From a virus, in the IMG/VR virus record IMGVR_UViG_3300045125_000073, positions 24,258 to 88,257 of that record: a stretch of 64,000 bases of DNA; one strand, given 5' to 3'. The translations under genes were made by a program, and so were the position numbers. Numbering within the stretch: position 1 is the first letter of the stretch; each line of letters opens with the position of its first letter. Positions 1 through 64,000 of the stretch are shown here, piece by piece. The notes beneath the pieces are model-generated. The model made no database searches, had not been told where the DNA came from, and was given only the letters and a program-made list of their open reading frames with translations.

Positions 1-479
1 TCCATACAGGTCCTGGTCTACCAGTTGTAGCTATATCGTAAGCTTTATTCAGTTCATATAATATATCATTTTTATCTTTAATCATAACAGCATACTTTGT
101 CATTGTTTTTGCTGTTGATATAATATTAAATTCTTGATCACCTATTTGTCTACAACCAGTGCCCTCGGATGTTTGTGATAATGATACTTGACCGATATAA
201 AAATAATAGGAACGCTATCCAACCAAGCACCCAAAACCCCCGTGAGAGTGTTTGTTCCTCCTGGTCCTGTTGTTACAACACAAGCACCAACGTCTTGTTT
301 TAATCTTAGCATAACCTTCAGCAGCCATTGCTGCTGCTTGTTCGTAGAGAAATATACTTTAGTGTTTTTGCTTTTCCTAATGAATCTCATCAAGTGAATA
401 CAACCACCACCAGAAACAGTAAAAACATGATTTATATTTTTGATTCCAAAAACTCTACTACAATATCAGATACTTTCAT
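1..479 (-). CDS. Thiamine pyrophosphate-binding protein (acetolactate synthase-like/YerE-like), N-terminal part; runs off the window; frameshifted
   Basis: Start MKVSDIVVEFLESKNINHVFTVSGGGCIHL at 479 and GACVVTTGPGGTNTLTGVLGAWLDSVPIIFIS match the TPP-enzyme N-terminal (pyrimidine-binding) domain. Confidence 0.85.
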
Positions 480-863
480 GGGTAAACTTTTTTAAATCAC
501 TTAGTGCTTGATTCCAATTTTGGAATTGAATTGCTTTATCATCAATATAACAAATACATCTAGGTTTTTCTGCTGTTATATCTTTTATGTATTCATTTAA
601 TTCATACTTTTTAACCATTCCCATATCAATTCTGGTCCTGTTTTTCCGTTTATAAGTGGTCTATCTTTCTTTGCTTTAGCTGTGTAGATTACTATATGAT
701 ACTTTTTTGAAAGTTTTTTTATCGCGTCAATAGAACCCTCAATAGGACTTCCATATATTGTCCCATCGTGATAACCTAACTCAAAACTATGGATAACTCC
801 ATCAAAATCTATAGCTATAGTTTTTGCTTCTTCTTCTTCAATTTTTTTCTTGTATTCATTCAT
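466..863 (-). CDS. HAD-superfamily hydrolase (cap-less); frameshifted near 600
   Basis: Motif I IAIDFDGVIH; C-terminal KPRCICYIDDKAIQF in another frame. Confidence 0.75.
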
Positions 864-1657
864 GGTTTATGGATTGATTTATTCTATCTTGAATCATTTG
901 GATGCGTTTAATATCTTGAGACGCAAGAGTAGTATAATATTCGTGTTTACACTTAAGCCATTCATATTCAAACATTTGGCCTTTTGAAAGGGCTCTTGGT
1001 AGATTTTTTAAAGCAACTGATGGATCGTATATTGCATAACGTGTTTCAAATTTATCAAGTAAACCTTCAGAGTGAAGTTTCTTTAAGAAAGAAAGAGAAT
1101 CTGTAGAAACAGCTCCACCCAAACACAATTTTAATCCTTTTTCTTTAACTTTAACAAATACTTTACGCACTAATGAATATATCTCATCGCTATTGACATA
1201 TGTTCTATCTTTCTCCATAGAAGAAACCAGATCTACTCGACCAACAGTAACTCCATATAAACTGTCAACTTCAACTATGTTCAGCATCTTTTCGATGTTG
1301 TTTACTGCGGTTATTGTTTCTACATTTATATTTAAGTGTATAGAACTTAAAGAATCATTTGGAATATGTGTTTTGGCTGATTGGATAAACTTTTAAGACC
1401 AAATTCAGACTCTACCATAGGAGCCACTAATCCCTTGACTCCTATGATCAAAGAATCTTTATAATATCTCTAATCGCCTCTGGACCACCTATTTTAAGTG
1501 TCAGTTTAGTTTTAGCTTGATTACAAATTTCTTTTAGGCGAACAGTTTCATTAAATAATGCTCCCTCATCTTCAAAAGAAGTTTTAATACCAATAAGACC
1601 TTCATTTTCAATGAGATCAGTTAAAATTTTAACGCATTTAAATTCTCTGGTGTTCAT
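856..1657 (-). CDS. HpcH/HpaI aldolase / citrate-lyase-like protein; frameshifted
   Basis: ORFs 1448-1657 (GIKTSFEDEG...LKIGGPEAIRD) and 856-1287 (GVTVGRVDLVSSM...LCLGGAVS) join into one ~265-aa protein; family recognised from motifs only. Confidence 0.6.
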
Positions 1658-1660
1658 GGT

Positions 1661-2325
1661 TTATTTTTTTGTTATTATTGCTGTAGCATATGCATTTTGA
1701 ACATCGACATAGATTTCTATGCCAGATATATTATTTTCTAAGTACTCTTTTCATCGAGGCAACAGGTGCTCGGATTCTATTTTACCTGTTTCTTTAAGTT
1801 TGTATATTAAATTATAAGTCTCATCGTTTCTAATACAACAAACTGGCTGATTTGGAATCGACATATCTTCTAAAATATAATAACCACCAGATTTAACATA
1901 TTTAAAAAGCTGGCCCAAAGATATGATTTGATGGTGATGTTCATGTGAACCGTCTTCTAATATAAAATCAAATTGTGTATTACCAAATGTTTTATACATA
2001 TTTTGTAAATCTATTCTATTACCTTGGTCGCCTTGAAAGAATTTTATCCTTTCATTGTTTTTTATAACAGGATGAGTTGACATATCTTTGATATCAAACG
2101 TGTAAATATACGCTGCATCAAAGTAATCTTTCCACATATTTACAGACTGACCACCATCAGAATATTCCATTTTTATTCCAATTTCTAACATTCGAATGGG
2201 TTCTTTCTCCATTTTGTTAAAAGTACATCATAAATTGGAGCATATCCGTGACGAGATGCGTTTGGAAATTCAGTTCCTTTATCCGTACCGTATAAATTTG
2301 CTAATTGATCTAATGTTTGTTTCAT
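1661..2325 (-). CDS. Class I SAM-dependent O-methyltransferase (MycE/ElmMI-like sugar methyltransferase); frameshifted
   Basis: N-terminal LYGTDKG...HGYAPIYD, motif I IRMLEIGI, and FDFILEDGSH. Confidence 0.75.
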
Positions 2326-2332
2326 TGTTATT

Positions 2333-3280
2333 TTACCATATAAAATTATTTTTATAATACTCTACTACATCCCTTAAAGCCATCTTAAAGTTTATTTCGG
2401 GATTCCATCCTAATCTTTTAAGTTTATCATCATTCAAAGAATATCGCAAATCTTGTCCAACTCTAGAACAAGACATATCAACATAATCATTTACATCAAA
2501 AGTATCAGTATTTTTTATGATTGATATAATGTCTTTAACGGTTTGTATATTTGATTGTTCAAAGTCACCAGAAATGTTGTATATCTCATTTTTAACACCA
2601 CTCTCAATAATTTTTATTATTGCATTCGCGGTGTCTTGTGCGTGTAACCGTTCTAATTGAGTTCCATTGTTGTGTAGGGGTATTTTTCTATTTAGATTAA
2701 AATACTTACATACTTTTGGAATTAATTTTTCTGTGTATTGACCAATTCCGTAGTTGTTTGTGGGTCTAACAATAACGTATGGAACTTTATGAGTTCGTGC
2801 CCATGCTAGTATTAACATGTCTGCTGCAGCTTTAGTTGCTGCATATGGGTTTGATGGTTTTAATATATCGGCTTCAGTGTGAGCACCTTCAACAATGTCA
2901 CCATAAACTTCGTCTGTACTAAAATGTAATAGAGTAGGTACTGCTGTATTTTTGTCTATAGTTTTTTATTAACTTTAAAATATTATGAACACCGTTTATA
3001 TTGGAATAAATAAAATCATCACTATTAGCTATGGAATTACCTACATGAGTTTCAGCAGCCGTATTGATAATATAATCGCAATCATATAAAAATTTAAGGT
3101 CATTTATATCACAATGAACAAATGAAAATTTTCGTATTGATTAAATTCTTTTAATAAATCGTCATTTGCTGCGTATGTTATTTTATCTACACCTTTTACA
3201 TACCAGCCTTTTTTTAAACAAAGTCGTGTTATATAAGAGCCTATAAATCCTAAACACCCTGTTACATATACTATTTTCAT
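2333..3280 (-). CDS. rfbB: dTDP-glucose 4,6-dehydratase (RmlB/RfbB type); frameshifted
   Basis: VTGCLGFIGS Rossmann motif, AAETHVGNSI, HFSTDEVYG, PSNPYAATKAAAD, RPTNNYGIGQYTEKLIP. Confidence 0.88.
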
Positions 3281-3281
3281 T

Positions 3282-4013
3282 TTATCTGCTCCAAAAAGTT
3301 GGTTCTCCTATAATTCTGGGTGCACAGTATTTATTTCTCAGAAGTTTGTGTTTGTATTTTATTATCAAGTTGTAATATTGTTTTAGTGCACATTCGTAGA
3401 TATATGCATGAAAATTATCAGTATAATTATACCAATAATCGTCTATTGCATTGTAAAAATTTGTTTTAGTTTCTAGCTGTTCTTCTGATCCAGCAGTCCA
3501 TATATCAAAAATATACGGATATTTCCCGTCGTATGCTGTTTTGGGTATCAATAAATTTGATGAATTTAATTCATTTATATCTAATTTAGAAAGATAATTT
3601 ATATCTAATCTAGTAGAAAAATACTTATCATATTTTTCATATTGTCTGGCCATTTCAAAAGCCTTTAAACTACTTTCTAACATATTTTTTACACCCAAAT
3701 GAGAATTTGGTATATGTTTATTGTATCTTGACTTTAAATAGTCTGTTCCCCTATCTGTTTCCACTATTATGTGTTTTGGATTATATGATTTTTTAATCCC
3801 TTCAAAATCTATAGTTTTTGAAGACTTTTCTTCAAGGACCCCTTGTGTTTGATCTTCCCATCCATTCCAGTGTGAACCGCTTTTAGCATTAATTCTATCC
3901 CAGGTGTGTATAAAAATATCACCCGGAGCAACAGAATAAACATTATCAAAAAAATTTTGATAACATTGTTCCCATGTTCTGGAATGGCCGTGAAAGATAT
4001 AGGCTATTTTCAT
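3282..4013 (-). CDS. Hypothetical protein typical of glycan clusters (GT-like)
   Basis: Intact 243-aa ORF, MKIAYIFHGHSRT...DIFIHTWD...STRLD; context within the sugar cluster. Confidence 0.55.
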   Translation of the reverse strand: MKIAYIFHGHSRTWEQCYQNFFDNVYSVAPGDIFIHTWDRINAKSGSHWNGWEDQTQGVLEEKSSKTIDFEGIKKSYNPKHIIVETDRGTDYLKSRYNKHIPNSHLGVKNMLESSLKAFEMARQYEKYDKYFSTRLDINYLSKLDINELNSSNLLIPKTAYDGKYPYIFDIWTAGSEEQLETKTNFYNAIDDYWYNYTDNFHAYIYECALKQYYNLIIKYKHKLLRNKYCAPRIIGEPTFWSR

Positions 4014-4883
4014 TAAGTATTCTCATAATATCACTATTTTTATAAAAGTCAACTAATTTATGTATAATAGTTTCAACAGAAAATTTATTTGTATAACCAT
4101 AAGACTTAACTTTTTTATATCCAAATAAGAATGTCTAACCTGGACTATATTGTGAAATTGTGTTGGTTGGATGTCTATTATCTTAGAACTAGAGCCCGAA
4201 TAATCTATGGCCTTTTGTATGAGATCTCCAAACATGAACGGCTCACCACTGCCTATATTAATGATCTCATTTACTGGAGCATGATCTATACAGTGTTTTA
4301 TTGCAGTACATACATCATCAACGTAAATATAATCTCTTAAAACTTTACCACCATAATAAAGTTCTACATCTTTATTTTCAGTTATTTGTTTTATAAGATA
4401 TTGTAGAGCATTTTTCTTTTTAGAGATTTTTAGATCACCTTCTCCCAATACATTAGCTAGTCTAAAAATTCTATATTTTATATTGAATGTTTGGCAAAAA
4501 GATATCAGTAATTGCTCTGCACAATATTTGGTTATAGAATAAAATCCTGTAGGATTGCATTTAGAATAGTCTTCTCTAAATGGAATTTCATTATTTTGGC
4601 CGTACACAAACCAAGAGCTAACAAAATTAAAAACTATATCTTCATTTTTAGGAATGTTTTCTAAAACATTCATTAGCACTTTTAAATTGGTGTCTATGTC
4701 TATATGTAAATTTTGATGGATATTATAATTATCAACTGTACTTATTAAGTACAAAATATTATTAGTTTTTGGTTTATAATCTGTTTTATCTAACTTTATT
4801 ATTTGGTCGGAGTATAAATTACAAAATTTAGATCCTATAAATCCAGAACCACCAAACACTGATATTTTATCAATATTGCTCAT
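4010..4883 (-). CDS. NAD-dependent epimerase/dehydratase (extended SDR)
   Basis: VFGGSGFIGS, FVSSWFVYG, catalytic YSITK, RDYIYVDDV; C-terminus probably frameshifted. Confidence 0.85.
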
Positions 4884-5720
4884 ATTTTATCCCATGGTGC
4901 TTAAACCAGTTATTTACATCTAGTAAATGATACTTATAATCTTGTTTTAATTTATTATATTCCAATTCTAATAGTTCGTAGCTTATGATGGACCAATCAT
5001 CAATTAAAATCATAGGAAAATTTTTAGCATAATATGTATTCATCGCAGATGTTTCTACTACAGGAATCGCACCAAAATATAAAGATTCCCACACTCGATG
5101 TGTGTCTTTTCCGTTTCCTGGAGGACATATTATAAATTTATGAGTCTGTAAAGCTTTATAGTAATCACCAACATCATTATAAACCGTTTTAGTATTTAAT
5201 CGGTCTGATATTATTTGTTTTATTTTTGTTCTCTTCTTCTGGATTTGTTTCTATATTAAAATTAGAATAAAACAAATCCATCTCTATTATCTGTTATAGT
5301 AAATTGTTTTAGATGTTCGGTTTCAGATGCTTCAGATCTCCAAGGAGGAACTAAACCAATAGGCAACGGTGTCATTATCTCGTCTATTGTTTCTGCATTT
5401 TGTGCATACCATTTTTTTATATTTTTAGGTACTGGTGGTATATAACTAAATTTATTGTATCCACCATGAGTAGAGACCGAATGATCATTGTCCCCTGATA
5501 TTAAAATTATATCTGTTACATCAGAATTATTTAAATAATTAAAAAGGTTAGGAAGATATGTACTCCAGCAGTATATGGTACAACCATTAAAAATGTCTTT
5601 TCTTTTATTTGATTTTATATACGGAACACCATCATTACGAACAAAAACAACATCACATCTGTCAGCATAATTTCTAGCGTTTAGTGTTGTTTGTGGTATT
5701 GTTTTTACATGAGTAAACAT
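4870..5720 (-). CDS. Exostosin (GT47)-like glycosyltransferase; frameshifted
   Basis: C-terminal THKFIICPPGNGKDTHRVWESLYFGAIPVV, the exostosin-type motif; N-terminal part is ORF 5262-5720. Confidence 0.6.
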
Positions 5721-6391
5721 TTATACAGATTCTAACAGTTTTAATTTATCTTGAAATTGTTGATAAAAACCATCATGATCGCACATATTTTTTGATCTCC
5801 TCTACCATGAAATCCAAAACAATTATTTAAGTCAAAATCACATTCTGGTATTCTAGATTCTAATGAAAATCTCATAGCAACTTCAACAGGAGCAAATTTA
5901 CAACCGTGCTGTTCTAGGGCATTTTTATAACGAAGACATATTGTTCCGTCTTCATGCCCCTGTGAATCCATATAACGACAAAGATTAATTAATTTTTTAC
6001 TTCTTAAACTGAACCCACCATTACCTACACGATTAATTTGACCATAATTTTTCCATGGCGCACCGATATAATCGTATTCTAAAAATCCATCATCCCATAA
6101 ATGAGGATTTATAACAAATCCATCATCGTGAATAGTAAGACAATACTCTGTGTCAACGTACTTATACAGTTCGTGTAACATAAATTGACTATAGGTATCG
6201 TGTGTTAGTTTTGGTATTTCTTGATAAATTATATCATCCGGCACATTAACTGGTTTGATGTGTGATAATAGCATATTTTTTGCAAAATCTATATGCTTAG
6301 TACTATATTTTATAGCTTTTAATCCTATATCAGGATTTACACCATCAATACAAATTAAAGTTATATTTTTTAATTGTATCTTATTGCTCAT
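5721..6391 (-). CDS. DUF5672-family protein (putative glycosyltransferase)
   Basis: YCLTIHDDGFVINPHLWDDGFLEYDYIGAPW and VGNGGFSLRSKKL. Confidence 0.75.
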
Positions 6392-6406
6392 AGATATTTA
6401 CCAAAA

Positions 6407-7096
6407 CTATTTTTTAAGAACATCTATTCTATTTTTATTTGGTACTCCAGTAATATGAACAAGAAATGATTCTGGTGTCCACGGTTCTGGAGGATCTGGT
6501 CTACCATCCCATATACCTCTATACAATTCTTTACTAGGTATAGAATTTAAAAATCTGTGATCTAATATTTTAATTGTATCTCTACAGGGAGTTTGGAGCA
6601 TACATTATATTAAATGTAGTTTGTTCTTCTCCCCAGTGATTGTTATCAATAACATATTTTCCAACAGAAAAAATGTAGTTATTAGTTCTTTAGTTCTGTC
6701 AGTATTTTTTAAAATAAAATTTCCAGTACTAAATGAATGTTTTCCGGGCCAATCCCAAGATACAAATAAAGAGTAGCGTTCGTTTGTGATGTCTTCTATT
6801 TTATATTCTGGGTTTGTTATTAACGCATCTCCGTCAATCCACATTACTGTATCGTAATATGATAACATATCAAAACATCTTAATGCACGTAGAATTCCTA
6901 GATTTGTTGATTTAAATATGTTGTTTCTATCTTCTCCCAAAGATTTTAAACATAATAAATCATACCCATGTTTTTTTGCGTATCTTTGTTGAGACGGATA
7001 CGTTAAATCGTGTACTTCTTCATAAGTATTATCTAAATCAGAAGAAGTTTTTAAACAATCTGTAGTACCAGTTATTAGTAGAATTTTATTTTTCAT
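6407..7096 (-). CDS. GT34/MNN10-like glycosyltransferase; frameshifted
   Basis: YAKKHGYDL, DxD-type WIDGDALITN, FSTGNFILKN; C-terminal FLVHITG. Confidence 0.65.
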
Positions 7097-8412
7097 TTTT
7101 TATTTTTAAAAAAATCATCGGTTATTTGTTCGATATAATCTAGTTGCTCTCCAGTGATTACTGGACTAGTTCCTAAAAAGAAAGTATCTGTTGTTACTTT
7201 TCTAGCATTAGGATACTTTGTAATGACTTCTTGTGGGTTCATCATTCCAGAATACGCTGGTTGTAACATGATGTTGCCAGCAAAGTATGGTCTTGTTTGA
7301 ATCTTATTGCTTTCAAAATGATCCACAATATCTTTTCGTTTAAAAGGAGCTCCGTCTTTAATAGTTATTGCAAAAGCAAACCAAGCTGGTTCTGCGCCTT
7401 CTGTTGCCTTTGGAAGTATTAGATAGTTTTCATATTTAGAGAATATCTGTGTAAGGCGTGCATGATTGGCGTTACGCATCTCAATAATCTTTGGTAGCTT
7501 CTTTATTTGTGCAAGCCCCATAGCTGCTTGCGAATCTGTTGGCTTAAGATTATAACCAATTTCATCGTACACATACTTGTGATCAAAGATCTCGTCAGGC
7601 AAAGCTGGAAGCCAGTTAGAAAAACGTGTCTTACACATACCATTCTTCAAAAGATTAGCTTTTTGACCAACACAATAGCAGCCACGGCCCCATTCTCTAA
7701 AACTTCGCACTACCTTTTCTTGATGCGGAGTATTACATGCTATAAAACCACCTTCGCCCATGGTAATATGGTGAGCAGGATAAAATGAAAAACTAGCAAA
7801 TTCTCCAAAACTTCCTAATGGTTTTCCTTTATAAGTAGAACCCAAAGCATCACAACAATCTTCTAGAAGAATAAGGCCGTATTCATTAATGATTTCCATT
7901 AAACGATCCATGTTTGGAGGATTGCCTAATACGTGAGCGAAGGTAATAACTTTACAACCTTCTTTAGCTCGCTGTTCTACTTGATCTAGATTAAGATTTA
8001 GTGTATCTAGATCTATATCAACAAATACCGGCTCAAATCCCACCTGAAAAATAGGATTAATAGTTGTTGGAAATCCTGCGATAGGAGTAATTACCTTTGT
8101 GCCTTTAGGAAAATTAGTAAGGCGTTTAGATGTAAGAGCTGACATCATTAGCAGATTTGAGCTACTACCACTATTAGTCAGAATACCAAAATTTTTATCA
8201 ACTAAACGAGGAAAGATCTGTTCAAAACGGATGCCGTTTTCTCCAAGAACTAACCACCCCTCTAGTATAGTTTTAATAGATTCGGTATACTCTTCGGTAT
8301 CAAAATACGGTCCAGCGTATTGAACCCAATCTTTACCAGCCACCCATTTTTTTGCTGCGTGTTTTTCGTTTATAAATTGTTCTACTTGTTTTAAAATATT
8401 TTCCATACTCAT
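7093..8412 (-). CDS. rfbH: NDP-4-keto-6-deoxyglucose 3-dehydrase (E1, RfbH/DdhC family)
   Basis: Intact 439 aa. SFYPAHHITMGEGG has His in place of the aminotransferase Lys; WGRGCYC...C Cys cluster; DHKYVYDEIGYNLK. Confidence 0.93.
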   Translation of the reverse strand: MSMENILKQVEQFINEKHAAKKWVAGKDWVQYAGPYFDTEEYTESIKTILEGWLVLGENGIRFEQIFPRLVDKNFGILTNSGSSSNLLMMSALTSKRLTNFPKGTKVITPIAGFPTTINPIFQVGFEPVFVDIDLDTLNLNLDQVEQRAKEGCKVITFAHVLGNPPNMDRLMEIINEYGLILLEDCCDALGSTYKGKPLGSFGEFASFSFYPAHHITMGEGGFIACNTPHQEKVVRSFREWGRGCYCVGQKANLLKNGMCKTRFSNWLPALPDEIFDHKYVYDEIGYNLKPTDSQAAMGLAQIKKLPKIIEMRNANHARLTQIFSKYENYLILPKATEGAEPAWFAFAITIKDGAPFKRKDIVDHFESNKIQTRPYFAGNIMLQPAYSGMMNPQEVITKYPNARKVTTDTFFLGTSPVITGEQLDYIEQITDDFFKNKK

Positions 8413-8413
8413 A

Positions 8414-9247
8414 TTAATGAATTCCCATTCCCCAATCGTTTAGATTGGGAATATTATATTCTTTAATCATTTGTTTAATATACTGATACTTATAATTATC
8501 ACTGATATTTTGCCGACTGTAAATTAAAGGATCTACTTTTAAAGGAAAAGAAATTTCTGCGTATTCCCAATTAAAATTATTTACAGACGCATCATAAGCA
8601 GAAGCTGAAACAGTTTCTGCATTAAATTTTATTCGATTTACATAGTCTGTAATTTTCCAATAATATTGTTTTATAGCTACTGCTTTTTTATCTAACCATT
8701 GAAGATGTGCTATAAAAAGATTTGGTGCTTGAATTACCGCTTGATTTTTTGGAACTGGTAGATGTTCAGAGTGCATCTGGGCAGATTTAAAAGATATCTT
8801 ATTTTCATAAGAACCAATTCTATCTTTTAGATTATGTCTCCATGGACCGTCTATTCTTATTTTATTTTTATCTGTGTATTGGATCCATTGTGCATGGATT
8901 AATGTATCTTTGTTTTGCTCTAGAATTGACTCTAATTGATCTTTGTTTAAGTTTCCATCTAGATATTCATCCGCATCTAAACAGATAATATGACCAGAAT
9001 GTTTAAAAGCTTCATCAAATAATCTTTGTCGTATATTTGATTCTACAGATAATTCGTTTTGATTTTTATTTGTTCTAAGAACATTTAAAATATTATATTT
9101 TTCTTTATTCTCTAATAAAAATTCATAGGTTCCATCTGTGGAGTCATCATCCATAAAAATAAAACCATCAGCATATGTTTGCCAATGTGGAATCATTTCT
9201 TTTAAAAGAAATAATTCATTTTTAATTAAAGTAATTTGAATGATCAT
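8414..9247 (-). CDS. GT2-like glycosyltransferase
   Basis: Intact 277 aa; IKNELFLLKE, FMDDDSTDGT, CLDADE (GT-A DxD). Confidence 0.7.
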   Translation of the reverse strand: MIIQITLIKNELFLLKEMIPHWQTYADGFIFMDDDSTDGTYEFLLENKEKYNILNVLRTNKNQNELSVESNIRQRLFDEAFKHSGHIICLDADEYLDGNLNKDQLESILEQNKDTLIHAQWIQYTDKNKIRIDGPWRHNLKDRIGSYENKISFKSAQMHSEHLPVPKNQAVIQAPNLFIAHLQWLDKKAVAIKQYYWKITDYVNRIKFNAETVSASAYDASVNNFNWEYAEISFPLKVDPLIYSRQNISDNYKYQYIKQMIKEYNIPNLNDWGMGIH

Positions 9248-9251
9248 AATA

Positions 9252-10084
9252 TTAACAGCTCAGTATTCTATTTAGGAGAGGTTCGCAATATTTTTTAGCT
9301 GTTTCAAAATTAAAATTAATTTTTTCTATATTAGAATAATAATAGTCTTCAGTATAATTTGTTATAAGAATGTTCTCTGGATTTATCCAGTAACTGGTAT
9401 CAAAATATTCTGATACGTTCGGACAACCCCAATATATGGGAATTGTTTTTGTTATTAAACAATCTATTAATTTTTCTGTAAAATAATTAGGTTCGTTTGA
9501 ACTTTCGATAACTACAGAATACATCGAATTAAAAGATGTATTTTGTTATCATTTGGAAGTGTTGGTGTGTTTGGTATAGGAAATCGTGTGGACGAATAAA
9601 AGTTTAATTTTGTTTTAATTTTGTTTTTATTATTCCAAATAGTATGGCGGATGTTGTATCCTGGTTTCCCTGTCAGGGATCCGCACACCATACTAATACT
9701 ATTTTCTTTTACAAGCTTACCTAAATCTTCAGTAAATGTTCCAATAGAGTCTGGGTGATGTGATGATTTATTTAACCATGTGGTTCCGTATGGCTGTTTT
9801 ACCGCATGAGAACACTTCTCTAAAATTTTAGGATTAGAAGTTATAATTTTAGTGTAATAGTGCTGATTAGTAATAACATGATCTGCTTGCTCTACCCAAG
9901 CAGATGTTGTTGGTTCATTAATATTAACGAATATTTTATGTTTTGCATCAGAATAAAATTGTACCGGTCCCCCTGGTCTAGAATTTTTACCAAATCTGGT
10001 AAAATGAATTTCATATGATTCTGGCAGATCAGGTAAAGACTCTGGTGATATAAGATAATCAGCGTTAAGAACAAGCGGTTTCAT
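9252..10084 (-). CDS. GT10 (fucosyltransferase)-like protein; frameshifted
   Basis: C-terminal YSVVIESSNEPNYFTEKLIDCLITKTIPIYWGCPN matches the GT10 signature. Confidence 0.7.
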
Positions 10085-10944
10085 TTTATAATTTTATCAA
10101 ATAAATATTCGTCTGCTAGTTTTAGATCCTTAACAGCATTAAAATTATTTGTGATTGCTGTTAATTTTGAATCGTATACTTGTTTTGATAAACTTTGTAA
10201 TATCTCAGACTCTTTATTTTGTTCTAAAAATATTATACCATCTGGATCAAAAAAGTCAAAAATCTTTTTTGTTCCACAATAAACTGGAACTGTGCCTGTT
10301 GCAAAACAGTCTGTTATTTTTTCTGTCCAGTACGAATCGTAAATACCATTTTCAATAACTATACTAAACATGTACTCTTTGATACCATTTAATTTAGTAT
10401 TCCATGGATTTCTTGGATCTGTTACTGTTCTCTGAGTACCGTGTGCTCCACCAAATACATCTAGATCAGCATCCAAAGCAAGTCTAGCAATCTGATGTCT
10501 GTATACATGTCCTTCTGTTGCTAATTTAGGAGAACAAAACATAGAACATAATTTTGTTTTTTCGTATATTGCCCAGTCTTGTTTTGGAACCCACGGGTAA
10601 TTACTACCACTTGGGCAAAATATAAAATTAGAATTTAATTCTAATAACGATTGGTCGCAAGTAAAAATTTTATTATAATAATTATTAAATAGTATTTTAT
10701 GATTGTGGATTAAAAAATTATAAACATCTGGTACTATGAATCGAGACTCACAAACCCACCCGTATCTTTTTTCTTTAGGAATAGAAAGATCTGGTTGATA
10801 CATCATACCACGATCTATGTGTACATCCCAATCTCCCTTTTCTGAAGACCAAGTAAAATTTGTTGGGGTTATATTTGAACAGGACGAATAGTTTGTGTCA
10901 AAAGGAGCACCTATTGCTCTTACTTTGTGCCCGGGCTTTGCCAT
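10081..10944 (-). CDS. GT10 (fucosyltransferase)-like protein
   Basis: Intact 287 aa; YMFSIVIENGIYDSYWTEKITDCFATGTVPVYCG. Confidence 0.75.
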   Translation of the reverse strand: MAKPGHKVRAIGAPFDTNYSSCSNITPTNFTWSSEKGDWDVHIDRGMMYQPDLSIPKEKRYGWVCESRFIVPDVYNFLIHNHKILFNNYYNKIFTCDQSLLELNSNFIFCPSGSNYPWVPKQDWAIYEKTKLCSMFCSPKLATEGHVYRHQIARLALDADLDVFGGAHGTQRTVTDPRNPWNTKLNGIKEYMFSIVIENGIYDSYWTEKITDCFATGTVPVYCGTKKIFDFFDPDGIIFLEQNKESEILQSLSKQVYDSKLTAITNNFNAVKDLKLADEYLFDKIIK

Positions 10945-11556
10945 TCTATTAAATCCTCACTCATTCCTAGATTCTTTAATGCTTGTTTCTTTGAATCAAC
11001 ATCAGCCAGCCCCATCACAATATAACTGTTTTCGTTGCCATCTCCGGGCCATACACAATATTCTGGGCCTAAAATTTCATAACAAAACCATCTTTTTGAT
11101 AAAAACTATGAAGAATTCCAACAAGAGCTTCATGATCAAACCACTGTCCACTTGCTGCCATTTTTCTAGCTAAAAATGTCCAATGCTGTAAAAATTCTAA
11201 TGATTTTGAATTAAATGCAAAATATATGGGAGAAGCTTTTGCTGCATGTAATTTATTCATAGAGCATGCTACCGCTAAATCAGTATTGCCCTCAAACAAA
11301 TCAAAAACATGTAGTTGTTTTCTTACGTCTGAATCTATATCTAGCCAAACAACAGGCTTCTGTTTTTCTATTAATAATTTGTAAATAAATTGTGGTTTGC
11401 TTAAACAGTTTTGTTGATACGAACCCAATGATGTTTTTCTCGTATATCGTATGGTACACGAAGAGCATCTAACTGTTGCTTTAAACGTTTTGCGTGATCG
11501 CTATAGTACGTTTTTCCGTCTATATCACTATAAAAAGAAATCACTTCAGTTTTCAT
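10920..11556 (-). CDS. Putative GT-A nucleotide-diphospho-sugar transferase; frameshifted
   Basis: MKTEVISFYSD...CLSKPQFIYKLL...VVWLDIDSDV...WFDHEAL. Confidence 0.6.
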
Positions 11557-11558
11557 GG

Positions 11559-11963
11559 TTAAGAGTTTCCTATATGATATTTAGGCACAAGTTGCCAGTC
11601 TTTCTTTTCTTTATGCGGAATAATTTTTAGTTGAGCTAAAGAAATAATAGGAGAAGTGTATTCTTCTGAATCTACAGCCTCTACTAGCCCCCATTCCACG
11701 AGAAGTTTTACAATCATGTTACGATCGACCCAGATCTGTATCATCTATATCTGTTTCAAGACCATCCAGATCTAACATTTCTTTAAAGTGCATAATAGCG
11801 TATCGTCCACGCTTGTGGAGGATGTGGCAACTTTGATACAGCTTTTTTCTTTCTTAGACGATACACCCATTCGGGTAAGAGTCTCTTTAACCTTGAGGAA
11901 ATCGTCTTTAGTTTTTAGCCGAACTTCCACTCCAAGGCCATCAAAAATATCTTCGGGTTCCAT
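11559..11963 (-). CDS. regA: Translational repressor RegA; frameshifted
   Basis: DDFLKVKETLTRMGVSSKKEKKLYQSCHILHKRGRYAIMHFKE...RRNMIVKLLVEWGL...KEKKDWQLVPKYHIG; follows gp62. Confidence 0.93.
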
Positions 11964-12001
11964 AATAATCCGCTTTCATTTAAAATTTCAGTAACACGGA
12001 A

Positions 12002-12397
12002 TTATTTAGGAATTTTAGTATTTGTGCCACCCTGATCCAATAGGTCAGAAATTACTTTCCAATCTTGTTCGGAAATCAAATCCATAACCTGTTTGGCCTT
12101 GGTATGAGAATAACCGTATAGTGTCTTTAATGCGTCTATACGATCATTAGACTCGTCCTTGATCCATTTACTGAACCGTTTACGAGCTCGGGCAGACACC
12201 CGAAGAAAGTCGTACTGAAGCTTTTTACCCAGACCTGGTAGACGATTCATTTCGTTTGCCAGAAAGATGGTATCAGAAAAGTACGAAAGACCGCGATTAG
12301 CTAGAAACGGATTGTACTCCCGTTCACACCCGGGATCTTCGTCCATAAGTGGAATTTTTGTTTGATTTATGGAATTTAAAAAGTCAAACGGATTCAT
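12002..12397 (-). CDS. gp62: Clamp loader small subunit
   Basis: MNPFDFLNSIN...YNPFLANRGLSYFSDTIFLANEMN...RKRFSKWIK. Confidence 0.92.
   Translation of the reverse strand: MNPFDFLNSINQTKIPLMDEDPGCEREYNPFLANRGLSYFSDTIFLANEMNRLPGLGKKLQYDFLRVSARARKRFSKWIKDESNDRIDALKTLYGYSHTKAKQVMDLISEQDWKVISDLLDQGGTNTKIPK
12003..12009 (-). promoter_or_regulatory. Late-promoter-like motif (CTAAATA) before regA and the glycan island
   Basis: Overlaps the gp62 stop; same motif as before gp3. Confidence 0.4.
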
Positions 12398-12959
12398 TAT
12401 AATTTCCTAGCAGCCCAAGACATTTCAAATCCGCCCATAATCAGTTCATTTGGTTTATTAGCAAAAAATTCATCCACTGCCTTTATTACTCCCGGCCAAC
12501 CATGAGAGTAATCGTGGCCGCAGAAATATCCACCACTTTTTACTTTAGGATACCACAACTCTAAATCTTCTTTAACGGCTTCATATTCATGAGCAGCATC
12601 AATAAAAATTCCATCTATACTATTGTCTGCAAACAATTGAGACGCTTCTTTAGAAGTCATTTGTAAAGCTTTGAATTTGTCTCCAACTGGAGCTAAATTT
12701 TTTTAAATTCTTCAAACAAAGTATCATTGATAACTGCTGTCTCGTTTTTATGCTCGTCACTACCTTTCCAAGTATCAACCGCATAAATATTAAAATTTTT
12801 ATTGTTATTAATTGTTTCTACAATAAAATACGATAAACTTTTTCCCTTCCATACCCCAACCTCAACAAATACTCCATTTTCGGGTAGTACTTCTACTAAT
12901 TTAGTATACAATTGGGGAAAAGTAAACCACCCTTCTAAATTTTCATAAAAATGTTTCAT
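12397..12959 (-). CDS. Class I SAM-dependent methyltransferase (Methyltransf_24-like); frameshifted
   Basis: FVEVGVWKGKS, IDGIFIDAAHEYEAVKEDLELWYPKVKSGGYFCGHDY. Confidence 0.85.
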
Positions 12960-12975
12960 AATGTATTATTCCTTA

Positions 12976-12983
12976 AATTTATA
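12976..12983 (-). promoter_or_regulatory. Late-promoter-like motif (TATAAATT) before the inserted methyltransferase
   Basis: One mismatch to TATAAATA, followed by an AAGGA RBS. Confidence 0.4.
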
Positions 12984-12985
12984 AA

Positions 12986-13947
12986 TTATTCTTTAAACTC
13001 GCAGTTCATCATCAGTTCCACCATAAACGCACACAGATTAATCTCTTGATCGGCCACAAACGCAGCTCTTGTATTGGTACTCGCCAATAACCACAACCGC
13101 CTGAGGAATGCTCTTGGGGTCTAGATGCTCGTATAAGCCATCGTAGACCTTCCTAAACACGTCCTGAGGGCTGTTGTCTAGATTGTTGGCTACCCATTTA
13201 CGAATCTCTGTAAAGTTCTTGGTCTTGAGGAACCCCATCAGCTCCTTGATATTGAGTTCTCCAGCCGTACTAAGAATTCCGATATCAATAACTCCAGCAG
13301 CAGAGTACCGTTGGAGTTCATTCAGAGTACGACGAAAATCTGGAAAATATTTGACCACGACCTTGGACAGTACCTTGAGATCATACTTCAATACCTTCTT
13401 CGTCCAGAATACCTTGGCAACGAGTTAGGAACTGTTTTGCCAGTTCGGGGCGTTCCTTGGCCGGGAAGTTAAAATCAATAACTGTGCAACGAGAATGAAT
13501 AGGCTCAATGATACGGTTCTTGTAGTTACAGGTCAAGATAAACCGACACGTCTTGGCAAACTCTTCAATAGCTCCTCGAAGGGCAGGCTGAATGCTCTGG
13601 GCGTTGGAGTAATCAAACTCGTCCAGAATAACAATCTTTTGCTTGGCTCCTTCTGACAAAGACACCGTACTGGCAAACTGCCTGATCTTGGTTCGTAGAG
13701 TATCAATATTACCGTCTTCAGAACAGTTGATCAGGATGTAGTCTGCACCTAGTTGAGTACACAGAGCCTTGAGCCACGGTAGTCTTGCCCATACCGGGCT
13801 TACCTGCTAGGAGCAGATTAGGACATTCCCCAGATTCTACGATAGCATTAAACGTATCCTTGAGATCTTGGGAAGAACGCAGTGATCAATGAGTGCAGGA
13901 CGGTACTTCTCTACAAGAAGACCGATAGAATCGTTTGCGGTTAGCAT
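12986..13947 (-). CDS. gp44: Clamp loader large subunit (AAA+); frameshifted
   Basis: LVEKYRP, PGMGKTT, KQKIVILDEFDY, CRFILTCNYKNRIIEPIHSRC, YFPDFRRTLNELQRYS. Confidence 0.95.
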
Positions 13948-13948
13948 A

Positions 13949-14636
13949 TTATCCCTTGTAGGTGCTGCTGGCATCCATAGCCACCCAATACGTCAGCGGA
14001 CGACTGGCGTGTGTAAACTGACCAATTACGCTCTTGGAAAGAGCAACACGGTAATCACCGTCTAGCATCTTCATGTTTTCCATCTTGAAGTTAAACGAAA
14101 ACTCTGCTTCGTTCTTGTTTTCACCAACCTCAATAGAAAACACGTTACAAGTTGGATCCTTGAGATCACGAACCACGGCCATAACACTTTTCATTATCGG
14201 ATACAAAACACAAATCCGGATTGCCCAGAACTGCTGCTGCTCGTTGAAGTTCCTTGAAGTCATCCGCAGTAAGATCAAACTCCACTGCTGATTCGATCTT
14301 CTTAATGCTCTTGGTTGGATACGAAAGAAGCTTGGGATCAGAGTAGTAGTACTTCACTGTGGAACCACGAGTGCCAGTGATTGTCATGTATTTGTCTTCA
14401 AACGTAAACTCCGGTTCTTGAAATAGAGAAATTACACCAAGAAGCTTGTTAAGATCCCAGATACCAAATTCGGTGTCAAAAGATTCTTCAACTTCCACCT
14501 CTGCCATAATATTCTTGGTAGGAGACATTGTTGTAATCTTCGACCCGGCCTTTACGTACAGATTAGAATTAATACCACTGAAATTCTTGAGAATGTTCAG
14601 GGTGTCCTTAGAGATTGTTGTTGCCGCTTTAGTCAT
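13949..14636 (-). CDS. gp45: Sliding clamp; frameshifted
   Basis: ISKDTLNILKNFSGINSNL...EFGIWDLNKLLG...FNFKMENMKMLDGDYRVALS...LTYWVAM. Confidence 0.93.
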
Positions 14637-14651
14637 AATATAAATTTCCTT

Positions 14652-14837
14652 TTATTTATCAAATCGTTCAAAGTTTTCAAAATCTTCATTATCTGGAATG
14701 TGTCCATGGCGCAGATCATTCAACCATCCGTTTTGGTTTGGCTTGCGTCCACGCTTTTTCTTTCTTCGTGCAGCAGCTTCTTTTTGTTCGCGCCTCCAAC
14801 GTTCGTATTCCGATTCAGGTTCTGGTGTATACATCAA
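14652..14837 (-). CDS. Small basic hypothetical protein
   Basis: 61-aa ORF between rnh and gp45, overlapping the rnh stop. Confidence 0.55.
   Translation of the reverse strand: MMYTPEPESEYERWRREQKEAAARRKKKRGRKPNQNGWLNDLRHGHIPDNEDFENFERFDK
14653..14660 (-). promoter_or_regulatory. T4-type late-promoter-like motif (GATAAATA) before gp45
   Basis: Motif 16 nt upstream of the ATG, with an AAGGA RBS. Confidence 0.45.
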
Positions 14838-15679
14838 AACTCCTCTAAATGTGGCATAAGAGTCTTCAGTTTATGGTCAATAAAATACTGAAGCAGCTTA
14901 TCTCTGCCTTTTCCTTTCTGAGATTCATAAGTTTCTAAAATGCGATCTTGTAGATCTTGGGGTACATTACTCATATCGATCAGAGTGCTATTCCTAATAT
15001 ATTTAGGATCTGTATAAAATGAAGACGACTCAGAATCTTTCTTTAATTGCTCGATTCGTTTTTGTGTCATTCGTGCCTGACGTTTACCGTCTATAACAAA
15101 CGTATCATCATCACTCAACATGTTGGGAATACCATCGCTTGAGTCGCCACCGATAACGTGTTCAAAAAGAAATCCTCGTGGATCAGCACACGTAAGATAT
15201 TTATCTGTTGTAGGGCCGTATTGACTAACATTTGGAAAAATTTGTAGCTGTTGAAAGTCTTTATCGTTTGAAACAATTAAGGATCTTTTCTGTTTGTGAA
15301 TACGTCTTGCAAAGTAGTATAGATGACATCATCCGCTTCTGCTCCTTGCAGTCTAATACTGGGATACGGAAAGACTGTCTTTAATTTCTTCACGAAGAGT
15401 GTCTAGCACATCAAAAACTGCCTTCCACTCTTCTGCTTTTTTGCCGCTTGTTGCTTCTTGCGATTTTGCTTTGTAATACGGAAAAAATTCACGTCGCCAA
15501 TAGTTATTGCCATCATTACAGAGAATCATTTCTCCGTATTGAGCGAAACTTTGGTGCGGTATTTACGGTAAGTATTCAGGACGGTGTGGCGGATGTAATC
15601 TTCGTTTAGAGGCTCGCCATCTTTAGATGCCTGAAAAATATTTGCCAGAATAATCTGGTTATTGTCGATAAGTACACAT
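14834..15679 (-). CDS. rnh: T4-like RNase H / 5'-3' exonuclease; frameshifted
   Basis: LIDNNQIILANIF, YWRREFFPYYK, GAEADDVI, LIVSNDKDFQQLQ, IGGDSSDGIPNMLSDDDTFV, NSTLIDMSNVP. Confidence 0.9.
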
Positions 15680-15685
15680 GTTTTA

Positions 15686-15713
15686 AATATACCACATAAA
15701 ATACAGAAGTCAA
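15686..15713 (-). promoter_or_regulatory. Sigma70-like promoter upstream of rnh
   Basis: TTGACT-N16-TATATT with TGn extended -10, 6 nt before the ATG. Confidence 0.55.
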
Positions 15714-16033
15714 AAGATTTGTACCCATTGTTCAGAATCTGTGTCTTTAATGTATTTGTACAATTCTTCCAGTATCGGGATTATACCACTCATCTCCCTG
15801 AACTACACGAGATGGATGGGGTTATGAAATTAAAAAATGTAACAGTTGTTCCATTTCTTTCATTAGAAAGTGGTTCCCAACCTGATCCTTTATGTTCTGG
15901 AGATTTACAAAGATCTGGATTTCTGGTTGCAATATATGCTTCTCCGTTTTTATATACAATATCACCTTCTGTGTATTGGAATACAGTTTCCGGATGTATC
16001 TGTTACTCTAAAAATTACAGGAACATTAGCCAT
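15710..16033 (-). CDS. Hypothetical protein; frameshifted
   Basis: MANVPVIFRVTDTSG...EGDIVYKNGEAYIA...GDEWYNPDTGRLYKYIKDTDSEQWVQIF. Confidence 0.55.
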
Positions 16034-16766
16034 TAAGAATTTCCTTAAATTCCTCTAAGGTAGTTATCATTTGCTTAATTTTGCGTTTACCAAGGAATGA
16101 AAACCCTTCTTTAAGGTCTACGTCTTGGCCTTTATATGCTGTCTTCAGTTCTTTAATATGAGGATCTAATACTTTAGCAAGACGCTTATAGTGTACTGGT
16201 TTGATACCCTCACCACGAAGCCATTCTGTGTGATCCACATTTTTTAGACCATCACGTATTGCCAAATCGTAAAAATGATCAATACGGCCTTCAATTACGG
16301 CCATGTATTCTATGCTTTTCTTTAGAATACGCTCTTGAACATTTACCTTTTCCTTATTAGGATCTTCAACCTTAGCTGGACGAACTAGACCTTGATGGAT
16401 AATCTGATCTACATTCTTCTTGATCATATCCAACGTTTCAGGACGAAGTTTGCCTCCCAAATTCATGATTCGGCAACGACTGCCAATGTACATAAACTCC
16501 ATAGCATTGATATCGCATGCTGCAGCCGCCTTGATATCTTTCTTTGAATAATTGTTTTTCATCATCCAATCGATGACCCAAGGCTTGCACATATTATTGT
16601 CGCAAGAATAACTGTACCAGTTAATAGCCCGTAGGATCTTGGTATCATATTCTTCTGGTGTTAACTTGTCTGCATCCTTCCATACAGGCTCGCTACCCAT
16701 AATTAACGAGTCTACAGAATCTCCCCTACCGATACGGCGTGACACCTTTTTCTTTTTCTTTTTCAT
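16026..16766 (-). CDS. Hypothetical protein downstream of gp46
   Basis: Intact 246-aa ORF overlapping the gp46 stop. Confidence 0.7.
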   Translation of the reverse strand: MKKKKKKVSRRIGRGDSVDSLIMGSEPVWKDADKLTPEEYDTKILRAINWYSYSCDNNMCKPWVIDWMMKNNYSKKDIKAAAACDINAMEFMYIGSRCRIMNLGGKLRPETLDMIKKNVDQIIHQGLVRPAKVEDPNKEKVNVQERILKKSIEYMAVIEGRIDHFYDLAIRDGLKNVDHTEWLRGEGIKPVHYKRLAKVLDPHIKELKTAYKGQDVDLKEGFSFLGKRKIKQMITTLEEFKEILNG

Positions 16767-18493
16767 ACAATTCTACTGAAGTTCTTTTTCTTGTCAAATT
16801 GAACAACGTGATTGAATCTATCTAGTAGTTGGTCCGTCTTATGGCTGATCACATAAACGTTTGCACGAGCACCAAAACTAGACAGCAGTTTCATCAGCTC
16901 ATCCACTCCACCACTGTCCAAACTGGAATCAAATACTTCATCCAGAATAAGCAGATTAGTATTGACACTGTTCTTCAACTTTGCGATCTCTCGCCATGTC
17001 AGAAGCAGTGCCAGATCGATCCTCATCTTCTCGCCTTCGCTAAACGATTCGTAACAGAACTCGTCACGATGGCGGCTCTTGATAACTTCATTAAACTCCT
17101 CGTCTAGATGAAAATTTGCGTAGAAGTCCATGTTGTTCAGATACTTGTTCACGTACTTGTTGATTAGTGGAATATAATATTTCACAATCTTAGCTTTGAT
17201 TCCACTGTCCTTGAACAGGAATACCAGTTTATCATAAGAACGAAGCGTGTCAAGTGCTTTTTGTTTTTTTCTAAAAGTTTTCCTTGTTTAGACAGCAGAT
17301 CAGAAAGACGATCTTGTGCTTCTTGAATTTTAGCTTGAGTATCTGCAGTTTCTACAACAGTCAGCATCTCTTGATCCAAACGTTCATTAAGTTTGATCAG
17401 AGACTCCATGGTTTGTTCTTTTAGCAGAAGCTTTGATAATTAAGTCATTAAGTTTATTCTGAACAGACGTGACTCTTGTTCAGATTATTTTTAGACATAT
17501 TGATGGCTTCTTTTATACGGTCCAACGAGCGACGGTGTTCTTGGGCCTTCTCAGACTTTTCTGAGATTACTGTCTCTTTGTGTTCTTTGCTGATGGTCTG
17601 CTTACAAGTTGGGCAACTGTGGTTTTTCTCGAAAAACTGGATGTCTGTCTTGTACGCTTTCAATGGTGTTCTCAAGTTTAAACAACACAATCTGCTGCTT
17701 CTTGAGTTCCGCATTAATCTGATCTCCTGGTTCAATTTCCGTCTCTAGTTCTTTCATGGACTTTTGAAGAGTTTTAATTTCTTTAGACAACCCCTTAATT
17801 GTCTCGGTGTTTTCTTCCAGAGTCTTTTTACGATCCGCCACACGATCTGAGGTATTGCGCTGGTACGACTCTAACTACCTCTTTGGTTGCATGATACTTT
17901 CTCATTTACCAATAATAGCTCAGACTCTACAGCTTGCAGGTTGCCTTTGGCAGTGCCTATTTTGGTTTTCAGAACGCCATTCATCTCTGAGAAAATACCA
18001 ATGTCTAGAATATTCTCAATAACAAGACGGCGATCTGCAGGTGTTAACTGCATAAATGGAATAAACGAAGACGAACCTAACACAACCACCTGAGAGAATG
18101 TCTTGTGGTTCATGCCCACAATTTGTTCTTCTAGAATCTTCTGGTAGTCTTTACTCTTAGCGTCTTCGTTTACTAGTTCATCGTCTTTATAGATTTTAAA
18201 TACTTTGGGTGATAGACCACGAACGACTTTATATTCTGTTTTTCCAATACTAAATTCTAGTTCAACAACACAGTTTTTCTTGTTGATGCTGTTTACCAGT
18301 TGAGGAATGTTCATGTTACGGAACGGTTTTCCGAACAGCGCAAAGCTAGATAGAGTCTAGAAACGCAAACGATTTACCGTTGCCATTAGAACCGCACACA
18401 AGAGTTGTGTTGTTTTTATTCAAGTTAATTTCAGTAAATGTATTACCGAAAGAACCAAAGTTTTTAAAACGAACCAGTCTTGAATGTTATCAC
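16763..18493 (-). CDS. gp46: Recombination exonuclease ATPase subunit (SbcC/Rad50-like); multiple frameshifts
   Basis: FKNFGSFGN, Walker A GSNGNGKS, CPTCKQ hook, FSEGEKMRIDLALL, LLILDEVFDSSLD. Confidence 0.95.
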
Positions 18494-19534
18494 TCTAAAC
18501 TCTCCATATAAATTTCACGAACAATATTCTTTAACTCTTCTTTATTGTCCGATTCCATACCATCGATCTCTCGGTTAATTGAGGTTGAGAGTATCATCAG
18601 TAATATCCAATTCTGGTTCGTCTCCAGCCCTTTTCACTAAGATCTTCAATAATACTAACACTGGCTGGTTCCACAGCATACAACGAATCCAGGAACTGGT
18701 CAAATTTTATTTCACTCTTTTTTTCGTAAACTATTACCTTTACGTAAGTTCCTTTATATTTGAGCCGGATCAAAATCCTGAATTAGTGTACCGTTTCTCC
18801 ATTCAATATTGTGAAATATTTTCATTTGTATTTTGTATAAACTGTAGTTCTCGGGTTTCTGTGTCTAAAATATGAAACCCTTTGGTTTCATTTGTGTCTA
18901 CAATGGTCATCTGATATTGGGTGCCTGTGTAATGCACATTTCCTTTGGAACTCTTTCTTGTGAAAATGGCCGGACAGCACCAGATCAAATTTCTCTAGGA
19001 ACTTGTCGTCCATGCCCTCACCAAACTTTACACCAGGCATTACTTCGTATCCAGTTAATTCCAAATGGCCTGCAAGAATGGTTGCTTTAGATATCAGCAA
19101 TCTTTTGCATAAATGGTTTTTGATTTTCTTCGTTGATCCACGGTACTAGTCAAAATAGACGCACCATTAAAACACACTTCTGTGACATCTTCGTATAGAT
19201 GAAATGATGGATGGCATCCACCAAGAACTTCTTTGGGAGAATTCAGGCGATTGGTATTCTTGTAAAACACATCGTGATTACCAAGAATGCAGTGAAGCTC
19301 CACGCCATTCTTATCAAACCATTCAATAAACCGCTTCTTGGTGTGGTGAAGTGTATTAAAGTTAATAAACTTACGCCTGTCAAACAGATCACCCAGATGA
19401 AGAACTTTGGTAATTCCATGCTCTTTGAGATACGGAAAAAACTGGTCTTCAAAGAACTTTAAGAAATGATTTAAAAACAGTGGAGAATCTCCACGTGCCC
19501 CAAAATGGGTGTCACTAATTACTGCAATTTTCAT
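18490..19534 (-). CDS. gp47: Recombination exonuclease nuclease subunit (SbcD/Mre11-like); frameshifted
   Basis: MKIAVISDTHFGAR, VLHLGDLFDRRK, ILGNHDVFYKN, VLSGHFH. Confidence 0.95.
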
Positions 19535-20124
19535 GATTTCTTGACGACGCTTTTTGCGTTTCTTTGGTTCATACTTTTCAATATCACGTTCAGAAATGCT
19601 AAAATGTTCGGTTAATGCTTCTCGTTCATTTGATTTATCAAAATAATTTTCTTTAAACCACTTGTGTAGTGTACCATCATCCATGTTTTCTGTCAACTTA
19701 AATTTTATATATGCTTGTTTTTTTCGCGTTCTATTCGTCGTAAGAAATGCGTAATATATTATTTGAGTAAAATATGAAAATGGATTTTTTGATTTTCTTG
19801 GATTAAAGTTATGAGCGTACATCAAGCAGTTTTCTATTCCGTCACCAATCATTTCATCCTTGTACGGATAATTCATAAAATTAGATTTAGAACATAATCG
19901 TTCTGCTATTTTTAAAAACAACTTCCAATATATTCTAGAAACAGGAGGTCGTTCATCACCACTATCTTCTGCTTCGCGTATTTCTTTTTTCCATTTAATC
20001 ATTTCTGTCTAAAAACTTGTTTGTTGTCAACGTAATGATCGTTATTTAATTCTTTTTCTACTATTTTTTCTATTTTTTCTTCTGTTATTTTTTTCTTAAC
20101 TTTTTTAGTTTTTCCACTTGACAT
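19531..20124 (-). CDS. gp55: Late-transcription sigma factor; frameshifted
   Basis: HYVDNK, FLKIAERL...NFMNYPYKDEMIGDGIENCLMYAHNFNPRKSKNPFSYFTQIIYYAFL; directly upstream of gp47. Confidence 0.92.
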
Positions 20125-20146
20125 CATGTAAAATTCCTGTTATAAT
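20118..20146 (+). promoter_or_regulatory. Perfect-consensus sigma70 promoter, antisense orientation, overlapping the gp55 start
   Basis: TTGACA (20118-20123), 17-nt spacer, TATAAT (20141-20146). Confidence 0.6.
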
Positions 20147-20174
20147 ATATTGTCTGAGTAAAAAAAGAATTAGA

Positions 20175-20876
20175 TTAACGGTAATCGTCTGAAGAAGGAT
20201 CGGCATTCCAATCCGTCCAGTCGTTACCTAGATTCTTTTTACCTTTCTTATTACCCGTAAACTTATTGGGATGCATTCCTTCACCATTTTCATTGGTGAT
20301 TTCATTTATCATTTCACCAAATTCTTTTCGACTCAGCAATCCTGAGCGAAGAAGTTCTACGATTACTTCTGGTGAAAATACCAAGTTCATAAACACCATT
20401 TTATCATCTTTTCGAGGTTTTGCAAGATTCTTTTAAGTTAGAATCTGTCTTCGGGCATATTCATCATTTCTTCTAACATTTTCTCTAAATTTTGTTGAAT
20501 GCATAGCGAATCATGTTCCGTAAAGAGGTGGAAGGGCTTCTTGTTGTATTTGGAGTATACAGGTCTGAGCTTTGGCAATTAAATTTATCTTCTTTTTTAA
20601 TTTCATTTTCGTATAAAAATGCTACATCTTTTGATGGTTCTAACAAGGTAGTAACAGAATCTTTAGAAATAATTGTCTGTCTATCAGAAGAAAGAATTAA
20701 CCAGTTTTTAAGCATAAACAGCTCTTTCATATTACCAAACAAATCATGAGAAACCATTGATTTTAAACACCATAGGACGATGTAATTTATAACTACCGTC
20801 TTCTGGTTCGTGGTAACACCAGCTAATCAGTTCTTCACCCGATTTCATTTTGATTATTTTGTATATGTTTTGTCAT
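20175..20876 (-). CDS. Hypothetical protein between uvsW and gp55; frameshifted
   Basis: IIKMKSGEELI...KLHRPMVFK...LKNWL; position typical of aquatic T4-like phages. Confidence 0.65.
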
Positions 20877-22379
20877 TGGACTCCTTTGGTAACTGAATAG
20901 ACACAATCTTGTAAGGAAAGCCTTCATTAGTATATATTTTAAACGTGCATCTAAATGATGCATACCGTGGTTTACATGTAGCTTTTATAACATAAGATCA
21001 TCTGCAATATCAAACAATTTCATGTGTTGTTTTGTTTCACTTTTACGTAAACCTCTGACCTATTGATTGTAAAACTCGAACTACAGATTTAGATGGAGAC
21101 GCAAAAACAATGTTGTGAATGTTCTTAATATTTATGCCTGTGCTACATGTACCGTACGAAGCTAATAAGAACCGAATCAGATCCTTTATCAACAGCTTTT
21201 CGTATTTGTTCACGCGACTCTACTTCCGTTTCTCCGTGAATGAAATACACAGGTTTGTCTAGTTCTGATCTGTAACAGTTCATGAAGTGGTTTACCTTGC
21301 AGTTCTACAAAGTTGAACAGAACTAGTGTATTACCTGGTAATTTTTTACATAGATTTTTTAATAAATTCGTTTACGTCGATGGATTACTTACAACCCAAC
21401 GAATCTCGTCCACATACATCATTTTTTTGGTTGTTTGAATGTCTTCAGGACTGTACTGAAGTTGCAAGCAGTCAATACTAATTTGCGACAACAGATCCTG
21501 ATCTATAAGTTTTTTGGTTGTTGTGGTGTGATACGTTGGACCAAACAGCCCCTCAATTACCAGTTTATGTGTTTGGGTACCGTCTAGTGTACCGGTTGTA
21601 CCTATTCTGTATTTGGTTTTTTTAGCCTTACTCATGATTGAGGTTAGTGACTTGGCTTTAAACAAGTGGCACTCGTCACCAAACACTCCAATAAAATCGT
21701 CAAAATACTCGTACGGCTGATTGTAGATGCTTTGCCACGTGGAAATAATTATTCTTTTAGTGGAGGTTTTGTCTTTTCCGGACATCACAGTATGAATATT
21801 TCGATCCGCCTTCCACGTGTCTTGTTTGGAATAATCTCGAAAATCTGCCAACATCTGGAGCCACCAGGCTGGTTGTTGGAACAATTATTAGTAGTTTTCC
21901 GGTTGGGTTTTGGTCTAGCATCCAGCGACACAGCAGGTAGATCATCATAGACTTACCGGAGCCCGTAGGAGACACTAGAAGGGCCCTAGAACGCTCTAGG
22001 GCGTGTTGTACGGCCTCTATCTGGTAGTCGTAGGGTTGGACATGCGTTTGCCTCCTGCAGATAGGGGTAAACCGTCGTATAAACTCCTTGACCTTTTCTG
22101 GATTTAGGATATCGTATGGGGCAGGAATATGCTCCCAAGTGTACCCACTGATCTTTAGCAAATTTAACTACGTGGTCTATAAGACCTGCATATATAGTCT
22201 GGGTGTACAGATTAAACAAGCGAATTTTACCGTCCCAGAGACCGTTTTTTAAATGCAGGGGTGTATTGAAAATTAGGAACAGTAAACGTAAAGTATCCGT
22301 TCAGCTCTTTGGCTAAAGAACGATCACAATCTATTTTTAAATTAACCGCATCCGGTTGTGTGATCGTAATGTCAGCCAT
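20854..22379 (-). CDS. uvsW: RNA-DNA/DNA-DNA helicase UvsW; frameshifted
   Basis: ALLVSPTGSGKS, LIIVPTTSLV, FGDECHLFKAKSL, IGTTGTLDG, LVIEGLFGP. Confidence 0.95.
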
Positions 22380-22826
22380 TACACTCCTTGGGTAAATTTA
22401 AGCCAATCTATGATTGAACGAATTTGCCATTGGCGATTGTTTACTATTTTAACAACATCTTCCAGATAATTAACCTTTTCTTGTTGAAAATTTACTTTTT
22501 CAGATGCTTTGATATAATCGTTAATCAGATTCAATCAGTCTGGTCTGCTTCAGTTTTTAAGAACGTTTAGTTCAAACGGTTCCCAACCGAACTGGTGATC
22601 AGCTCTTCTTTGCTCATGCGGCCTGTATAGTATAACCATTTATTTCGACGAAGTACAGACAGCTCACTTTCCATTCGTTTAAGCTTTAAGTTTTTCGTCC
22701 ATATACATAACCAGATATTTGTTATGAATTTGTGGAGTTCTGGACGATTCGGCGTCTAGAGCTGTTTGATCTATTTCTAGATCTTTTTTAATCATATTTT
22801 TTAATTCATCCAAGATTCATACTCAT
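22379..22826 (-). CDS. uvsY: Recombination mediator UvsY; frameshifted
   Basis: KKDLEIDQTALDAESSRTPQIHNKYL...WLYYTG...NNRQWQIRSIIDWLKFTQG; between gp3 and uvsW. Confidence 0.85.
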
Positions 22827-22854
22827 ATTATACACTAAATTTAAGGAGTTTCAA
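22827..22854 (-). promoter_or_regulatory. Sigma70-like promoter upstream of uvsY-uvsW
   Basis: TTGAAA-N16-TATAAT immediately upstream of the uvsY start. Confidence 0.5.
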
Positions 22855-23339
22855 GTCTTTCTATAGTATATCCTGTATGTGCAAACTTAACAGTAGCAAG
22901 AGCTTCTGTTGATGTTGGTGTATTTACTGAAAACTTTATTCCACTTACTGTTTGTGGAAATACATGTTTAAATTGTACTTTAATTTTTGGTTTGTACGAA
23001 CTGTTTGTTATTAATAATGTAGCACCTGATGTTTTTTGAGAATACGGCAGAGTGGTATGGTCTGATATGTAATTACCAGTAGTTTGTATCCATTCGTGTA
23101 ATTCTAACCAATTCTTGTAAATCTTCGTCTACACGAAACGTTAATTCCAATTCTTCAAATCTAAACGCACCTGTTGGAATTTTTACAGGATGACCCAGAT
23201 TCGTGGGTTGGTCTGCTACACCAAATGCTATTCCTGGAAGGTTTGCTGTTTGACAAAAGTAAACCATGTTTGGTACTTTATCCAATATAAATTGAAAATA
23301 ATTTACCAGCAAAACATTATGGGTTTCTGGTGTTGCCAT
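22841..23339 (-). CDS. gp3: Tail tube terminator / tail completion protein; frameshifted
   Basis: NYFQFILDKVPNMVYFCQTANLPGI...FEELELTFRVDED; follows gp23. Confidence 0.88.
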
Positions 23340-23344
23340 AATAA

Positions 23345-23351
23345 TATTTAG
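23345..23351 (-). promoter_or_regulatory. T4-type late promoter (CTAAATA) before gp3
   Basis: Motif 5 nt upstream of the ATG. Confidence 0.55.
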
Positions 23352-23356
23352 GTAAA

Positions 23357-23387
23357 CGAAAAGGGCTCCCTTTTAGGGGGAGCCCTT
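23357..23387 (-). terminator. Rho-independent terminator after gp23
   Basis: Inverted repeat AAGGGCTCCC / GGGAGCCCTT followed by a short T tract on the minus strand. Confidence 0.85.
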
Positions 23388-23413
23388 AACGTTAGGTTTA
23401 GTTACGGTTTAGA

Positions 23414-24901
23414 TCAGAGACCGAAACCGGTGTTGCCGTGGAGGTTGTTAACGGCGAAGATGCGGTAGTATTGATTGCCGCCGACAGTGTCTGATGTCAG
23501 TGCTTTCTAGAGAAGGGGTTAGCTACCATGCCGTAACGAGTCTTGAAGCCGATCTTGGGTTGGAAAGTGTTTTGATCGACTGCACGTACCATTTGTAGCG
23601 GTACGTATGGGCAGTAGAACACGCCAGCGTCGTATGGGCTTGCATCCACGATAGCCTACCAGGGCAGAAGTTTGCACCTAGAGTGGCGTATGGATCGATA
23701 TAAACCTTGAACTTACCGTTGAGGATACCAGCAAAGGTGTTGCCGGTGTCATCGACCTCTAGTTGAGGTTGTAGGGCAGGGGTGAGGTTTAGGAAGCCAC
23801 CCATGGCGAGAGCTGAAGCAACGTCGCTTGAGCAAACAACGAAGTTACCCTTACCACGGCGAGTTTCCTTGGCGATTACGTTGGCTTCACGTTCAATTTG
23901 GAACATGAGACCACGGAAACGTTCGGCACTCCAACGACCGTCTGAGTCGGTGTTGAGATCGTATACACCGGAAGTAGTCAAGATCGGTCTTGTTGTGCAA
24001 CCGGCTCTTGAGCATTGCGGTATAGAGTGTAGATTAGCTCGCGGTTAATTTCGCTTAGAATTTCGGTGCTAAGGATGTTAGCAAGTTCGCTCTCAGCGTC
24101 GAGACCGTGAACAGCCTTGAGGTCTTGAGCTAGTTCAGTGGTGTACTCAGCCTTTAGAGCACGAGTACTGAGCTTCCACTGCAAGACGCTCAATGCTGAA
24201 TGCCATTTCGTTGAAGGCCTTGGTGGATCGAACCTAAGTTTTCAGCATCGCTAGTAAGCATACCACGGAAGTGTGTTCATGTTAAATGCAGCTAGTCGCG
24301 GATACCAAAGTTTGGACCTTGGACTTACATCCGCCGCTGGTTACCACCTGTAGCACCGATGGGGTTGATACCACCAGTAGCAGAGAATGCAGCACCACCA
24401 GAAGTATTACCAGAACCACCGAACTTGAGCGTATAGCTTCTTGGAAAGAGCTTCACGGCCTTGCCCGCCAGCAGAACCAGCTACATCGCCGCGTGTGCCT
24501 TGACCGGTGTAGCGACTACGCATGGCGAAAGATGAGGCCGGTTGGTGCACTCATTGGTTGTACGCCAGCAAGATCGTAGGCCATTAGGTTTGGCATGCTA
24601 CGACGAACTAGGCTGATTAGGATAGGATCGTAACCTGCGATGCTTGCTGAGCAGCTGCACCAACGGTTCCGCTACCACCGGTATTGCTGCGGCATTGCCA
24701 CGCCCATGGCAGTTGTTTGGACCTGTCTCAGCAAGATATTGCTCACGGAGAGCTTTCTCTTGATTCTCTAGTAGCATAGCAGTGCACTTCTTCTTGTAAC
24801 TGTCGTGAATTTCTGGAAGTGCCTCGTGATTTAGTAGAGGATTCCATTTTTCTACGAGAGTATCGTAGGGGGTTGTGTTTGCAAAAGTCCATATTTGACA
24901 T
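23414..24901 (-). CDS. gp23: Major capsid protein; many frameshifts
   Basis: QPMSAPTGLIFAMR, TRALKAEYTTELAQDLKAVHGLDAESELANILSTEILSEINRE, GRWSAERFRGLMFQIEREAN. Confidence 0.97.
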
Positions 24902-24927
24902 TTTAAGTTTCTCCTTGATTTGTAATT

Positions 24928-24935
24928 TATTTATG
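24928..24935 (-). promoter_or_regulatory. T4-type late promoter (CATAAATA) before gp23
   Basis: Motif ~27 nt upstream of the ATG, with an AGGAG RBS. Confidence 0.7.
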
Positions 24936-24937
24936 GT

Positions 24938-25874
24938 TTAGTAAGTTTTGGTTTGACGAGACAGAGCGTTCATGTATACAGACATAGGACCTTCAGATAC
25001 GTCTCTGAAACGTTCTTTTGTTCTGTAAGTACTTCTGGTTCTTTAGCAGCTACAGGAGCAGCTTTAAGATAGTTTTCTTTAAGAATAGTGAGTTTGTTTT
25101 GGAAATCTTCTGCACTGTTGAATTCCACACTCTCGGCTAGTGATGCTAGTCTCTCAGCGTCAACGTGTGACATATCAGCAACAGTCTCTAAGAAAATTGC
25201 GCGGGCTTTGACCTGCAGTGATTTCGTTTAGTTTAGCTCAACATTATTCTTGATTTGCTCGTTGAGGGCTTCTTCAAGTTGGACTGTTCTCATTCAAACA
25301 GATCTTCAAGAACGTCGTGCTTCTTCTCGGGAACTTCGATGTAGTGGGTTTCAAAAAGATTCTTGAGTCCACCGATAAAGCTCTCAGCGATTTCGGTGCG
25401 AATACCAGCTTTCAACAGCAAGCTTGTTTTCTTTTAACCACTCTTCTACAACGTAGTTGAGATACTCGTCTAGACGGGTAGCAAGTTCGTTTACAGTTTT
25501 GCTGACTTCTTGTTCTAGATGATTGCAGCACTTTCACGAAGAACGTCTTCACGAATAGCAGCGGTTCTTTCGTTTAATGGCAGCTTCAAAAACTACTGAA
25601 GCTTTAGTTCATAAACTCTTCTGAACAGATTTTCGCCACCGAAGAGATTTTGAAGGTGCTCATTACGCTGGTTTCAGATTTTCTTCTGTTACAGGAGCGG
25701 CAGCAGTTGCGGGTGCTGCGCCACCTGAGCTTGAGGCTAGCTTGATTCTTAGCAGCAGCTCCTTCAACAGCACTGGTGTCTAGTGTGCCTAAGAAACGAA
25801 CCACGGCCAGATGCGTCCATGTCACCTTTTCCGGTGGCATCCATTACTACGGGTTTGTTTTGTGCTTTTTTCAT
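24938..25874 (-). CDS. gp22: Prohead core scaffold protein; frameshifted
   Basis: AVFEAAI, EYLNYVVEEW, FIGGLKNLFETHYIEVP, ERLASLAESVEF; directly upstream of gp23. Confidence 0.88.
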
Positions 25875-25895
25875 ATATTTTTCCTAATACTAGTT

Positions 25896-25903
25896 TATTT
25901 ATA
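25896..25903 (-). promoter_or_regulatory. T4-type late promoter (TATAAATA) before gp22
   Basis: Exact T4 late consensus ~21 nt upstream of the ATG. Confidence 0.75.
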
Positions 25904-25949
25904 TTTTAATAAATTTTAACAATTTGATACGTTTTATCTACGGCTTCCA

Positions 25950-27129
25950 GCTCTAGGATCTAAGAACGCTTTTTAAAATAGTTCTTCACCCTCATCGGCT
26001 AAAGCTTTAGTGTACGATTTTAATAACGGAACGAGCTCAACTCCTGCTACTGCGCTAACAGATTTTGGAATTTTAGGAGCCATGCTTGCGGCCAGTCCTG
26101 CTCCTCCACCCAGCACAGTTTCTAATTCCAGGAAGAGCTGCAATACCAGCCGCAACTCCACCTGCTGCTCCTAATAGATTACGATAGTGTCTGACGATAT
26201 TGTTGTTCTGATTTTCCGTCCCAACCAAGAGCACCTACACGACCACTAGCCACCTGAAGCTACTTGTTGATGGAGGAATTACAGCAAGACTATCGCCCAA
26301 TTAGGGCTTTCTTCTTTTTGCTTTCCTCCGCCAGCTCCACCATTGCTCCTCCTGGTATTTTACCACTTTTGGGACGTAACGATTGTTGGAGTTTTGTTGG
26401 TGTTACTCCATCTGGAGTTGGGCTATACGGTCCTTGACGGTGTTGGAGTAGGTTTTTGGTTGATGGGACCACCGGGTGCCCAATGGCAATTTGGGAAACG
26501 GGTTGCTGGGGTCGAAAGCATCGCTTAAGTAGTGCTTTTAATCTCGCTTGGTCTAAACTGCATTTTAATTGTACTCTTCACCAATAGTCCGCGCTCCTTT
26601 ATTCATTTTATTTACAAACTCTCCGTGATTGCTACGTGTAGCTGCTTCGTATTTTTGTTGTGACTGTCGGTAACGCTCTGGCTGAGGTCGTGTGTCATCG
26701 CTGGTTGTGCTTCTGGTTGAGCACAGGCTTGAGCTTGCAGGTTGTGTGTCATATGGCTGTGTATTTGAGGTGGCGGCTTGGATTTAGTCGTGTGGCGTTA
26801 CTGGTGGAACATCCTCTGGTTTGTTCCGTCTGGCGTGGGAACTTGTATTCACCTTCTGCACGAGTCAGCAGAACCACCAAGTTGACCATGGCAAAGGAGA
26901 CGGTCTGTTAGTATTAAATGTGGCTTGTGTTGACTTTTGTGTCCGGTTCTGGTGCTGTTGTGAGTTTGCTGTTGCAGGTGCTAGAAGTTTTTGTTGAGGC
27001 TTTATAGTGCCCACCAAACAATTTAAGCTGAATCTGTTTTGTTGTGATTAGCTAACACCACCAAACACCAAAGGATTCTGGTTGTTTGTAACTACGGCTT
27101 CAGCTAAATGTCTAAAATCCAACTTTCAT
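25950..27129 (-). CDS. Low-complexity P/Q/T/A-rich hypothetical protein(s) between gp21 and gp22; heavily frameshifted
   Basis: ATG overlaps the gp21 stop; fragments PQPERYRQSQQKYEAAT, LGGGAGLAASMAPKIP; number of genes uncertain. Confidence 0.45.
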
Positions 27130-27778
27130 TTTAATTTCTTCAAGAAATCTTCAAACAATTGATTCCTTTGGATTCTAACTGTCTGGCAGACGCTACGAGA
27201 CAGTTCACGATGGTACGCATCAATTTCTTTTTCTACTAAAATGCCGTTATTCCAAATCCATTCTTTACCTTCCATAATACCGTTAACAAACGCATTAGGA
27301 GCAGAAGGATCTGCAACAATATCTACAGCAGAAAGCATAAAATCTGGTTGAACTTCATTATAACCGTTCTTATTGTTTTAGTGAACCCATACCACGAGTA
27401 GACACGCCTAAACGAGCACCTTCACTAATAAGATTTTTTACAATCTCGCCCATAGGGAGTACTCATTACTTTAGCTTTTCCGTACACATCACTACCATTA
27501 CAGTTTAATTCTTTAATAATAATAGCAACACGATCCAAATTAACTGTAGGACCCGATGGATGATTCAGTTCACCAAAAGCACGACTGTTGTTTGACGTAC
27601 TCTTTAGTGTAACGAGCAACTTCATTGAAAAGTAATGTGTTTAGGATACATTCTTTTGTTTCTGATTGAGGGTGTCCGCTTGCATGAACGTCCCCTCAAT
27701 AAAATAATTTTTACTACCATCGCACGAAGCTTCGGTTAAAAATTCTACCTGCTCAACTGTTTCGGTTATTAACTTCAT
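27126..27778 (-). CDS. gp21: Prohead protease; frameshifted
   Basis: MKLITETVEQVEFLTE, RAFGELNHPSGPTVNLDRV, AVDIVADPSAPNAFVNGIMEGKEW. Confidence 0.95.
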
Positions 27779-28147
27779 TAGTCTTTCTCGTCTTCTTCAG
27801 ATTCTTCGAATCTAGTTTCCTCATCTTCTTGGTCTTCGGACTCACTTTCTTCTTCTTCCTCAGATTGCTTCCTCGTCCTCGGTTTCTTCCATCATCTTCA
27901 CTGCCTCCATTTAGAAGCCCATTCGAGTTGATGCTTTTTCCCAATCCAGAAACTTCACCGTCTTTATTCTTATCTGCCTTTTCAGCATCCCATTTTTCAA
28001 AAAGGGTAGGAGCGTATTCATCAAATTTAGTTTCCAGAGCCGAAGCTAAACGTCGATTTAATTCATCATTAATTGCAGTTTTAGCTTGAGCTAAATTTTC
28101 ATTACTATTAAACCGATTAATGATGTAATGTTTTTATTGTCTTCCAT
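27775..28147 (-). CDS. Prohead core protein, gp67-like; frameshifted
   Basis: Helical N-terminus (NENLAQAKTAINDELNRRLASALETK) and an acidic tail; position between gp20 and gp21. Confidence 0.55.
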
Positions 28148-28157
28148 GGTTATTCCT

Positions 28158-28558
28158 TATTTTTTATATTGAGCTTTGGCAAGCTTTAAAGATCTATTAA
28201 ATGCCTCTTGTGATTCAAATAAGAGTTTTTAATCTTTCTTTGTTATCATTATTTAGATTTTCATATAATTTAGATACCATTTTAGCTTCTTCTTCTGTAA
28301 GAATCCCCATATTTCCGTCTTTGCTTATAGGTACTTTCTGGTATAAATGTATCTTTTACTTGTGATGGCGCTACTGGTTGTTTTTCTGGAGTATTAATGT
28401 GTTGTTCTAATATTTCAAGTATTTTTTTACTTTCTTCTTTATAAATTTTTCTATTAAACCAGCAAGCCCGATATCGTAGCTCTTCTTGAAGAATTGCTTT
28501 AAACTTATCCGGCGTGGCCTCTTAATATCATTTCTACCAGTCTTTTTGTTATACTCAT
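28158..28558 (-). CDS. Hypothetical head-module protein; frameshifted
   Basis: DKFKAILQEEL...LYENLNNDNKERLKTLIESQEAF; directly after the portal gene. Confidence 0.55.
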
Positions 28559-30181
28559 TGCTGTGGTTCTTCTTCAGTTGGTGTTTCTTCCTCTGGTTCT
28601 TCCACCAAGAAAGCATCTGCTGATACTGTTGCATTTCTTGATTCTCGATTTGTTTCATGAGTTCTCTGTTTATCTGAGCATCAATTTCCAGTATTTCTTC
28701 TTCGGTTTGCTTTAATAAATTCTTTACTGAATGTACTCGTTAGAGATGAGAATCTGCCTATAAACGGAGTTAACTGCCGCTATTATATCTATTCTTTCAC
28801 GTAGATATATCGTTATTTTTTAGCTCCAGTAAAATACGAGTCGTTATTAAACCGGAAAGTAATATCTTGAGATATACGATTCCAGTCTTCTTCGGTCATT
28901 ATTCCTTTTAAGATTAACTTGGGTTCTTAGTGATATCTAAGAACATTCCACAAAAGCGGATGGCGTAGACCTGATCTATAAATTTATTGAACCGAACTTC
29001 GTCGCGTGTGATTTCTGCAGAATCGCCCCATGTTAAATCCGCTTTCGCCCATCATACGCGATAAGAGGAATACTTAATGCACGGAAGAGTTTTTGTTGTA
29101 GATACAATACGTCTTCCATCTGGCCAAGATTTTGGCCTGCCGTCTAGAGTACTAATTCTCAGTTCCACGCCCACCTTCACGACGAGGCATCCAAAAATCT
29201 TCAAGCATGCTCATATGGTTTCGTTCATCTCTAATTTGACCGGTAGCAGTGATCGTAAATGATCTTGTTACGATAACTGATTCATAATCTCTCGCAGATA
29301 CTGTTCGGCTTTTTGTTTGGGAAGATTGGCCTACGTCTACGTAAAATATACGACGTTCAGGAGCACGAGATATGCGATAAATTAGCAACAGCGTCTTCAA
29401 TCTGACGCAAGCAGGTTTAAGTGGCCTTACTACCTTTTGCAGATATCCCACTACATCGTTTGGTAGCAGAATCTACTATACCTGGAATGATCGCAAGCAA
29501 CAGTATCTGGTGCTATCTTTCCAACCAGTACCTGATGTTGGGAAACTGCATCCTTATCGGTATCGGTGTAAACATAATACTCTTGGATACTCTTTTCCAG
29601 GAGCAACAGGTCCTACTCCACCGTAATACGATCTGTCCTTTTCACCACCTTTGCGAATCTTTTTTAATCTTTACGGGATCAAATCGGTACCAATTCTGTG
29701 ATGCCTTTTCGTAGATCGTTTCTTGTCTGTCTCTTCATAGTAAAATAGTTTCAGAATCAATAATACCATCGTCGAAATATGTCTGTAGCTTTTATTAGAG
29801 AAAAATCTAACAGTTTAAGTATATGATTAAACTCCAGAGTATACTTTGGTCTTGATTGTTTCTGAAAGATTTACATGGTCTAAATTTAATTTTACTGGCT
29901 TTCTGTCTTGGTCTAACACAACATTGCTTCATTCACAATATCTTCAATTGCAGCATCTACTTCAGGATACAAGCGCCATTGTGAACGGTAGGGGCTGTTG
30001 AATCATCCATTCGGTTTTCGTCGCGGATTGCTCCGGAGAAATCCACGTATGTACCAAGACTCCACCGGTTTCTAACACACGCAAGAACCGTCATACGAGT
30101 CTGGAGTAATAAACATCCTTATTCTCTACAGCTCGTGTTGTTTCTTTTACCGATAGAAAAACCAAACAGTTCTAATTCCAT
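28555..30181 (-). CDS. gp20: Portal vertex protein; many frameshifts
   Basis: MELELFGFSIG, LLIYRISRAPERRIFYVDVG, MLEDFWMPRREGG, EITRDEVRFNKFI. Confidence 0.95.
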
Positions 30182-30214
30182 ATATTTACACCTTAAATAG
30201 TATGCCTATTTCAA

Positions 30215-30876
30215 AATGAGGAAACACTTATAAAGCATAATAGCATATCACGGTAACACCAAAAGTTGCTATAAATGATATTGTCTTGCGCCCTTGTCAC
30301 AGTTTCTATTGTTGGCCCAACTACTATAGGCGGCCAGCAGTTGTGAGAAGATACAAAATCTACGAATGATAGTAGCAGCACCATTAGTATCTGGTTGCTC
30401 TACAGTCCATGCAGATCTCACCATTACCACGTTAGTCTGTTTGAAAAATGTGCAGATGGATCATTTGGATTTGTTGTACAGTATTATTTACGTGCGAATT
30501 TATACGTTCACTCCAGTTGGTGAAATGCTTTATATAAATTTATTCCACCTAGAAGAATTGTGGATTTTCATCTAAAACTGTTGTTATATTCCACGGACTG
30601 CTGAAGATTCTGTCTCCGGGATACGCACGGTTCTTCCTCTGCTGGTTTATGGGTATTCCACCAACCTGGCAGATCCCGGAACTGAAGCACTTCGCACGTA
30701 GTATGTACCACCACCATGCTAGCAAGATCCGTGTTTGCTAGAGATCCGCTATTCTATATTACTCTACCTAGTTTTCCACACACCACACACATTTCGGTAA
30801 TTTTTAAATCGGTTTAGTCTGGTTCCGCCGCCAAATTGCGTTATAAAAATCTGTTGTTAGAGTGGTCGTTAGCCAT
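30215..30876 (-). CDS. gp19: Tail tube protein; frameshifted
   Basis: FGGGTRLNRF, SSVPGSARLVGIP...PGDRIF, WTVEQPD, WPAAYSS; between gp18 and gp20. Confidence 0.75.
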
Positions 30877-30887
30877 GCAAATCCTTT

Positions 30888-32086
30888 TTAGCTAGTAAAT
30901 ATTTGTGATTCTGTTGTGTTTATGATTGTTATTTGTATTTGTTTCAGCAGCAAATACTGGTTGAACATAAACGTCTGCAACAAGTTTGTTTTCTTGAACC
31001 ACAGAAGCTGGATTGTTTATTTCATTACATACAATTTTAAATCGGTCCAACGCCATTCTGAAATGTTAGATTTTCTAAAATTGTTGTTGCATTATTCACA
31101 AATCTTTGTCTAGTGTTTGCATTGTTTATTTCGCTATAAAAGACTTTGAGCGACTTTTAACAGTTCTTTCTTAAGATATGAAACCATAAGCATTACGTTA
31201 ATTTTATCAAGATAGTTTAGAGAACCGGTATATGCTGTTTGATTTCCAAAGAAAAAGGTTCCTTCTCCAGGAAAGTTTTAACAGGGTTAACTCTTCCATT
31301 TAATAAATTAACAGAGTCTGATTCAGAGAAATTTTGTTGTAGTGACAGTATTCCTTTGATTGCTCCTCTATTTTTTCCAGCCAGGAGGTGCCCATATTCT
31401 CGCATCTCTGTGCAGATCTTACTAATACATCCCGCCACATCCGGACTAAGATTAGCCTCTCGTATAGTGACAATGTTGTTTATTCCTGCTGTAAATTCTT
31501 TCCTTCCGGCTACGTAAATAACATGTTCACTTCCTGTTGTATATACCGAAATCCGACACGTGATTATCGTATGCTTGAGTTAATGGGGTTGTTGTATTTT
31601 ATTGTTATTACCAATAATAGCAACACAGTCTTGTCTAGTAGTAGCAATATTTACAGCTGCTCCAGAGAACACGTATTACCGGCATCAAAAATAGCCTGAA
31701 TATCGACTAAATCTTTATTGTGTAATGGAGTACTAGACGCGCAGAATCCTCCACCGTTTATAAAATAATGATCACCAGTAGAGCCGGTTCCACCAATATA
31801 ACACTTGCCTCCGTATAGTAAATAATTGTGTACTGCCCACCACTCACCAGCCCAAGATCCTGTAGGACCGTTCAGTATAGCCTTTTTGGTTTAGTCTAGG
31901 CTAGCCATTCATTATAACTTGCTGACGTTTATAAGACCTATTTCTGTTTCTGAATCTACCATTTGTACCAGTAGTTCCTAGAATTGGAATTAATCCATTA
32001 TAAGAAATAACTCCAGCAACCAAAGGAGATTGAGGATCTGAGACAGAACCAGACGTAAACAGTGATGCTGATGTGTTGACTGCCAT
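30888..32086 (-). CDS. gp18: Tail sheath protein (short, ~400 aa); frameshifted
   Basis: EWWAVHNYLLYGG, SPDVAGCISK, PAGKNRGAIKG, GRVNPVKTF, DKINVMLMVSYLKKEL, KIVCNENNNPASVVQENKLVADVYVQP. Confidence 0.8.
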
Positions 32087-32116
32087 TATTTCTCCTAAAA
32101 ATCAAATTTTCTACAA

Positions 32117-32124
32117 TATTTATA
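32117..32124 (-). promoter_or_regulatory. T4-type late promoter (TATAAATA) before gp18
   Basis: Exact consensus ~30 nt upstream of the ATG, with an AGGAG RBS. Confidence 0.75.
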
Positions 32125-32135
32125 TTTTTAAAAGA

Positions 32136-33841
32136 TTAGGCTCTGAATCCAGTTGTCGTCGCTCTGTTGGTTTAGTTATTTGTGGATCATATTCTTCTAC
32201 ATCATCAATTCCGAATATAAATCCAAAACTAAACCAGTCATCTTCTTCTATTTTTTTAATTTCTCCCTCAAATAGTTCTTTTCTGTATGTCTATATTTGT
32301 GATTTCTTTAAAATATGATTGTTTAGTTAACCATGAAAACAGAACTAAACACATGACAAATCGTCATGTATGGCCGTCATCTGCAGCAAAGAATTCCATT
32401 TATGCAACAAAAGATAAGCAATTCTTTAATAACATCTTCGTCTTGTATTAGCAGTTTATCTTGTTCTATAAGACTTTTTAATATAGAACATCCTAGTTTT
32501 TTAACAACAGCAGTTGTTCTAACACCCAAAAGAGTTTCATCCTCGGCCAAATCCACCATTTAAAACCATACCAGATCTTCCTTTATTCATACTGGTTAGT
32601 AGATTATCGTATTCTAAATCGTAATGTAAAATATCTGCAACTTGTCCACCAATATCATTAACTTCTACTAACATGTACGCATTGTTATATTTTTTACCCA
32701 AAGCAGATAATATTGTAGGAAGTAACATAGGAGAAATAATATTATTTCTATATTTTGCTACAATTCGATACGGTGCTTCAGTTATATCAAATACTACAGC
32801 TGCACTATAATCTTTACCTTGACCTCTAGAAGTATCTACAGTCATAGCATATACTCGATTTTGGTTTATGGCTCTTCGTATATCGATAAGCCCTTCTTTT
32901 GTTATGCATGAAGGGTGTTTAGGCGACTAAGAACGTGCAAGTTTGATGTAGAAATCAATGTATTAGACGAACCAATAAAATCACAATCGTATTCACTTCT
33001 AAACTTTTGTTCGCCACCAGAACCACCACCCAATTGTTTAATTGTTCGTTCTTTCCATTTGTGATCACGAAGCGGACCACCAGGATATAATGGAACTTGG
33101 TTCCAATGCACTTCTATTGGAACATATTCGTTTCTTCCGTCTTCTCCCCGTTTTCTGATTGGCTCCTTGCCATAAACTGTAAAACATGTTTAAACCGTTT
33201 GGAGTCGATACAATAATAACTTTAGTTGTTTGACCAGAAGTAATAGTAGGATATACAGAGCTAAAAAACTCGTCTGCAACATTAGGCGGAACGTGTGCAA
33301 ACTCATCTAAAAAGATAACGTTGTATGAACCACCACGGACAGCGGAAGCAGATGTAGCAGATGCCATGACTCTAGATCCGTTTTCTAAAGCTGATAGAAG
33401 TTTTGTTCCATTCTACCACACCATGTTGTAACCATTTTGGTAAGATACTCATACGCTTCTTTTAAGCGTTTCATAATTTCTATGGCGGTTTTTAATTTAT
33501 TTGCTAGATATTGCAATATTAACGTTTTGATTAAATATTAAATAATGAACCATCCACGCAACAGCTAGTTGTGCTTTTGCCTGTTTGTCGTGGTAGTTTT
33601 GCAATAACATATCGATTATTTTGAATAGTATTTACAATATTTTCTTGATAATCGTATAAGCTCAAATGGCTCTAAGACCTTTATCAAGTGTTACAATTTT
33701 AATATATCTTTTAATAAAATAGACAGGATCATTCGAGCACTTAATGTACTCTTCAACTTGTTCTTTTGTAAATTCTATCTGAGTACCAATCTCTTTAAGA
33801 TTGGGATTGCCAAGATAACCTGTTTTCTTTTTATATCCCAT
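32136..33841 (-). CDS. gp17: Terminase large subunit; frameshifted
   Basis: YLGNPNLK, ATSASAVRGGSYNVIFLDEFAHVP, IIVSTPNGLNMFY, TVDTSRGQGKDYSA. Confidence 0.97.
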
Positions 33842-34274
33842 TGTCTAAAAATTTCTGGCTGTCTAATGCCTTTATTACTGACTACGATCTTTGTTTATAA
33901 GGTCTTGCAATTCACTGGTAGATCCAACATATATGGAATTGTTTGTTGTATGATTTACTTTTATGTCTTCTTTTTTGCTTGTTTTGTTTTTTGATATAGA
34001 TCAATAAGATCTTTATTCATTTCTGATACGGTTTTTAATAACTGCCCAAGAACTTCATAAGCTCGTGGTGAATCACCAGCTTTTGCTACTTTAATATTTC
34101 ATCTATAGCAACAGAACCATTATCAATTAGTCCTTTGATATTATCTCGAACATAATTAAAATCACCATCTAGACTAATACCGTGTTACGTTATTTTGTTT
34201 TTTATAATCTCTGTTGGTTCAGATGATTTAAAAGGTATTCCTAAATTTTGTGAAATAATATCAGAAGATTCCAT
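33830..34274 (-). CDS. gp16: Terminase small subunit; frameshifted
   Basis: DFNYVRDNIKGLIDNG...DSPRAYEVLGQLLK...NNSIYVGSTSELQ. Confidence 0.9.
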
Positions 34275-34279
34275 ATAAT

Positions 34280-34287
34280 TATTTATC
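34280..34287 (-). promoter_or_regulatory. T4-type late promoter (GATAAATA) before gp16
   Basis: Motif 5 nt upstream of the ATG. Confidence 0.55.
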
Positions 34288-34290
34288 CGG

Positions 34291-34980
34291 TTAATACCAA
34301 ATACAGTCAAAGTAATTCCAGCAGAATCTATGGATCCAAAAATATTCATATCTACATTTTCAATCTGATAACTAGTATCTATTTTTCCAAATATGTAAGA
34401 TTTAGCTAGAAATTGATATGTACTAACAATAAATCTTCTAGTAGTAAAATCGCCTTCATATTCTTGAGTTAATTGCTGTTAACTAATACTAATAGGAACA
34501 TCTACTTTTTGTTGTAATATCATTCATTTTGCATTGATACTACAAATTCGGGAGAAAAATATGGTAATATTTGTTCCATTATTTGTAAATTTTCTTCTAA
34601 ATTTCTAGTATAAACGTTTACAGTAAAATAAAAAGTTATAAGGAACTTCTGAATATGAATAACGATGTAGTATTAGATTCCGATATCGTGCCTTTTTCTT
34701 AAGTTTTTTATTTAATTTTCTAGTAGGATCGTATACCAAACCAGACAAGCTCAAAAGACATTCTCGGCAGACTTATTTGAATACGAGTTTTATCACTGAT
34801 AGAACTAGGTTCGAGTTAATCGTTTTAATAAATTTTTCTTTAGTAGAATAAGTTAAAGGAACAGTTATTAGATCTTATTATTATTATTTTCATATTGTTC
34901 TATATTGTACGCCATTAAATAAGACTACCAAAACCAATAACTAATTTTCGTATAGAATCGTTTTTATAATGAGTAAACAT
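34291..34980 (-). CDS. gp15: Tail sheath stabilizer / neck completion protein; frameshifted
   Basis: MFTHYKNDSIRKLVIGFGSLFNG, ENLQIMEQILPYFSPEF, YEGDFTTRRFI. Confidence 0.9.
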
Positions 34981-35929
34981 TAGTAATTTCCTTCAGAAAA
35001 TGGGTCAGTTTCGGTGAAATCAAATATATCTAATTTTATATTTTCTACTTCTAATTCGTCATTATCACCTAGTGGTGCTTCCATCTTCACTATTTTAAGA
35101 ACCAGTTGACTGCTAGTACCAAGATAATTAATGACATTACATTCTATACCGCTGTCTACGCCCTTTATGGTATCATTATTGGTACCTAAAACGAATAACT
35201 CCATCTATATTGATTAAACTAACACTTGTTGACCGTATGTTATTAATATTGCGACAAATGCAGTAGCCTGTTGCATTTTCTTCTAATGCAGCTCCTCCGG
35301 TTTTGTTTATAACTTGATACACCTTTTCTCCGGGATAAAACAGATGTGCAGTTAACCCCTCCAAGATCGTATGATACAGAATAAATGCTAGGATATTCTT
35401 TATTTTCTGTGTTGGTTGCGTCTATATCAGTAGTTCCTGTATGTAACAGTTTCTTCGATTATAAGTGAACAATTCGCAGGTTAATTTATAACAAATACAA
35501 TTTTCCGTGTTGATAAAATGGATTTTCGTGTTCTACGAAAGTTTATTTCAAACATAGATTTAGATAAAGGGAAAATAAACTAAATCGCCTTCTCTAGGTC
35601 TTGTTATTGTCGGAAATCTAGTTTGAATTTCTTGTATAAATCGTTTCTTTAGATAGAGTTAAAAATACATTATCTTTAATTTCTATACCAAATTTACTAG
35701 CTATATCTCCCTGACCCTGAAATCCAGTAACAGAATCAATATACATTTCTATAGGGATTGCATTTTTATAATTAACTTGTTTTCCTTCACCAAATATTTT
35801 ATCTATTTCAACAATATTTCTGGGAATATAATACATTTCTCTGCCCATTGTTTTTATAATTTCAATGGTCAGATCTTCTGTTAGATCTTGTTCTCCAGAA
35901 TAATCTTTAAAATAAGGATTTGTTGCCAT
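34980..35929 (-). CDS. gp14: Neck protein; frameshifted
   Basis: MATNPYF...IEIIKTMGREMYYIPRNIV...PIEMYID...GDIASKFG; C-terminal DFTETDPFSE. Confidence 0.9.
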
Positions 35930-35930
35930 A

Positions 35931-36739
35931 TTAACCTGTCATGAAATTAACTGGCAGTTCGTATTCGCGTTGCATTTGTTGTTCTATTATTGCTATTTCA
36001 TTGATTTGCTTCTGCATATATTTGACCACCTCGCATAATAACACCACCAGGTAAAGCAACACCATCAAACTTAGCCATATTTGCTCCCCATTGACGTTTA
36101 ATTAGATGCGGTTAAGATATCGTTTTAAATAACGATCATTAAAAATTTCTGTGTATTTTTCTGGATTTAGATGCAGCATATGCCCATATACAAATCCAAT
36201 CTCCTGCTTTTGTTTCCTCACCCCAATTCATGTCTAGATATAAACGATTGGTTACTTTACTGAATACTACAGCTTTTTCTGGTTGAAATAGGTCTTGTAT
36301 TAATTGAATGTATCGTTTTAGTGGCATCGTATGCATGCAAGACCCATAGAATGTACACCACTAAGATTTCTATTAATACCAAAGTAATCGGTTAATGCTA
36401 ATTGATATCGAATATCAAACATGTTGATGTTGGTAAACGGACCAAACTGCATTACTTTAACAACAGAAACTATTTCTTTACCTGTTGGTCCATCTACTTC
36501 ATTTGGAGAAAGTATATCTTCAGTATTAATATATCCGATTTGTGATATCTTCTGCTGTTAATTGATATTTAAAGAATACCTTTTCAACACCATCAAAATG
36601 GCGTTCAGTAAAATATTGAAGAGCATCGTCTAAACGATCTTCTGCCTGTTGCCAATCTACGTTTATTTCGATAACCGGAGAACCCAGTTGTCGTAAACGC
36701 GTATTCTATGATTGCTTGTCTTGAATTTGGTGTTGCCAT
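35931..36739 (-). CDS. gp13: Neck protein; frameshifted
   Basis: LGSPVIEINVDWQQAEDRLDDALQYFTERHFDG, LIKRQWGANMAKFDGVALPGGV. Confidence 0.92.
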
Positions 36740-36756
36740 AATACTTCTCTTAACAG

Positions 36757-36764
36757 TATTTATG
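36757..36764 (-). promoter_or_regulatory. T4-type late promoter (CATAAATA) before gp13
   Basis: Motif ~17 nt upstream of the ATG. Confidence 0.65.
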
Positions 36765-36770
36765 GCATTT

Positions 36771-37344
36771 TTAATTTAAGGATGGTGGAGGTTGCTGTTC
36801 TTCTTGTCCGGAACTACTCTGCTGGGAGGGATCATCTGGTAGTGTACAGGAACATTCATTACATCATTGTAATCGGGATATTTTCAATATAATATCGTCT
36901 GGTTATTGGTTCATTTGCTTCGTCTGGTTTACTGGGTTTGATAATTAATAAATCCAGGCATATTTAGCGGACAGTTTAATCTAGGATAATCTAATTTACT
37001 GTACTCTTCTCCTTGAGCCATTAACCACGTTCTGGGCTTGTCTCCACAACCACAACCACCACAAAAATGTTTTCCTGGTGTTGTAGCTTTCTTTTAGATG
37101 TTCACATGGAGGAAGCTCACCACCTAGTATGCTGATTACCAAAACAACTCAAGAACACGTAGCTGTTTTGTTGCTTTGTTTACTTTAGTATTAGTAAATG
37201 CCACGAGACGCTAAAGCCGTAGCAAAGCTTTGAACCATTCCCATCTTTTGTAGAAAGAATGCTTTGTGTTTCTTGAGCTAGGAGTTTCTGGTTCTAAACT
37301 CCGGAGCGTTGTTTTGGTTGATTTTTATTGCATCCACATCCCAT
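36771..37344 (-). CDS. Cys-rich hypothetical protein; frameshifted
   Basis: MGCGCNK...LPPCEHL...HFCGGCGCGD...LNCPLNMPGF; AGGAG RBS. Confidence 0.65.
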
Positions 37345-37361
37345 AATATATACTCCTATAT

Positions 37362-38778
37362 TATATAGTAATAATACACAATATTTTTAATAATTTATTA
37401 GACGTATTAATTTTCCAAATATATTCGCCTAAACAATCGCACGCCCAACCTTTTCGTGTTTTTCTTCCAATAATATTTTTACCGTAATCTGCTGACATTG
37501 TTATTTTGTTGTAGTGTACATAAAAGACACGTCTCCCATGTGAATATTTGTTTGTCCGTTTGATGTAAATGTGGTAGATGACATATATTCAGTGTCTAAA
37601 CAATGGTTTGAATTTATCCGTAGAATAATTATATGATATATTTTTAAAGTAAAATGCCAAGTTCGTCTTGACTCGGTATATACCAATCTATTAAATCCTC
37701 TAGTCATCAGTAATAATCTCTAACGAGCATCCATCAAGAACATTTTTGTTTACGATCCTCTAGTTCGAATATGTGTTGTAGTACCCATCATACACAGAAG
37801 ATCCCACAAGTGTTAACGTGTTCATCTGGTTGCATTACACGATGAACTCTCCGTAGTCTTCATTGCTGGCTAACCAATACCCACGCTTTTTCTTTTAGTT
37901 CCTGGCTCCATCAGCCTCGCGCCTCATAATCGGATGATACTTTGTGGCCAATGCACTGCCGTATACGGTAGAGAACCTACAGGTTATAGTAGGAGGTACC
38001 AGGCTTGAATATGCCAACAAATATTCCACCCTGATACTGATCTCCTACATTTGGTAGTTTGTCAATAGGATTTTGTGATATAGTTAATTTTGATTTGATT
38101 ACGTTTTACGGTGTTGCCTTCTACTTACTTCAGAGTAATATATTCCTTGAGCATGGAGACAACACCAATACACGACAAAATACCAGAAATTCCTGGAGGA
38201 GCCCAGACATCCACCGTTACATTCGTTTCTTACGGTGTTTATAGAACAATCAACCGTATCTGGCATTGTTCAGCACTTTGTTGTACAGCAATTACCGTAA
38301 ATATTTTTAATATCGTAACAATTACTGATTATCATTAGGATTGCAGTTATTAGAAATATCTTCTACAGTAATCTTTACACCATTACAAGCAATATTACCG
38401 CCTGCATTTGAACAAACTTCTCCAGGATAAAAAGAGTACGGAAGACCTTCTACTTCTCCTTTATTGGAGTTCTGCGCATTCTTGTTGGGTATCGGTGGTT
38501 TGCAGGTTTGATAATAATAATTATCTGCCTTTTCCCAGTAACAACAAGCCCCAGACTACAGGAGCAAGAAATGGATTTGCAGCACAAGGAGCATCAGTAG
38601 GACAGTTTACTGATGTGGTTTCTCCAGGTAAAAAATACCCGGTTCTATTCGAACAATCTGCTCTTGTGATATCTGCGATGTTTGGTCCACAACAATAACC
38701 TGTCGTAGTTTGCCCTACGACACCACCTAAAGCCAACGGAGAATATTCTTGTATTCTGGATCTAAATTGTATGGACAT
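37362..38778 (-). CDS. Cys-rich tail-fibre-associated protein with a DUF1566/Lcl-like C-terminal domain; frameshifted
   Basis: MSIQFRSRI start, GYCC repeat, VGDQYQGGIFVGIF, DWYIPSQDEL. Confidence 0.55.
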
Positions 38779-41700
38779 TAACAATCCTCCAACGAATTAC
38801 AGAACAACAAGTTGTTAGTGCAGTCTATATTAGCACAAACACCGTCTATATTTTTACTTTTTATGAGAACATTATCTAATGAGAATTCGTCTGAAGTATC
38901 AGGAAGTCCCGCAATAAATTGTTGTGAAAGGTTTTGCTCTAACAGTAAATATTCTTGTAATAGAACGCGCATCTGACTGTCTCCATTTACTATAACATTG
39001 CCCTGATCGTTTAATATATGTTTACAACAACTCTCATCTTAAATACAATTTTAACTATATTTTCTCCGTTTACACGAGGAGCCCATTCTGATGCTACAGT
39101 CGGTGTAAACACCAAAATTTTGCTGGTACCGTGAAAGTTGTATTGATGATTTTTAGAATGCAATATTTGTTGTTGTTCAGGGTTAACTTTCAGTATTATT
39201 AGCATCTCCAGCAGCATTTAAATCCTTTAACTAACCACCCTTCTAAGATAACTGATTGTATCTGTGGATAAAGTCCTTTTTCTATATTTTTGTTTAATAC
39301 TATGTTTGGGTAAATAGTTACGGTGGAAGCTGTTCCGTCTGTATGAATTATTCCTTGCTAACATTAGGATTGCTAACAATTGCAGGCATTGCTGTTACAG
39401 AAGATACACCACTCGAAAAAGATACACTGTTTACAATATTTGGATCGTGAGTATAGATGAGCATTTATCATAGGAACTTCTTATACTTCCTACACCGCCA
39501 AGAATACCACCTAATTGAGAAAGATTATTACCGGTAAAGATAAACACAAGACTCTACCGTATAATATTGATCATTAATATTTCCACGATTCATGAAGATC
39601 AAACTGGAAAGGAACTTGAAGAAAATCCTTTGTAATAGTGAACCCCTTCACCCGGATTCACGAATTTTATAAACCCGTCTTCACTATCCAAAACTCTCTG
39701 CCCAAGTGTCGTTAGGAATAACAGTGAAGTTGTCTCCAGGACCTATTTGATTTAGTGTATACAGGTTTCATCCCATCCGGTCATTGTTCTATTAAGACCT
39801 AAATCTAAATGGGCATTTTCAAACGGTAAGCTTATGGGAGTTATTAAATCAGAGATCTGGGATTGTATCTGGAATGAATGTAGGTATTACGTGGTGTTGT
39901 TGGGAGTGCCAAAGAGAATATTATAGTGCAGATTTTGTACTGGATACCTGATCGGAACAACCAGAATCTAAAACAAACGGACTTCCACCATCACATCCGG
40001 CAATCCACGGAAAAGTATCTCTAACAGAAACTTCAGGTTGTTCTGCACAAGTGTTTATTGGTCTTATAAACAAATTAAGTGGTAGATTAATTGTGCCAGA
40101 ACCAATGCCCCAATATTTTCAAAGACGTATCTAACAGATCGCTGTAATTATTTTTTCCTAAATTGTTAGTACCACACTGATAACAATTTTTATACGAATA
40201 TTGATCGTACGATTTAAGACATGAATTTTTTCCACCAGAACATATAGTAGAATTTGAATTACATTCTATAGAATTTGTATAATATTTATCCAACAGATCT
40301 GCCACAACCAGTCCGGAAGGTAGTCCTTTAGTGCCTGCGAATGGCACATACTCTGGTATTTTTGGAAATAAAGTTAAGTTTCCTGTTTTATTGCCGTTCT
40401 ACTATAACGCATCGTGTCCCAATCACCAAAAAATTCTGGATCGAACACAACACCTGGCGAGTTTTTATTAATTTCTGAACACGAATTGGTGTATCGTGTA
40501 TCTACCGTATAAACAACACCACCTGTATTAGGATCTGTTAGTCCTGTGCTTTTAAATACGTTACCGTCCGTATCACCAGAATACTCAGAATTATTAATAA
40601 ATTTTAATTTTGGATTACTGGGATCGGTGCGATCTAAATTAGCTTGGGGATATTTCGCCTATAAGATATAAAGAACCAGACCCACAAGGTATTCCTGATA
40701 ACAATTCTTTCGTGTCTAATTTTGATATTGTTGTAAAAAGTCCTGGTAACTGGTTTTCTGGTCTGTTTATACTAACAGAAACTACCGTATTTCCAAAATC
40801 TGAATCACCATTTAGTAGTTTTGTTGAACAAAATTTATCTTAAATCTATATTTCCAGATATTCTATTAGCCACCAATCTAACAACTCCCCAGTTGTACAC
40901 AGAAACACAACCGTCTACTCCTGTCATTCCTACAGGAACGGATTTAGTTGTGATGAAATTATTTTTTTGTACTCTAATTCGGTTTTTGAAAGTATTGGTT
41001 TTTTTACTTAATATTAAATAATATTTTACGGTTTCGTTAGTATTTGGTGTGTATTTAAATATAGCATTACCGTTAACATTATTAAACATGGCTGATTCCA
41101 GTACACGGAACTATATCTGATGTAGGATTAAGTCTTACTGCTTGATTTTGTCTTGCAGGATTAAACGCCAATCTTGGGTTTGGTCCACCGTCATTATTTT
41201 GTAGAGCTAACAATCGTTGTCCCAGAGAATCTAACAGTGTTTTAATGTTTGGTGGAGTAATGCCGTATTTGGTTAATTTACTGTACGATTCCGGAGAAAA
41301 TTCTATGGTATTGTAATACGGATTAAAACTTCTTCCTGCAGGACAATTTGTGGAAACTGGTGCTATTTTTGTTTCACCTTTAAAGCTACCAACATTATTT
41401 GTAGAAAGATTTTGTAGCTGATAGTATTACACGTAGGATCGGTAAAGAACTGTAGAAAATTGTTCTGCAAGCCCAAACAACCGTTGCCACACAACCACTA
41501 GAATCTGGAGTATTGACTTCTGTTTGTTGGTATGGGTCTGGGGTTAAACTCTGAACGGGGCTGTTCCAAATTCGTCTACACCACTTTGTATATCTGTACA
41601 AGATTTATTGCTGACACTTCTTCTAATAAGTCAGATTTGCAAGTTTCGGTTTGTTGCTACCATTTACATTATAAGTACAATCCCAAACGTTGTCGTATAT

Positions 41701-44700
41701 TAGAATACACAGCAGAATCTAAACTTATACCCCAACCACAGTCTTGTACTTGGGCTACACAAACGTTTGCAAATAACTTGTTGTTCTTTTAGAACTGATG
41801 GAGTACAATCATTCACAATTGGAGTTGTATTTTTCGGCAATCTGTGCAGTACCTCTGCATGGTTGCACGTAATTTGCACTTTATATTTGCTGGATTAGCG
41901 TTCTACCGTGCACGAATCTACATCCTCTTCTGGTTTCTGCGGACGACCGTTAAAATACATCAACAAATTTAGCGAAGAACAGTAGCACCACTTGCAGTTC
42001 TTTACAGTCATCTGGTAGATAAACTGGTCCTAGATCTGTCACATGCACCATTGTTAACCGCTAGGATCTAGCCCATGGATCGAATACGTAACAGTCACAG
42101 GAACCACTAGCTTGATTGGCTGTACATTCGGTCGTGTTATCCGGTTTGTCCCAGTTTCTGTACAGTTATGGTTGGAGAACCTGGAGGTAAGTTGTGGAAC
42201 TGTTACCGTATTCGAAGGTAGAACTAATTTTAACTGGTGCTAGCGAAGTTGGTAGTAAAGCGATAAGATTAAAATCAGCTTCGTATCTAAATGATCTGGA
42301 GTTCCTGGTTTGGGCGCTCTTTTGTAAAGCTACCTTCATTCAATACATTTCTAGTCTGTATGGACCGTCGATTGGTGTTTAAGAAAGTATTCGTAATTGT
42401 CTGTGACATGGGGTAGTGCAGTCTCTGCTCAATAAAGTCCACTGACCAGAGCAATTAGAAAATGTGGTTTGTGAGCACATTCCAGCCACTACAGCATTTG
42501 CCTAATAGCACCTTCAACAACCGCAATACACGGATTTGTAACTATTTTTCTCAGATCCTAGGATAAAATACTCCATTGTTTTGCTTAAACGCACGACAGT
42601 TAGCGCAGTTTGTTGCTACGGAAGTACAGCCTTCGACAGCAATACACCCCAAACAAGATGTGATCGCATTGCTTCACAATTACTAACACAATTTGCGGGA
42701 GGAATAATCGGTGATTCTGCACCAGGAGACTTCTGGACAAACAAATCTCTAAGCCCTGTTCCATTCTGGAACAAAACGTTTCAACACACGGTTTTAAAGT
42801 AGGAGCTCCACCTGAGCAAATTTACAAGTCTTGTAACGGTAGTGGATTTGACATAATTTCTTAGACCAGATGGTATTGCATCGTGGCAAACAACAATAAC
42901 ACAAGCTGGTCTCCGTTTCCCGTCGTTACGAATATTAGTGCAACCTATATCACCACAAGTTTGATCCTAAGTAGTCTAGTCCAATGACCAGTATTCGTAC
43001 CACGGATATACAGACTTTTGTCTGCACTGAATATCTGCTTTCTAATTTTACTACACCACCAACGGATTCACAAAAAAAGTTAGTGCAGGACTATTAAATT
43101 GTACTTTACCACAATCAGCAGCAGCTTAGATACAATTGCACAACAATGCCCATTAAAACAGCCGTGTTGATTGGTTGTTGCATTGATATTGTTTTCCGTC
43201 TACGTCCTGTGGCTGTAATGATTTGAACTTGAGGCCAAACATTATCTGTCAGTCCTGGTAAGTATCGTGTTGTGGATAGAATTTATAGTCTGTAATCCAC
43301 TCTGGTTAGTCTTACAATTTGGTCCTAACACAATTTTGTTGGTTTGTTATTAATTGAGCACAATCAGATCGTGTTAGTTGGTTTGTTGCGGAGGTCCACC
43401 TGGGCCACCATAGACCTCCCAACGAGTTAAAACACAGACAGTCATCTGGATTTCCACATATTCCTATCTCGTTATGGACCACAAATGATCTGAAATTTGA
43501 TTACAGTGTTTATTCCTGAAGTAAAATGGCCTCCTAATGCTGCACAGCCGGATCGTTTTGGTGTTTGTGGCACAGACCGGATCCCAGACAGCATGCACCG
43601 TCTTCATTCACTTGACAGAGAGTAGATGTACAGGGGCCGTCTTTAGGAATTCCACCCAAAAGAAGTACAAGCAGACTCTTCTACATCTATTATAACAAAA
43701 ACCGTCCACACAACAAGATCTAAACACACCACACGAGTCACTACAAATCTTTTGAGGAGTAAATACTCCTCCTAAATAACTTGACGCAGATTTCTGGTGA
43801 AACGTATTCAGTAGCATAAGCTGGTATCCACTGTTATGACAGCACGATCCCACAGAATCACTGTAAAACGGACCACCATATCCCATACCACGCGCAACTA
43901 TGGCACCATTAAATGTTAAACCGCCGTTTGCTGGTCCACAGATGAAGAATATTAGTTCCAGATAAAAACCCATAGTTGGTCAAGCCCTGTGGAGGTTGAT
44001 GTTGAATCACTAAAATACACATTATGCGGGCAGAGTTCCATAACATCAGATCCTTCAACAAAGAAGTGTGTACGATCGAACTGTGCGTTAGAATCCGAAG
44101 AAACGAGTAAAGTTTGAAATACCTATGGGAGTGCTGTAGTATTATATGTAGAATATTTGTCTAAATTTACAGTTACAATTCCATCAGAACTAAAACTAGT
44201 AATTACGTTGTCTGTTGCTATTGTGGGATTTATTCTGTATAAGGGAGGCAACGGTGTACAACATTATCCGTAAAATCTGAATAAACTTTAATGGAGCCAG
44301 TTGCTCCGTCGTGCTGCTGTTAACCCTATAGACAGGACATTTTTACTGCCTGTAATTCCTATTCTGGTAGCTGTGGCAGACGATGTGCTGGTGGTGTACA
44401 ACAAAAAATTGGTTGCTGTGTTTCCGTAGTTTACTGAATTTGCTGTTTCACTTACAGATTAGATAAATTTATTTCGTTTATCAGAAGACTCTAATGAAGC
44501 AGCAAATAGATCCAGCACCAGTAATTCCCCTAAATTCTAAAGTAGTTACCACTAACAACACGTTTAAATAAACTAAAGACATTGTTTACGTTTAATGAAT
44601 TGAAAAATGGACGACACACCTGTAAGACCACTGACATTAGAGTAGTTATCCGGTTGGCTCCAGTGATACCCTGTAGCAAATAAAGTATTACCATCACTTA

Positions 44701-44896
44701 AACTAAAAGTTATTATATTTGTTTATGGTTCTGGTGATTTACAATGTAATATAGGCTCCAGTTGATACCTGTGCCTTCCTGTATTACCCGTTCCCTGGGG
44801 GCCTGTAGGGCCTCTGGGGCCTGTGAGGTCCTTGAGGTCCTGTTAAACCAGTCAGTTTGTACTGATTATTGTACTGTTTCCAATAATAGAAGGCAT
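38778..44896 (-). CDS. Giant (~2000 aa if single) Cys-rich repeat virion/fibre protein; heavily frameshifted, may be more than one gene
   Basis: Start MPSLIIGNS with a TATAAATA promoter; GPQGPTG repeats; GSCC/RSCC/GACC/GKCC motifs; no obvious internal RBS-ATG seen. Confidence 0.45.
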
Positions 44897-44905
44897 ATTT
44901 TAATT

Positions 44906-44913
44906 TATTTATA
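44906..44913 (-). promoter_or_regulatory. T4-type late promoter (TATAAATA)
   Basis: Exact consensus 9 nt upstream of the ATG at 44896. Confidence 0.65.
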
Positions 44914-44918
44914 TAAAT

Positions 44919-46079
44919 TTACCCGATCAAAGACAGGCACCGGGCCCTGACTACAAATTCGATCTCATGGAAAGTACCACCAAATTTTACACATAATGCT
45001 CTAGTAGAATCCACACATCTGCCTGGAAGGCAACAAGCACCCCAATCATCACAGTCTGCAGATCTTCTTGAGAACACGGAATAGACAAAAATGTTGCCTT
45101 GGATGTAATCTACACAATAATCTTCTGTGGTATAATCTAAACAACGTTTCTTTCCAGTTCCATCACAATAACAACAAGATCCCATTTTTCTTTGGTGTAT
45201 TTAACTGGTGGTTCTGCTAAACTGTCAGATCTAAACACTCTAGAAGTATATTCTCCAAAAGTAGTTCCTATTGTGGTTGTGGCTCCAGAATAAGTAGTAT
45301 TATAATAAAACCTGTTGGTCCATTCTGTAACACTAGACTGTTGATTTATATTATTAAAAATATAAGAAGAAGTATTAGAAAGTTGTTTTAAATATTCCCT
45401 TACTGATGCGGGTGGTGTCAGATTAATGTTAGTAATGCCTGTGATGTTTTTTATTTGTATAAACTGATTTATTGTACCACTTAAAAGATGCCCCGTTGTT
45501 ATACCTACTGTTGTTTCCGTGTATCTTAAAGACAGGATTACCCGCAGTATCCATCAAACCAAAAGCAGTATTTCCGTAAGCTCCTAATATAGAACCTGTA
45601 GCTCCAAGGCTTTTATTACTAGTTGTTATTCCATGAAATACCAGATCATCACCACTATAGTATAAACTCAATCCTCCTTTTCCAGAAAGACTTGTAAAAA
45701 ATAAAGTAAATCCACTTTGTCTACTAGGCTCCTCCTGATACAGTTATACCAGAAAATAATGTATTTATACTAGTTGTTGATAAAGGTCTTAAAGAAATAT
45801 TAGATCTTATTCGTGATTCTTCTGTTGTTGCTGTATTACCTGATACGCCAGTAACACCAAATACCAAACCAGTATTCAAATATAAACTTAATCCGTCAGG
45901 ATAATTTACTCAACAAGAATAATACCAGCACCAGTACTTCCCGTGTTTCCGGTGTTTCCTAATGTGGTTATAGAAGGACCGGTTTCTCCGGTAGGTCCAG
46001 TTGGTCCTCTAAACGAATATTGACCTTGAAGAGGTATACTACTTGCAAAAAATTTGTTTGAAGAACCTATATTTCTCAT
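44919..46079 (-). CDS. Fibre-like protein with GPTG motifs and Cys-rich repeats; frameshifted
   Basis: MRNIGSS...GPTGPTGETG; GSCCYCDG, WGACCLPGRCVD. Confidence 0.55.
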
Positions 46080-46080
46080 T

Positions 46081-47171
46081 TTAATACACTCTATTTACAT
46101 CCGGAATATTCCAAAGCTTTAACTCTGAGGGAATTTTATTATCACAACGTATCATTCGTATAGGTCTAACTTTATATTTTGTTGCTCTATCTGCTTTATA
46201 AACTTTGATAGTTTGATGCGTCTGCGTTAACATCAATATTCATTGCAATAGCCACAGTTCCTGGATTGGGGATTGTTGGACTTTGATATATTCCTTCTTG
46301 CTTCTGTATAATTAAAGATCCTGTAGAAGTCCAATAAGTTCCATTCAATGGTTGTCCTTCCAGTAACAACACTTTATTTAAATTGTAACCGGATATATTT
46401 ATTGTATTTTGAGCAATAAAATGCCATCTCATCGTGGCTTGGTAGATACCAATCAGATAAACTATTGTTATTTGCTGTAATTCCTTGTGTAGTAGACGTT
46501 ATTCCGTCTGATAATTAGCCGGATACATGAAAATGCATTTTCGGTTTGAAGTCTATACTAGCAAATTACCTGCCGTACCGTAACCGCTACCAATATATTG
46601 TGTGCTTATTGCTTGCATTTATTGCGTATACTGCTCGTATTGTATTATATAAACCCCAAGACCGATACCAAACTCCATGTGAGATTGTATGGAGATTTTG
46701 CAAATTGTTTTGCCGTTCCTGAATGACCATACAAGTTCAGTTTTACTACATGAACTAAACGTGTTGTATAATACTTAGAATCATTGGCTTGTGTTGCACC
46801 AGTAAATCCTAACGACCAATAACCTTCAGAATATTTGATATGTGTTTGATCATAATTATAATCAAATAAACGTAAATCATTCATAAGTAGCCTATTTCAT
46901 CTAAAATGGGGCCCCAAGAAGAACCTGTAGATGCCCCAAGCAAAAGTATTTTGTGTGTATACGTTTGAGTATCTGTATTTTTTATACTATTTGTAGCATC
47001 TATAGCAATATCATACGGATAGACTATTAGTATATAAGAATGATTTAATGTCATCACACGTTTCATCTACACCGTAAGCATAAAAATCAAAAGTTAGAGG
47101 TATACGATTCTGGTGACTATAAGTTATTCCAGATCAGATAAAGTAAATCCATCCACAGTAAAAAGACTCAT
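46081..47171 (-). CDS. Fibre-associated protein with a DUF1566/Lcl-like domain; frameshifted
   Basis: Start MSLFTVDG (AGGAG RBS); DWYLPSHDEMAF, GTYWTSTG, VRPIRMIRC. Confidence 0.6.
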
Positions 47172-49028
47172 TTAGCTCCTAATATTTTACTTTTTCCTGG
47201 AATATAACGAACCAACAACAATACCACCACGCATATCTTAGCTCCAGGATATACAGGTACTACCATCTATAAATCCAGAACATGTGTTTGTTAGTTGCAC
47301 GACATAATGTTCACATAATTTAGATTTTCCTAAATAGTATCCATTATTAGTGAAACAATCAGAATATGACTGTTCTGAGGCACACTCCATTCTGACAGCA
47401 CGGCCCAGTACCAGAAGAACATATTGCAGAACCAAAGGCATCCATAACAAGAAACAGATCTACCTTGGAAAATTCCTCCTATATTATCACATTCTGTTCT
47501 GGAAATGTATTCACATCCTCCTCTTCCGTTACAACATGCTCCGATATCATTAAACAACGACTCGCAATCTACTGACTGAGATGATGTATAGTTACCAGCA
47601 AATTTTACATTTTGATCTGTTAGAGACAAACACTCAGTGCAAGTTAAGTTGATCCGATAAAATATTAGTTGTTTTAATACCATTAGAAATAGTTTGTCTA
47701 CAACAAACACCGGGTTTATTACAAATAAAATCGTAAGTTGCACCACATGTCGTTCCCGCACCATGGAAAAATCCTGAACAAGAATTTTCTGTTATAGTTT
47801 CACATGTTCCATCGTCTTTACAACAAGCACCAACAGGTTCTGATGATACCACCAGCTAATTGAGAAATAGGAGGACTAGTAAATATGTCAACATCTACAT
47901 CCGTATTTCTATTATTTGTGGCTTTTTCTGTGCAATTATTAGACCAAAGATATTGTTCTGTGCATTTTGTTGGACCCGCATAATCCACTTAGTGTAGCAT
48001 ACCAAACACCGTTAACACCAAAAAAGTAATTCTAAGTTCGCAAGGAACTCCATCAACAGAAAAACAAGGATAGACGTTTCGAGTCCATTTGATATTAGAA
48101 CTAAATCGATCAAACAGTCCTACAGGAGGATTTACTGCATTTTTTATTATCAGATCAAACGAATAAGCTCTGTTATCTATTGGTGGAGATTTTACTGTTA
48201 TTTTACTTTTGTTGTTTGAAAAATCTAAAACATACACTTTAGATTTTGAACCAAACATTAATTCATTATGTTCTTCAACAAAGGGTCTATAGCACAAGTA
48301 ATACCACAAGCCGCACAAGAAGCATCTCCTGTTACTTGTTGACAATATAAACCTGCAAAGTTGCACCGGTATATCCACCACCACGAACTCGTTCAAAAAC
48401 ATTTGCATTATTAAATACCACACCTGTTATGGAGACATCTGAGTCATTGTTTGCAGTAACACCAGATGTATTGGAAATTCTTTCTATAACTTTATTACCA
48501 GTAAATTTTAAAAAGTTTACTGTGTTTATATTTGTTGATACTGTCAATCCCGATGACAGTATTAAATTTAAATTTTTATAAAAAGTTGTAGACGATCCAA
48601 ACAATGGTTAGAACAGGATAAGGCTCATTTATATCTTCTTGTAAAAATTTAGAATTGCTATTATTTAATAAGCTATAGGTCTTATTTAAGTCTAGTTTGA
48701 TATGAAACTTCATAAAAATGGGTTCAATTCCATAACTTACCCGTATATAAGAGATATACCAGTTCCCAGATTTAAAAATCTGCAAAATATTGAGTAGGTC
48801 CAGTGGTTCCGTATATCTTTGTGCTGGTACCGTAAGTTGCTCCGTTTGAAAAATACGTAATAAGCGAACGATCTACTAAAGAAATACCAATAATGCTAGG
48901 ACCAGTATTTCCTGTGTTTCCAGATCCTGTAGGACCTGTAGGCCTTTGGGGCCTGTGGGCCCGGTTGGACCTGTTACAGAAAAAGCACCAGATAATTTGG
49001 TTACTGAACTAGATCCTATAATTCTCAT
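47170..49028 (-). CDS. Fibre-like protein with GPTG motifs and several GACC Cys-rich repeats; frameshifted
   Basis: MRIIGSSS...GPTGPTG; VGACCKDDGTC, PGVCC, IGACCNGRGGC, TGPCCQ. Confidence 0.55.
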
Positions 49029-49033
49029 ATGAT

Positions 49034-50167
49034 TTACGGTATACCTGCACCGTCTATTCTAGTTTTTAGATTTGTATACAAAAGTTTCAAGATTACTGAT
49101 AGATCCTAATTGTACATTTCCACTTATTGCCGCATTTCCTGATAATGTTAAGCCATTTAATGTTATTGTTTCTGGTATTTTACTGAAACAATTTCATACG
49201 CTTTAATATACGGCACTAAATTTGTTCCTGCTTGTCTCGGTACTGAAGCTGCAGTAACTGCAGGAACCGTAAACGATTCAATTGTTGTTGAAAGCGGAGT
49301 AACTTTTGTTGTGCTGGAACCACTAACAGAAACAAAAGTCACTGGTAAGACTTATTTGTGGGCTCCTCCTCGTTCTAGTTAAAAGTACAGAATTTGTTAT
49401 AAGGTTTGGTGGTTCAGCAAAGAAATAAATTTTTATCTGTCCTGCTATTGTCTGACTTGCTTGATTACAACTAGAAACTGGAGCTTCTGAGATTGCAACT
49501 CGTTCCTGATAACCAAAAGCTGTTCCGTAAATAGTGTATAATTCAGGATATTCTGAAACCTTTAAACTAGTATTAGAATCTATACGTAGCCAGTTGATTT
49601 CGGGAGTGATTGACGGCAGTGCGTACATGATAGAACCGACAGGAAGAACCGCACTGTCTTCTTGAATAACTGCTTGATTTCCGGTTTTATAACCAACGTA
49701 ATTAAGCACAATACCGTTGTAAACTTCCACTGGGAGCTACTTGTAAAAACCGGTTTGACTATTTTTTCGGTTCCATCAGAAACGTCAATTGTTCCTGTTA
49801 GTCCACCCGCAACTGTAGGACTTAAAAACAAAACGTCTACACCACCGCCTCCACCGCCACTAGTTGTTATCAGTGTTAACCGCGATGTAGGATAACGCAT
49901 GGATCCGTAAGTGCACTACGGTATATTCTCCACCCGAATAACTTTCGACTACACCTACAACTTCTGCGTTTTACATCGGTGTCTGCTTTAGACAAAGTAT
50001 AACCAGAAGTTCCAGGATCGTAACGAATAACATCACCTAAAGTTAACCCTGAAGGTATTATGTATCCTTCTCCTGATTTTAGTTTTACAATAAGACGTGA
50101 GGTTTCTTGGGATAAAACTACCTTTGAGGGCAAACAGTCTATTGTTTTGTGGTGTTGATGTAGGCAT
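49034..50167 (-). CDS. Tail fibre/baseplate protein with a tail-collar-like domain; frameshifted
   Basis: LPVGSIMY...NWLRIDSNTSLKVSEYPELYTIYGTAFG resembles the tail collar domain. Confidence 0.6.
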
Positions 50168-50169
50168 GT

Positions 50170-52786
50170 GTTAGTAATGTATTTTTGGTTGTTGAATATG
50201 GGAAAGCGAACGTTGTTGCGTAAGCACTACTAGTAATATCTGCATCTAGTATATAATTAAACAAAATGGTGTCAAAATATGTAACTGCTCCGGTTCCTGG
50301 TGCTGCTCCCCTGTTGCGGGTCTAAAATTAATTCTTAGTTCTTCTTTTCCAATATTTGATACAGTAAATGCTATACCAGAATCGCTAGGATTTCTAAACT
50401 TATCTATATTAGCCGCAGCAAAATCAGTGCTTTGCCAAGGTAGTCCTTGTTTAATAGTATTAGGAGTAGTAATACTATTACTGTTGCTAGCACCTCCTGG
50501 TGCGTTAGTTATATACAACAGAAGAACGAGAAGCCTTGCACAGGACTAAAATAAGCCAAAATCATTTGGAAATAGTGCCATTTTTGTTAAATATCTAAAC
50601 GGACAGGACATACTAGAAACAGAAAATAGAACAGGACATCTTAAATAATTATCGCCTGCAAGATCAGTACTGCCTAGTGCTCTGTTAGCAGTATTCAAAA
50701 CGCTATTGTAAATGTACGTAGTACCACTGCAAAAGTTTGTTTGATATAGTTCTCTACATCTTTCCAACTCTTTATCGTAAGGTATATTAACTGGAGTTAT
50801 TGCGTAATTTCCTAGATGCAGTTGACTTTGTGCTAAACTTATAGTTGCACTGCTAGTCGGGAATTCAAAACCGACTCCAAACCAGCCTAATTCATTATCG
50901 GCTAATGTAAATCCTGCAGCAGCCACAGTAAACGATTTTGAGTATTGTTTCCATGCAGTAGTTAATGTTATACCACCACCAGATGAAGTAAGATTTGTTC
51001 TAGTTTCTATAGCAGCTGTTAAACCAGTAAAATCAGAATAATTTGGTTTATATTGATTATAAATTAAATCTAGTGTAGAACCACTAACAGAAGATTTACC
51101 CCAGAACGAAAATGTTACTGTTTGTCCTTGAGCTAATCTTGCGTTCGGTTGTATGTTTTCTAAGTCTGGGTCGTTTAGCCAAAGACGGTACCGGTGAAAG
51201 TGAATAGTTAAACACACAATCCAAGTAATATAAAGGAGATCCCGGTACTGATGTTTGGTCTGACGAAAAAGAGCGTCGATAAATAGAACTACCGCCTGTT
51301 AATCCTCTCCGAGTAGCAGCACCATCAATATACGTTAAGTAATCTAGATTTCGTATAGCAAACCACCTGTCTGCAACCGGATCTATCAATCGATACGTAT
51401 AGAATGTGTTGGGTCCATTAGCATCAGTTGTAATAATATTAAACGGTTGCATCAAGTAATCGTCTGTATAAGTTGTGGTGTACGACCCAGATAAAGTTCC
51501 ACCAATAAACGTGGGTCGTTGCCATACAGTAAACGCACCGTTTGGTATCAGATTTTGATACTCCACAGTAGAAGTTGTACCACTGGGAGTGAAGACCTCC
51601 ACCACCTTGAGTTCCGGAAGCAGCACCTCTACTAATAACCAGTTTAACGGTGTTGTCTACATCATTAACTCGGATGAAATCTAAAACTTTGGTTGTTTCG
51701 GTTGCTGGAACAAAAGCTAAATCGGTATTAAAAGCTAATGCAGTAGTTTTTGAGGTGTTTAGATATTGATTTGGGTCTAACTGGTTTATCTGAGTTGTTA
51801 TTGTTCCGCCTGGTAGTGTTATTTCAGTATATACACACCACTACTTTCGCTTATAATTCTACTAACAAGCCCTAAAAAATTCTTTACCGGTTACATAAGA
51901 TGTAGCCGATCCTTTTATAAGAGTCCGTTTGCTCCAGATAGAACAGTGCCTATAGAAATTGCTAGAGTTGTTTACTTTTCCAGCATTTTTTGTGAATAAT
52001 CTAAAGGTGTCCAGTGCAGCAGAACCTGTGCTGGAATCATCAAAATAAAGAAACACGTCTCCAACCATAGGAGGCCCGAGAAAAGTACCACCGTTAGTGT
52101 CGTATTCTATAATAAGTTTATTGTCTAGTTCTGCTGTGATTCCGTAACTAAGACCTTCTAGCAGCACACCACGATACGTAAGAATAGAACCAGAATCACC
52201 GGTTACACCTAGAAGAACAGGTTTAGACACATGGCCGTAAGTTTGTGGTTCGTTTGTGGTTATACCACCAGGAACAACAGAATCTAAAAAGTACGCTTGT
52301 CCTCCAACCAGTGTAGTTCCTATTGCGTTTTCCAATAGTATTTGCGAAAAGACTGTTGTCTAACAGACCAGCAAGAGCAACAACGTGAGCAGAAGCTGTA
52401 TCGTTTACAACCACCCTAAACTTCGCATTAACAGCAGAATCTGCTTTTGCTAAAGTTAAACCGTTAGGATCCATACGAACAAATTTACCCGCAGTTATAC
52501 CCGAAACTTTAGGAGAAACATTAATTGTATGTTGTGGAATAAGTTGTAGGATTGGTGGCAAAACTTACAGATCCATTGAATCGTACACTACCATTAAATG
52601 TTACCCGGTTGCCACAGTGGGAGCGTGAGACACTGTGAACACGTTACCAGATGAACTAAGACTTACACCATCACCTTGTAATAAATTGTATACAGTAATA
52701 CCATTAAGCGTAGTAATAATAGTGTTGGTTGTATCAAACCATTTTTTAAACTTATCAGAATAAACTAGATTATTTATTGAGGGCAT
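50170..52786 (-). CDS. Large tail fibre-like structural protein; frameshifted
   Basis: FKKWFDTTNTII N-terminus; LIPNGAFTVWQR and QTVTFSFWGKS (carbohydrate-binding-like); ELERCRELYQ resembles the ELALCQRYY fibre motif. Confidence 0.6.
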
Positions 52787-52794
52787 TTTTAAAC

Positions 52795-53526
52795 CTTTAT
52801 TAGCTGACTTGTTGTATAATATAGCCATTTTTATAAGCAACCGATGCCACTGTTCCGTTTGCTGTAACTGTAAGCATAGGATAAATTGGATTACTTTGTA
52901 ATTCTTTGGAAATTCTTGGAATATTATAAATTATTCTAGCAGCACCAACACGGTCCGTTGATAACATTAATGTTGGAAGAATCTTGAAGAGTTCTGTCTT
53001 CGCCAGCAGCTTCAAAACTATTTTTAGTGCAATTAATTGTCGATATAAAACTGTCCATTCCATAATTTCCGGCTTTATCGGTAGAAGTGGGTTCTAAATC
53101 TGATATTATTAGATCAGCTTGTGGTTTATGCACCCAAAAACCAAATCCACCATTAAAATTTGGACTCTTTAAAAGATACCATCCAGGATTACATGTTACA
53201 GTTATTTTGGAAGCACTAACAGTTGCAACAACCAAAATCAGGACTTAATGGTGTACACCCTTCCCATGGAGTAGCAGTCATAGCATTTCCTGCTTGTTCT
53301 GAGTATTGTTTTATTCCCCAATTAGCAAACATAGTTTGAGTTAACGTTTGCTGCATATAAAAAATTTCTTGCATTTCATTTAATTCTGCAGCCTGTAAAG
53401 GAAATCCGGAGCTTGAAAGCAACAAGAAAATAATTTTTAGTTGCGTCTAATTGTGACTCCACTCTGCTACTAAACGGAGCCCGGAGACAGTGGAAAATTA
53501 GTTTTAAATGGTAGTGGTATGCTCAT
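52795..53526 (-). CDS. DUF4815-like virion structural protein (short); frameshifted
   Basis: NYFLVAF...GFPLQAAELNEMQEIF resembles the DUF4815 N-terminal motif; follows gp8. Confidence 0.6.
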
Positions 53527-53972
53527 GATGTTATATCAGTTATATTTATACTAATATCAAACTCGTATGTTCTGTTGGTTTGTGGTGTTTTTACAGATAT
53601 GGGTGTAGATTTTATATTTTGAAACGATACGTATTGACCAGACTTTTTTTGTATTTCAGGAGTGATAACTTTAATTACATCATAAGTTTGCGTTGAGGGC
53701 AAGGGAGAACCGGCTTCTGATACGGTTAATACTACCTTGTCCCCCACAATAACTCGCATCTTTGGTGTCACTGATATCAAATCTAAACCCTTGTCTGGAA
53801 TTGGTTTTGCTGTATTGGTGTAAATTCTATTTGCCCCACCAATCGTACCTCCGATTCCGGTTCCCACAGCCGTAGTGTACATTAAATAATTTAAATTTTT
53901 TCTTACAAAATAATCTGTTCCTTCGGATACAGATAAGCTTAAGAGTTGTTGGTTGTCAGGATTAAACGCCAT
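53523..53972 (-). CDS. Hypothetical baseplate-region protein
   Basis: Intact 149-aa ORF between gp8 and the DUF4815-like gene. Confidence 0.65.
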   Translation of the reverse strand: MAFNPDNQQLLSLSVSEGTDYFVRKNLNYLMYTTAVGTGIGGTIGGANRIYTNTAKPIPDKGLDLISVTPKMRVIVGDKVVLTVSEAGSPLPSTQTYDVIKVITPEIQKKSGQYVSFQNIKSTPISVKTPQTNRTYEFDISINITDITS

Positions 53973-53984
53973 ATAATCTCCTTT

Positions 53985-55400
53985 ATTATGCTATTACAAA
54001 TGTTGGTCCAGTCGCTGCAAAATCCTATGGTCTGTAAATTTCTAAACGACGAATCTCCTTCTGGGAATATCGCCGGAGCATCTGAGCCGTAAAATTTAGG
54101 ATTAACTAATATTGCCAGTTTGGTTATAGAACCGGTTGTCACATTATCTGCTATTTCGTCTGAACTGACGGTTGTTTTTACACGAACACGTTTTGCCGGA
54201 ACAAATACCGTAGGATCATTATAAAATCCTTCAGGAAAATTAATTAAATTTATTTTATTACTTAAATTATATGATACAGGTTTTGATCCTTTCACCTCAA
54301 AATCAATAACATCAGTGTAGTTAGATCCTGGATTGACTACTTCTATTCCGGTTACAAGTTTAATATCACCAGAAGTTGCAAGTACAGGTGGAAGACCTAT
54401 ATCTGTATACGTTATTTGTGTGGTTTTTATCTGTACATCAGCACCAGAACCAGTTTTATCTTTTATTGTAAACGTAGGATCTCCATAAAACGAATATTGA
54501 CCTAAACTTAAACCACTGAGATCTATACGTGCAGACAGTATTCCTTTTCGTTTTCAAAATTATTTAAAAGATATAATGCGTATTCTCTACTAGAACCGGG
54601 AGAAAGTGTGTATTTTTCGCTTTCTAGTTGTTCTTTTAATGTTTTAATGGTTTTTGTTGCTGGACATAGGGGATTTTCTCCCGTATTAGATGACGTAATT
54701 CCTCCTGCAGTAAAACCACTTAAAAATAAAGCTTCTCTATCTAAAGCATCTGCCAATTTTTGACACTCGAAACAATCAGAAAAAATAGTTTCATTTGTTA
54801 CGTCGCCAGCAGAATATACTTCTCCAGTCAATTCGTCAACACTATTTTCTTTAAAATATAAACAACAACAACCAAAGGCAGTTACTCCAGTACCACACAA
54901 TGAACTGTATTTTTCAGTAAATGTTAAATAATTTTTAATGCCCGTTAAATTTGGTATAGGTAAATCTCGCTCAGATAAGAAATTTAACTGAGAGATATCA
55001 ACCATGAATAGTGGAATCCAACTGTACCCGTCTCCATATATTTGTATTTCTGGTTGAATGTGTGATGGTATCTCTGTGGAGAGTCCGGCTTCTTCATCTA
55101 TTCTATTGTTTGGTTTATTGTCTGTACATAAGTATACAATTCTGTTTTCTGGATTGTACACATAGTAATTTTTAGTTACGTCAGGAGGCCCATGCAGTAT
55201 ATTGTTTTCCGTATTGCCAGATATTATTGTCTGCTACAAGACATTTTTCTAGACTGTTAATTCGTTTTGCAATAAGAGGATCTGCTTCCAGTACTAAATA
55301 TATCAGAATCGGTCTGACCAGGCAAACCACCCAATACTAAATGTAATTCTGGTAAAGCTAGCTCTTGTATAATATTGTTTGTTAGATTTTTAACGCTCAT
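53985..55400 (-). CDS. gp8: Baseplate wedge subunit, gp8-like; frameshifted
   Basis: WQYGKQY, IVYLCTDN, YGDGYSWIPLFMVD, GIEVVNPGSNYT; position after gp6/gp7. Confidence 0.7.
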
Positions 55401-55404
55401 GTTG

Positions 55405-56535
55405 ATTTTAACTGCAAGTTATGCCTTTATTTAAATAAGTAAAGCCTACAGCAGGACTTAAATTAAAGAAATCACCTGTATTTATCTCTCCGAAAGACAT
55501 TCCCTGTATATAATATTTTGCTATCTCTTCGTCCCAATACGGAAAAAGATAGCTAGGTTGGCCAGTTACACCACCGTACGCTCCAGAACAACCAAAACTG
55601 TATCCTACAGTTGCAGTGGATCCTATAGTGTATAGTGCATAATTTTGTATGGTAGGCGTCTCGTATTCTATAACCTGTACTTCATCTTGAACATCATTAT
55701 TAAAGATATCAAATCTTAATTGAAAAAAGTCTTTAGTTCCTGCTGGATGTGCAAGCGGTTTAACAACATCTTTAAATAAACTTTCAGGGTATACTTTTTG
55801 GACTATTCACAACATACGAAAAATCTTGCCATAAATCATTATCGTACATCACAGAATAATTTAAAAAACTACCTGTTGTATTTTTAAAAATTCTGGAAAT
55901 TCTTCTCCTATTGTATCTTGTTCTTCTAATGGATTTGTTCTCATCCATTCAAAACGACCACTGTTTAATCGTAATATGTGCTGTTTAGGATAAGAAACAG
56001 AAATTAAATCAGGATCCACATCAAAAAACTGATTTATCAATAATTTAAATGAATCTTTTGTTCCCTTTTTTGCGTATAAATTTGTTTTTACATTATCTAC
56101 CAATTCTATTAATCTATTCGCACTTACAATTTTATCAATATATTGTTTAGGAAACGAATTTAAATATGTATTTAAAGTGTGTGTTCGAGTGCTCCATACG
56201 GTATACTCTGTAAATCAAAAGATCTTCTAGCCTAAAAAAACTTAAAGAATTTGTACGACCATCACATGTCAGCCAGTTGTAATACTGTTCTGTTAAGGAT
56301 ATTAAAACAGATTCTCCTTCGTTAGAAATGCGCAACCAGTACGGAAACAAATCACGGATACTTAAAGGATAGGTACAGTTTAATGGAACGTTTTCTGTTG
56401 GTGCATAAAATGCAGATAATTGAGAAATTACTGGTGGTTCAAATTCATTAGACTGTTCTTCTGAATCTATACCATAAATTTCAGCATTTGTTAAATACTG
56501 TTTATTTTGTGGTTTTTAGTAAAAAATAAAAGCAT
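55405..56535 (-). CDS. Baseplate wedge subunit, gp7-like (short); frameshifted
   Basis: LYAKKGTKDSFKLLINQFFDV...SYPKQHILRLNSG, QDFSYVV, AHPAGTKDF. Confidence 0.65.
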
Positions 56536-56538
56536 ATG

Positions 56539-58291
56539 TTATACTATTTTACCTACACTAGAAACGGAGGGTATATATTCGTCTTTCATTATTATATTAT
56601 TACTGTTTTCTACTGTTCCTGCCACTCGTATGTTTGTAGATTCTGGTAGAACTCCTGAATTTATATAAACAATACCTTTAGCATAATCTACAGTTCCTAA
56701 TTTAGGAATGGATGTAATTCTAAGTCCTGCGCTATTAATAGCAACCAATTCTCCTATTGTAGCAGAAGGAAACGGTAAAAAGTCACTTAAAGAAATTGTT
56801 GTTCCATTATAATTAAATATGCTAGAACTTATAATTCTTCCCATGGCACCCGTTGTAACTATTATTGCTGGTCGTTTTAATGTGTTTTTAAAGTACAAAT
56901 ATTTTTGACTGTCAGAACCAAACACATCTAATATTACATTTGCAGAAATAATATCAAATGAAGTTATATCCGGATAAGTTTGAAACAATACGTCTCTTAT
57001 ACTGGTAGAATTCACATTATTATTAAATGCTAAATTTTGATTGTATATGTTGTTTATACTAGTTTGTATTGAAGACAGCTGATTAGAAACAATCCCTCTA
57101 ACATTAAAATTTAATGTCACATTTACTATTTGTGATTTGATGTATTCTGGTATAACAGTAACAATACTTTTGTCCTTTAAAAAATTTACATTTTTTGTTA
57201 CAGTTGGGATTTGTTGAGGTTAAATTTGGTATCAGCATACGATATAAAACACTCTTCCATAAGAGGCAGGGTCTGCTTCATCTCCACCCCAAATATTAAT
57301 TTTGTTCTTTCTATTAATTCCAGCAGGGCAATAGATTGGAAGATAATAATAAACCGTAATAATCGTCTTTAGTTATTGCTCTATCATTAGCTGCCAATAA
57401 TTTTGGAGCAAAAAACTTTACCAGATCTAAATCTGGGCCATCTGTTCCGTTATTAGATTGTGTGTTTGATAAAACTGATAAACTGGAATTAGAAAAAGAA
57501 GATACACCATTAGAAACGGTTCCAGACGGAACCAAATAAGATACTGTGACAACATCGGTTGGTTCTATATTTTTTCCAAATGATGACTGATAATCATTTA
57601 TAGTTCTTTTACCAAATATTAAATAAAATCCGTTTGAAAGACGGTCTATAAAATAAACCTTTCCTTCGGGATCAGAGGACGGGTTGTATGTATTGTATCT
57701 GTGTCCAAACTTCTCCGTTTACTTTTACTGTTAAGTGTTGATATGTCAATATTTAGTGCTTGCTAAAAATGCTTTCTGGTTTACGGTCTCTACCGAAACT
57801 GGCAGATCTATTTACAACCGAAGTTGCTTCGTAATACAATGTTATATTTTGAGAAGTTCCAGTAGTTAATGTAATACTTTACGGTACAGTAATATTTGTA
57901 TACTACATTGTTTGGGCTGATACCTGAGAAAATAATCTGTATATGCGTTAAACGTGAATGGACGAGGACACTCCAGTTTTAGTGGCTGCCGGTCAATTTC
58001 AGCTTTTAGAGCTTGTTTTACTAGGAACCAACATATCCTAATGGTTTTACTAAGTGAAACTATATTTCTTTCTAATTGTAGCGGTATCCAAATAATGCTT
58101 CATTTGCTACCATGTTCGCTGTAATACGAATAATATAGGGTGTTATAAGCAAACACGTCCAACAGAGAGTTTAAGGCAGTACCATTGAAATCGTAACCAG
58201 AAAATTCTGATTTAGTTTGCAGATACGTCTTTAAAGAATTTTTAATACTTTGAAAATCTAATGATGATATGTTTATTTGTGGTGTTGACAT
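56539..58291 (-). CDS. gp6: Baseplate wedge subunit; frameshifted
   Basis: SSLDFQSIKNSLKTYLQ...YDFNGTALNSLLDVFAYNTLY, VKFFAPKLLAANDRAITKDDY, WGGDEADPASYGRVF. Confidence 0.93.
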
Positions 58292-58295
58292 TACT

Positions 58296-58688
58296 TATCG
58301 CTACCTATTTTTATGGTTAATGTCTCGTATATGTTCTGGATCTGAGACTAAAGAATACGAAACTTTAATTTCCCAGGATGACATTTGCATCCATGTCCTT
58401 AATAATATCTATATTTTCTATAATTTGTTCTGGGTTCATTTAAACTGATAATGACGCAGCCATATCTGGTTTTTAATAGTTGCTAGATCGCAACTCTAGA
58501 CGGGCTGTTCGTACACTAAATTGTACGCGTTTCCACCAAAATTATAATCAAACGGCCTTTCTCCTTTTGTTGTTAGCAGTATATTTTTTATATGATTGGC
58601 TAATAGCGTTAAGATCGTATTTTAAATTAACATCGTTAGTTAACTCATTTTTTGTAAAATTCAAGTCTATATCTGTGTATTTTGCCAT
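58296..58688 (-). CDS. gp25: Baseplate wedge subunit; frameshifted
   Basis: MAKYTDIDLNFTKNELTNDV...LLTTKGERPFDYNFGGN; directly upstream of gp6. Confidence 0.88.
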
Positions 58689-58699
58689 ATTAGTCCTAC

Positions 58700-61600
58700 T
58701 CCGTCTCGCATTAAATACAGATACATGGTGTGTTTTTGTGGTGTAAATATCCTTTGTACTTTATAAACCATCCATCTTCCATCAAAATTGGGCGCATCTA
58801 TAGTAATTATTTTACCAGGACTTACTCCAAAATCTCCGTTAACTAATATTTTAACTGCGTTGAGCTTGCATTAATGCCATTTGGGCTCTTCTTCGTATAG
58901 GAGTTTCTTCGGGTGTATTCCAGAATGTTGCAGAAGTTTTAGAATACTCTTTTATAATATTTAAAGTTTGAATTTACAAGTTCTGTATCTGGGCATAACG
59001 AAACTTGTGTCTCAACAGAACTGGTGTCTAATGTTGTGGGATACGCACTTCCTGTGTCACCACCTGTGGCACCAAATATTTTTCTTTTGTCGTAATCAAA
59101 AAATGATTTTCCGTTAGTGCCTTGGCCTTCCGGGCGGTGGCGGTGGTGGTGGCGGTGATGCTTCTGTTAAAAAGGTTTGTAATTGGGGTAATTCGCCTAA
59201 TTGGGTATCTATAGTATTTCTTTGATTTGATCCTACGAGAGGATTAAAAGGACCTGGACACGTATGAAATGCTCTCCGACCATAAATGTTGTCAGTATAA
59301 TTAGCATTACATTTAGCACACCCAGTCCAGCTATATCCAATAGTATCACATTCCTCTTGTGTTGCTTGTATGCATTTAGAGTTCACAATCAGGATCAATT
59401 AAGGTTGCAATCGCATAATAACAGCAAGCACCAGAAGTGGCGCATAAAAGGATTTGATCCCAACCGGCCTTGTGCATATCTGGTCACTACAACTTACTTT
59501 TTCACACAATGCACAGTGTGTCCAACGACCTTGGTAAAGAGTATTACATTCTCCAAGTGTTGTCTGAGTACACTTACCGCAACCAGGTTCCGCAGCACGC
59601 ACCATAATCTTCTCCAGTTGTTTCATTTCTCCCTGCTGTGGACAAGTAGGGGGGAACGCGGACCTACCGCCACCGCCACCGCCACCACCGCCACCGGGCG
59701 GTGATGGTGGAATTACAACACCGCCGCCTCCACCACCGCCGCCACCGCCGCCACCACCACCACCATCACTACAGGGATTAGGAGAACATACACGGCATTT
59801 TGTCCACTTTCCTCCCAGCAGAAGAACAACCAATTTCTGACAGTGTTTGGCAGCAGCTTCCATCTGTTAAACAACACGATCCCCAGTGGAATTCCAGCAA
59901 ATTCATATCCAGCATCACAGGGGGAACAGTTGGAGGCACTGGAGGAGTCCTGGGAGGTCCTGGAGGAGGTAGTTGGTTGGAGGAGTAGTGGTTGGAGGAG
60001 TAGTGGTTGGAGGAGTAGTGGTTGGAGGAGTAGTGGTTGGAGGAGTAGTGGTTGGAGGAGTAGTGGTTGGAGGAGTAGTGGTTGGGGGTCCTTCACAGTG
60101 GTAATCCACCCTGCCGTACTTTTGAACCGGTTTTGTGTTTAAGCCTATGGAGTATCAGAATCGTACTCTTTCTACACAGTTATAAACAGTTTGAATATCC
60201 GAATAGATCAATGCCAAACCAACTGGTATCCTAAATGTATGCACGAATTAAGATCACATTCTTTTGCCGGAAGTCATATTTTTGAAAGGCTCCTGCCAGT
60301 TGCGCGTCTGTCGGTGGTGTATTGGGATATCTGGTTTTTAGTGGAGCTGGACTGAGACGGGCAATTACAATACGGATTGTCTGCAGGGCATCCAAGATTA
60401 GAAACAGGTCCGTAAGGACTCATGCACTCACTACCTTTACCAGGTTCGTAAGTGTTATGGTTTTTTTGGAAACCGGGTAAAAAAATTCATCAAGTGGTGT
60501 TAGGTAGATACGACATTTTGATTATTTATTTTATTTGTACTGCGTCCCACAAGTAGCATAAACCGTCATGATCATTTTCCACATCAAAAACGAACACTCA
60601 TTGTGGTGTGTATGGTCTTGTTTCTGTTGCTAACGTTTTTCCAATAATTGCAGTTAATGCTTGTTTGGGTATTTTGAACATCTGCACTACTCTGCCACCG
60701 TGATAAAGCTCTGGAGCACCGAGTACTAGCATAGCGGTTCCATCATCTGCTCCAATTCGGAGAACAGGTTTTTTAGTAGTTATTCTGTATTTTCCTACAG
60801 GCATTAAAGAAAACTGTTTTGGATATGAAACGTACTCTTTACGTGTTTCTGCATCGTCTGGCATTATTCCGTGAATGTTAGAAATGCCGGGTCCTTTTAT
60901 TGTTGTATTGGTGCTGAAAGAGAATTTCACTTCAAATTTAGAAGGAACTGCTGAATTTAAAATTTCGTTTAAATTATATGCTCTACTATCCGGACCGATA
61001 TCACTCAGATTTGCTACCTCTTGCTGCACCAGGCGGAATTGCAAAAACAAACGGGAATGTATTATCTTCAAACTCTATAATTTCTCGATTTTCTAATACA
61101 CTCTGAACATCCGCTCTGAGCCAAAATTCTACTTCTACCCATTCGTATGCGTATATACCACCAGAATCTTTTTCTATAAAAGCAGAAGCACGTTACCAGA
61201 ACTTAAAGTTTGGCCTTCGCTTCCGTATATTTTTTCTGCTTGTGTAAGAACTGCGAAGAATGTTTCCGGAACTTCTCGTATACAACACATCTTATTCTTA
61301 AACGCATCGTGTTTTGCACGTTCTCTCTTTTAGTTCTAAATATTCTTGTTTTGATTTTAGTAATTCGGATCCCACTTGATTTATTGTAAATTTTGTACAA
61401 CCACGAACCTGGTAATTCAGAAATCAAACTAGGCTCTCCAATAGTTACTTTCATTTCCTTTCTGGTTGTTTTTATACCTAAACTAGTTTCTGTTAAATCG
61501 TTAGATGTATTTGTTAATATTATCGGCATAACTCCACCATGGTGTATTGGAATTATACGGATGGGCAAAATAACCGTAGTTAGTATCAGACATTCGTAGT

Positions 61601-62675
61601 GTTCCAGTATTTTCTGGACTAAACGTTCCTATAGGATTACAGCTATTCCTAAACCAGATATATTATTTCTGTACTGACCCACTACACGCCGTTTTATCAG
61701 TTCTGCATTAGTGTCTAAAGAATTTTGATAAACAGAAGACCAATCTGGTTTAACCCTAATATATTCTCAAAGAATGCGCCAGAACTTATAAGTTTAGCGG
61801 GACTTACGTGTTTATAACTTCAAAGGACGCTATGGCATTGGTGTCTAATTCGTTTTGTTGATATTGCATAAGTGAATAGCAACAGCAGATTGTTGCGCCA
61901 TTTGCTGACTGATTTAGAATTTCCATCCCGGTAAGATCTTGCCAAAATAAAAAATCCACATGACCAAGGTGCATCTTCGTCTACACGCGTATTCACTCAC
62001 GTAATTCATTATTTAGATGTATTGGTGGGATTGTTTCCTAATCTTATGAAAACGGATAAAGATGCATGGATCGTTGTTAAAGCCATATAAGAATTTGTAT
62101 CGTTAAGTCTGCAGCAAGATATAATCTAGAACCAATACACCAGAATAATTTGCTAAAGGTATGAACAAAGCTTTCATAAGCCGGCATCTCCTGCAGGAGC
62201 TAAAGGAGAAGAATCCACTATTTGGTTCAATTCCAAATCCAGAAATAAGTCCTATAAAATCGTTATACGGAGAATAATTAAAATTATCGTAAACAAATAA
62301 TTTACTACTAAAACGAACAACAGCTTTGTGTGGTCTTGCTTGGGTTCCACCAACTGAACCGCCACCTGTTGTAGTTAAACTTTGAGTAGCCAGGTCTGAT
62401 ACCCAATTGATGTCTAAAATATCAAAAAAACCAACTGAGAACCTCCTATACTAATAGTAATTCCCTTCTCATAAGTTATACTATTGATTACCTGTGCACC
62501 AGCAGTAGGATCATAGAGCGTAATGGATCCTATTATGGATTCCGAAAACATGTCTTCATCCAAACGTTAAACCTTTCTAATGTTAAAGGATCACCAGTAA
62601 AGAGCATGTAATACACTACTACCGCTTGATATGGTTAACTCTGCAAAATTTGGAAACCTATTTGAAAATCGCTCA
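58700..62675 (-). CDS. Baseplate hub-like (gp27-like) protein with inserted Cys-rich repeats and Pro/Thr/Gly linkers; frameshifted, may be split
   Basis: N-terminal EDMFSESIIGSITLYD and C-terminal VNGDFGVSPGKII...DGRWMVYKVQRIF resemble hub-type proteins; position before gp25. Confidence 0.5.
59131..59157 (-). repeat. Poly-Pro coding tract
   Basis: Imperfect (GGC/GGT)n on the plus strand; SPPPPPPPPGRP on the minus strand. Confidence 0.75.
59664..59767 (-). repeat. Two poly-Gly coding tracts flanking VVIPPSPP
   Basis: Imperfect (CCA/CCG)n on the plus strand. Confidence 0.8.
59979..60083 (-). repeat. Perfect 15-bp tandem repeat x7 encoding (PTTTP)7
   Basis: Seven identical GGAGGAGTAGTGGTT units counted on the plus strand. 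Confidence 0.95.
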
Positions 62676-62694
62676 TAGTTCACTTATTCGTATT

Positions 62695-64000
62695 TCATTT
62701 ACATGTACCATGAGAGGCCAACAATTCCTGTATAGCTGATTCTAACTCAGTTATTTGATTTATATTAGAACCGATTTATTTTATTTTTTATTTAATAACT
62801 CATTGTCCATCAATTCTTTTCTAACAGTCATAAATTCTTCGTTTCTGCAAACATTAGAGTAGTTAGCAAGATAAATATTTTCCCAATTATTTGGATCCGA
62901 ACAGTCCACAACAGTTCCTGCTTGTTGTATATATTTTGTGGAATCCAGATATTTTTGTATACTTAATAACTGGTTTTGTATAGTTTTAACTTGAGTGTAC
63001 ACGTTTTGTTCTGGATTGTACCTCCACACGGACACAATCTACCTTCAACACTACCATAAAACCCTTCAGATTCTGCAAATTGATGTGGTTTTACAAAAAC
63101 TCGTTTAAACATGTGATCCACGAATCTACCACTCCTGTGTATTTGTAATTTGTACCAGAACCTTTCAAAATTACATGGTGTAACCCTGACACCAACCAGA
63201 TTAAATTTTCCATCCAATGGATATGCATCACTAAAGTTTGTGCTTGACCGGGGCATCCATTTTCTCCATATATTAAAAATTTACCTGTTACGTTAATAGT
63301 ATTGGAATTGGTATTACACCAACAGTGTGAGCGCAGCACCAACAGAAACGTAATTAATTTCATTACTACCTAGTGGTAATTGGCCGTGAGAATTGGATCC
63401 CCAAGCAGCAACCGTGCCTTGTTGTTTCAAAGCAACGCATGATCAAGTGCAAACAGACCATGGTTATACCTGTTACTCCTGGTATGGATGTAAAAATACC
63501 ATTTCCAGGATTAACACCGAAAGCCGTCAGTCCGTATGAACCAGTCCCATAAGAATTATCTAAAATACCAACACAATATCCGGAACCACAATCAGCGTCG
63601 TATAATTGAGCACGGAGCAGTAATTCCATACGAAACAACAGAAAAATCAGATTTAATTCCAATACCACCACTCATTCCTCTGGTCCAACGAGTTTTAATT
63701 AGGCCGTGTTGTTCCTGTATAAACTGATTAAAATCTGTACACTCCCCAAAACACTGTAAAGCTGCAAATTGATGCAACAAGTGCCGATTTCCACTTGGCT
63801 TCAATAAATGTGTACGCACCCGTTTTAGACCTATAAAGAATCCTGTCTGATTAAAAACATTTAGGATTAAACTTTTTGACCCCACGCGTAAATGTAACCA
63901 GAAGAGTCTAAACTAGCACGTAAAATAATCACCGGCTGCAACCTGAACCACGTTTTTTGATTGTTAAATTCGTCAGGAACAATAGATTGCACCGTAGTCG
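62695..64000 (-). CDS. RCC1-repeat protein, possibly gp53-like baseplate wedge; 5' end outside the window; frameshifted
   Basis: VVQVAAGDYFT...LDSSGYIYAWG and GTVAAWGSNSHGQL are RCC1/BLIP-II repeats; the C-terminus and position are only suggestive of gp53. Confidence 0.6.

Follow-up and report, generated by a model that had tools for sequence, protein, structure and literature searches.

An uncultured aquatic T4-like myovirus carries, directly behind regA, a locus of roughly 17 genes spread over some 14.8 kb. To judge from its predicted enzymes, the locus probably makes a rare carbon-branched deoxysugar, and it possibly attaches a complex glycan to the phage's own particle proteins. The best explanation of the locus as a whole, which we hold tentatively and at somewhat less than an even chance, is a lineage-conserved system for synthesis of a branched sugar and its transfer, likeliest onto a phage structural protein. 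Blocks of sugar genes are already known from marine T4-like phages, and the glycan locus as such is not new.

A conserved glycan locus behind regA

The window, the whole 64,000-nucleotide stretch analyzed here, is bases 24258-88257 of an 88,811-bp IMG/VR contig. Its first 11,556 positions hold 15 glycan genes, all on the minus strand (Table 1), and the block extends a further 3.3 kb upstream of the window, up to contig position 20975. This extension holds the remainder of the TPP gene, which runs to contig position 23052 or thereabouts, and genes for an RmlD-like SDR and a GT2-TPR enzyme. GC content is 0.27-0.36 inside the block and mostly 0.35-0.49 over the next 15 kb. Replication genes (gp44-gp62-regA) flank the locus on one side and fiber-like structural genes on the other. 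The initial annotation had described a co-oriented, AT-rich block in a T4-like virus that continues past the window edge and combines donor synthesis with several transferases, and all of this is borne out: the T4 core genes regA, gp62, gp44, gp45, rnh, gp46/47, gp55, and gp23 are present, and every gene type it named was recovered in place and on the minus strand with Pfam or NCBIfam. It named about six glycosyltransferase-like genes; at least eight are counted over the whole locus, among them a GT6-like 243-aa protein that it did not name. The word "island" is an overstatement for a locus that is syntenic across the lineage.

RfbH relatives are encoded on 225 IMG/VR stretches (tblastn), of which 80, at 74-95% identity, were kept. 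The locus is conserved and syntenic across the whole uncultured lineage and is not a recent insertion, with the order gp62-regA-GTA-GT10a-GT10b-GT2-RfbH-...-RmlB-...-TPP-SDR2-GT2TPR kept on 34 independent IMG/VR contigs. The RfbH protein is 94-95% identical to its closest relatives and the surrounding DNA about 78% identical, which indicates purifying selection. The lineage lacks psbA, and no capsid protein of a GenBank phage exceeds 69% identity to its own; homologs in GenBank phages reach no more than 31% for the ThDP enzyme and no more than 36% for GT2-TPR.

Frameshifts split 9 of the 15 in-window glycan genes into two or three frames, which, together with the low GC content, could mean that the block is decayed or artefactual, its broken genes being pseudogenes or the whole a mis-join with host DNA. 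We regard this as extremely unlikely. Core genes suffer to the same extent (gp23 lies in at least four pieces, gp44 in three, and gp45, rnh, and regA in two or three) and every gene of the block is intact in relatives, so the frameshifts are assembly error. The junction with regA is spanned in the same order by the 34 independent contigs and is no chimera with host DNA, so the refuting case that the initial annotation had named does not hold.

Table 1. Genes of the glycan block and adjoining T4 core genes, in window coordinates
Predicted product	Position	Strand	Pieces and evidence
YerE-like ThDP (TPP) carboligase, N-terminal part	1-465	-	Pfam TPP_enzyme_N
Small HAD-like phosphatase candidate (weak)	469-863	-	2 frame pieces; DxDGV motif in translation
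HpcH/HpaI-family class II pyruvate aldolase	859-1657	-	3 frame pieces; PF03328 31.9 bits, cutoff 25
SAM-methyltransferase-like, Methyltransf_24/CmcI-like	1754-2325	-	2 frame pieces; sub-threshold, Pfam E 0.0015
NDP-hexose 4,6-dehydratase, RmlB-like (dTDP-glucose type SDR)	2336-3280	-	3 frame pieces
GT-A-fold glycosyltransferase candidate, GT6-like, 243 aa	3282-4013	-	Intact; structure model
SDR1, short-chain NDP-sugar epimerase/reductase	4033-4883	-	Pfam Epimerase E 1e-31
GT47/RXYLT1-like glycosyltransferase	4873-5720	-	3 frame pieces; RXYLT1_C 34.1 bits, cutoff 27
DUF5672 protein, phage-dominated family	5741-6391	-	Pfam PF18922 E 3.5e-21
GT34/DUF273-like GT-A glycosyltransferase	6410-7096	-	2 frame pieces; Pfam
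RfbH/E1, NDP-4-keto-6-deoxyhexose 3-dehydrase	7093-8412	-	Intact; NCBIfam NF011936 468.8 bits, cutoff 423
GT2-family glycosyltransferase	8414-9247	-	Intact; Glyco_tranf_2_4 39.2 bits, cutoff 27.5
GT10-like glycosyltransferase b	9255-10084	-	2 frame pieces; Pfam GT10 E 0.0016, sub-threshold
GT10-like (fucosyltransferase family) a	10081-10944	-	Intact; Pfam PF00852 34.2 bits, cutoff 23.9
GT-A-type nucleotide-sugar transferase candidate, first gene after regA	10923-11556	-	3 frame pieces; Atlas features
regA translational repressor, block boundary, T4 core	11562-11963	-	3 frame pieces; Pfam PF01818 E 1.4e-29
gp62 clamp-loader subunit, T4 core, context	12002-12397	-	85% identical to L006:3225-3617, which matches Pfam Phage_clamp_A

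A putative pathway to a branched deoxysugar

Loci for acyl-branched 3,6-dideoxyhexoses have a signature of aldolase, ThDP enzyme, reductase, SAM methyltransferase, and 4-keto-3,6-dideoxy-sugar enzymes (PMC9306805), which the block matches with its 4,6-dehydratase, RfbH/E1, YerE-like ThDP enzyme, HpcH/HpaI aldolase, SDR reductases, and methyltransferase. RfbH aligns over its full length with Yersinia E1 (3BCX, E 2e-102), with His replacing the PLP lysine and the Fe-S cysteines retained; unlike bacterial E1, its Fe-S motif has a 5-residue insertion. The intact TPP homolog in the related contig L006 (14456-16192) has all three TPP domains, and its best PDB match is the YerE-like ThDP enzyme JanthE (8RPH; PMC12188165), at 320 bits versus 260 for acetolactate synthase. 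Among the 80 nearest cellular homologs of the ThDP enzyme, 50 have an RfbH gene within 10 kb; an SDR2 homolog, often immediately downstream, occurs in 24 of the 80, NeuB in 18, and the aldolase in 13. The retained E1 hallmarks, the closeness of the TPP enzyme to JanthE, and these cellular RfbH neighborhoods argue for the branched-sugar reading.

The remaining donor genes vary in how firmly they are assigned. The 4,6-dehydratase, present in 71 of the 80 viral loci, scores 278.8 bits with TIGR01181, below the equivalog cutoff of 365, and 63.7 bits with the CDP-glucose dehydratase model. SDR1 has a C-terminal frameshift near 4107-4116, located by tblastn with its L006 homolog. The aldolase is present in 11 viral loci, and a role for its family in supplying a hydroxy-keto-acid donor has been described for MMAR_2331 and HpaI (PMC9306805). 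The methyltransferase-like gene is 35% identical to L006:16192-16947, itself a match to a PHROG methyltransferase family, and the HAD-like gene, which has no significant Pfam match (best NIF, E 0.067), is the immediate upstream neighbor of the TPP gene in six relatives.

In the pathway that we propose, the RmlB-like enzyme would dehydrate an NDP-glucose and RfbH/E1 would remove the 3-oxygen with electrons from a host reductase. The YerE-like enzyme would then place an acyl branch on C-4, drawn from a hydroxy-keto acid that the HpcH/HpaI aldolase, or in relatives a NeuB-like synthase, would supply; the branch would be reduced by an SDR and may be methylated by the methyltransferase, giving an NDP-activated acyl-branched 3,6-dideoxyhexose of the yersiniose/erwiniose/caryophyllose class. 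Characterized E1 acts on CDP sugars, whereas the dehydratase looks dTDP-type by profile, which counts against our best explanation. So does the finding that neither a nucleotidyltransferase nor an E3-type reductase (Fer2) is encoded on the 88.8-kb contig; a complete 211.7-kb relative encodes an RmlA-like nucleotidyltransferase elsewhere in its genome and likewise has no Fer2. A further point against it is that the contig's own gene copies are frameshifted and several family assignments (GT10b, the methyltransferase, the HAD-like gene, and an Exostosin match) fall below curated cutoffs.

Transferases and the likely acceptor

The locus encodes at least eight soluble transferases: two GT10-like, a GT2, a GT34-like, a GT47-like, a GT6-like, a PF03407-like GT-A, and the GT2-TPR enzyme. 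The 243-aa protein, which has no Pfam match, is a candidate for a newly recognized GT6-like fold, its AlphaFold model (mean pLDDT 94.4) finding BoGT6a (4AYL), alpha-1,3-GalT, and ABO transferases as best Foldseek matches (E 3e-7, TM ~0.5). The GT-A candidate next to regA also has no Pfam match; its Atlas features score 0.98 to phage clusters with PF03407 and PF05637 (GT34), and it follows regA in 25 relatives. The GT34/DUF273-like gene matches both PF05637 (33.2 bits, cutoff 23) and PF03314 (33.4 bits, cutoff 30), and GT10-like b is 86% identical to an intact homolog (L006:5540-6370). The GT2 gene is present in 60 of the 80 viral loci, and the GT47-like gene (Exostosin_GT47 29.6 bits, under the cutoff of 33.4) is a variable cassette with homologs in only 5 of them. 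Atlas clusters of DUF5672 are 82-100% viral.

The GT2-TPR enzyme bears most directly on the acceptor. Its profile matches are GmaR (9e-15), SunS (2e-13), and ThuS (1e-9), and its structural model (pLDDT 91) fits SunS/ThuS over the whole length (E 1e-17, TM 0.6), ahead of the next structural matches by ten orders of magnitude. SunS, ThuS, and GmaR all glycosylate proteins. These GT2 + TPR enzymes, the glycocin S-glycosyltransferases SunS/ThuS and the Listeria flagellin O-GlcNAc transferase GmaR, share with the phage enzyme a GT-A domain at the N terminus, in which a D-x-D-D motif is invariant, and a TPR-like helical domain at the C terminus, but identity is only 15-19%, and they have a precursor peptide or flagellin alongside, whereas the phage gene sits in a multi-transferase locus by fiber genes. 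A conserved 133-139-aa protein follows GT2-TPR, and beyond it lie fiber-like genes, which encode a protein with fn3 repeats, one that resembles pectate lyase, and a tailspike-like one of 813 aa; in the relative G001 a 762-aa collagen-repeat protein adjoins the block. One structural gene of the window has a mucin-like (PTTTP) linker (59961-60085). Polytopic-looking ORFs number 2 of 1696 in 82 viral loci versus 101 of 1798 in cellular loci, and none of the 82 viral loci has a flippase, polymerase, ligase, initiating phosphoglycosyltransferase, or Gtr-type membrane protein. Because of the SunS/ThuS/GmaR-like enzyme, the lack of membrane machinery, and the neighboring fiber genes, we lean toward a protein acceptor. 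The soluble transferases would assemble an oligosaccharide in the cytoplasm, with priming by GT2-TPR, and the most likely acceptor would be a fiber, a hub, or a capsid decoration. Against this stands the lack of GT2-TPR in more distant relatives that still have RfbH.

It is quite possible, though we think it doubtful, that the locus instead remodels the host surface, adding the rare sugar and other residues to undecaprenyl-linked O-antigen, capsule, or lipooligosaccharide intermediates that host machinery exports, polymerizes, and ligates, so that the changed envelope blocks superinfection or adsorption of progeny to infected cells and debris. Such clusters are customarily interpreted in this way in the literature (PMC1079782, PMC7029224, PMC12801897), and acyl-branched 3,6-dideoxyhexoses are known from LPS and lipooligosaccharides, not from proteins (PMC9306805), which weighs against a protein acceptor. 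Cellular ThDP/RfbH loci moreover contain many polytopic membrane proteins of the kinds expected for polysaccharide export. There is no terminator between regA and the block, and the late promoter TATAAATA occurs 0 times in the block versus 5 times in the structural part of the window, although chance alone would give about one match; this layout fits early/middle rather than late expression, as does the position directly behind regA, again in favor of the host surface and against our best explanation. Against host-surface remodeling stand the absence of those export and ligation proteins from the viral loci, so that the phage glycan would need to suit host export specificity, the resemblance of GT2-TPR to protein glycosyltransferases only, and the coupling to fiber genes.

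The best structural matches, SunS/ThuS, act on small bacteriocin peptides, and the whole enzyme set is soluble, as would suit modification of a glycocin-like secreted peptide, a host protein, or a metabolite. We consider such an acceptor improbable: neither an exporter nor a small precursor peptide with Cys residues is seen beside the GT2-TPR gene, whose neighbors are the conserved protein and fiber-like genes described above, and a bacteriocin has no obvious use for a lytic T4-like phage. Sugars on modified genome bases, as in T-even phages, are a very unlikely outcome. DNA glucosylation is classic in T4-like phages and soluble transferases would suit it, but the thymidylate-synthase/dCMP-hydroxymethylase family is absent from the contig, from three partial relatives, and from the complete 211.7-kb relative, and the GT10, GT6-like, GT34, GT47-like, and SunS-like families act on glycans or proteins. 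We know of no DNA glycosylation system that approaches at least eight transferase families plus a branched-sugar pathway. The initial annotation's view that this is not single-sugar DNA glucosylation is upheld on the same grounds.

Comparison with known systems

Among bacterial pathways, those for yersiniose A (DdhA-D, YerE, YerF), erwiniose (ErwE/F/I/J), caryophyllose (MMAR_2331/2332), and the C6-branched sugar of R. palustris form the comparison set (PMC9306805). They share with the phage locus an E1-type 3-dehydrase, a 4,6-dehydratase, a YerE-like carboligase with an adjacent SDR reductase, an aldolase/citrate-lyase (HpcH/HpaI) family aldolase, and a SAM methyltransferase. The phage locus differs in lying in a lytic-type phage genome without export machinery, on a fragment without nucleotidyltransferase or E3 reductase, and in its dTDP-type dehydratase profile.

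The closest known phage clusters are those of P-SSM2, S-SCSM1/S-SCSM2R, and the PMP genomes, glycan or "LPS" clusters having been described since 2005 from marine T4-like cyano- and pelagimyophages, where they lie in regions that are hypervariable or serve host recognition (PMC1079782, PMC7029224, PMC12801897). Like these, the locus strings together many genes for soluble glycosyltransferases and NDP-sugar enzymes where the sequence is variable and AT-rich, with tail-fiber genes alongside, shares NDP-sugar epimerases and the families GT2, GT10, and GT11 with them, and has, as they do, a putative function; cyanophages S-B05, S-B43, S-H68, and RN05-S have RfbH homologs (40% identity) beside fucosyltransferases. 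It is unlike them in being anchored directly behind regA, in belonging to a lineage with no cultured member and no psbA, and in pairing a YerE-like ThDP enzyme and its aldolase or NeuB partner with a SunS/GmaR-like GT2-TPR.

Giant viruses have glycosylated fibers, as has been shown experimentally. Virion glycosylation has likewise been demonstrated by experiment in mycobacteriophages (Freeman et al. 2023, as cited in PMC12801897). The present locus resembles both in having virus-encoded transferases, predicted to be soluble and to act in the cytoplasm, that adjoin structural genes. Mycobacteriophages use one to a few transferases, whereas this locus encodes far more, together with a rare-sugar pathway.

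Organization and conservation of the glycan locus

Judged by its core genes (regA, gp62, gp44, gp45, rnh, gp46/47, gp55, and gp23), the phage is an aquatic T4-like myovirus, and CheckV places the completeness of its 88,811-bp record, of which the window covers bases 24258-88257, at 46%. Its nearest relatives in culture are spread over phages of OM43, SAR11, Stenotrophomonas, and marine cyanobacteria, with core proteins that are only 45 to 69% identical. Core genes alone match GenBank phages at the DNA level (64 to 72%); megablast and blastn searches of 50,697 GenBank phage records returned no match to the DNA of the glycan block. psbA was absent from both the contig and a complete 211.7-kb relative (G005).

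Pfam and NCBIfam profiles bear out the gene list and co-oriented arrangement proposed in the initial annotation, with all genes on the minus strand (see table); several assignments fall under the curated cut-offs. The block had also been expected to continue past the window edge, and it does: because the remainder of the TPP gene, an RmlD-like SDR (SDR2), and a GT2 transferase gene carrying a TPR domain (GT2-TPR) lie upstream, we place its extent at about 14.8 kb and about 17 genes. Its AT-richness is equally evident, with a GC content of 0.27 to 0.36 versus mostly 0.35 to 0.49 in the next 15 kb. No family match was found for the pieces at contig 19739-20967, upstream of the GT2-TPR gene, or for a conserved 133- to 139-aa protein encoded upstream of that gene. 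On the regA side of the block, about 600 bases (12397-12990) separate gp62 (12002-12397) from gp44 (12989-13980), which are adjacent in a relative's locus (L006).

Features of the glycan block and neighboring genes (coordinates in the window unless marked contig)
Feature	Coordinates	Strand	Remark
regA	11562-11963	minus	start of downstream gene listing
GT-A candidate	10923-11556	minus	
GT10-like a	10081-10944	minus	
GT10-like b	9255-10084	minus	Pfam match below curated cut-off
GT2	8414-9247	minus	
RfbH	7093-8412	minus	
GT34/DUF273-like	6410-7096	minus	
DUF5672	5741-6391	minus	
GT47/RXYLT1-like	4873-5720	minus	Pfam Exostosin match below curated cut-off
SDR (SDR1)	4033-4883	minus	
243-aa protein	3282-4013	minus	without family name
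RmlB-like 4,6-dehydratase	2336-3280	minus	
Methyltransferase-like	1754-2325	minus	Pfam match below curated cut-off
HpcH/HpaI aldolase	859-1657	minus	
Small HAD-like	469-863	minus	Pfam match below curated cut-off
TPP enzyme N-terminus	1-465	minus	
Rest of TPP gene	to about contig 23052	minus	upstream of window
RmlD-like SDR (SDR2)	contig 22214-23005	minus	upstream of window
GT2-TPR gene	contig 20975-22221	minus	three frame pieces; outside window
fn3-repeat protein	contig 17412-19848		upstream of window; fibre-like (L001/L002 region)
Pectate-lyase-like protein	contig 13314-13724		upstream of window
813-aa protein	contig 1538-3979		resembles Streptomyces and Stenotrophomonas phage tailspike or tail-fibre proteins

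Nine of the 15 glycan genes in the window are broken into two or three frames. Essential core genes are likewise broken, with gp44 and regA in three pieces, gp45 and rnh in two, and gp23, the major capsid gene (23488-24641), split into four or more pieces that contain internal stops; the other 52 kb of the window (11.5 to 64 kb) contains only 25 ORFs of at least 120 aa. Because core genes are equally split and every gene is intact in relatives, we regard the frame breaks as technical and reject decay of the glycan genes into pseudogenes. In so indel-rich an assembly, protein-level reading of the contig depends on relatives or on polishing.

Relatives of RfbH are encoded in 225 stretches found by an IMG/VR search, and the 80 that we kept are 74 to 95% identical. 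In 34 independent contigs, whose gp62 identity ranges from 42 to 92%, the same genes follow gp62-regA in the same orientation, in the order GT-A, GT10a, GT10b, GT2, RfbH, GT34, DUF5672, SDR1, RmlB, TPP, SDR2, and GT2-TPR. The initial annotation had proposed a test of whether the regA junction is a chimera, and this shared order rejects both a chimera and a recent insertion. Other genes behave as variable cassettes: the GT47-like gene is present in 5 loci and the aldolase/methyltransferase/HAD set in 6 to 11, and in many relatives a NeuB-like synthase replaces that set at the same place. In the closest relatives, the RfbH protein is 94 to 95% identical versus about 78% identity in the surrounding DNA, which indicates purifying selection.

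Synthesis of the sugar donor

The E1-type 3-dehydrase RfbH scores above its NCBIfam equivalog cut-off (NF011936, 468.8 bits versus 423) and can be aligned over its full length to Yersinia E1 (3BCX), keeping the active-site stretch in which His replaces the PLP Lys and all four [2Fe-2S] Cys residues. The latter are spaced C-X57-C-X1-C, followed by 12 residues before the last Cys, whereas Yersinia E1 has 7, a difference of a 5-residue insertion. The RmlB-like dehydratase looks dTDP-type by its profile scores (279 bits for the dTDP model versus 64 for the CDP model). The locus thus differs from the CDP-glucose E1 pathway, which includes DdhA, DdhB, DdhD, and an E3 partner: searches for E1 partner genes found neither NTP_transferase nor Fer2 on the contig, and no Fer2 in the complete relative. 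SpnQ, an E1 homologue, has a TDP-sugar as substrate and draws on general reductases of the cell, so a host-supplied reductase is plausible for phage RfbH. In the complete relative, genes for an RmlA-like transferase and an RmlD-like protein adjoin gp44. This small sugar module (L165:590-3140) lies directly upstream of the clamp-loader gene, inside the replication cluster and about 50 kb from the RfbH locus of that genome.

An intact homologue of the TPP enzyme contains the Pfam N, M, and C domains, and the ThDP motif is invariant (G443-D444-G445 and N470-N471). The best solved relative is JanthE (8RPH, 319.6 bits versus 259.8 for the best acetolactate synthase), a YerE-like ThDP enzyme (PMC12188165), and the phage protein does not reach the cut-off of any NCBIfam equivalog model for acetolactate synthase. 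We compared the surroundings of its 80 nearest cellular homologues, which are 38 to 51% identical and come from many phyla. An RfbH homologue lies within 10 kb in 50 of them, and 24 loci contain a homologue of phage SDR2, often directly downstream; a NeuB-like gene (18 loci, often directly upstream) and a homologue of the phage aldolase (13 loci) also recur. In the phage loci, too, the TPP gene is linked to genes for E1, for a reductase, and for an enzyme that forms a keto acid.

The published route to acyl-branched 3,6-dideoxyhexoses begins with an aldolase that forms a hydroxy-keto acid, which a YerE-like enzyme couples to an NDP-4-keto-3,6-dideoxyhexose ahead of a YerF-like reductase (PMC9306805). 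The aldolases ErwI and MMAR_2331 belong to the aldolase/citrate-lyase family, HpaI is able to make the same product, and the R. palustris branched-sugar cluster has an additional SAM methyltransferase (PMC9306805). The enzyme set in the window matches this signature, so the product of the donor half is predicted to be an NDP-activated branched 3,6-dideoxyhexose. The phage YerE-like enzyme would join the NDP-4-keto-3,6-dideoxyhexose with the keto acid, and the aldolase and NeuB cassettes would provide different branch donors. In the 50,697 GenBank phage records, no homologue of the TPP enzyme exceeded 31% identity, the PHROGs entry for its family reads function unknown, and our literature search found no paper tying yersiniose-type sugars to phage genes; within these sources, the YerE-like branched-sugar module appears to be new for phages. 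The same RmlB-NeuB-TPP-SDR module occurs in a more distant phage (the metagenome contig carrying P0040), near a ribonucleotide reductase with intein/LAGLIDADG and a RecA-like gene that contains domains of homing endonucleases.

Glycosyl transfer and candidate acceptors

The model of the 243-aa protein has a GT-A fold (pLDDT 94), and its closest structures are GT6 enzymes (BoGT6a, alpha-1,3-GalT, and ABO transferases; E 3e-7, TM about 0.5). Language-model features group the gene that directly follows regA with phage PF03407/GT34 clusters, and an Atlas search with DUF5672 gave back only its own family. GT2-TPR, a GT-A domain with a TPR domain, is a member of a very large metagenomic family (7,562 hits) and finds its best sequence and structure matches in the SunS/ThuS/GmaR family. 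Its profile matches GmaR, SunS, and ThuS in the PDB, and its model (pLDDT 91) aligns with SunS/ThuS over the whole length (E 1e-17, TM 0.6), followed by wall-teichoic-acid transferases (E 1e-7). SunS and ThuS glycosylate peptides, and GmaR is the Listeria flagellin O-GlcNAc transferase; the profile and model together lean toward a SunS/GmaR-like enzyme with a predicted peptide or protein acceptor. Relatives in GenBank phages are only 28 to 36% identical (Tunturi_5 and megaphages), and within those records a SunS/GmaR-like GT2-TPR appears new for phages.

The island proteins lack a polytopic membrane pattern, with a single hydrophobic stretch in one TPP fragment only. Polytopic-looking ORFs (at least 4 hydrophobic segments) make up 2 of 1696 in 82 viral loci versus 101 of 1798 in the loci of the cellular homologues, and from this near-absence we infer that the phages carry cytoplasmic chemistry only.

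Besides the fibre-like genes upstream of the window (see table), an intact relative (G001) encodes, two genes past GT2-TPR, a 762-aa protein (L169:10269-12554) in which collagen triple-helix repeats form five stretches. Within the window, a structural (hub-like) gene contains a 15-bp unit repeated 8.2 times (59961-60085, minus) that encodes (PTTTP)n, a mucin-like linker and a plausible candidate O-glycosylation acceptor. Poly-Gly and poly-Pro tracts also occur in this gene, as do Cys-rich modules.

Discussion

The initial annotation proposed a complex glycan on the virion or the infected-cell surface, a reading that our results support in part, and the two halves of the locus raise the question of what the glycan decorates. 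The SunS/GmaR-like enzyme, the lack of export machinery, the constant presence of fibre-like neighbors, and the (PTTTP) linker argue for a protein or virion target, to which we give somewhat less than even credence. Remodeling of the host envelope is the published reading for such clusters, and the branched sugars known so far are components of LPS or LOS. The locus also runs on from regA with neither a terminator nor a late promoter: the late-promoter motif TATAAATA is absent from the block and occurs five times in the structural region, although only about one would be expected by chance in 11.5 kb, and a sigma-70 promoter scan gave no excess over shuffles. Gtr-type or Wzx/Wzy-dependent serotype-conversion modules, in contrast, encode a flippase, bactoprenol transferase, polymerase, or ligase, none of which was found in the phage locus, and we consider envelope remodeling possible but not probable, with the remaining credence divided among other readings. 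Modification of the phage DNA is unlikely. T-even glucosylation uses a dCMP hydroxymethylase of the thymidylate-synthase family with one or two dedicated DNA glucosyltransferases, and neither the contig nor the complete relative contains PF00303, in keeping with the doubt already expressed in the initial annotation.

If the target is a protein of the virion, candidate acceptors would be the (PTTTP) linker, the adjacent fibres of fn3 or collagen-like type, and the fibre modules rich in Cys. Glycan assembly would be primed by the SunS/GmaR-like enzyme and continued by fucosyltransferase-like and GT6-like enzymes, and an acyl-branched 3,6-dideoxyhexose of phage origin would form the cap, with branch length varied from strain to strain by exchange of the aldolase cassette for the NeuB cassette. 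We speculate that the lineage glycosylates its own fibre or hub proteins in this manner; taken as a whole, from priming to cap and cassette-swapped branch length, the scenario is doubtful. Were self-glycosylation true, a rare sugar of O-antigen type would be described on a phage particle for the first time, and the "LPS" clusters of marine T4-like phages, long without explanation, would acquire a function. A glycan on virion fibres would affect host recognition, resistance to grazers or proteases, and the diversification of abundant phages.

To our knowledge, neither the product nor the decorated target is known for any of the marine T4-like sugar clusters catalogued since 2005. The locus offers two handles that can be assayed with cloned enzymes and without phage culture: a predicted acyl-branched 3,6-dideoxyhexose, with its YerE-like enzyme and exchangeable keto-acid supplier, and a transferase whose sole characterized relatives modify proteins. 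Moreover, ThDP enzymes of this kind attract interest as biocatalysts for tertiary alcohols (PMC12188165), and the phage family brings more than a hundred new sequence clusters.

In the virion glycosylation of mycobacteriophages and giant viruses, structural proteins carry virus-dependent glycans, whereas our reading comes from genes and their context. Marine T4-like phages are already known to carry large glycan clusters in variable regions next to fibre genes (PMC1079782, PMC7029224, PMC12801897), and cultured cyanophages carry RfbH homologues (40% identity) beside fucosyltransferases. With the host-recognition cluster of aquatic T4-like myophages (PMC7029224), the present locus shares a layout in which T4-like core genes border a variable series of transferase and sugar-enzyme genes next to fibre genes.

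Follow-up and report, generated by a model that had tools for sequence, protein, structure and literature searches.

Which sugar could be made by a phage that carries an E1-type 3-dehydrase (RfbH), an RmlB-type 4,6-dehydratase and a ThDP enzyme in one block of genes? This combination is found in the window analysed here, i.e. the whole stretch of 64,000 nucleotides from position 24,258 to 88,257 of IMGVR_UViG_3300045125_000073, a record of 88.8 kb that is 46% complete. The source is a freshwater T4-like myophage, and of its glycan island the window holds the biosynthetic half. Relatives are abundant in IMG/VR, and this phage type is widespread in freshwater. We consider it probable that the island makes an NDP-activated 4-C-acyl-branched 3,6-dideoxyhexose via the steps proposed below. 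This suggests that exotic surface sugars are produced by phages themselves. No papers on a phage island of this kind were found in the literature.

Genes of the island and frame breaks in the record

The following genes were assigned (window coordinates):

7093..8412, minus strand: RfbH, 439 aa, intact (NF011936, 3BCX alignment)
6388-7096, minus strand: GT34/DUF273-like protein, 235 aa after indel correction (Pfam Glyco_transf_34/DUF273)
5721-6391, minus strand: DUF5672 protein, 223 aa after indel correction (Pfam DUF5672, 76 bits)
4870-5720, minus strand: unknown protein of the transferase-type group, 282 aa after indel correction
4013..4883, minus strand: second extended SDR (epimerase/reductase family), 290 aa after correction (PF01370, 110 bits)
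2336..3280, minus strand: RmlB-type NDP-glucose 4,6-dehydratase, ~317 aa (motifs, tblastn, TIGR01181)
1751..2325, minus strand: putative SAM-dependent methyltransferase, ~190-226 aa (weak Methyltransf_24)
868..1657, minus strand: HpcH/HpaI-type class II pyruvate aldolase-like protein, ~265 aa (tblastn with ortholog)
469..863, minus strand: putative capless HAD-like phosphatase, ~132 aa (tblastn with L084:8401-8796, motifs)
1..479, minus strand: predicted YerE-like ThDP carboligase, N-terminal ~160 codons (Pfam, tblastn, tree)

Three transferase-type genes (4870..7096, minus strand) separate RfbH from the second SDR.

The ThDP gene starts at window position 479 (minus strand) and extends 1.25 kb past the window edge to G000:C1:23002. 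The whole gene (G000:C1:23002-24736) comprises ~580 codons and was also mapped by tblastn with the L084 TPP protein; its pieces match Pfam TPP_N, TPP_M and TPP_C. The aldolase and HAD genes directly precede it and a 264-aa SDR directly follows, upstream of the window, with a GT2-TPR gene beyond. The block thus extends beyond the ThDP gene, which in the sequence-only reading closed its visible part. That reading correctly recognised RfbH, RmlB and the ThDP enzyme, but missed the aldolase, the mini HAD protein, the adjacent SDR, the frameshifts and the continuation of the ThDP gene.

The RmlB-type, aldolase and ThDP genes, among others, are frameshifted in the deposited record, with at least five frame changes in the ThDP gene, at least three of them inside the window. 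Frameshifts in window 3280-7100 were checked against independent metagenome contigs. Contigs of three to four independent studies concur on 1-2-base indels relative to the window, and applying the 12 listed indels results in abutting genes of ortholog length. In the RfbH region (7180-8443) these contigs contain zero indels. The second SDR, possibly a tailoring ketoreductase or epimerase, has 1-base indels near 4024 and 4105, present in three independent runs; its corrected length is close to the median of its ortholog family (287 aa). The structural genes of the whole contig are broken to the same degree as the island, the largest ORF outside the island having 304 aa, which indicates sequencing error. 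The frameshifts tested are errors of the deposited sequence, and the island genes are intact in natural populations. Since window 1-1500 (the ThDP part) is thinly covered by independent contigs, the repair of the ThDP frameshifts is deduced from the rest of the record. Three-frame translation of the methyltransferase-like gene revealed a single frame switch near 2212. Its match to Methyltransf_24 (E 0.0014) and those of its ortholog (L038:10489-11166) to FtsJ, Methyltransf_23 and Methyltransf_24 are weak and hint at a SAM-dependent enzyme.

RfbH, the dehydratase and the nucleotide carrier

RfbH of the window scores 468.8 bits with the NCBIfam model NF011936 'RfbH' (cutoff 423) and 346 bits with E1 from Yersinia pseudotuberculosis (PDB 3BCX), but only 156 bits with the 'NDP-4-keto-6-deoxyglucose-3-dehydratase' 9WVY. 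The segment SFYPAHHITMGEGG is unchanged between RfbH and Yersinia E1; hence, H214 of RfbH pairs with H220 of E1, the residue replacing the PLP lysine. Likewise, C187, C245, C247 and C260 pair with C193, C251, C253 and C261 and are the predicted [2Fe-2S] ligands, the final Cys spacer having 12 residues in RfbH and 7 in E1. This residue-level alignment bears out the His-for-Lys motif and the Cys cluster that had been noticed from the sequence.

The RmlB-type gene reads in three frames, with switches near 2945 and 3130 within A/T runs, and carries STDEVYG and YAATK motifs. It is 69-89% identical to intact orthologs in L084 and L094 (tblastn). Its C-terminal half scores 133 bits with TIGR01181 versus 21 bits for the CDP type; an intact ortholog reaches 300 and 67 bits, respectively. 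The former value is below the cutoff of 365 for this dTDP-glucose dehydratase equivalog, so that the score does not fix nucleotide specificity. The top PDB matches are all dTDP-glucose 4,6-dehydratases. RmlC was looked for and none was found, which places the RmlB-type gene outside any rhamnose pathway.

Characterised E1 enzymes work on CDP-sugars together with a dedicated E3. Neither is evident in the phage, which counts against the proposed pathway. RfbF, RfbG and E3 were not found in the window or the record, nor in any related phage locus examined, and a profile search of the 88.8-kb record (46% complete) found no NTP_transferase, Fer2, NAD_binding_1 or flavodoxin domain. RfbF or RfbG occurs in 0/159 phage loci; the bacterial counts are 27/80 and 26/80, respectively. 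Every related phage locus examined pairs RfbH with an RmlB-type dehydratase, and a complete phage relative encodes an RmlA-type thymidylyltransferase. Taken together, these observations make a non-CDP carrier plausible, namely dTDP or possibly UDP. Accordance with the sequence-only reading is good here: the sole 4,6-dehydratase is of the RmlB type, the accessory genes that it did not see in the window were not found in the 46% complete record either, and its suggested TDP carrier is plausible.

The ThDP enzyme, its neighbours and competing explanations

The ThDP protein is YerE-like and thus predicted to be a carboligase. Its stitched reading shares 69% identity with L083 TPP, and dozens of viral contigs carry intact orthologs with lengths of 575-581 aa. 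Among PDB entries JanthE (8RPH) ranks first, followed by PpYerE (5AHK) and AHAS: with a profile built from 25 phage orthologs the respective scores are 680, 486 and 440 bits (the last for E. coli AHAS I), and one ortholog by itself reaches 378 bits with JanthE and 280 bits with PpYerE. JanthE and PpYerE are published YerE-like carboligases that accept ketones (PMC12188165, PMC12247030). In a maximum-likelihood tree of 108 rows, the stitched window protein, 25/25 phage and 30/30 RfbH-linked bacterial proteins group together in a single clade (SH-aLRT 100, stem 0.66), to the exclusion of E. coli IlvB, IlvI and 10/10 IlvH/N-adjacent proteins. Tree and PDB ranking rule out a housekeeping acetolactate synthase, the grouping that would have spoken against a sugar-branching enzyme.

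The aldolase gene changes frame twice (near 1392 and 1469) and is 75-91% identical across three frames to an intact ortholog (L084:7607-8401; tblastn), which matches PF03328 with 40.3 bits (cutoff 25). In a Foldseek search its AF2 model (pLDDT 95.5) retrieved HpaI, YfaU, HpcH and SbnG on top (prob 1.0, TM ~0.6, 15-18% identity). The matches speak for the aldolase step proposed below, the TM and identity values against it. We propose that this HpcH/HpaI-type aldolase may make the alpha-keto-acid donor. The HAD gene has one frame switch near 600-645. Its product has no Pfam or NCBIfam match; from its motifs only (DFDGV, T, K, DD; D19, D21, T61, K100, D108 and D109 invariant among 20 orthologs) it is assigned as a putative capless mini HAD phosphatase.

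Gene order and linkage were followed in many phages and bacteria. Using the ThDP protein alone, 64 non-redundant IMG/VR loci were found, with RfbH in 47, an RmlB-type gene in 51, a 261-aa SDR in 48 and an HpcH- or NeuB-type keto-acid-forming enzyme in 36. In other phages, NeuB-like (26/64) or PanB-like keto-acid-forming enzymes occupy the slot beside the ThDP gene. Such interchange fits donor supply. Conversely, among loci seeded with RfbH and reaching 9 kb or more downstream, 43/43 contain an RmlB-type gene and 25/43 a YerE-like gene. In the remaining 18, a split pair of transketolase-like ThDP proteins takes the YerE-like slot; a ThDP carboligase thus accompanies RfbH in practically every case. 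The ~261-aa SDR is present in 17 of these 18 loci and has only weak RmlD and GDP-fucose-synthase matches. Hence, it may be a C4 ketoreductase rather than a branch reductase.

That this SDR accompanies RfbH and RmlB also in loci lacking the YerE-like gene, and that its weak matches are RmlD- and fucose-synthase-like, are arguments for two pathways in one island. RfbH, the RmlB-type enzyme and the SDR would then yield an unbranched 3,6-dideoxyhexose (abequose, paratose or ascarylose type), and aldolase, HAD protein and ThDP enzyme another product, e.g. a keto-acid-derived substituent or an acyloin off sugar C4. A second SDR in the window and the 17/64 ThDP-seeded loci without an RfbH-family gene in the fetched range point in the same direction. 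We nevertheless regard this as unlikely, since the transketolase-like pair takes the same position in loci without the YerE-like gene, every RfbH-linked bacterial homologue falls inside the YerE-like clade, and the sole characterised members of this ThDP subclass branch 4-keto-3,6-dideoxy sugars (PMC12247030, PMC9306805).

A single pathway could also end in a classical two-carbon branch of the yersiniose type, with pyruvate as donor and the aldolase and HAD protein serving another purpose. YpYerE and JanthE do take pyruvate (PMC12247030), and JanthE, the closest solved relative, is promiscuous. This is rather improbable in view of the contiguous aldolase-HAD-ThDP order in at least seven non-redundant phage loci, the adjacency of these genes in bacteria and the NeuB- or PanB-like enzymes in the corresponding slot. 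Very improbable, and largely refuted, is an AHAS-type auxiliary metabolic gene for branched-chain amino acids or an island of decayed pseudogenes. The NCBIfam name 'acetolactate synthase large subunit' is attached to the ThDP pieces with only 60-97 bits (cutoffs 500-1000), no IlvH/N neighbour is present and the tree separates the protein from AHAS. The many frame breaks of the deposited record are erased by independent contigs of several studies and are equally frequent in structural genes, and the viral orthologs are intact.

Proposed pathway and comparison with known systems

For the branched 3,6-dideoxyhexose we propose the following route, in which all substrates, the carrier nucleotide, the branch length and the acceptor are predictions. 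The RmlB-type enzyme would convert host NDP-glucose (probably dTDP-glucose, possibly UDP-glucose) to NDP-4-keto-6-deoxyglucose. E1-type RfbH (PMP and [2Fe-2S]) would remove the 3-OH to give NDP-4-keto-3,6-dideoxyglucose, presumably with electrons supplied by ferredoxin or flavodoxin systems of the host, as no E3 gene was found. The aldolase would join pyruvate and an aldehyde to a 4-hydroxy-2-oxo acid, and the mini HAD phosphatase would strip the phosphate if the aldehyde was phosphorylated. The YerE-like enzyme would decarboxylate this keto acid and attach the resulting acyl anion at the C4 ketone. The 264-aa SDR would act like YerF/ErwF and reduce the branch carbonyl. Further modification of the sugar, possibly by the second SDR and the methyltransferase-like protein, would precede its transfer to the acceptor by neighbouring glycosyltransferases. 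Since the layout is of the erwiniose and not of the yersiniose type, a branch of more than two carbons is probable. Thus, the sequence-only reading is partly supported: branching remains probable, but a pyruvate-derived C2 branch is probably too narrow given the aldolase/HAD/SDR layout.

The erwiniose pathway of Pectobacterium atrosepticum comprises ErwE (ThDP), ErwF (reductase), ErwI (aldolase) and ErwJ, and ErwE refuses pyruvate but takes 4-hydroxy-2-oxo acids (PMC9306805). In both systems, a YerE-like ThDP carboligase would act on a 4-keto-3,6-dideoxy sugar made by E1, with an NAD(P)H reductase encoded next to it and a pyruvate aldolase providing a longer hydroxy-keto-acid donor. However, ErwI is of the BphI/DmpG type and works with acetaldehyde dehydrogenase, whereas the phage aldolase is of the HpcH/HpaI type and accompanied by the mini HAD protein. 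The bacterial sugar is CDP-bound via RfbF/RfbG; the phage has an RmlB-type dehydratase and no cytidylyltransferase was found.

The yersiniose A pathway of Yersinia pseudotuberculosis (DdhA-D/AscA-D with E1 and E3, YerE, YerF) resembles the phage island in the His-for-Lys exchange and the four Fe-S cysteines of E1, and in that a reductase follows a ThDP enzyme of this subclass. In contrast, no E3, CDP-glucose synthase or CDP-type dehydratase was found in the 46% complete phage record, the last Cys spacer differs, and the donor-supply genes of the phage suggest a donor other than pyruvate. JanthE of Janthinobacterium sp. HH01 (8RPH/8RPI/8RPJ) and PpYerE, the best solved relatives, have the same three-domain architecture at moderate identity; the ThDP motif is the canonical GDG in the phage enzymes and CDG in JanthE (PMC12188165).

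Related gene clusters occur in bacteria, with the order RfbF-RfbG-ThDP-HAD-HpcH-SDR-RfbH in Campylobacter concisus and others; no papers on them were found in the literature. The operons of C. concisus (L164) and Gabonibacter massiliensis (L190) encode an aldolase (~42% identity to the phage protein; 42% in C. concisus), a YerE-like enzyme (~44%), RfbH (37-41%), a HAD phosphatase and an SDR. They contain RfbF and CDP-glucose 4,6-dehydratase (412 and 463-503 bits with the equivalog models) where the phage has the RmlB type, and a 242-aa HAD-IIA phosphatase instead of the 132-aa capless protein. E1 homologues are also known from antibiotic biosynthesis in actinomycetes, where TDP-sugar 3-dehydrases of the SpnQ type act on a dTDP-sugar with general cellular reductases and no dedicated E3. 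By description, this is the logic proposed for the phage, although SpnQ belongs to secondary metabolism and has a 2,6-dideoxy substrate, and phage RfbH, which passes the RfbH equivalog model, is much nearer to CDP-type E1.

The ThDP-dependent enzyme and its neighbours

The gene of the ThDP-dependent enzyme (ThDP gene) starts at window position 479 and extends 1.25 kb past the window start. RfbH, the E1-type 3-dehydrase, is located on the same strand, 6.6 kb from the ThDP gene in the window. The sequence-only reading had the ThDP gene close the visible block. The gene is present, but only its N-terminal domain lies in the window, and an intact SDR gene and a GT2-TPR gene follow outside. Three genes between the RmlB-type dehydratase gene and the ThDP gene, namely a methyltransferase-like, an aldolase and a HAD gene, had been overlooked. 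All island genes under discussion are on the minus strand.

Genes around the ThDP gene (window coordinates unless stated otherwise)
1751-2325, minus strand: methyltransferase-like gene, weak assignment
868-1657, minus strand: putative HpcH/HpaI-type aldolase, 265 aa (Pfam match of the ortholog and AlphaFold model)
469-863, minus strand: capless HAD-like protein, 132 aa (four motifs)
L001:17915-18706 (the phage's own record), outside the window and directly downstream of the ThDP gene, minus strand: intact extended SDR, 264 aa (PF01370)
After the 264-aa SDR, outside the window, minus strand: GT2-TPR gene

The Pfam domains TPP_N, TPP_M and TPP_C were all found on pieces of the ThDP gene, and the motifs 'YEQAAAMAAEGY' and 'EGDGSLQMN...VINNDGY' are legible in the pieces from the window phage. 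IMG/VR contains many intact orthologs of 575-581 aa. In the alignment of ThDP proteins (A1), no variation occurs at the catalytic Glu (E48) or in the GDGS/NN columns. Compared with PDB entries, the closest ortholog scored 378 bits against JanthE (8RPH), 280 bits against PpYerE (5AHK) and 250 bits against AHAS I from E. coli, and a profile of 25 phage ThDP proteins yielded 680, 486 and 440 bits, respectively. JanthE and PpYerE, which rank above every AHAS in the PDB, are YerE-like carboligases accepting ketones (PMC12188165, PMC12247030).

For the bacterial side, 80 ThDP homologues with 10-kb flanks were labelled by their neighbour genes; RfbH is nearby in 30 of them, and IlvH or IlvN is located immediately downstream in 10. 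A maximum-likelihood (ML) tree places the stitched ThDP protein of the window together with the 25 phage and the 30 RfbH-linked bacterial proteins, without exception, in one clade of 89 rows (SH-aLRT 100, stem 0.66). IlvB and IlvI from E. coli and every IlvH/N-adjacent protein are placed outside this clade. The ThDP and RfbH trees were calculated without YpYerE, ErwE, SpnQ and YerF, for which the PDB rankings and genomic-context labels stood in. Moreover, the neighbours of the ThDP gene are HAD and SDR genes, with no AHAS small subunit. The phylogeny against IlvB-type enzymes that the sequence-only reading had proposed thus groups the phage protein with the YerE-like enzymes; this clade and the ranking of JanthE and PpYerE argue against a housekeeping acetolactate synthase. 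The enzyme is predicted to be a YerE-like carboligase of the decarboxylase superfamily, and a ketone acceptor (an NDP-4-ketosugar) would fit this class. A tblastn search of deposited phage genomes with the C-terminal piece returned only bacterial ilvB contamination at ~30% identity.

Frame breaks in the deposited record and the putative donor genes

The virus record is a single contig of 88,811 bp with a completeness of 46% (CheckV), and the window represents its bases 24258-88257. The major capsid, prohead protease and large terminase genes show weak nucleotide similarity to those of cyanomyoviruses and of the Methylophilales phage Melnitz, which marks the window phage as a T4-like myophage. 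In relatives, clamp-loader and RegA genes adjoin the island.

RfbH aside, the largest ORF in 52 kb, a stretch of T4-like structural and replication genes, comprises 304 aa. The RmlB-type gene is spread over three frames, the aldolase gene over three and the HAD gene over two, and the ThDP gene is split into at least five pieces. Both frame breaks of the RmlB-type gene fall within A/T runs. Stop-codon reassignment was ruled out as the source of the short ORFs, since no single reassignment yields long ORFs and the breaks are frame changes. A megablast search of the INPHARED collection found no near-identical phage records for the island. Since the best viral contig has only 78% DNA identity to the island, relatives are unusable for proofreading the record, and metagenome contigs were used instead. 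Near-identical DNA was recovered from Logan contigs of 20 runs, which belong to 11 studies on freshwater, aquaculture, wetland and riverine samples. Contigs of 3-4 independent studies agree on at least 20 indels of 1-2 bases relative to the window, 12 of which were listed. With these 12 indels applied, the pieces of 4013-7096 become genes of 290, 282, 223 and 235 aa that abut one another and match intact orthologs in length. Two contigs across 1503-3128 have eight gaps each against the window, which would be in line with restored reading frames in the methyltransferase, aldolase and RmlB genes. Contig cover of window positions 1-1500 is sparse, and the indel comparison does not extend to the frame breaks of the ThDP gene there. 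Because independent contigs agree against the window and ORFs of ortholog length are restored, the frame breaks that they cover are artefacts of the record and not gene decay, which probably also holds for those of the ThDP gene. Gene models from the deposited contig need frame correction, as indels of 1-2 bases are abundant over the whole window and in the record preceding it (G000:C1:1-24257).

The window's own aldolase fragments have no Pfam match, but the intact ortholog matches PF03328 (HpcH_HpaI) with 40.3 bits at a cutoff of 25. The AlphaFold model (pLDDT 95.5) matches HpaI, YfaU and HpcH in Foldseek with a probability of 1.0 and TM scores of 0.5-0.64, as expected for a putative class II pyruvate aldolase with the TIM-barrel fold of HpaI and YfaU. 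For the 132-aa protein, neither Pfam nor NCBIfam gave a match, and PDB sequences gave none of significance. Its HAD motifs I-IV (DxDxT/V, T/S, K, DD) are invariant in 20 orthologs and make it a candidate HAD phosphatase. Sequence searches of the PDB with the aldolase and HAD orthologs yielded nothing significant (YfaU with an E value of 0.19, and the hypothetical proteins 1XPJ and 2OBB).

A predicted aldolase, ThDP enzyme and reductase side by side correspond to the erwiniose pathway, where ErwI forms 4-hydroxy-2-oxopentanoate, ErwE rejects pyruvate and moves the longer chain onto CDP-4-keto-3,6-dideoxyglucose, and ErwF then performs a reduction (PMC9306805). Campylobacter concisus and like bacteria possess one operon RfbF-RfbG-ThDP-HAD-HpcH-SDR-RfbH, with an aldolase 42% identical to that of the phage. 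Given the erwiniose-like gene set and the bacterial ThDP-HAD-HpcH operons, a branch longer than C2 is more likely than yersiniose. The yersiniose-like route proposed earlier is retained as to the family of branching chemistry, which agrees with the ThDP tree, but the chain is probably longer and would derive from the adjoining aldolase and HAD protein. A phosphatase at this place would point to an intermediate, either aldehyde or keto acid, that carries a phosphate, by analogy with the pairs KdsA/KdsC and NeuB/phosphatase.

The E1-type dehydrase, its probable dehydratase partner and the possible nucleotide carrier

The ORF of RfbH (7093-8412) is intact and aligns over the full length with E1 from Yersinia (PDB 3BCX, 346 bits). 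RfbH matches the DegT/DnrJ/EryC1 fold family (PF01041, 263 bits) and passes the cutoff of 423 bits of the equivalog model NF011936 with 468.8 bits. The position of the PLP-lysine is occupied by His, since H214 aligns with H220 of E1, and this is precisely the position at which the H220K mutant (3BB8) deviates. Residues C187, C245, C247 and C260 align with C193, C251, C253 and C261 of E1, its [2Fe-2S] ligands. The spacing is X57, X1 and X12 compared to C-X57-C-X1-C-X7-C in E1, with a five-residue insert preceding the last Cys. The His-for-Lys exchange and the Cys cluster recognized from the sequence are therefore confirmed. A single branch (SH-aLRT 100) splits 54 phage RfbH representatives from 25 RfbF/G-linked bacterial RfbH. 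A sample of 1,103 genomes from three phyla contained no RfbH with more than 45% identity to that of the window; since this bacterial sample is limited, a cellular sister group of phage RfbH may exist.

The dehydratase of the window contains the motifs STDEVYG and YAATK (TDE and YxxxK of extended SDRs). The RmlB model TIGR01181 scored 133 bits for the C-terminal half in the window and 300.2 bits for an intact ortholog, below the cutoff of 365.1, whereas the model of CDP-type dehydratases reached only 21 and 67 bits, respectively. The ten best PDB matches are all dTDP-glucose dehydratases. Judged by sequence, the 4,6-dehydratase is of RmlB type, as assigned initially; with the ortholog below the TIGR01181 cutoff, dTDP is a candidate nucleotide and UDP a possible one.

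The lack of RfbF, RfbG and E3 noted for the window also applies to the whole record (46% complete). A dedicated E3 (AscD/RfbI) combines Fer2, FAD and NAD domains. Fer2, NAD_binding_1 and flavodoxin domains as well as RmlC were found neither in the record nor in three CheckV-complete relatives, so that E3 and a rhamnose pathway appear to be missing from these genomes. No NTP_transferase was detected in the record. RfbF and RfbG occur in 0 of 159 phage loci; among 80 bacterial loci, RfbF is present in 27 and CDP-glucose 4,6-dehydratase in 26 (equivalog models, 412-503 bits). One complete relative encodes a stand-alone RmlA-type thymidylyltransferase (TIGR01207, 250 bits; L270:518-1249) far from the island. 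In a complete 170-kb relative, a fusion of a beta-phosphoglucomutase-like HAD and a sugar-1-phosphate nucleotidyltransferase adjoins the island (L271:138-1490, corresponding to G003:C1:135937-137289).

Proposed exchange of branch modules and comparison with known pathways

Relatives in IMG/VR comprise 225 RfbH and 127 ThDP proteins, and the ORFs of 159 viral loci were clustered into 120 non-redundant groups. In 64 non-redundant loci found via the ThDP protein alone, RfbH occurs 47 times, the RmlB-type dehydratase 51 times, the 261-aa SDR (the ortholog family of the 264-aa SDR) 48 times, the HpcH aldolase 11 times and a NeuB-like synthase 26 times. By its place beside the ThDP gene, this SDR is a candidate for the NAD(P)H-dependent branch ketoreductase (YerF/ErwF), but it is also present without a YerE-like gene and may instead reduce C4. 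Of 43 loci that were seeded with RfbH and extend 9 kb or more downstream, all have the RmlB-type gene and 25 have a YerE-like gene. The other 18 loci carry a 206-aa Transketolase_N/TPP_C and a 158-aa Transket_pyr protein in the ThDP slot. This split transketolase-like pair is flanked by the RmlB-type gene and the 261-aa SDR gene (L016, L023, L044, L076 and 14 more, e.g. L023:12325-12942 and L081:14918-15391) and is predicted to take over the branching step there.

A PanB-like ketopantoate-forming enzyme adjoins the YerE-like gene in other loci (e.g. L049:11316-12236). In a further, common variant (L054/L094, L111, L108 and about 20 more loci, e.g. L111:7710-8783, L113:10524-11153 and L054:16369-17388), a NeuB/PseI-like synthase precedes the YerE-like gene, which is followed by an adh_short reductase, a 3-dehydroquinate-synthase-like protein and a 315-aa protein. 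This variant suggests a long sugar-acid donor. Judging from the HpcH, NeuB-like and PanB-like neighbours across loci, the slot beside the branching enzyme thus seems to be filled recurrently by makers of alpha-keto acids.

Several loci show further peculiarities. In the close relative L087, a methyltransferase (383 aa) and a sulfotransferase-family protein (277 aa) are located between the ThDP gene and the SDR (10528-12506), which hints at a methylated or sulfated product. Phage-type islands are also found on contigs named GVMAG (L005/L127, L126, L128), with an RfbH in L005 that is 94% identical to that of the window; these contigs look like fragments of T4-like phages binned as giant viruses. 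In the window, the RmlB-type gene and the second SDR gene flank a gene for a 243-aa protein (3282-4013, minus strand) that lacks a Pfam match; of 159 related loci, only 4 contain homologues. Large proteins with repeated modules of ~90 aa resembling fibronectin-III ('...YKIYK...') are encoded after the GT2-TPR gene, immediately upstream of the island (L001:13110-15900, i.e. G000:C1:17409-20197). They are possibly fibre or decoration proteins and as such candidate sugar acceptors.

Phage ThDP proteins are scattered over at least eight places among the bacterial ones in the ML tree. Together with the separation of phage RfbH on one branch, this yields the picture of a stable phage core of E1 and RmlB-type dehydratase with exchangeable branch modules. 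We tentatively propose, at slightly less than an even chance, that a phage E1 lineage was re-partnered with an RmlB-type dehydratase, that dTDP- or UDP-glucose and reductants of the host replace CDP-glucose and E3, and that branch cassettes are swapped on a fixed 4-keto-3,6-dideoxy core. Such cassettes would consist of a YerE-like enzyme with HpcH aldolase and HAD, with a NeuB-like or with a PanB-like enzyme, or of the split transketolase-like pair.

If true, the phages would make a family of distinct C-branched sugars, which might decorate the virion or alter the host surface as part of an arms race. It would also be the first demonstration of an E1 that acts on a non-CDP hexose in primary glycan synthesis, and branched sugars would be built by a natural combinatorial system. 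E1, which here is consistently paired with an RmlB-type dehydratase and has no E3, lends itself to a direct test of its chemistry on dTDP- or UDP-sugars with general reductants. About ten genes appear to be spent on an exotic sugar, which might be destined for the virion, the host envelope or other structures. The module is common in aquatic T4-like phages, and the window phage is found near-identical in metagenomes of 11 studies. YerE-like enzymes are sought as catalysts for chiral tertiary alcohols, and the phage set provides dozens of diverse intact representatives, each beside a gene that hints at the donor substrate.

We found no report in the literature of phage-encoded YerE-like or RfbH pathways or of ThDP branching enzymes of C-branched sugars in a virus. 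To our knowledge, C-branched 3,6-dideoxy sugars (yersiniose, erwiniose, caryophyllose) occur only in few bacterial surface glycans. The chemistry predicted for the phage island is that of the known yersiniose/erwiniose family. The island differs from it in four respects: it resides in a virus, has an RmlB-type dehydratase instead of RfbF/RfbG, lacks E3, and has a predicted donor module of HpcH aldolase and mini-HAD.

Follow-up and report, generated by a model that had tools for sequence, protein, structure and literature searches.

The DNA analysed here, which we refer to as the window, is a 64,000-nucleotide stretch (bases 24258-88257) of an 88.8 kb linear IMG/VR record that is ~46% complete, and its minus strand carries the long ORFs and every mapped homologue. 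A terminase fragment of the window is ~72% identical to gp17 of the T4-like cyanophages Syn9, Syn10 and Syn19 and at most 95% identical to uncultured IMG/VR contigs, whilst the short-read runs in which parts of the stretch occur originate from river, freshwater and aquaculture metagenomes; the genome is most likely that of an uncultured freshwater T4-like phage. The locus of interest is a minus-strand gene at 58691-60516, identified through a family HMM, tblastn synteny, phrog_350 and fold matches as the C-terminal piece of a split baseplate hub. It lies directly between a gp25-like baseplate wedge gene downstream (58505-58688, minus strand) and the N-terminal piece of the hub upstream (60556-62563, minus strand; 728 aa in the relative G002), and the gene order, established by tblastn synteny and PHROG matches for the neighbours, is identical to that of G002: a gp53-like wedge protein (600 aa), the 728-aa and 274-aa proteins, a gp25-like protein (126 aa) and a gp6-like protein (566 aa). 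The gene is ~600 codons long, compared with 274 aa in G002, and is spread over many frames through contig indels. The family profile, built from 90 homologues of the 274-aa protein, places its N-domain at 60158-60504 and its C-domain at 58691-59145, each in three frames, and between the two lies ~1 kb of extra sequence, inside which sits a perfect 15-nt tandem array.

Synteny and weak scores make a split gp27/Mu gp44-like baseplate hub, of which this gene is the C-terminal piece, the best label. In G002 the 728-aa and 274-aa proteins match consecutive parts (153-276 and 277-428) of phrog_350 'tail protein', with E values of 1.6e-5 and 2.7e-6 split across the two adjacent genes, and both halves of the hub occur in one 1729-aa open frame in G005, with the C-terminal part in G004 lying within a 1175-aa frame. 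An AlphaFold2 model of the homologue P0019 (mean pLDDT 59.6) has a confidently modelled C-terminal domain whose best fold matches are the pyocin R2 hub (Z 5.7, 63 residues, 2.4 Å), a Pam3 baseplate protein (Z 5.7) and Mu gp44 (Z 4.4); these scores are modest and the matches cover the last 60 residues alone, with hubs and baseplate proteins holding the top ranks, and Foldseek returned no match at E <= 0.001. Ten of 40 family members match Pfam YQBQ (best E 0.011, under the curated cut-off), and a PDB sequence search gave no match. Like the genes of the gp27, Mu gp44 and pyocin R2 hubs, the gene sits beside gp25 and gp6; its phrog_350 match and the best, though modest, fold matches of the C-terminal domain (6u5h_C, 7yfz_t and 1wru_A, all C-terminal domains of hubs) are consistent with this family. 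It differs in that the hub is split into two genes, although some relatives are fused (1000-1800 aa), and in its expansion by a Cys-containing N-domain, three Cys-rich modules and three low-complexity linkers. The hub is expected to belong to the low-copy class of proteins, with few copies per virion. GenBank phages gave no DNA match to 58000-62000, and tblastn of P0019 against 50,697 GenBank phage records gave no match at E <= 1e-5.

Reading frames in this part of the contig need to be treated with care. Open frames are long up to ~11 kb of the window and reach at most ~250 codons from ~12 kb to 64 kb. Across 1651 columns of alignment to the intact terminase gene of the relative L003 there were 19 gap letters, almost all of them single extra bases in the window which advance the frame stepwise in an otherwise conserved protein, and 27.6 kb of alignments to two relatives contained 312 extra but 98 missing single-base letters. 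The four bases are roughly similarly represented among the extra letters, A being commonest, and 75% of the extra letters have no identical adjacent base. From ~12 kb onward the error density is ~1-4 indels per 100 nt; for example, window and short-read contigs differ at 68 indel places in the 4 kb between 58000 and 62000, and a single short-read contig spanning 59776-59992 differs from the window by 1 substitution and 11 gap letters. Stop-codon reassignment was rejected as the cause of the broken genes, as frames stay closed under every single or double reassignment. Programmed +1 frameshifting or quadruplet decoding was rejected likewise: the extra letters have neither a strong base bias (A is somewhat commonest) nor a fixed context and are absent from short-read contigs, missing letters exist alongside them, and the genes of close relatives are intact. 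We conclude that the broken frames of ~12-64 kb are assembly errors and exclude a biological cause. Because this late-gene half of the contig is riddled with spurious single-base insertions, open frames there carry little proof, and frame-based claims need independent support.

The initial annotation had described seven identical 15-bp units at 59979-60083, and these lie within 112 nt of perfect period-15 repeat (7.47 units; codons ACC ACT ACT CCT CCA), which our own scan located at 59974-60085 on the minus strand. With TRF the array spans 59961-60085 (period 15, 8.2 copies, 98% matches, score 232; the runner-up within the window scores 60), and a 17-nt boundary unit (59961-59977, minus strand) is counted as a copy with indels. 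This unit is the consensus with one G added at 59968/9 and one T at 59973/4. Both letters are most likely contig insertion errors, and the array without them consists of 8 full units in a frame continuous with the downstream sequence (edited translation, no stop). The array is followed by a degenerate P/T-rich continuation, GPPRTPPVPPTVPPV (59916-59960, minus strand), which shares the word ACT-CCT-CCA (TPP) with the repeat unit, and is preceded by an upstream flank, LNTKPVQKYGRVDYHCEGPP (60086-60142, minus strand), which is in the same frame as TTTPP and in which 'VQKY' occupies the place where homologues, ahead of their insertion point, have a conserved [DN]W[KR]xY motif.

The repeat was also recovered independently of the contig. 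Each of the four short-read runs (two studies; river or aquatic) yields it as a contig of its own, 42-45 nt long, the length to which a period-15 tandem repeat collapses in a 31-mer graph (15-word cycle). Since four short-read runs form their own repeat contig, the repeat exists in nature: it is real, natural and present in at least two studies. The ratio of repeat to flank depth was 4.7× in run X1 (48/10.3) and 5.0× in X3 (20.3/4.1), which fits ~7 units, and ~1.5× in X2 and ~1.0× in X4, where the array flanks are uncovered; in such contig depth ratios copy number and strain mixture are inseparable. The lack of synonymous drift among units, as first described, holds for the contig and for the 45-nt short-read cycle, an error-free whole array not having been obtained. 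IMG/VR, JGI metagenomes and the protein and contig searches gave no intact orthologue carrying the repeat. The 30-nt and 45-nt repeat patterns were not found in IMG/VR or JGI metagenomes, protein searches for longer homologues with an N-terminal piece and with P0061 revealed no intact repeat-bearing copy, three window-derived peptides searched against viral and metagenome contigs gave no related repeat-bearing locus, and the only matches of HMMER against 1.84 billion representatives were P0135, which is a fragment of the window itself, and family members of shorter length.

The coding strand of the array is the minus strand, on which the neighbouring genes all lie; the plus strand would give GWRSS, VGGVV or stop codons, with one of its frames stopping in every unit (LEE*). 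The unit length is divisible by three, and on the minus strand the array can be read as TTTPP, QPLLL or NHYSS. The NHYSS frame has a stop 4 codons upstream of the array, and the QPLLL frame has two stops 17-19 codons upstream. The TTTPP frame is open for 25 codons upstream (KPVQKYGRVDYHCEGPP), where it has one stop, between the array and the last family anchor (YSDIQTVYNC), and it comes to an apparent end 20 codons past the array. Without the two boundary-unit letters there is a single open reading, KPVQKYGRVDYHCEGPP-(TTTPP)8-GPPRTPPVPPTVPPVMLDMNLLEFHWGSCCLTDGSCCQTLSEIGCSSAG, in which (TTTPP)8 GPPRTPPVPPTVPPV continues into WGSCCLTDGSCC, and this edited frame joins the array with the degenerate GPPRTPPVPPTVPP tract and the first cysteine module. 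An HMM of the homologues' Cys modules matches GSCCQTLSEIGCSSA downstream of the array and GKWTKCRVCSPNPC one base-shift further on, and as the module HMM matches there the frame of the downstream WGSCCLTDGSCC segment is independently fixed. The word ACT-CCT-CCA recurs once in this HMM-validated frame as TPP, and the equal internal phase in the array is TTTPP; no homologue has a linker like QPLLL or NHYSS, theirs being T/S/P-, P- or G-rich. We infer the frame in this manner because an error-free copy of the gene was not found in our searches and the contig has ~1-4 indels per 100 nt. TTTPP is very probably the correct frame of the array, and the PTTTP reading proposed at the outset, which is the same frame, emerges as the best supported of the three on account of the upstream stops in QPLLL and NHYSS and of the edited frame reaching the HMM-fixed Cys module.

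The gene has three linkers, the first of which contains the P/T array, alongside three Cys-rich modules, and all three linkers are simple-sequence DNA by TRF. All of these features lie on the minus strand, the modules being located with the module HMM. Module 1 (WGSCCLTDGSCCQTLSEIGCSSAG / GKWTKCRVCSPNPC) lies at 59771-59888 in two frames, through one extra base, and the second linker, G15-VVIPPSPP-G10 (59666-59764), is in frame with its C-terminal half. Module 2 (EDYGACCGT / CTQTTLGECNTLYQGRWTHCALCEKVSC) follows at 59489-59612 and module 3 (SGACC / CIQATQEECDTIGYSWTGCAKCN), which resembles the second module of P0061, at 59306-59435; the third linker, P8 (59132-59155), immediately precedes FFDYDKRK, a conserved motif in the C-domain. 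A GACC...C...GxW..C..C module is present at the equivalent point in P0019, P0025, P0026, P0027, P0061, L100 and L101, where the pattern GACC-x-C-x-C-x-G-x-W-x-C-x2-C-x4-C occurs in one or two copies right after [DN]W[KR]xY; P0061 itself begins directly at a Cys module. Module-flanking linkers in these homologues are of low complexity and varied (PPPPP, GGGDGGGDGGGG, SSSLTTQTTEPTTTS, acidic, Gly/Asp or S/T-rich), and the family varies most in its central region, which is 35-159 aa long across homologues. AlphaFold2 modelled the Cys module of P0019 with a pLDDT of 87-94 and its flanks (115-144 and 203-266) with values below 50, such that the segment equivalent to the array is modelled as disordered. 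These sequences show linker composition to be free at these positions of the hub. Pfam, a PDB sequence search, the ESM Atlas and Foldseek gave nothing usable on the identity of the Cys module.

The array is most likely an ordinary flexible linker, a known kind of sequence in an unusual place, and the (TTTPP)7-8 tract probably acts as an unstructured, extended spacer which joins the N-domain of the hub to the first Cys module. The suggestion of a length-variable linker in the initial annotation finds support in the context of the array, because homologues hold varied low-complexity linkers at the equivalent place and the equivalent segment of P0019 is modelled as disordered. As in Pro/Thr interdomain linkers, the sequence is dominated by P and T, lies between modules and varies in length and sequence among homologues. 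Cellulases of Cellulomonas fimi have PT linkers between their modules, and glycosylation is known for some cellulase linkers. Like them, the array is a tandem Pro/Thr sequence of low complexity that separates independently folding modules, is read as extended and unstructured, and changes in length from one homologue to another, but it differs in its setting, since it belongs to a phage baseplate hub assembled in the cytoplasm whilst cellulases are secreted, and in comprising 7-8 units that are perfectly identical at the DNA level. A mucin PTS domain was rejected as a description: the array shares with it tandem repeats rich in Pro and Thr, a likeness of composition alone, but it is ~40-58 residues long where mucin domains run to hundreds or thousands, has no secretory pathway, and is part of a baseplate protein encoded between gp53-like and gp25 genes. 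The term 'mucin-like', used when the repeat was first described, therefore overstates the case for a tract of this length in a protein assembled in the cytoplasm.

What the data show is the repeat, its place in the gene, the architecture of the homologues and the disorder of the equivalent segment; from position and composition we infer the role of the spacer, and we likewise infer its frame and an origin by slippage. Flanking GPP, (TTTPP)7-8 and GPPRTPPVPPTVPPV would together form a Pro/Thr-rich tract of ~55-60 residues, connecting the conserved N-domain to the first of the three Cys-rich modules in the hypervariable middle of the protein. A polyproline-II-like chain extends by ~0.3 nm per residue, and a spacer of this size could reach up to ~17 nm, and as a tether it would leave the Cys-rich modules suspended from the tail-tip hub. 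As the units are identical and degenerate TPP-type sequence adjoins them, the array probably arose when a 15-nt unit, itself derived from this older adjacent sequence, was recently duplicated in tandem and in frame, through slippage or unequal exchange. Because the unit is five codons long, a change in copy number would alter the length of the tether and keep the frame. The array marks a point at which this baseplate hub family takes up inserted modules, and steps of five whole codons may offer the phage a cheap way to alter the reach of modules located at the tip.

An extension of the linker reading, not opposed to it, is that the array is a hypervariable length-switch, in which slippage yields a spectrum of tether lengths relevant to host range. 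In its favour are the perfect identity of the units, which implies that their expansion is recent, the simple-sequence nature of all three linkers, and the location of the array in the most variable region of the family. The depth ratios also differ among runs, being high in X1 and X3 and low in X2 and X4, which suggests copy-number variation between populations; however, as these depths come from mixed-strain contigs, and from a run with uncovered flanks in X4, a difference in strain mixture would look the same. A unit of 15 nt also cannot turn the gene on or off, and a slipped-strand phase-variable (contingency) locus was rejected for this reason, as changes of five codons vary length and not expression. 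Overall, we regard the length-switch as possible yet doubtful.

A rival reading, which can stand beside the linker role, was put forward in the initial annotation: the tract as an acceptor for the phage's own GT island in a 'self-glycosylated virion system'. The core of a glycan island lies at 4053-10944 on the minus strand, ~50 kb from the repeat, with Pfam matches to an SDR epimerase/dehydratase, DUF5672, a GT34/DUF273-like protein, a DegT aminotransferase, GT2 and a GT10-like protein. In G000 at ~21.3-22.2 kb, beside structural genes, a TPR ORF comes immediately after a GT2 ORF, the two most likely being one gene split by an indel. Pro/Thr regions of cellulases and mucins are classical O-glycan acceptor linkers, and TPR domains are protein-binding. 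The TTTPP tract could be a candidate O-glycosylation acceptor for the phage's own island GTs, compatible with its linker role, in which soluble GTs such as GT2-TPR would decorate its threonines in the cytoplasm and stiffen or shield the tether. Its composition is that of O-glycan acceptor linkers, with up to 24 Thr each beside Pro, the island is large (at least four GT-like genes plus NDP-sugar enzymes), and the adjacency of the GT2 and TPR ORFs fits this scheme. There is also a precedent in the mycobacteriophages Che8, Corndog and Myrna, whose phage-encoded GTs glycosylate their own virion proteins according to a passage in PMC12363180 that cites Freeman et al. 2023. The likeness to these phages lies in phage-encoded GTs, structural proteins as possible acceptors and cytoplasmic modification. 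The difference is that in those phages virion-protein glycosylation was shown by experiment, the passage in PMC12363180 speaking of the capsid, whereas here it would be a prediction from gene content, and that the candidate acceptor here is a minor baseplate protein of a T4-like freshwater myovirus. Literature searches on PT linkers in phages and on glycosylated cyanophage structural proteins yielded nothing relevant.

Comparisons within the record and the family point the other way. The array is the sole T/S/P-rich tract of at least 10 aa on the coding strand of the 88.8 kb record, and one tract in a few-copy protein is a poor match for an island of ~15-17 genes. At the equivalent position homologues carry poly-Pro, acidic or Gly/Asp linkers without hydroxyl residues, and the array protein itself has poly-Gly and poly-Pro as its other two linkers. 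The closest relatives, G001 and G002, encode the hub with no PT tract and give no GT2 match, and G003 gives a GT2 match but has no hub gene, all within partial contigs (those of the relatives are 35-54% complete). This comparative evidence argues mildly against a dedicated acceptor role, which we consider unlikely. The fuller combination, in which a Thr-rich hub tether is decorated by the phage's island, with the TPR-linked GT2 as protein-directed enzyme and slippage tuning the length of the stalk, would seem improbable. If true, it would describe a T4-like phage with a short glycosylated 'mucin-like' stalk bearing Cys-rich binding modules. As the sole Thr-rich tract in a phage with a large glycan island, the array is in any case a concrete and cheap test substrate for asking if glycan islands of aquatic T4-like phages act on virion proteins.

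The weakest alternative, that the array, or its length or perfection, is an assembly artefact, or that it does not code, or codes in a different frame or on the opposite strand, draws on the spurious indels of this half of the contig and on the apparent frameshift which follows the array, but is highly improbable, and as to the array's existence largely refuted, given the 45-nt repeat cycle in four independent short-read sets, depths that fit ~7 units in two of them, a unit length divisible by three, the two extra letters in one unit which account for the frameshift, and the stops that lie beside the array in the other minus-strand frames. As a separate observation on the wider hub family, two distant members, P0119 and P0144, have T/S-rich C-terminal tails, and such tracts thus recur at other positions.

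The probable baseplate hub related to gp27/Mu gp44 is differently partitioned among relatives. It is encoded by two genes both in the relative contig G002 (728 and 274 aa; L090:3915-6947) and in the window, where the C-terminal piece lies at 58691-60516 on the minus strand, yet comparison of loci from two further contigs (L095-L097) placed the hub parts within a single open frame of 1729 aa in G005 and the C-terminal part inside a 1175-aa frame in G004. Representatives of 1180-1840 aa also occur in the hub family.

The hub gene holds further simple-sequence DNA, namely G15/G10 runs at 59666-59764 and a P8 run at 59132-59155, the coding DNA of which has periods of 3, 6, 9 and 12. These tracts interrupt the short-read contigs in all four metagenome runs, with cuts at 59128-59166 and 59659-59775. 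The same gene carries three copies of a small Cys-rich module of ~40 aa (GACC…C…GxW..C..C….C; 59306-59888), which is also found in the homologues P0019, P0025-P0027, P0061 and P0130 and is modelled in P0019 with a pLDDT of 87-94; it had no match in Pfam, the PDB (by sequence), Foldseek or the ESM Atlas. Two distant members of the family have T/S/P-rich C-terminal tails, PTTTTITPTTTTTTSTTPTTTTT in P0119 (residues 373-395) and SPESTSSSSSS…TPTTNTTSSQSSTSST in P0144 (residues 334-373), thus Thr-rich tracts recur in the hub family at other positions.

Just before the window, adjoining structural genes, a GT2 open-reading frame of 170 aa is followed by a TPR-repeat frame of 158 aa (L099:9285-10218, positions 21285-22218 of the record). 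The two overlap by 56 nt in different frames and are probably a single GT2-TPR gene split by an indel, which is a candidate protein-directed glycosyltransferase.

Spurious indels occur at ~1-4 per 100 nt throughout the late-gene part of the record (window ~12000-64000, record ~36-88 kb), the majority being single extra bases, of which A is somewhat the commonest with no strong base bias and no homopolymer bias. Long open frames are kept in the block of sugar genes at window 1-11 kb and in the record's initial 36 kb. Such a difference in quality between regions points to a long-read assembly that is hybrid or has uneven coverage. Any claim based on open-reading frames in the indel-rich late-gene half requires a relative as guide.

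Other repeats are present in the window. Period-9 tandem repeats (GGGCCTGTA / CCTGTAGGA) lie in the fibre gene block at 44795-44843 and 48926-48974, and their minus strand could encode collagen-like G-x-y triplets. Upstream of the hub, the gp53-like wedge gene (63989-62787; ~600 aa in G002) contains a long insertion with repeats (…GQLNYPSG…HSAAID…), which by eye look RCC1-like.
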